Positions 1 to 32,778 of a DNA stretch of 32,778 nucleotides are shown here, piece by piece. Origin of the DNA: Octopus sinensis (Eukaryota). How positions within the stretch are numbered: the stretch's first letter is position 1; each line of letters begins with the position of its first letter. The notes beneath the pieces were generated by a model. That model was not told where the DNA came from. It did not search any database and saw nothing but the letters and a program-made list of their open reading frames with translations. Where the stretch lies: contig NW_021832760.1 in NCBI RefSeq assembly GCF_006345805.1, positions 1 to 32,778 of the forward strand, in the 5' to 3' direction. The translations under genes were made by a program, and so were the position numbers.

Positions 1-237
1 GATCAAATATTGAGGCCAAATGACGCACAGGGAACAATATCAAATAATGAATTTTACTAATACCTTCCTCGTCATCTATTGAGGTCGCATGTTACAAAAT
101 AAATGGAAAAAATTTTTAACCGACATATAAATTATTTAGATTTGAAGAAGCGTTAGTTTAAATATAATTTATAATTAATTCATTGATAATTAGCATAAAC
201 AGTTTGTTCTCTTATCAAGTATTCTTGTGATAATCAG

Positions 238-1059
238 ATGGCGAGTCTTTACATCAATAAAGAAATTATAGACGATCAAAAAAATTTACTAAAATCCGGT
301 AAAACTTCTTGACTAACACTATAGATGAGCAATCTTCAGAATTTTTTCAATTTCCTTCATTTTTAACAAAGATTTTCTTTAACGAAGAACAAAATCATAA
401 CAGTTATAATTAGACTAATTATTTATCAGTTTCAAATATCATTTATTGGAAAAACAAAACTTATTCGATATGTTTTCTTATTTCTTTCACTGCTATTATT
501 GTTTCATTTTATTATCAAAATTTTTTATATTCCCTATCAAATATAATTTTGGGAATTTTTTTTACTTCTGCTACCCTTAAAGCGTGTAATTTATTTGGTT
601 ATCGTTATCACTATTTGTTATATCAAAATCCATTAAAGTATAGTTTTTATTAAAAATATTTAGAAAATTTATCCATCCTGAAAATTATATTGTTAGTCAA
701 GAACGACTATGTGAAATTATTAATTGCTGTTGCATTTACTGTAAAATTTCAAAAAAACTTTTACTAAGCCTTTTACAATTTGAAGATAAATTTAAGAGTT
801 TTAAGGTAAAATATGGCATTTGAATGATTTAGTGTTTATTTGGTCTTTTACTGATATCTTTTTTCTTTCGTGTTATTTCATTTCCGGTTTTTATGTTTAT
901 AGGTATTAAATCTGTGTTAAACTTTTTAGGAATGGTATTGACAATGACGATTCCATTGATTTTGAAAAAATATTCTGTATTTATATTAAGCTTAATGAAT
1001 CATAGAATCAGATGAACTATTATTGGATTAAGATCAATTCAAGTTTTAATAAGATTTAG
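238..1059 (+). CDS. Reticulon (RTN) family protein, 7 coding exons
   Basis: Manual splicing of six 26-29 nt GT-AG introns (first at 299-324) gives MASLYINK...SNIIYWKNKTYS...QNPLK|KFIHPENYIVSQERL...LLQFEDKFKSFK|CLFGLLLISF...FMFI|GMVLTMTIPLILKKYS|NQMNYYWIKIN. This matches the reticulon domain, with intron positions equivalent to animal RTN genes. An alternative last exon to 1143 is possible if one T is an error. Confidence 0.85.
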
Positions 1060-1680
1060 GTTTTCATTTGCTAAGTTAAAATTTTCAGAGCCAAATCTGT
1101 ACTTTTTTCTCTTAAAGTATTGGATTATATTAAATTGAAATAATCTTTTTAAGAATATATTTAATTATCTTTTTTAATTCATATATTTCATTTAATAAAA
1201 AAGTGGACATTAATACAGGTCTGAAAAACCTCCCAAAAATTAACCAAGAATTTCTTGTTTTTAATTGAAAATAAGAAATGGTGAAAATTTTTCATTACTC
1301 ATTAACGTTTATTAGAATACCGCCCATAAGAGTTTAAATTGAGGACAGGAGGACTCATCACATCGAAGTGCTCAAATTGAAGTTTACTTGATACAGTGTG
1401 AAGAGTCGAATTTTTTATACGCTTGATCCTACCAAAATATTCACAAAGAACTCCCGGTACGGGTGACTAAAGTGTATACAGGACATATTCAGGCGACTAA
1501 TGCCCTATTATACTATTTCAGGTCACAAATGACTAGTCGGTTGAGTTTTATTAATTCTCCATGCGCTCAATTTAAAGGATGTCGCAAATAATGTTGAACC
1601 AAGTCATATTGGGAATGATTTTTACTGACAGATGTCACCAAATCAAAACAATGAAGAACTGGTTTTGTTCTCGGGAAGAT

Positions 1681-3245
1681 ACGTGACCTTGAAATGTGCA
1701 ATTATGACATTGATGGGATTAAATTATAAATCTTTTAATTAGACCGCGACTCATTCTTATCATTTAATAATTTACTAAATTAGCTAAGACTCTCTCATTT
1801 TGACAAAAAATTATATTTGTAGGAATTTAATTATCAGAATTAATTTTTTTTGGTGGAAAACCTAAATTTCTTGAGTTATTTCTAGCGTGCAAGTATATTT
1901 TGCAGCAATGTCCTCGTACAAAGGTTATGTAAAGAATAGTTTGGAATATCAAATTTTAAAAGATGCATTACAGGATAAATTTTACAGGATAAAGATGCTT
2001 TACAGGATTAACATCTTACAAAGCAAAAAAATATAGACTAGTTAAGAAAATTGAAAATTTTACTATAATTAATGAAAGGTATCATACAATTGTAAATGTA
2101 TAGATTGTATCTTAAATGTGCGAATTCAGATCACAAGCTAGTGATTTGTCTAGACAATGAACCCGAAATGGAGATCGTTGCTAAAAGTTTGCATGACTTC
2201 TCGCATGGAGGAGTTAACAAAATTGAATATGAATGTCGAAAACGATATTTCACAGTTAAAATGAGATTATTCGAAAAGTCATTCGAAACTGTGAAATTTG
2301 TAATTTGCGCGACCCTTAAAAGTTTTAACTTTTTAAATCCTAGATTGGAGATATAAATAACCATGTCTTTGCATCTTGCCCAATGAAAGATTTCAGATAG
2401 ATCTTATTTTTTTTTATATTTACAAAGATGTACTATTTGATAATAACTACAAGTTAATTAATAAAAGCTTCATGGCGGGAAGCCGACGCGATCGAGAAAG
2501 AGTTAGAGCGTACTATCGCAAGGGATATCCGCTCGAAAACCATCTCGATTCGCGGGCGTCGACTGTGATAGCAGACATGCGGGACCCGATCTCCTGAACG
2601 AAGCTAATTGCCTTACAGTCCAAGGAACCGGAAGTCTCAACCGCGAATGGAAGGAATTGGAACTTCTCCGTAAGTGAAAACTACTTCCGCATCTTTTTGG
2701 ATTCCGCGGTTTGTGACAATAGATCCAGGAGCGGAGGCGGACATCAGCAGGTTCTGAGGCGAGAAAGAGTCCACACACAATTGAAAATTCATGTAATTTG
2801 AATTTCTATATGTAGATGATTGTAATTATTCGTTTACAAGTCCGAAAAGATTTCAGTTCGAAATCAACCCCATTGATCCTAATTCTAATTATTACAAAGC
2901 GATGAACAGAAAAATGAATGTTCACAATAGTAAGTATGAATTTAGTGTTGGTGATAAAGTATGCATAAAAATTAATGTTTAGGTTCGAGTTAAAAAAGAC
3001 TTTGGAACAAATCCTTTGTTGCGACTGGATAAGTTTGAATCTCCATATTATCCATCTGCAGAAATTATCAGTATTTTATCAAACAATCGCGTTGAGGTAG
3101 TTTAAACATTTAAATTTAATAGATAAAAATTCGATGAGCAAAATTTCGATTGTGCCATGTCCAGACTTAAAAAATAATTAACAAGTTATTATTTTTTGAA
3201 GTTTAATATTATTACAATATTGACATTTAAGCTTCAAGGTCACGT
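1681..3245 (+). mobile_element. Ginger2-like (KRBA2/SCAND3-type integrase) DNA transposon, core deleted, intron-containing
   Basis: Perfect 13-bp inverted repeat ACGTGACCTTGAA (1681-1693 / 3233-3245); right end may extend to ...ACA at 3288. Transposase from ATG 1908 to TAA 3177 with HHCC finger (LHDFSHGGVNK...IRNCEIC), core start PNERFQIDLI and C-terminal FSVGDK|VRVKKDF. The DDE core is replaced by a CRE-like insertion. Confidence 0.75.
2407..2780 (-). mobile_element. CRE-clade non-LTR retrotransposon 3' fragment (restriction-like endonuclease end)
   Basis: Frameshifted translation CVDSFSPQNL...AESKKMRK...FLPFAVETSGSL...ERISLAIVRSNSFSI; minus-strand poly(A) at 2407-2415. Nested in the Ginger2-like element. 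Confidence 0.8.
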
Positions 3246-3288
3246 CAGGTATCACGCGGTCCATAGGCATCACGCAAACCATGTCACA

Positions 3289-3506
3289 TAATGCTTCCGC
3301 TGATATGAGGATACGTTGTCAACAATAACTCCTAACGTTACACACTATGCTATAATAAAAAATTACCTCAATGTTCACATTAAAATTGTTTTTGGTTATT
3401 ACTATTATGTTTTAAGTGAAATTATAATAATTGAATTGGAGGGGTTCCGCAAAAAATAAATTATCCCAAAAGGGTTCCGCGAGCACCTTAAGGTTGGGAA
3501 CCACTG
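3289..3506 (+). mobile_element. hAT/Buster element 3' end
   Basis: Degenerate hAT C-terminus (ADMR..LSTITP...QCSH*), subterminal GGGTTCCGC repeats, TIR GGTTGGGAACCACTG ending at 3506, followed by TACTAGAT (nnnTAnnn Buster target). Confidence 0.75.
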
Positions 3507-3657
3507 TACTAGATGAGTTTGTTTTGTATTTAGTGTCAAATTAATGACACAATGTCGAATGAATGTTTTCTCATATAATTGAGACTATACTCTGGGACAT
3601 TTCTTATAGTTTGGTAACTTTTTTTACTTTTAAATAAAAACGAATTTAATTCTGCTC

Positions 3658-3774
3658 CTCTTTTCCCTTGCGATAGTGCGCTCTAACTCTTTCTCGATCG
3701 CGTCGGCTTCCCGCCTTGAAGCTTTTAATTAATTAACTTGTAGTTATTGGTTGGTTTGTCAAAAAAAAAAAATA
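3658..3774 (+). mobile_element. 5'-truncated CRE-like retrocopy with poly(A) and target-site duplication
   Basis: 3664-3748 is a near-identical reverse complement of 2442-2525; A-run at 3761-3772; flanked by the 10-bp direct repeat AATTCTGCTC (3648-3657, 3775-3784). Confidence 0.85.
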
Positions 3775-3976
3775 AATTCTGCTCATGAAAAAATATATCC
3801 CTGTCTTGATCAAGAATGGAAAAAGTTTCAGACTGAAAAAATAATTTCAGTTAATCAGCCAGTAATTAGAATTATTCACATAATCCTTATTTATATATTT
3901 ATATAGCATAGAGTTAGGGCTTTTTAAGAAAGTTTGAAAAAATATCGTTTATAGTTGTAACAATGCTTATAATATA

Positions 3977-4209
3977 GGATTTTCCACACTTTTTCGCTAC
4001 TTTGCAAGCAATTTCGCCACTTTTTCACACAGTTCCGTGTAAAGTAGATTATCGGCTTTTCGTTTCAAGCAACTATGCCACTTTTTCGAGCAATTTCGTG
4101 CATAAGAAGATTATCGGTTTATTGTTTCAATCAAATTCGCTACTTTTCCAAGCAATTCCGTCACTTTTTCAAGCAATTTCGCCATTTTTTGTGAAAGTGT
4201 GGAAAACCC
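3977..4209. mobile_element. MITE with internal ~21-bp tandem repeats
   Basis: TIRs GGATTTTCCACACTTT / AAAGTGTGGAAAACCC (1 mismatch); internal repeats like CACTTTTTCAAGCAATTTCGC; ATAATAT on both flanks. Confidence 0.7.
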
Positions 4210-5020
4210 AATAATATTCACCAACCGTGAACAAATGAGTTATTTTTATAATTTCGGCCTGGATCATTTTTGAACACGCGCAATATAGACTTTCTCATAG
4301 TGTTTGAATTTTTCTTTTCTTTGACAGCCAACGATCCATTAAATTTTACAATCCAATTATTTTTTAATTTTTGATTAAAAATTCGGGACTAACTGAATCA
4401 AATTCATACTTTGTAATCATAACATTAGTCATGAGTTTGAACAGTGCAGACACACGTGTTATAAAGCGTTGATCATTTGGAGATATGATTCTACTTTAAA
4501 ATAAACTTCCTGGAATGCTCTCTTATAAATTTATTAAAGATATATTGTACTAGCGTATCGAAATATTATTGGAAAATACTTCTTTTTTAATTTTGTCCCC
4601 AGTATTTACATTGATATTATTATAAATGTTTCATATCAACAACTATCTCAGTTTGAATATTTCACATTGTCCTATACGTTAAAAACTATTTCCGAAATGG
4701 TAATGATATTCATTATATCTCTAGGCTCCGTTTAAAAATCTTATTATTTCGAGATTTCATTCCGATGAAAGCAGATTACGGTAAAACAATATTCAATATT
4801 TTGCCACAACTCCAATATTGTTTTTTCATATGGAATGATGTAGGTTTGAATTTTTAGACTGTTTTTATGTAGTTTGAGATAATTTTCGATAAAAAACTTT
4901 TACAGGAGTTTGATTAAAAAAGAAATTCGAGAAATTAACCCACTTTTTTTGAATTTTTTAATTTAATGTGTTCAAAAATGACTCCTTAAAAAGTCGTTGT
5001 ATATGATTATGACTCTAGTC

Positions 5021-6400
5021 CAGAGCTTTTCAAAAAATAATTCTCGCGGCACACTAATCTTAAACAAATAATACACGGCACACATTAAAAATAAAAAAAT
5101 AAATTTTAAGATATGTAAAACTAAGTACAAAAATTGGTAATTTAATACCCAAATTTTTATTAATAATGAAAATGAAATCTTAATTATTATTGCTGTTGCA
5201 TATTCATCAATATCAGGTCGAATAGTTGACAAAGCCACCCGCATTTCAGCATCAATGTTACTCAAACTTTCGCGTTTGTTATATTTCATATTATGCAGCT
5301 TAGAAAAACCTGCTTCGCATAAATTGGTCGTTGAAAACTGTGAAATTATGGTCAGTGCTTGTTTTGATAAACTGGGATAAATGTTTCGAATATATATCCA
5401 GAATTCTCCAATGTCTAACTCCGTCATCTTTAATCTTAAGGATCGATCATTAATAGCGAAATAAGTTCTTCATTTTCTTAATAGACAAGTTTTTTGATTC
5501 AGGGACAAGAAAGGATTTCGTATCTTAAATATATTAAAAACAATAATAACCCAATCGAATTTTTCAATTTCTAAGTCTTGAAAATAAGCATCCATTTTGT
5601 TTTCCAAAATTATTAAATGTTTATTAATTAGTCCCTGTATCGAATCATCATTATATCCTTAGACGGGGCTCCATCTGTACATATACCAAATCAATTAACA
5701 AATGAAATATTATTGATATTAAAATAATCGTTTAATATCGTGAACATATCAATTGCTCGAGTAGTAGTTAAAAGAGGCTTGCAAAACAAGAATTGTTCTG
5801 TAATTTTCCCAGAATAAACAAATCGTATATATGCGAACAAATGTGCCATTCCCGAAATATCCGTGGTTTCGTTAAGTTGTAATGAAATCGAGTTTCTTTA
5901 ATAAAAATGAGACACTTTTTTCAATATTCTCCGACAAAGCATAAATCCGACGAGAAACAGTGTTATCTGACAAAGGTATCTTCATTATTTTTTGTTCATA
6001 TTTATGACCAAACATAGTTCGAGCAATAATACGACAAGCAGCAGGTTAATTTTGTGAGGTTTTAGTTGTTTTGCTATCAATTCTGAGATCAGGTATGAAC
6101 ATTTTAATGATTCCTTTGTGTTTACAAAAGTTTCATTGAACATCATTTGACTAGATTTACGATACATAGTAAAAACTAAATAATACTTGTATTGTTTTTC
6201 AAATGGATAAAATAATCCACAGATTTTTCGGAATAGTGCGGATGCTTGGAAGTAAAATGTCTCTTTAGTTTGCTAGGAACCATAGCATCATTTGCCAAGA
6301 CTTCCATACAAATTAAACATTGAGGTAGTTTATTTTCTATCATTGCATATAAATCCAAATGACAAATAAGAATTTTTATAAGAACGACGAACTGATTTAC
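5021..6400 (-). mobile_element. Degraded hAT/Buster (ZBED8/SCAND3-like) transposase
   Basis: BED finger PQCLICMEVLANDAMVPSKLKRHF; SYLISELIAKQLKPH; C-terminal FWIYI...FSTTNLCEAGFS...AEMRVALSTIRP; terminus CAGAGCTTTTCAAA at 5021 preceded by CTCTAGTC. Confidence 0.85.
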
Positions 6401-6479
6401 CCATAAGCATGTTGATACGCACGTTAGTAAAAAGTTAATAGATATTTTTATTTTTAATTAAAAATTGTTTAATGGCTAA

Positions 6480-6930
6480 CCAGAAAACATAAAAATCTCA
6501 TAATTCTTGAATATAATGTAAAAAAATCAATCCGGTAAGTTTCCGAATGTGTTCATATTTCAAAGAGTACAGTATGAAACATTATCAATAAATGGAAATT
6601 ACTAAAAAAACTATCAAAAATAAGCCAAGATCAAGACAACCGACAAAATATCATCTCGATAAATTTCATAATTAGACGAAAAGTGCTTAATAATCCGAGA
6701 TTGTCTTGTAACCAACTTTATATTTACTTGAGTAAGATCACCAGTATGCTAACAGACTGTCACCAATGCCCTAAGAATAGAAAAGGTTCTATAAATGTCG
6801 TCTACGTAAAGTTCCACTGCTTACTAAGAAACATGTCCATGCACTGTTAAAATATGCGAAAAAAATTTATTTTAAAAGAACTTTCTAAATAATATTATTT
6901 GGACAGATGCGACAAAAATAGAAAATTGTA
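6480..6930 (+). mobile_element. Tc1-family transposase N-terminal remnant
   Basis: Frameshifted translation NKPRSRQPTK...RRKVLNNPRLS...TVTNALR...RKVPLLTKKHV..LLKYAK...NIIWTDATKIE (degenerate WTDETKIE). Confidence 0.8.
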
Positions 6931-6949
6931 GATATCTTTGGTAGTTTTT

Positions 6950-7205
6950 AGAATGTAGATATATCGCAAATCTCATTAATCTTTGCAGTTATTCTAAAAT
7001 TAACAATAAATTCTATTGGATATTTTAAATGAAATTATTAATTTAAAGATTTTTGTAACCGTTGATTCCTTCTTAAACTATGAGCTGACGAATTATCAAA
7101 GTCGAAATCTGCGGTATAAATGGCTAATCTATTCCAAAATGTTTTTTATTACATTGGATCATCAATCATCCTCCAAGCAGACAATAGAAAAGAATCCTGT
7201 AATTG
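6950..7205 (+). mobile_element. Ginger2/KRBA2-type integrase core remnant
   Basis: RYIANLINLCSYSKINNKFYW|IFVTVDSF...KSKSAV*MANLFQNVFYYIGSSIILQADNRKE, degenerate versions of the DLID and LQSDNGKEF motifs, with an intron-like AT-rich spacer after FYW. Confidence 0.65.
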
Positions 7206-7335
7206 ACGGAGAGTTGTATCCGCATTAATAATAATTGATAAAGCAAAAACAGATAGAAACATAAATATGAAAATACTAGGAGATAACAAAATAATATGTT
7301 CTACTTACAAACTAGTTTTTGGGGTAGATAATTAC

Positions 7336-7392
7336 GGGCTTTTCTAGTACTTAGCTGGGTGACCGCCTGGAAACAGAGAGTGTCGTATTCTT
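7336..7392 (+). rRNA. 5S rRNA 3'-half fragment (pseudogene)
   Basis: GGGCTTTTCTAGTACTTAGCTGGGTGACCGCCTGGAAACAGAGAGTGTCGTATTCTT resembles the eukaryotic 5S 3' half (AGTACTTGGATGGGAGACCGCCTGGGAA...). The 5' half is absent. Confidence 0.7.
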
Positions 7393-8032
7393 ATTGTGTC
7401 CCCGTGGTGAACGTTTAGTTTGTCTTTTTTAATATAAATAAATTTTATTTTTAATTAAAAATTGTTTAATTAGATGAATTTTTAATAAAAGCATCGTTAA
7501 CTCTCGCACGTGTTATTTTTATTTAGTTGTACTTGTTTTTATTCTACTTTGTATTATTTTTTTTGTTTAATTGGATTCAGAAGGAATATTTCGTGATGCA
7601 GTTTCTTTTAATGATTAAGTTATCTGAAATTTCATCATTTTTGAGATATTTTTTGATTTTATTCCTTTAATCTGCTTCCTTCACTTTTTTGAGATTTATC
7701 GATTTTATTTTTTAATCCTCTTTTTTAAATCTTTTTTGAAATTTAATTGATTGATTATTTTATAGAGTGATATTGTATATAATAAAGTATTATATATGCA
7801 TTTATAATATGGGAAAATCATCCCGTAAATCGGTCAGTCCGTGCTGTTTGTTTAATCGCATTGTGAGCTAATCCAATAGCCTCACTCTGGGTTGTAAGTA
7901 TTTCGGAGTAATTGGAATTCATTATAAAAGAAAATACTGGATGTTTATCCAAATTAATACCATGCTTTATCCGGACCCAATTTTTGCAACTTATCTTGTA
8001 TAGGTGTAGAAATCTATTTCAAACGTATAGAT

Positions 8033-9004
8033 CAGCGGTTCTCAACCTTTTTTAGACTGGGGACCACTTTTGCACTATAAAATTTTGTGGGGACCACCTT
8101 AAATAAAATAAACATTTTTTGGTATTAGCGCACAATTTTTGGCCTCGTCAGGGCCAGGTTTAGACATGTTCGAATATTTATTATAAAAATAACATGAACA
8201 TTATGAAAATAACAGAAAATTTAATAGTAATTTAGTGAGATTTCTGATCTTGTTTGCTCAGAATAATTTTACTTATATCAGGCTCTATGTTCGACAAAGC
8301 TACTCGCATATCATCTTGTACCCGTAGTCTATTTCTATATTTTGTTTTTAGAAAAGTCAGACACGACATCGCCATTTCACAGTGATAAGTAGTGGGGAAT
8401 GCAAGTATTGATTCCAATGCAGTTTTACTCAAAATGGGGAATTCTTTCGCCATGACACCTACAATAAAAAGTAATTATTAATGAGAATACCAAATCTAAT
8501 GATGAAGTACATTTGAAAATAATCTGAGCAGACTGATTACATTGAAGTTCAATCAAGCTCTGCTGAAAATTGAGTTCCTGATATTCTTTAAATGAGGTCA
8601 AGAAAGGTTGAACGATCCAGTTTGGAATTGGGTCTTCAACAGGAAAATAATCATCAAATTTTGTCTTGAGATTTTTCAGATGTTTGATTATCAGACTTAG
8701 AAGAACATTATCCCGGGGTTGTGTCCGAGATGATATTCAAGCATTGGGAACATTGATGTTATTCCTTTTTTTATTTTCATTATCCACAATAATAACTTTT
8801 TTTTAAAGCCATTATTATTTGATTGACCTCGACAATTGATATATAAAGACCTTTAAATAAATTAATAAAAATTTTACCCTGCATTGACAAATTAAACTTA
8901 TTTAAATGTTAAAAATCGGCAAGATAACTTTAATATATTTTTATTTTTCGAAAATTCCTGGGGACCACTAAAAATTTTCTGGGGACCACGGTTGAGAACC
9001 GCTG
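8033..9004 (-). mobile_element. Internally deleted hAT/Buster element with intact ends
   Basis: Perfect 15-bp TIRs CAGCGGTTCTCAACC; 8-bp TSD GTATAGAT (8025-8032, 9005-9012); four GGGGACCAC subterminal motifs; transposase 3' part (NLSMQG|...KLLLW...MFP; FPTTYHCEMAMS...DDMRVALS). Confidence 0.95.
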
Positions 9005-9189
9005 GTATAGATTCTTCCATTGTAAACAAGTACAAGAATTACGGTCAAAAAATATAACAAGAAATCAAATATATCGATAATTAACACCAGAAGCACAACA
9101 GAAAAAAAAAACAACGTGCATAACACGTGCTAATTTTCTTCAAAAGACTTCCTTCGAGAATAAACTGTTAGTTTCTTCACTTAACTTTT

Positions 9190-9355
9190 AAATAAGACAA
9201 CGAAAATCGTTAAGTCCCAACGGCAAAGACGCAGTGTGCGTTGCCCCGAACAATGGCCAGGCCGATGCGCTGGCGGAACCAGAGGCCCTCTCTCGTGTCC
9301 TTGAGCCTCCTCCCGATGGACTGCCCGACCTCGTTGAGGAACGAGTCAGTCTCCT
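9190..9355 (-). mobile_element. CRE-clade non-LTR 3' fragment
   Basis: DSFLNEVGQSIGRRLKDTREGLWFRQRIGLAIVRGNAHCVFAVGT*, the typical QRIS.AI.RGNA C-terminus. Confidence 0.8.
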
Positions 9356-9359
9356 TTTT

Positions 9360-10225
9360 CGCTCCAAAGATTGATTTCTGTATTATTCAAAGAATCAATC
9401 TCTCCCAATAATTGATTAATTTCAGGCTTTGAATAATGCACATAAATTGTTTCGCTAGCAGAGGGTCCAAACATTTTCGAAAAGGAGTGTTTTTCGTAGT
9501 TGAATGTACCATATTATTGTATGCACTCGTTATTTCTTGCAGAATTCCGCACCAATTATAGTTATTCCCTGTAGATATGCCGGTAGATGAAAGCATATTT
9601 TTGAGGGTTTGATTCAGCCGTTCAACTTGGCCTTGAACCCAGGGACATCTTGCTCTTCCGCGTACGTGTTTTATATTAAATACATTGCACATTTCTATTG
9701 CAGTGGAGTTAACAAACTCTTTTCCATTATCCGTGTGCAAAATTAAGGGTTTCCCAAAAATAAGAATAACATCCTTGATTGAATTTAGTATAATGACGAA
9801 GATCAATAAGGTCAAAAATGTATCTCTCTCTTACTGAAAATGCCCGGATTGGCTGTATCACGGGTCTTGTATTCATTAAATTTTTGGCCTTGCATATCGG
9901 GCAAGAGTGCAAAACCCTCATAACTTCACATCTGTTAACTCCATAAACAATTTCTTTTAATAGAACCATTAGTCTATCACGCCCGGGATGACCATTTGAT
10001 TCGTATACTTCATAGATGAATTGGATTTTTTCATTCATCTCAGATGAAGAAAAAACACGCAATAACACTCCAGGTGCAGCACGATAGTATAATATCTCCG
10101 AAAATTTCTTTTCGATTGAGAACAAGAATCGAGATATGTTCCATTCCTCAAATATTCGATAATTTGTTGAACTCGCTCATGAGTAAGGTCACAATGTCGC
10201 ATCGCATGTCATAATTTGATATGTA
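9360..10225 (-). mobile_element. Ginger2/KRBA2-type integrase element, internally deleted
   Basis: GHPGRDRL...CPICK zinc finger; RERYIFDLIDLRHY; KPLILHTDNGKEF; HVRGRARCPWVQGQVERLNQTLK; YNNMVHSTTKNTPF. The 5' flank shares GTGACCTT and AATTATGACAT motifs with the 1681 element. Confidence 0.85.
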
Positions 10226-10353
10226 AAAATAAAATTTTTGAAAAATAACGAGAAATTTCTTGTTCCAAAAATAAAAAACATTCATGTTCGCAGAAAAACC
10301 AATGATTGCGTTATTGGTAATCTGGGAAATTTTGGTGTTATTATCTGTATCTG

Positions 10354-10669
10354 ATATTTTAATACTAAAAATTCATTACCGCTTTCGTCGGGAGCATTCG
10401 CAGAAAAAGTCACTCGTGTATCTGCCGCAAAAACAACTCCCCCCAAATATAGAATTGTTACTACTGTTGTAAAACTTATAGTATTCTAAAACAAAATTAT
10501 AAAATTCTAAGCCACCATTTGAAACATTTTTATCAACTGACATGTGGAATGTTCATATTTTAATACTAAAAATTCATTACCGCTTTCGTCGAGAGCATTT
10601 GCAGAAAAAGTCACTCGTGTATCTGACGCGAAAACAACTCCCCCCAAATATGGAATTGTTACACTATTG
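10354..10669. repeat. ~115-bp direct duplication (10354-10470 and 10555-10669) of the proteasome-beta-like exon plus part of its intron
   Basis: Near-identical blocks ATATTTTAATACTAAAAATTCATTACCGCTTTCGTCG...CCCCAAATAT, spaced 201 bp apart. Confidence 0.9.
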
Positions 10670-11699
10670 AGGATAGAATTTCTAATTTTATCCAATGGAA
10701 ATTTTATTTTCAATAAATGGTTTTAGTAATTCGTGTGGTGCATGTATATAAGGTCATTTACTTTTGTATTTGATTGCCAACAGCATGCTAAATTATTATT
10801 GGTTTCTTGATGATTCCATTGACATAATACTTAATCTTAAAAACTCTTGATCTATTTAAATATTACAGCTAGGTAGTCGGAGGGATTGTGAGGTAGTCAA
10901 GGAGCAGGCACAAATCAACAAATGTCTCGCAAGAGCTCACAGAAACTTACTAAGACTTAAGTTGTTTACGTGGTTTATCAAATTTGTTGCAACTTAAATT
11001 TAACAAAAGTTATACAATAACACAAGAACAAAACTAAACAATTATGGCTTCTTTGTTTTTGTTTATTTTCAATGATTTAGTCAAATCTTGGTACTTTTTT
11101 GATAATCGCAATACGAATGTCATGCTCAGGATTCAGGCGATATACTTTGACAAATGGAAGGGTAATGTTTTTTAGATTACTTTCTTCCTGTTAATAGGTG
11201 TTCAACGCCAGATCTTAATGCTCTTGCATATGTGCACTTACAGTTAATCACAGGCGGAATTGTGAACCCGAGGACCGGTGCAATACTCAGATGTTGAGAG
11301 AATGTGGGGGAGCGCAAAATAGCGCAATAAAAGACACAAGAGGACCGCAGACACTCATGGTGAATACTTTGTTGGTATACTCCGATTTAATGTGTAGAAT
11401 TTTTATGAGCAATTTGGACAACGCTTTCGACGAATTATTAGACGCAATCGTTGGATATCGCCCACCGACGTCACACTCGTCGAAACAACTGAACTTTTTG
11501 ACTTAATACTTTTTGACTTGTTCGGTATCGTCTAACACCACTAAGACGTTAAGAATTCAAAATTTTATTAAAAAAAATTAATAATATTTACAAATTCGGC
11601 ATTGTCATTTTTTCATTTATTTCAAATAATCAAAAAAAATTTCCACCATTCAGTTAAAGCCTTATTCGTGCAGCATGAAATCTACAAGTACCAAATTTC

Positions 11700-13062
11700 T
11701 TTACGAAAAGTAGGATTCATTGAATTGTCGACCACCTTTTCTAAGGTTGGGAAATTTGTGAGATTGTATGTTTCTAATCGCCGACGCCACAGAGATAATT
11801 TATTTTGAATGCAGTCATTTTTCGTGGCATTTGAGTATGCTAACATCTGTACCTTGAAGAGATAAACTCAAATTATTCATGTGAGTAAAAATGTCGGTCA
11901 AATAAACCAGCATCTGGATAAATTCGTGGGATTCCAAATATTGCAATAAATCATGATTATATTTATGAAGAAATAATTTTACTTCTTCTCTTAACTCAAA
12001 GATGCGGGGTAAGGCTTGACCTCGTGAGAGCCAGCGAATTTCGGTATGAAATAATAAAATAGAATGATTGTTGCCAAGATCACTCCAAATTGTTTTAAAA
12101 ATTCAATGGTTCATAGCACGACCTTTTATCCAGTTAATAAATTTTACAGTGGTGTTAAGTACATTTTTCAACAATGTGGGAGAGTTTTAACAGCTAATAC
12201 ATAGTGATGAAGAAAACAATGCTTAATCCCTATGTTCGGGATTTCATTCTTTAATAGCTCAGCAAAACCGGACATATTTCCCAGCATTGCTGGAGGACCG
12301 TCTGTACAAATAGACCCTATTGTCTGGATATCCAAATCACGTTTCATAAAAAAATCTCTAACAATGTTAAAGACATCTATTCCTTTCGTGATTATTTTTA
12401 ATTCTTCACAAACCAAAAAATCTTCTTTCAATGCACCATCATGAAAATACCTCACTAGTGCAATAAGTTGACTACAATTAGATATAAGAAAGGACTTGAT
12501 TTGATCTCTGTAATAATTTGAGACAAAATATCACTGCTTAGCTCACATATTCGACTGTGAATTATATTATTGGAGAGCGGAACTGATTCAATCTTGTCTT
12601 GACTCTGTTCCGAGTATTAATGAGACCATTTCCAATGCACATGGTTTAATCAAATCTTCTCCGACTGTATGTGGCTTTTTAGACTTTGCGATGTTATAGT
12701 CCACTTTATAAGAGGCAAGCAAAATCGGTTTATCAAGATATACAAATCCTAAGTTAGGATGAGTCACTTGCGAATCATATCGAGCTCTCTTGATTTTTAG
12801 AGATTTAAATCATTGCCGCTACTATTAGTTCCACCATGTTTATTTAGAAAGTGCTGTTACAGTTTGGAGGGTTTCATATTCTGGTTAGAGAGTATAGCCT
12901 CACATAAGAAATATTTGGGCCTTTGGAGATCATCGATTTTAGTAAATGTAAATCCAAAACAGACATAATCATCATTCCACTTTTTCTAAAAAAATTAACT
13001 ATAAATCTTAAAAATCTCGCACCCCCTAAATTTTTGCTGGCACCCCCGGTTGAAAACTGCTG
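11700..13062 (-). mobile_element. Degraded hAT/Buster transposase with 5' terminus
   Basis: KKPHTVGEDLIKPC; ICTDGPPAMLG; HCFLHHYVL; HTEIRWLSRG; YLTDIFTHMNNLSLSLQG; TIR GGTTGAAAACTGCTG ends at 13062, followed by ATTTAGTG. Confidence 0.9.
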
Positions 13063-13659
13063 ATTTAGTGCATGAATGTTACTCGAATTCTACTTTGGCG
13101 AGCCCTTTTGTTGGTCTGAATTGTTTTCACAGCGTCCTCAATGCTTAGTTCGGTTTCAAATTCATCCAAAACATAAAAAACAAATCAAAAATTGATTTTG
13201 TTTGAAAGCCAATTCTGGAGAGAATTTTATCAAAAATTCTATTTCTGTTATCTAATTTGACTCCTCGTTCCCTCACAAAATATTTTGAAATCGGCAGCTC
13301 TATTTAATCATAAAACGACTTTTCTTAACGTAACTGGTGTCAGTGTCATGCCGCATAAAATTTATCTCATGAAATAGAAATTGGACAGGTTCAGTTTTAT
13401 GAGATCGCCATAAATTAGAATTATTTAATCAAATCCAACTCTTTGAGCGATATGCACCGTAGGTCGCCGTTTTTCATTTAAAATATATTTTATGTACTAT
13501 TATGAAATGTATTTTTAGCTTTTCATAATTTAACGGTACCGATTCTTAGTCGATAAAACTCTAATGACATAGAATATATTTTTTTTAAGTCTAAAAATTG
13601 AAAACCTTATTCTGTGTGATGAAATCATTTCTTGAAAACTTTTGTCACATATTTATATG

Positions 13660-13875
13660 ATTAATTGCGTTTTTTTAGCCAGCGGCCTGACGGATTGCCA
13701 AACTGTTCTCCCTAAGTACGGCGATCAAAAACCGCTGGAAAAGCCAGTGCACCTCCAGAGGATCGTGAGTGCGCATGGATATTTTTACCCCGAGCTTGCG
13801 GAGGAAGTTTTCTGTTTTCAGACCAAGAGCACCCGACGTCTCCAACGCAATCGGTAGCATGAAAAACTTATTTGC
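13660..13875 (-). mobile_element. CRE-clade non-LTR 3' fragment
   Basis: MLPIALETSGALG...FLRKLG...WLFQRFLIAVLRENSLAI*. Confidence 0.8.
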
Positions 13876-14177
13876 GTTATTAGTAAAATGGCAGACTAAA
13901 TGCATAGCAAGTTGTCCAATATGTTACAAAATTAATATTTACATCACTAGCAATCGATTATAAATTTTTTTGATTAATTTAATTTTAACTCGTCTGTGAC
14001 AGAAATAGCAGCGTAATAAAAATCAGTACTATTTTCCTAAAATTTAAACAGATTCTTATAGTTTTACTGTGACTGTGATCGTGATTTAAATCTGCGTTTT
14101 TTGCAAGTTTTTTCGGAATAGAATGCTTGTTTTCTTAATTTCATAAACCAGTTGACTTGACCAGTAAAATATATCAA

Positions 14178-14478
14178 TTCCCATACTAAATGGGTGGAAT
14201 CAATAAAAAACTACGTGGAATCAATAAAAGTGGGCATAAACTATGATTACTTTAGTTAAAAATATTATAGAATAAAATGTCACGTAAATTATTAGAAGAG
14301 AAATATCAGCTCACGTGAAAAGAGTTTGGTGTTAATTCCATTAGTTTGGTATTAATCCCACTTAGTTTTCTATTGAGGCCACTTAGTTTCCTGGTAATCA
14401 TACGTCGTTTGTCATTGAGTTCATTTATTTTTCTATTGATTTTACTTAGTTTCTTGTTAATCCCATTTAGTATGAGAA
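14178..14478. mobile_element. MITE with ~21-bp periodic subterminal repeats
   Basis: TIRs TTCCCATACTAAATGGG / CCCATTTAGTATGAGAA (1 mismatch); ~21-bp period units (CCACTTAGTTTTCTATTGAGG-like) create the spurious heptad ORF at 14306-14524. Confidence 0.65.
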
Positions 14479-14632
14479 ATGGTATATTCTTCATAATACT
14501 TCTGTGAATACAGTTTCTATACAATATATTTCACCGATGTCAATTGCCAGAACAATAAACTGATTATTTTTATGTTAGATAAAATAAATAGACGAAAACC
14601 TTAATTGAAGTTTGGATAACTATTGAAACAAG

Positions 14633-15697
14633 TTTTTTTTTTTTTTTTTTTTTTTTTTTATTAAAGAATGTTAAAAGAAAATGAGAGAACAAGAATCCGA
14701 ACTAATTAAGAAGATCATTGTCTCCAGAAAACCCTTTCCATTGAACATCCAACAGGGAGTGTGCACAAGTCTGAGTCGTCGCCGTTATGTTCGGAAAGGG
14801 AGTAGAACCGACTCCGTTACAACAGACATATGCATAGATCTGAAGGAAATCCTTAGATTAGGTGATTCTGGTGGCCAACGCAACACACGCGTGTAATTAA
14901 GAAGATCATTGTCTCCAGAAAACCCTTTCCATTGAACATCCAACAGGGAGTGTGCACAAGTCTGAGTCGTCGCCGTTATGTTCGGAAAGGGGAGTAGAAC
15001 CGACTCCGTTACAACAGACATATGCATAGATCTGAAGGAAACCCTTAGATTAGGTGATTCTGGTGGCCAACGCAACACACGCGTGTAATTAAGAAGATCA
15101 TTGTCTCCAGAAAACCCTTTCCATTGAACATCCAACAGGGAGTGTGCACAAGTCTGAGTCGTCGCCGTTATGTTCGGAAAGGGGAGTAGAACCGACTCCG
15201 TTACAACAGACATATGCATAGATCTGAAGGAAATCCTTAGATTAGGTGATTCTGGTGGCCAACGCAACACACGCGTGTAATTAAGAAGATCATTGTCTCC
15301 AGAAAACCCTTTCCATTGAACATCCAACAGGGAGTGTGCACAAGTCTGAGTCGTCGCCGTTATGTTCGGAAAGGGGAGTAGAACCGACTCCGTTACAACA
15401 GACATATGCATACATCTGAAGGAAATCCTTAGATTAGGTGATTCTGGTGGCCAACGCAACACACTAATAGAAACCACGAGCGCAACCGCGTGTAATAAGA
15501 AGATCATTGTCTCCAGAAAACCCTTCCATTGAAGATCCAACAGGGAATGTGCACAAGTCTGAGTCGTCGCCGTATGTTCGGAAGGGGAGTAGAACCGACT
15601 CCGTTACAACAGACATATGCATACATCTGAAGGAAATCCTTAGATTAGTGATTCTGGTGGCCAACGCATCACAGTAATAGAAACCAACGAGCGCAGC
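14633..15697 (-). repeat. Poly(A)-tailed tandem array of about five 191-214 bp units encoding 64-aa repeats (retrocopy-like)
   Basis: The same AAGATC motif starts at 14711, 14902, 15094, 15286 and 15500. T27 at 14633-14659; in-frame TAG at 14704-14702; 23-nt GT..AG segment at 15464-15486 absent from the three downstream junctions. Confidence 0.9.
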
Positions 15698-16109
15698 TTT
15701 ATCCAAGATATTTTACTTTACCAGTAGTCAATTTAATTAATAGAAATGCACAACACAAGAAGAATATAGCGTGTGTACACCTAGTTGAATCGGGAAAATG
15801 CATAAATACGGCCTGCTTGTCAGTGAATTAGATTTCATATTGCTAAATTGAACATTGTACCTATGGTGCTAACGTAAAATGGTATTGCAGGCAATTTTTA
15901 CATGCGCTCAAAGTAGATAATTCAATAAAGGCATATATTCAGATTATTTTGATAAGAAAAACCCTCCTAAAAATACGAGTTGAATACAGAATTGGATGGA
16001 TTGACAAAGACATCTGTTAACAGATTGAGATAAACAATTTGATAATCTAAAAAGGACACTTTAAAAGATGGAATTACTAAGACAAGAATGTAGAGCTAGG
16101 AAGTGAGAC

Positions 16110-16940
16110 TTATTATTATTATCCGCAACTTCCGTAGAAACATAATAGTTATATTTCCACACGTGCGGCACTTGAAACGATTTTCTTGATAATCCTTGTC
16201 CAACCTCCCCTGTTGCATGCTAGACTTCTCATTGCGTTCAGATCCTCCCAATTTTTAAGCTTGCGGTTGATTGATTTGAAGTCAGCATCCAGCACCTCCG
16301 GTAGAGTGCTGCGCGGGCGTCCCCGAAATTTCTTTTCACTAGCGGCAAAATATTCTTCCATTGCCAAGTTTGCGGGTGACATCAGGTCCATCCGTAGGAC
16401 ATGTCCAAACAGTCTCCATCGGGCTTCCATCACATCCAGAGTTACAGGTTGCGCTGAGCATTTACGGTAAAGTGCCCCGTTGTTGATCCGGGTCGGCCAT
16501 TGTACCCCACATAATATACGCAGTTGTCTTCGGTGGGAGGAGTTAAGGTTTTTAATTTCGGAAGCAGAGATCCCCCAACAGGAGGAGTTGTATAGCAAGA
16601 CCGGTTTCACAAATGCATTGTAGAGGCGCAAACGAAGCGCAGTCGTTGCCGGCCTGTTAGCCAACCAATTCGTTTTCAGCCTGTTCAACGCGGCTGTCGA
16701 TAGTACTTTCCTCCGGGTAATGTCCTCACTATCTCCGAGGAGTGTGCCCAGTTTTCTGGAACGTCTCCATTCATCATCTAGTCTTGAATTCGTGCGTGCG
16801 ACTTCCGTGATTTCCGTTTTGGTTGTGTTCACAGTGAGGAACCATTTTCCAAGCTCTGCAGGGGAAACATCAAGTAACCGCCTCAGGGCTGCTGTGTCGT
16901 GTGATACAAAATCCACATCGTCAGCGTATACAATTTCGGT
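16110..16940 (-). mobile_element. 5'-truncated RTE-like LINE (reverse transcriptase C-terminal part)
   Basis: EIVYADDVDF catalytic motif near 16935-16905; uninterrupted 255-aa ORF with VNTTKTE, LYNAFVKPVLLY, RWRLFGHVLRM, RGRPR; short 3' UTR ending in (TAA)n at 16110-16121. Confidence 0.9.
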
Positions 16941-17037
16941 TCGAAATCAAATCTGAATTTTTATGAAATAGTTAAATAGTATTTTTTTATTGTATCACAT
17001 TATATAATAATTAAACTACGCGGGATCATATTATAAT

Positions 17038-19560
17038 ATGGAAATGCGTTGTTGTGATTCCATAATCAAAAAACTATTTGATTACCAACGAGACGGTGTT
17101 TTATGGATCCAAAAGACCTTACAAAAATCAAAAGGGGCAATCCTGGGTGATGAGATGGGGTATTTTCCATATTAACTAATCCAGACTCGGAAAAACTCTT
17201 CAAGCTATCGCATACATCCAGTCTCTATATGAAGAAGACACTTCTCTTCTCATTCTAATAATTGTTCCTGCCAATCTCCTCAAGAATTGGGAAAATGAAA
17301 TTTCTAAATGGTCTGTTATTTCTTAACATTATTTCCAGGAAAACTACATTTCCATATTATAAATTCTACGGAAGAGAAAAGCTAGAATATTTCCGTCGTT
17401 TTTTGAATCGTCGGGGGGTCCTTTTGACGACCTACACCACAGTCCTCAACTCTGCAGACAACCTGAGAAACACATTTTTGTACTGTTTTTTTTCTTAATA
17501 GGACTTGATCGTAGTGGATGAGGCACATGTTCTCCGAAATCAAACCAAATCTGCTAAAATCCTTAATTCTTTGAAGAGTCATCGACGATTAGCCCTCACT
17601 GGGACACCTTTGCAGAACAATCTTATGGTCTTTATTTTAGGCTATTCTAGGAATTGTGGGCACTTGTGGATTTTGTTACGAGTGGAACCCATCAATTGGG
17701 GACGATGAAGCACTTTAAGGAAACTTTCGCTACAAAAATCAGCAGAGTGTGTTATTTTCTTTCATTTTAGGCAAATGAGCGAGGAACGAGTGCAGTTGTC
17801 CAAGGATTGGGGGAGACTCGACTTAGAAAACTTAAAGAAATGGTTGATCCTCTCATTCTGCGGAGAACTAAAGACCAAATTGAACTTAAATCGACTGGTC
17901 TGTCTGAAATCCCACCAAAACTGGATTTGGTATGTTGGACTTTTGAATGATCATCAAATATCAATCTATCAACAATTATTGTCCTCCAAACAAGTCAGAG
18001 AGGTATTCTCTTATGTAATCCCAGTCAATGACTTCGACGAGGTCCCCACTCATTGAGATTGTCAATTTGAAAAAAACTTTGTGACCATCCTGACCTTCTT
18101 CATATTCTCTGTGGTGGAAACATACTTAAAGAGTCCAATGGGGATCCTGATGTGGAATTGCTGTATATTTTTGGTTGATTTTAAGTTACCGTCGGTTGAA
18201 ACAGCAGTCCCCTGATCCTCTCTCCCTCATCAAGGGATCTGGAAAACTGGCATTTGCTGTCCGATTGCTTAACACTTTGGCAAAAGATGGACATCGGACA
18301 CTCGTTTTCTCTCGATCTCTGAAAGTTCTTGACATTCTTGAGAAGATTCTTCTTAGCCAAGTTGGAGTTTTCTAAAACATTTCAGGGTCACCGATTACTT
18401 CGAATGGACGGAAATGTCCAAATGGAAAGGAGAGGAGAAATTGTGGACGCCTTTCAAAACCCAGTAAAATCCCCAAATTTTTTGCTTTTGACGACAATGG
18501 TTGGAGGAGTTGGACTTACTTTGACCTTTGCGGACAGAGTTTTGATATGTACATCAATTTTGGGTTTAATTTAAGACGATCCGAGTTGGAATCCTGCTAG
18601 TGATAGTCAAGCCATTGGAAGGGCTCATAGAGTCGGTCAAACCCGCCCAGTGGTTTATAGGCTAATCAGTTGTGGGACCGTCGAGGAGTTTATTTATCGT
18701 CGGCAAATATTCAAAGACACTATAAACCGAGGAGTAACTGTCCCTGGGGATACAGAAAATACATCACTTAACCGACATTTTTCGTATCTTGAACTCTACG
18801 AGCTTTTCAAGTTCAATATTGAGGATGCTCGTGTTTCGAGAACCAAAGAACAGTTGAACGAGCTTACTTCCTCTATTCCATCAGAGTTTGCGGACTGTCT
18901 GAAGAGTTTAATTGGTTTTCCTGGTAAAATTCGTAAAATGTCAGTTTTAGATTGTTATGGTGTTTCAAATCATGAATTAACATTTTCTGGATCCAGCGAG
19001 ACTTTCGTGAATGAAGAGGGAACCAAACTCACGATAGACCACCTTGATCAATTGGCAGTTGATTGTTCTTCTATTCCTAATTCTGAGTGCAAACAAGAAG
19101 GTAATCCCGTTTTATTTGATTTTTCAGTCATTTCTATTTCAGATGTTTGTCCATCCAGAGAATCGTCTTTAGAAGAACGTTTTTCTAATGCTTTGATATT
19201 TGAGAGTGAATCTTCGCAAGACGGTATTCTGTTTTATTTTAGTTTAAAGGTGGCATGGTTTTAGCATCCGATTCTTCGAATGCTTCTGATGTGAGAGACG
19301 TGGGTGACTCAGAATCGTCCTTGTTGTCTTCAATTGCTGATAGTTCTGGTGGGTTATTGATATCGTAGAATTATATGTCGAGGATAGTTTTGAGGGAGCT
19401 GACGTGGGGTATGATTGTTCGGGGATTAGGTATTTGACATTTGTGACGTTGCAGAGAACTAATGAGTACTGGTGATTACTTAACAGCGATGGAGCTTACT
19501 CTTGAAGCACTTGACGTTTTGCCTGATGATACAGGTCTTTGTAAATGGCTATCCAGTTAA
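17038..19560 (+). CDS. ERCC6L: ERCC6L/PICH SNF2-family DNA translocase (multi-exon; several homopolymer indels)
   Basis: GAILGDEMG|[74 protein letters not shown]; C-terminal TPR-like [25 protein letters not shown]; introns of 22-28 nt (first at 17160-17184). Confidence 0.88.
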
Positions 19561-20239
19561 GAAATATTTATTTGTATATTTAATAAGTCAAATTCAGGGA
19601 AACTATGATCGTCGGAATATTTAGCATTCTTAAACTTTGTATATTCTTTATTTGCAAATTAGTCTCTTTTTGTGAATCATACAAATCGGAATTAAGTTTA
19701 ATATTTGACTATTTGCTTTTTGTTGAGATGAAAATTAAAAAAAAACTGCAAGATTCAAACTGTATTTAGAGGAATTAACATTACAATCAACGATTGAAAA
19801 GTCTGTTTCTTTAACTATGATACGACAGGAGTCTTTTTTTAAAGTACATCCAATTAGAATTATGGGTCTGAACTCTTAAAAAGGTGGATTATGTGGTAAC
19901 CGACTAATATAAATTAACGAAGCGTGTATATTAAAACAGTATAACCTACAAAGGAGAATTTCGATATCAAAAGATCTCATCTACAAGATCACTAATTAAT
20001 TTTGAACTTTTTTGCCCCTTCAATTAACAATTAACTTCCAAGATTCAAACTGTAACAGCATATCCATGTGATTTTAATCATGTCTAATAATAATAATAAT
20101 TTTCATCGATTAATTTAATTAACTCAGAATGATTAAATTAAAATTTCCTTTCATTTTTGGGGAGCTAATTTAGTTCTAGAATTGTTTCAAGTTTGTTAAT
20201 AAATTTTTTTTTGATTTTCAAATTGGACGATGCCTCCAA

Positions 20240-20400
20240 ATTCCCTAGCGGGTCACCCTGTTGCACGCCAGTCTCCGAACGGATGATCTCATTCCCATAT
20301 ACAGGACTGCTCTCCGAACCGTAGGCAAGAGAGACAAGATGGATTATTTCAGGTGCTGTCCGAGAGCATGTTTCCAAAATGGCATCGCGGCGCACTTTTC
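20240..20400 (-). mobile_element. CRE-clade reverse transcriptase fragment
   Basis: VRRDAILETC...AYGSESS..YGNEIIRSETGVQQGDPLG. Adjacent GC-richer sequence to about 20850 may belong to the same element. Confidence 0.8.
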
Positions 20401-21199
20401 AGCAATTAAGTCTCGGGCAGTTTCTTTCGGCGAGGAATGCGACAATCTTGTCCTACCCTTCCCTCTTTCTTCTCTCAGGGAGTCTGACTTATAAGAAATG
20501 GCATCGGACAGAACGCCGGATGATCAAGCGAGTGAATCGGAAGCTCCTCGAATTTCTTAAATAATCTTATTACGAAAAAATTATTGCGTCTGCTTTCAGT
20601 CGATTCTCCTCTTCTCGAGACCGAGAAATGTCTTCGACGGGTACACTTATCCATTTTTCAGGGAAAGCCATTTTGTGGTTTTTCGAGTCGATTTAATTGA
20701 CTTCGCCGCTCTAGGAGGGAGTTTTATACTCCGGGGCAGCTTTCCAATGTTCTCTTGTCACGATGACTGGATATAAGCTTGCGTGATTCCTGACTTGTAA
20801 GGGTTCTGGTATTGTTATAGAATCAGGATGTTATTCCATCCCACGTAAAATAAATAAAATTTATATTTTCATTTTTACATTATAGACAATAACAAATATT
20901 AGGTAAGTAAGTAATTGTCGTTATTGGGACATTACAAAATCATGTCTGGTTTCGCGGGATCGGTCTATCTTTAAATGGTGTAGTGCGAACCGTAAAATAT
21001 AATGACGAAGATCAATAAGGTCAAAAATGTATCTCTCTATTTTAAAAAATTAAAAAATAATAATTTTAAGGTAAATACATTTCAAAATTCGACTTTGTAT
21101 ATAAATGAAACGTGCTTGTTGTAAACTTCATTAAGTTAAACTCATAAAGATGTCCAATTCACACCAAGTTAACACAGAGAGACTTAAGCAAAAAATATG

Positions 21200-21500
21200 G
21201 TATTAAAACTATCACTATATCGGATTTCCAGAAAAACTATAATAAATATTTGGACATATGTATGACAATTCAAACAGCAAGAAAAAATATTTTAATTGCA
21301 ATTATAAGTTCACTCGGGAACGGTTTTGGATCTCTTTACTATGTGATATCTGGACCTATCATTCAGGCGAAAGCAATTTTATGTGTAAAATCCCTTGGCT
21401 TTGATGATTTCAAATCATCCAATGGCTGGCTAGATTCCTGGAAGTGATACTATTCCATTGAAGCTTATTCCAGTTGTGGTGAAAAAGCAGATGTTGGTAA
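21200..21500 (+). mobile_element. Tigger/TIGD-like transposase remnant (CENP-B HTH)
   Basis: ISGPIIQAKA...LGFDDFKSSNGWLDSWK...CGEKADV. Confidence 0.8.
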
Positions 21501-21619
21501 TATTGGTAATCCAGATAACGATTATACAAGTTCCACTTTATTTATTTACTCATTTTTAAAAACTTAACGTATTTTTTCGATTATGATACGCAGACTTTTG
21601 CCATATAATTAATTCCAAT

Positions 21620-21800
21620 AGATTGGGTGCGCTTTATAATCAATAATCAAAAGAAATTACAAATGTTCGACAGATTGTCAAACTTACTTTACGGACGGAC
21701 ATTGTGCAATTTCCAACTTTAAATTCAAAATACACGTATATTAAAGATCAACCCTCACAAACATCACAATCATGCATTAATAAGCTGGAAAGTAGAATGC
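21620..21800 (+). mobile_element. Possible Mutator/FLYWCH zinc-finger remnant
   Basis: Frameshifted YKCSTDCQTYF...HHNHAL pattern only. Confidence 0.25.
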
Positions 21801-22029
21801 GATGGAGAAAATAGACTATGCCATTATTTTTCCTGTAACAGTATAAAAACACTATGACTTACCCTGACAGCGCTGGTTGATTGATTGATTTTCGAGGTCT
21901 GCCACTACGAATATAAATTTTCGATTTTACGTCATCTCGTAAAGCCGATCGAAAATTATAAAGTCGGAACCACCACTACCCCTTCTACCCCCGTACTCGT
22001 CTCAGTTCAGTTTTGGATTGTACAAGCAA

Positions 22030-22280
22030 CATGGCATCAAAAAGAGCAAGTTGTACCGCAGCGTTCAAAAGTCATCAAAGTAGCAGAGGGCAACAGAGAA
22101 GCTGGAAGAAAATTCAATATTAGTCAAATTAAAATCCGTGGTTGGAGAAAGAAGAAAAACTCATCACTGAAAGAAAAAGCAACAGCAAAAGCATCAGGAA
22201 GAAAAGCAATGTTCCCAGAGTTCGAGGAAGAACTTCTTAAAAAGATTTCTGAGAGAAGAGCTGCAAGGTGTATCATCAAT
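22030..22280 (+). mobile_element. pogo (POGK-like) transposase 5' fragment
   Basis: MASKRASCTAAFK..VIKVAEGNREAGRKFNIS...IRGWRK (Brinker-type DNA-binding domain) and GRKAMFPEFEEEL. Confidence 0.8.
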
Positions 22281-23783
22281 TTCCGCACACCTTACATTTA
22301 CAGAGCAGAAGGTGCGTTTGCACATGCATCTTTAATGCACTTTTTTAAACCATATCCTCTCCCACAATAACTGCATAGCAATAATGTGCTGCTTTCAGAT
22401 TTTTTCTTTTGTAATTCTTTATTTTTCAACCCTTTCTTTTTTGACATCCGTATAGAATTCCCAGACGGTTTTACATCTTGTTCCGGTAAAATTTCTTTTA
22501 ATTTAAAAATCCCTTCTTTTTTGATTGAAATTTTTGTTGATATTTTCGATCCACTGATAGTAATAAATAATACATCAAGTTGTTGAAATGTTAGATGTGC
22601 AGGTCTATAACAGACTGTCAAAAGAATTTATAATCTAAATTCCCGCATCAGGCATTAAATTATTTTTTACAAAGATCAAAGCAAATTATTGAAAGAATGT
22701 CTCGTAGCAATTATTAGTAGCGACTTTTTCATGACTTTGTTTTGGTATGTCAGTGGTATGTTACAATCAATCCAAATCATTAATGATCCCTTTTTGGTAT
22801 TTCTTCAAATAATATAAATAATTGCTCAATAATGATCATGTGCAGGTTAGAAAATTTAACATTCTGAGATAGCTAGTTTTGTTAATACATTGCATTTGTC
22901 AAGTACTAATTTCTCAATAGATTCTTGAATTAGACAAGTATTGAAGCAGATGTAAATGGCATTAACACAATTAACTACCAATTGACAGCGCATTTAGAAA
23001 AATTTCCGTAGAAAAGATAGAATTTATTTTTGGTCGCCTTTTTCCTAATCTTTTTTATTATTCAAAAATAATTTTTCAATAGATGACACAAGTTGGAAGA
23101 ACAAAGCTGAAAAAATGAAAACAAAGCTTGAAAAAAAGCTGCGGTTTAGGTATTTAATTAAAACTGTTAATTTTTTACTTTCTCAATTCGATCCCTGTTG
23201 GTTCTTGACCACTTAATTAATTTTTAGTTATCTATTTAATGTGTTAGTTATCTGTTTTTCTGTTATTTATCTGCTTCCGTTGATGATAAGTTTGGATGAC
23301 AATAAAAAATGTGCAGAGACAGTCGTTAAAGGTAGTTGGCTTATTTTTAGAGAGCAAGTGCTTTTTCGATGGCTGTGGGATGCTCAAGGGTGTAAGTAAG
23401 AAAAAAATCGTTTTCCGAGGCTTTAACGTCGTTATGATGCTCTAGAAATTAGCTTTTAAACCGTATATAAACAAACATTAACGTTTTTCAGAAATTCTCT
23501 GTTAGAGTGAAAGCTACCACAAAAAGAATGAACATAAAACAGATTGTTGAAAATTTAAGGAAAATATAATGACATTAGAATTTATTGACCAAAGGACCAG
23601 AGTAAACCAGTTAATTATAATCCCTGTGATCCTCGATTCAATATCCCAAAAAATAATGAAGAAAAAGTGACTATTTGGTCACCATTTAAACTAGCAAAAT
23701 CGCTAGGAATAGAATATTTTTAGATAATATATTTCTATTATTTTTATTTTAATATTTGTGTCTTACAAAATAAATATTATCAA

Positions 23784-24160
23784 ATGGATTACGAAGTGGA
23801 GTCACTTCTTGAACATTTAGTATTAGAAGGAAAAGAGTATTATTTGGTTTATGGAAAGGATTTCTAAAGTTAAATCGTTCTCATCATTTTCAGCTCAGAA
23901 AATCGTGAGAGCCTGTAGAAAATCTAAATTGTGAAATATTAACAAACAGTATCAAAAAACTAAAAATATAAAGAAAAAATCGAAAAGAAAAAGGCATTAA
24001 ATTATGTCAACAAACTCAGAGTAAACAGTTGTCTTTCCTCATGGATGGAGCCTGCTTACATCGAGGATGCTCAAATGATTAAGGTCGCTAATTTACGATG
24101 AAATGGCACTTTGTATTTAATCAACAAGTAGGAAGAACTTTGTTAAAATGTGAATCTTAA
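23784..24160 (+). pseudogene. HP1-like chromodomain/chromoshadow pseudogene
   Basis: MDYEVESLLEHLVLEGKEYYLV.WKGFL|SEN.*EPVENLNC (chromodomain with TGG>TGA and a 25-nt intron), then a basic hinge and MEPAYIEDAQ...FTMKW (chromoshadow-like). Confidence 0.7.
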
Positions 24161-24170
24161 GCAATTGGGT

Positions 24171-24620
24171 ACTTCTTAAACGATTTCTGAGAGAAGAACT
24201 GCAGGGTGTCATCAATACAGTTGAGCTGAGTATCCACGGCCTGAAATCATAATCAAAACCAACAAGGATTATGACTTCAAATAGTCAGCATGTTGTTGCT
24301 ATAAGTTAATGGGCGCAACGCATGGCTTCAGAAACATTTACAGCAGGTGGCAAAACCAGAAAGCCATCACTGCAGCTAGTCACACAGTGGATCTAGAGAT
24401 TGGGACGCTTTCAGCCTGCCATCATTACCAAAGGCTTGAAGAAGTGTTGCCTCACCAATAAGCTGGATGGTACTGAGGATGATGTTTGTGGGAGGAAGAC
24501 GGAGGAAACGTAGACGTATCCTCAACGAAGATATGTATGAGGAGAAGGTTTGAGAGGACAACAAGAGAGAGAGGAATATCTGCAAAGACTATTTGAAGAT
24601 TCTGATGGGGGATCTTTATT
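24171..24620 (+). mobile_element. pogo (POGK-like) transposase remnant, internally deleted
   Basis: FTAGGKTRKPSLQLVTQWI...IITKGLKKCCLTNKLDGTEDD and an acidic tail. The start repeats about 45 bp of 22232-22280. Confidence 0.8.
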
Positions 24621-24798
24621 CATTTACAGAGTTTTTCCAGATGTTTTTTGGCCAAAAATTAAACTCGGTAATTTTTAATTTCGTTAAAATCGTGAAAATT
24701 GTTGTTCATTTTTCGCATTTAAATAACACAAATTAAGAAATCGAGATCAAAAAATAGTGATATTCAAAAACAAAATTGAAACCAAAGTAAACCAGAAA

Positions 24799-27646
24799 CT
24801 ACAGAACAGAATTGAAATAAGCCTCTAAAGCGGGATATGTCTTTGGAATCTCATCTCCAGCTCACCAATTCTCTTCTGCACACTGAGCAATAGTCATTCT
24901 ACTCCCTCAGATCTACCCGAAAAAAATTCCTAAAATACTAACAACTCCTCTACATTAAAATCCCTCAATTGATCTGCCGTCTTCAAATAAGTCGACACGA
25001 TCTACCAACTAATAACAACCAAATACTTTAATAGAATTAGTCATTGTCGAATTCTGAACTGCACTAAGCAAATAGTCATAATTTTGTTTATAAAGCGTCC
25101 ACAGTTCTGACGAATTCTCAGGCCGTACTCCCAGTCCTCTCAACAGATAGACAATGTCCTGAGAACGCAGTTTGCCCTATTAATGCCATAACACTTATTC
25201 CAACACTCGTAAGGATTTCAAATATCCGAACAAGCCCTCCCGGACATTTCAAACACCCGATTGCCTGAATTATGTTCTTTCGGGACTCTGCCCTCTCAAC
25301 CTTCTCATAATACTCCATCAGGTCGTTCAAATCCTTCAAAGTCCCACAAGACATGACACATTGATATATCTATATATTTAATCTCTTTTATGATACTGGC
25401 AAAAGTATATTTGGGTCAACTGGCTACGGAAGCATCTGTCTGGAGTATCCTTTCGAATACTTGCCTGCATTGAGATTGGAATTGGTCATCCCCGTAACGT
25501 GCCATCATCCCAAATACAACATTACGAAGAAGAGAGATTTCATGTGTTTCATTCGGCTGGACATCCCACCCCACATATTGGAATATTCCAGACATCAGTA
25601 GTCGGCGTACGTACAGTGTAAACTGACCGTCTACAGGAGTGCCACTCACAATCCTGGTTATGTCACGAACGAAATCAGAAATCACTTCCCAAATGGAAAG
25701 TTCGTATGTCTTTGTAAACATTTCTGTCAATCGGAAGAGCATTTCCATTGGAATATATCCACACAGCCCCTGAAATAGAACAATGTGAAATACCAAAGCA
25801 TATGTGTCACTGAGGAGAGAAATACAGTCGTTTATTGGAATGTTGGACACAGAATCCAACAATTTGGCAAACAGTGGAGCGGAGTATTGAACTCGGAAGA
25901 ATCCATGGACTCCTGCGTTGAGTTTAATCCACTGAGAATCGATGACATCTCTGAGAATAAACTCTTGTCGAGGCTGTTCCAAGAGCACATAATTAATATT
26001 CCCAGCTCCACTCTCAGTAGAATAACCTACTGGAATGTTCCAGAATGTTCTTTCCCCGTTCTCGAATGTTCCAGAACCAGTCCTTCCAGACAATAATGTG
26101 AATCGTTTTGTTCCAATACCATAACAAGAGATCCATCCTGGGCTGAATCACAACTCACGGACACGACGGGATATCCTGGCATATGAATAAACGTATTCAT
26201 TATCCCTTCCACATTAAAACCACATTCTTAAAAGAATTCCACAAGTCACGTGTTTCAGTATTTTGGTAGGAATATTTGGTAAGGTAAGACCTCAGACTAG
26301 TCCTGAATCCAGCCTCCCCAATGTAATAAAAAAAGCATAGCTATAACTGAGGCCCCTTTGGAGTAGGAAAATCTCATCAAATATTCATCAATCTTGGAAG
26401 GGTCATCAACGGCGACTTCAACAGGGTGGGTGTTTAAACGAGATCCACATTCATAGAATCCATAAACTCACCTGTTAGAAATCTTGCCTGGAAATTATAT
26501 TCCGGATAACATCGGGAAGAACAGAAATATTCCATAAAAGTAGCAAATCCTCATTCAGCCACAAATCAGTCCACCACCTCTACCACAACTATATTATAAA
26601 TAATACCATCGTTACTAAATTCCCAAACCACATATGTGCCAACTCATGTGCTACAACAGTCGTTACGTACGACTTGGTTCTAGCCGAACTAAGCGTTTGG
26701 TCAACAAGGATTGTGGTCTCTCTGAATGTGACCAACCCCCAATTCTCCATTGCCCCTATTTTGTCACCCATTTTTACAAACCTGCCGAAAAATCGGGGAC
26801 AGGGACAAGATCGAGCTTAGGAAGTGGATATTCCAAGTCGAAAAAATTTCATAAAACGACAAGATTTGACCGCTACATCCAAAGCGTACATTCCCTCTTC
26901 TGTCCGTCCCACTGGGGTGTATATCCTTATTCTGACTCCCCGATCACTCCGTCTTCTCCACATATTCAAAATCCCAATAATGTAGGCCACCAGGTACGTA
27001 GACATTCGAGGTGTTGTTCCAAACTCTTTTAGGAGTCTTCCATCCTCAAGACCGTTGTTTTCTCAACTTCCTGTGATTTATTGGTAGGTTAAAGACCATA
27101 TTTGAAAGGACAGTTCTATTTGGAGGGGATATTATGGATAGGCGAAATTGAGCCTTCATGTCGGTTCATCAAGCAAAAAGGAAAAGCTCTTCGTGCGTCA
27201 ATCGGCTAAAAAAATTGATCAATTTTGAATACCTCGAATTGGGTGGACGCCCCGTAAACTTCTTCGCCGTTAAGATTGTATTTATTCTATAAAATCCCTC
27301 CATTTTATTCCCGATTAGACCATTGAATTCCAATATAATGTTAGCTGGTCCGGGATTCTGGCAAATTAGCAAAAATTGGTGTACTAGATTATCCTGGAAG
27401 AGCAAGTCGACTGTCTGAGCTCGGATGTTGTACTCCCATGTGGCTGGAAGTGTCTTGTTCCTTGAATAATGGCTGCTTTTGTGATTTCGAGGTCACGGGA
27501 ATTCAATCTGACGAAACGGCAAGGTTCATTAATGACTGAATTTATGTCAACTTTTCCGGAAAGGTGAAATTTATTAAGTCCGGATTAATGAGTATGTTGT
27601 ATAAAGAGGGGAGTACTGTTCGTGGTAGTCTACTGGCTGTTGACAT
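24799..27646 (-). CDS. NPEPPS: Puromycin-sensitive M1 aminopeptidase (multi-exon; many single-base indels)
   Basis: [24 protein letters not shown]; STQFE|PIDARRAFP; [10 protein letters not shown]; AG|[12 protein letters not shown]; [17 protein letters not shown]|[10 protein letters not shown]; [17 protein letters not shown]. No N-terminal membrane anchor; introns about 23-27 nt. Confidence 0.88.
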
Positions 27647-29123
27647 TTCTAATATAGATCACAACGTGTAAGAGTTAAGTACTGTTGCAATAATACAATT
27701 TTTTTATTTAGGTTTGCCGGTATTAATACAAAAAATATGTAAATAAATTAATTCTAATTTGTATAATTTTTCTGATGAACTTTATTCAATATTCACAAGA
27801 ACTTAACAATTTTCATAAAATGTTCTGAAAAACCTGTTGAAGTTTGTTTTTTTAATATGTCTCTATGTTAGAAAAGTTCAGAAAGGCTCTGTACTAATCC
27901 GAAAAAATAGACTTGATTGTAAACTATCCTCATGTCTTATTATATCGACTTATTTGCCAACGTCTGACTAATAAACAAGAAATTTATTCAAACGCGAAGT
28001 TTGAATTCAAACGATGTTTTTTTGCTACGAAAACATTGTATATAGCGCACTGAAGTAACCGGTTTTCCAAATTGCTATAGTAATTAAAATATTTTAATAG
28101 CCTAAGACTGTCTGATTAGTTGTTTTATAAAAAAGCTACATAGAATGAAGGTATTTTGTATGTGAATGTATGCAATCTTCAGAAGTTGAGGGGCATAATA
28201 GAGAAAACCTGTATTTTTATTACTAAAAGAAATGCTGTGAAATTTATGCCGATATAATTCAATCCTGAGTTAATTTTTAATTTTTCAATTCATTATTTTT
28301 ACCGATTTTGGTATTCTTTTATCATCATCGGATTTTGGCACATAATAACGATAATCGATTCTTAGACAACTTTATTGGGATTCGAGAATCTTTTTTTAAA
28401 AACATTAATTTCAAAAAATTAACAACAGCTCAACTCATCCGAAAGTTAATCGGCACGACCGGAATTTTTAAAAAAGTACACATTTTTTGCAGATAAGTTT
28501 CTTTCACTCATTTAATAATTTGAACATATCAATTAATTAAATGAAATATTTCGTATTTTAAAATTTTAATTGGATTTCCAATACACTTTATTTCGAACAT
28601 AATCAAAAACTATTGAAATATATAAATCACCGTCTGATAAAATATAGAGAATGCCTCCCGATACATATAGGAAAAAAATTGGGATAATATGTTGAAAGGC
28701 AACGAATTCAAATGGTTTATTGACAATAACAGTTTTATAATCATTTAGGAACAATGATTGAAATGTGAGAAGAAGCAATGCAAAAATTACATGATGTAAT
28801 TTTATTTACTAATTAAAAATTAGGGCAGCATCAAAAAAGGATTATAGAGAAAATTCTGATAGAGACGATTCTAAAGTCATAATTGTTTAAAATTTAAATT
28901 CTAATTAATATTATATTTGGGCTTTTTCATAAATACCTCGTCGAGACGAAGAGAAAGTTTTAAGTCAATAAAATTTGTTTTTATAAACTTAGTTCAACAT
29001 GTTGTCCTAAATTAAAAATAACTTTTAGTTATGACTATCACTCGATTAAACAACCATCACGTATTTCAATTTTAAATAAATCTAAAATTTAATAGCATAA
29101 GGGAATTTCTTCACTCTATTAAT

Positions 29124-29475
29124 GATGGGATCACATTTTCCCATTTGAAGAGGGGAAACCACTAGTATGGACGCAACCTGTGTGGACATTCTCTGCCCAT
29201 CAACATTGCCGAGAGCGCAGTGGACACACTGAGGACAGATTTGCGTTCTATCCGATTGTGTTCGAGACAACTGGAGGTATAAGTGGAAATCGCTCCGCTT
29301 CCTAAAGAAGCTTGGACGTTAGCCTTGACACACGTGAGACCCGGTGACTTTCCAGTTGATCTCCGTTGCTATCGTGAGAGGCAACGCAGCGTCATTATGT
29401 TGGCGAGATACACTTCGGATGGATGGCTTGTTAACTTCTATTTAAGAAGAAGAAAAATTTTATTTAAAAAAAAAA
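29124..29475 (+). mobile_element. CRE-clade non-LTR 3' fragment with A-rich tail
   Basis: Frameshifted DGIT.FPF.RGKPLVWDATCVD...FYPIVFETTGG...FLKKLG...FQLISVAIVRGNAAS; A-run at 29466-29475. Confidence 0.8.
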
Positions 29476-29617
29476 TTTGAAACTATAAACTAGATTAATT
29501 GAAAAAATTATTCATTTGAATATTATTTAAAATTATTAAAAAATATTAAAATAAAACCATAGAGTTATTTGTTGTAGTTCAATTTGAAAAAATCAGTAAC
29601 ATATCAATAAAGAAAAT

Positions 29618-31442
29618 ATGCTCAATTTTAATAAAAATATTGAACCAGTATTTTCATTATAAAAACTAAAATAGGCGGGATTTAAACAGGAAAAAATTTC
29701 GGATCATGTAATAGACTGTTTTCAGTATAATGAGGCTTCATTTACAAATAATGTATTATTTCTAAGTTTAAATATTAAAAAGACGTATCCATTAAATGTA
29801 AGAAAATATAAAGAATATTATAATCCACCACTTTCCACGAATAAGTTCAGTGGTAATTTCCGTGAAGACCAGTTAGAAAAACTAAATAAAACATTCCATG
29901 GAATAGCAAGTAACGAAATTTCTGAAATTAAGGACTCATTAAATCCAAGACCCACAACATTGTAATTTTAATAATTTAACATTTCAGTTTTAATGAAATA
30001 ATCAACTCAATTAATGAACAGAATTACCAAAGAAGTAAATATCCTTTGGGATCAAGAACAACAAAATATCAATCTATTCCCGACACTTTTGACAATCTGA
30101 ATCACACGTATGGAGAAAAGACTGAATATGGTGAAAACATGTAATAGTATTTAAGGCGAAAAAGTAAGCGATCTGATGAAATATGATGTCACCAATCAAA
30201 ATAGTTTAAAATCTACGGAACCGTGGAAACAAACAGAAAGAAAATATTCAAAACCATTTGATAAAGAAGAACGTTTTGGACTAACATCAAAAGATAAAAC
30301 AGAAGATGGAAGTAATGGCAAAAACGGAACGAAAATTGGAATTGCAACTAAAGAGAATATGAAAGAAGCTACAATTTGTGACATGTCTTTGAGCTCCTGG
30401 CGAAATCTAAACAAACATAAACTCGGAACTACATGCGATCCGTATTTAATATGTAATACATTAAAAACGCAGAATTCAAGGAACAAAACACCTTTCTGTT
30501 GACCATACTTATGGCATCAAATCTATTAGTGACAACATTAAAGTTTCTCAAATAATCCATGATAATAAATTTGACGATAATGAAAATTTAAGTTTGAATG
30601 TTGAGAGTTTAGTCGCGGATTTGAGGAAAAAACTGAAAGTGAGTGGCTTCCGAAATTTTAGAGAATTTGAATATCTCTTGAGAACTTCAGTTTATTTTAT
30701 TTTTGCTAATTTTATAAGAGTTCTGAAGATTTTGTGAGTTTAGAAAATTTTTTAAATATTATTGAGATAATGAAAATCGAATTGGATAAAATTTATTTGG
30801 AATTCATAATTAATTATTGCCAGGAAGAAATGTGTTCAGAACTATATTTAAATATAAACAAAATTTTACAACTTCTCGACTATCGTAACGGATTTCATGA
30901 CAACAATTTAAATGTTGAAATTCAGCCTAATAGAGATATAAGCGATGGTAAAAAGAAAAATTGGTCTTCAACGACTTCCTATTCCCAATATACCAAAGCT
31001 TCTCAATATGGACAGTTGAGTAAAGGTAGTTAACCAATATTTATTTCAAAGATACAAATAATCGTGTTTATGGATTACCTACACTTCGTTATGATTTGAA
31101 ACCTCCACGAATTAAAAAAACAAGTGACTTTACATCTTATGGAGACGAGCTTAATGCAGGGGCAATGTTAAATCCGACTATTTTTACAAATTGGGGACTG
31201 GGAATTGATGAAATCGTGAAGGTGATGCCTCCAAACGAGGTTAGTATTTTGATATATAAAATTAATTTTAATTAAAAAAACTATTTTTAAAGATGTACGA
31301 GTTTTTGGATAAATGTGATATCAAAATTGAAAGAGAAGTATTTGAACAAATATATAAAAATGTTTCAGGAAATGAATTCACAAACATTCCTGATTTTTTG
31401 AATGAATATAGAAATTATCTAATGTCTAGTAAAATAAATTAA
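29618..31442 (+). CDS. EFHB: EF-hand domain family member B (CFAP21), ciliary protein
   Basis: Splices into an open frame with ~25-31 nt introns (last intron about 53 nt): MLNFNKNIEP|AGFK..., HKLGTTCDP, LVADLRKKLK, and the diagnostic YGLPTLRYDLKPPRIKKTSDFTSYGDELNAGAMLNPTIF. Confidence 0.82.
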
Positions 31443-31989
31443 ATTTATTTATTAAACTAATAATACTCAAAGTTTATTAACATTATTTGATAATTAAATG
31501 AAATTTATTTCAAATTATTAATATACACAAAACTTCGCATTCGGTTTAGAATTCTCTTCAAGAAAGATCACAATTTATTCTAAAAAATATTGATTTTATT
31601 TAGACAAAAAATTAAATAGGAAAATTATTATTTAGTCGAATATCGTAGTACAAGTGACTAATTGTAAGAGCAATTCGCTTTATGAGTGGCCATTGCAAAG
31701 AATTTTTGCCTCGTATGACAAGTAAACATTTGTAGTACGAGCGATGATTCATTTTGTCAGTTTTGGCGATGACTAATGTCAGATGAGGCTATCTGGTGAC
31801 AAATTTTTTTCTATCATTTGATTTTTGAAAAATCCGCATCATTTTAAATATAGACATTATTTTGCGATAACACTAATTTATTTTGAAGAGACTAATTTAT
31901 TAAATCTTATCTCTAATTTATGCAAAAAACTTTTATTTATATCATTGATTAATATTTTTAAATATTAAATAAATTTCTGTACTCGTTGT

Positions 31990-32778
31990 ATGCGACCACA
32001 TTCTATCTTATCAAAATATACACAATTCAATGTTTCAAAAAACATAATTTTTTATGAGAAAAAAATTAATCATCAAAAAAATCGTTCTCTATTATTGTTT
32101 TTTCCGTGGGTTTCCTCAAAAACATCATCTCATTACAGCTACTTTAAGCTCTATCAACACGTCAATTGTGATATACTTTCAGTTCAGGGTGGAATTCAGC
32201 AATTACTTAGTCAGAAATACAACCAAAGTCTCACAGACAACATTACGGCCTTTCTTGACCAAAACTCACCAAAATATGATAAAATATTCGTTCATGTATT
32301 TTCTATTGGAGTTTTTATTTATCTTTCATGGCTTTTCTCCTCTCTAAATTCTTACGGCCTTTCACGAAAATCTGACAAGCCGAAAATCGTAGGACAAATT
32401 TTTGACAGTGTGGCATGTGGGGAACTCAGGAATATGGCTTTGGGTATGTCAATAAATTCTTCTTCATTAACCTCTGTTCGTTGGGTGGCCTATTACTTTG
32501 TTTTATTAACATTGTACCTAACAAGAATAATAGACAGAGCTGATAAACTTGCTAATGAGTTATGTACAGCCGATAATCATCCACCGACTTTAATGTTTTA
32601 TTCCTTGGATGATCCAATGTCTGATCGAGTTTATTTGGAGAGGGTTATTGAGAGGTTATCTGAGAAGAATAATGTGAAGAGTGTTTATTGGGATAATTCT
32701 AGTCATGCTGCTCATCTTTCTCGTCATCCTAAAGAGTATATGTATGCTCATAGGGATTTTCTAAAAAAATGTGATATG
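31990..32778 (+). CDS. TMEM53/DUF829 alpha/beta-hydrolase-fold protein (3' end outside window)
   Basis: Uninterrupted 263-codon frame from ATG 31990: LLLFFPWV, IFVHVFSIG, IVGQIFDS, PTLMFYSLDDPMSD, WDNSSHAAHLSRHPKEY. Confidence 0.85.
   Translation, partial: MRPHSILSKYTQFNVSKNIIFYEKKINHQKNRSLLLFFPWVSSKTSSHYSYFKLYQHVNCDILSVQGGIQQLLSQKYNQSLTDNITAFLDQNSPKYDKIFVHVFSIGVFIYLSWLFSSLNSYGLSRKSDKPKIVGQIFDSVACGELRNMALGMSINSSSLTSVRWVAYYFVLLTLYLTRIIDRADKLANELCTADNHPPTLMFYSLDDPMSDRVYLERVIERLSEKNNVKSVYWDNSSHAAHLSRHPKEYMYAHRDFLKKCDM

Follow-up and report, generated by a model that had tools for sequence, protein, structure and literature searches.

A 192-bp tandem array with splice-precise loss of a short intron-like segment: probable RNA-templated DNA in a contig of likely dicyemid origin

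In retrocopies made by LINEs, as portrayed in the available part of PMC5470649, introns are lost exactly, a 3' tail with an A-run is present, the 5' end appears truncated and the genome carries a LINE reverse transcriptase. CircRNA-derived pseudogenes have a genomic, non-colinear junction bounded by splice sites, which joins the end of an exon to the start of an upstream exon; within the accessible text of Dong et al. 2016 (PMC4897178) they are mostly without poly(A) and enriched for flanking LTRs. The non-LTR retrozymes of metazoans, described in the accessible parts of PMC7229834 and bioRxiv 10.64898/2026.07.22.740005, consist of tandem monomers of 150-450 bp, arranged as dimers to multimers. 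They are non-autonomous, occur in two length variants about 20 nt apart (225/245 in a coral), and a circle has been proposed as their template. For dicyemids, parasites with tiny introns, small circular contigs and extrachromosomal circles, seen as short closed de Bruijn contigs, are described in the available part of PMC6543705. Exon repetition by trans-splicing, e.g. in the polymorphic mucins of Schistosoma (PMC2576457, in the part available), gives a head-to-tail exon join in RNA.

The array described here lies on the minus strand of a 32,778-nt stretch of DNA, the whole of which was analysed and is called the window below (contig NW_021832760.1, filed under Octopus sinensis). It appears to behave as a retrocopy does, while its junction looks like that of circRNA-derived pseudogenes and its units are laid out as in non-LTR retrozymes. 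As in LINE-made retrocopies, the intron-like segment is lost exactly, the 5' end appears truncated and the genome has a LINE reverse transcriptase, and a 3' tail with an A-run is read from the window sequence. It differs from the retrocopies of PMC5470649, as far as that account was available, in being a head-to-tail multimer in which only some of the units have lost the intron, in the absence of a target-site duplication and of a detected parent protein, and in the many copies of one short unit. Its junction may be of the circRNA-pseudogene kind, whereas it ends in an A27 tract and contains several rounds of the unit. Its 192/216-bp units have the size, multimeric layout and pair of length variants of non-LTR retrozymes, but in contrast to those in the accessible part of PMC7229834 their boundaries appear spliceosomal and no hammerhead motif (CUGANGA) was found on either strand; none of the twister-like motifs was convincing. 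The missing hammerhead (against retrozymes), the missing target-site duplication (against retrocopies) and the poly(A) (against circRNA-derived pseudogenes) mean that the array is therefore no plain member of these kinds. Its unit resembles the dicyemid circles in giving short closed contigs and, unlike them, is placed in a chromosomal tandem array with flanks; DNA circles alone could not excise an intron exactly. Compared with the Schistosoma mucins, the same join is fixed in DNA, and no mucin-like or other protein evidence was found. A SINE is not indicated by Rfam (no tRNA, 7SL or 5S head), nor by a simple scan for Pol III motifs, in which no box A-like motif was seen in sequences that do not include the full 5' end of the family. 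In the open-access literature, no report of an intron-bearing, splice-joined tandem retroelement was found.

Read along the minus strand from 15697 to 14633, a degenerate 24-nt segment is followed by unit 1, a GT..AG segment, units 2-5, the tail and A27 (Table 1). The five units of 192 bp are arranged head to tail; the GT..AG segment is retained between units 1 and 2 and absent from the other three junctions (15272/15271, 15080/15079 and 14888/14887). Tandem Repeats Finder reported a period of 192 with 4.0 copies and 99% matches at 14703-15464, and no further copy of the unit exists elsewhere within the window. Internal units each end in TTAATTA-CACGCG and the terminal unit in TTAATTA-GTTCGG. 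The TAG is situated at 14704-14702, 42 nt before the A-run, and AATAAA at 14662-14657. The array with its three segment-less junctions, the in-frame TAG, the untranslated stretch of about 42 nt and the A27 overlapping AATAAA had all been described in a sequence-only reading of this DNA, and every one of them was recovered in place. The same holds for the absence of a target-site duplication, the longest word in common around the array being 6 nt and not adjoining its ends, and for the decayed segment copy at the 5' edge, over which a contig from a public run shows 0 differences. Other copies of the 5' flank run into sequence that is absent from the window; the element itself is likely 5'-truncated in the window, because other copies of it reach further upstream.

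Table 1. Features of the tandem array in the window
Feature	Position in window	Strand	Remarks
5' edge, degenerate 24-nt intron copy (GC..AC)	15674..15697	-	exact X1 contig 15666-15726; loose ends 15695, 15697
Unit 1; 187 nt in the assembly, with one base missing at each of five places, likely through assembly errors	15487..15673	-	family-majority letters at three diagnostic sites
GT..AG intron-like segment, retained; 23 nt in window, 24 nt in public contigs	15464..15486	-	
Unit 2	15272..15463	-	majority letters change to array's own letters between 15413 and 15334
Unit 3	15080..15271	-	joined to unit 2 without segment
Unit 4	14888..15079	-	joined without segment; one private letter
Unit 5	14703..14887	-	joined without segment; ends TTAATTA then GT, G completing TAG
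Head-to-tail join TTAATTA/CACGCG	15487..15499; again at 15278/15277, 15086/15085, 14894/14893	-	likely donor-to-upstream-acceptor splice junction
3' tail, AT-rich (27% GC), starts GT, AATAAA runs into A tract	14660..14702	-	present also in X1, X6
A27 tract	14633..14659	-	read from window sequence

The polishing of the contig is uneven. Contigs of the public runs contradict the window at one T missing from the GT..AG segment, at five single-base gaps in unit 1 and at one in unit 5. When the aminopeptidase gene of the window is aligned to a 98%-identical protein (P0003), 16 of 20 diagonal changes amount to 1-2 nt. As the contig contains many indel errors, nothing can be read from single-base gaps in the array. 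Within the same gene (26100-27560, minus strand), about 15 single-base shifts against P0003 fall in 1.45 kb, followed by none over 229 residues.

The sequence-only reading had proposed that the missing segment is an intron of 23 nt, the size of host introns. Its position stood; its length did not, since X1 and X2 contigs have 24 nt. The host value also needs widening, 23 nt being merely one within a range of 22-28 nt (median 25) in 19 host introns, which were placed by eye from the reading frames of the helicase and aminopeptidase genes, several with alternative boundaries. Among 2365 possible deletions of 20-30 nt in the unit, eight (0.34%) are equal to a GT..AG excision and two have in addition a T-rich 3' end, a property of 12 of the 19 host introns. 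Microhomology at the loss is 1 nt only. Slippage between the GTTGCG repeats was rejected as the cause of the loss, as it had been from the letters, because it would give a different junction. Host introns start with GTTG in 2 of 19 cases and end in TAG in 10 of 19. With 48% GC against a mean of 27% and a maximum of 36% in host introns (n=19), the segment is a GC outlier, as had been cautioned. It may be a weak, often retained intron. The first half of the segment resembles the following exon start (GTTGCG..TTGG, window 15441-15486, minus strand), a likeness which suggests a possible young intron born from local duplication.

Eight public runs (X1-X8) were listed, none recorded as RNA, and six of them (not X5 and X7) were compared as contigs over two single-unit stretches; the comparison skips 14623-14671 and hence the A-run. 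X1 is probably a DNA run; its contigs include the two flanks, and the window itself may have been assembled from it. X1 holds the segment-less join at a depth of 349 and the segment-bearing join at 341, and the loss of the segment is therefore more than an assembly slip. An exact contig over the 5' junction of the array (depth 63) and the 3' tail are present in X1 as well. The earlier reading had made its case depend on intronless junctions in DNA data, and this probable DNA run carries them. For X2 one unit contig of 246 letters (216 + 30) was obtained, closed on itself with the segment included, while X3 and X4 each gave one contig of 222 letters (192 + 30), closed without it. By our reading, the X4 contig terminates at the point of divergence between the spliced and the unspliced form, and the X2 contig ends at CACGCG. 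In X6 the unit is found together with the tail as far as 14687 and with the final 10 letters of the segment, and no contig of X8 matched the compared stretches. From the contigs of X2, X3, X4 and X6 it follows that both forms exist outside the window's assembly, the segment-less form in at least two studies. These four runs cover the unit and not the adjoining flanks compared, which would suit RNA, but missing cover is not evidence. Short closed contigs of dicyemids can equally arise from tandem DNA, according to the available part of PMC6543705. Not every variant is splice-made, since a deletion form without splice-site boundaries (join 15496-15670, depth 289) occurs in X1 as well, a mini-unit in which two copies of the segment region enclose about 28 nt of exon. 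RNA-templated DNA, as first suggested from the letters, gains from X1, in which both junction forms coexist and the removal is splice-precise; we consider such an origin of the intronless units very probable.

A second splice-like junction, missed by the first reading, is the head-to-tail join TTAATTA/CACGCG itself. At a loose end on the minus strand in X1, other copies begin with T6AG-CACGCG (consensus of three contigs, median loose length 9, agreement 0.97), and the G and the T-run of T6AG are likely on one and the same contig. Given this start, the join connects the last letter ahead of GT with the first one that follows AG; the GT side of this non-colinear junction is read in the window and the AG side only in the three-contig consensus. 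None of the 19 host donors starts with GTTC. A DNA crossover in the TTAG common to both ends was rejected because it would retain a G which the join lacks. Some form of splicing probably made the join, and back-splicing, trans-splicing and forward splicing across tandem gene copies all yield the same product.

The unit is probably not confined to this locus. One of its contigs in X1 has a depth of 1672, whereas depths of 40-221 are reached where contigs lie on junctions and flanks, a ratio which hints at 8-40 copies, depth not being a copy number. The tail reaches a depth of about 1200 in X1 (our arithmetic) compared with 221 for the 3' flank of the window copy. Depth aside, X1 has at least five contexts of the unit (two tandem joins, the internally deleted form, the T6AG start and the truncated start of the window copy), plus a diverged tail copy, a 130-nt contig at depth 42 in which 74 further letters follow the tail. 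The several junction types and ends support a family, in line with the retroelement considered possible in the sequence-only reading, and the assumption of a dispersed poly(A)-tailed family can be made with good, though not full, confidence. Most units of this family appear to keep the intron.

Within the window the copy falls into two parts. At three diagnostic sites unit 1 reads G/T/C, unit 2 G/C/G and units 3-5 C/C/G. The letters of unit 1 are carried by X1, X2 and X6, and X3 and X4 match unit 1 over its body. Three letters are common to the 3' half of unit 2 and to units 3-5; in the summed depth of X1 the window's letter accounts for 0/7271 at 14759, 0/1672 at 14837 and 51/3624 at 14746. 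X1 contigs retain other variants at depths of 40-51, and contigs drop rare variants, so absence is no proof. Because these private letters are common to the 3' units and absent or rare in X1, the intronless 3' part would thus descend from one variant template. The switch of letters (15413-15334) lies directly 3' of the last kept intron and fits a template switch, cDNA conversion, later unequal crossing-over or an assembly mis-join.

The contig's host is likely a dicyemid parasite, to judge from its tiny introns and from a near-identical protein filed under an octopus. Dicyemid introns have a median of 27 bp and those of myxobolid myxozoans are similarly tiny, as stated in the available parts of PMC6543705 and PMC13644364, respectively. 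In the window, introns of 22-28 nt are found in an SNF2-type helicase gene (17044-19560, plus strand) and a puromycin-sensitive-aminopeptidase-like (M1) gene (24780-27646, minus strand). P0003, which is the protein filed under an octopus, is the only match of the aminopeptidase at E 1e-10; in its public gene model at least one tiny intron is left unspliced. A myxozoan host, the first guess from intron size, was dropped as less likely given this near-identical protein.

A reverse transcriptase fragment was detected at 16149-16946, 450 bp from the array (Pfam RVT_1, E 0.0015, below cut-off). It is part of a non-LTR retrotransposon 3' fragment (16100-16946, minus strand; C-terminal part of the reverse transcriptase), which ends in a short (TAA)n and, sharing its strand with the array, lies upstream of it. 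By its motifs we take this fragment to be RTE-like. In a motif, decayed fragments at 13675-13923 (minus strand) and 29100-29420 (plus strand) presumably match the restriction-like endonuclease found at the C terminus of CRE-type retrotransposons; Pfam gave no match for 13675-13923 and tblastn none between the two. Each is followed by an A-rich stretch, and they are possible donors of a poly(A)-type reverse transcriptase. Just beyond the 3' flank of the array lies an MITE-like element (14168-14488) that has inverted arms of 27 nt and, inside, repeats of 21 bp; its summed depth in X1 is very high. A GC-richer stretch is flanked by two inverted copies of about 70 bp (2400-2760 and 3660-3740), and numerous fragments in the ORF list at 4900-12600 and 21100-22400 are presumably hAT-, Tc1/pogo- and integrase-like. 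A 3' tail in common with a partner LINE was sought within the window and gave no convincing match. In D. japonicum, LINE ORF2 is multi-copy according to the accessible part of PMC6736024.

The model to which we commit, and to which we give an even chance, comprises a back-spliced join, reverse transcription of the LINE type and the loss of a weak intron in a fraction of copies. The founder would be the 3' end of a Pol II transcript, with a T6AG acceptor, the 6-nt CACGCG, a 24-nt intron, a 186-nt exon, the tail and poly(A). Back-splicing would have connected the GT inside the terminal TAG with the upstream acceptor, and the first head-to-tail join would have entered DNA when the back-spliced junction was reverse-transcribed. 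In the 216-bp arrays, each exon would be flanked by the acceptor of its intron and the donor of the next, and therefore forward splicing or back-splicing would both give the 192-nt form. A LINE-type reverse transcriptase, assumed because of the fragment at 16149-16946 and the multi-copy LINE ORF2 of D. japonicum, would write the joined, intron-stripped units into the chromosome; the poly(A) tail would likewise indicate a LINE and not a Penelope-type enzyme. Poly(A)-primed reverse transcription would then spread the arrays, often 5'-truncated. The window copy, likely a young one of a multi-copy retroposon family, would have two parts: the 5' part keeps the intron and has the majority letters, whereas the 3' part is intronless and stems from one variant template, through rounds on a circle or later unequal crossing-over. 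Counting against the model are the missing target-site duplication, the other continuation of further 5' flank copies, the GC content of the segment, the GTTC donor, the equal origin of closed contigs from tandem DNA, the unremarkable circular fold and the fact that no parent locus was seen. Among the routes offered earlier, the retrocopy of a partly spliced RNA and the back-spliced circle are both compatible with the data and probably act in sequence. The third, 3'-biased cDNA replacement, fits the letter change in unit 2, and a mis-join of two real loci fits it equally.

As the arrays retain usable-looking splice sites, they could regenerate circles. Repeated rounds on an RNA circle as the routine mode of spread are nevertheless a tentative proposal that we regard as rather unlikely. 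An equally doubtful extension is a ribozyme-free counterpart of retrozymes, in which the splice sites of the 24-nt intron would release 192-nt RNA circles from the element's own tandem arrays, to be reverse-transcribed repeatedly into new arrays, the enzyme changing over to them from a linear template primed at its poly(A). The fold of the unit has a z of -2.47 when linear and an unremarkable -0.4 to -1.75 when circular (minus strand). Rfam gave no match in the window at gathering score and two chance matches at E 3.3; a supposed resemblance to U3 snoRNA was dropped, Rfam being without a match. A scan for exact 22-mers found none in JGI metagenomes and none in IMG/VR.

The strongest competitor, for which we see roughly one half of the support given to the model, is that a tandem or repeat-protein gene, of longer period and with a second intron (tail ... 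T6AG), gave rise to a partly spliced mRNA of which the array is an ordinary processed copy; forward splicing would make the head-to-tail join, without a circle. The letters at both junctions would be exactly those expected under the committed model, and one frame is open through both the 192 and the 216 forms and stops at TAG, where GC drops from 46% to 27%. The poly(A) is typical of linear-mRNA retrocopies in the available parts of PMC4897178 and PMC5470649, and the diverged tail with its 74 further letters in X1 would also be in keeping with this explanation. Against it, a frame of this kind is open by chance in 650 of 5000 shuffled circles (13%), the frame shows no host codon bias, its codon score being reached by 177 of 660 open shuffled frames (a test of low power, for which one training stretch out of 15 had been taken in the wrong frame, with 5 stops), and 3 of 5 variable sites are non-synonymous. 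A phmmer search against 1.84 billion representatives returned just two weak matches, both to unrelated repetitive sequences, and no Pfam family was found for the single unit. Pfam matches on the 272-aa repeat frame were discarded as summed weak repeats, with 0 stretches passing and none left for one unit, and the best score of the repeat frame in the Atlas comparison (0.77) was uninformative. The term "exon array" of the first reading is thus not upheld in its protein-coding sense, given the open frame in shuffles, the lack of codon bias and the lack of a homologue. Most units of the family also appear to keep the intron, and X1 has arrays with the head-to-tail join in which the small intron is kept, which argues against such a copy.

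A false assembly join, made through the repeat between two real loci (an intron-bearing one at the 5' side and an intronless, poly(A)-bearing one at the 3' side), is somewhat less probable still and would be compatible with the committed model: the RNA origin would stand and the polarity would be an artefact. The contig is indel-rich, unit 1 has five gaps against one in units 2-5, no target-site duplication is present, the letters switch inside unit 2, and no public contig spans either compared stretch. The array of 1.06 kb should, on the other hand, be within reach of a single long read, and the density of errors also shifts abruptly inside the aminopeptidase gene, where 229 residues are without a frame shift. 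In-place intron loss, by recombination of an intronless cDNA with a resident intron-bearing array and 3'-biased conversion of its 3' part, seems improbable. It would explain why majority letters give way to private ones within one unit of the last kept intron, why a target-site duplication is not expected and why X1 has the 5' junction of the locus without the private letters; however, two kept and three lost introns fall in this polar order with a chance of 1 in 10 under independent splicing, and the head-to-tail join and the other loci are left unexplained. A plain minisatellite with DNA-level indels, or with a segment gained in some units and coincidental GT..AG boundaries, is very improbable, because the non-splice deletion form in X1, the high GC and the exon-like first half of the segment, as after local duplication, are set against the 0.34% chance for such boundaries, the host-fitting size, the 1-nt microhomology, a second junction also beside GT and probably AG, and an AATAAA tail with an A-run.

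The array bears on two processes, reverse-transcriptase-mediated intron loss and circRNA retrotransposition, which are usually inferred from old, fixed differences. Here near-identical intron-bearing and intronless units coexist in one population and in one array, which makes both processes directly testable. If circles are the template, the circularisation of this tandem retroelement would be the work of the spliceosome, in the place of a ribozyme. The unit could also be one source of some of the short circular contigs in dicyemid assemblies.
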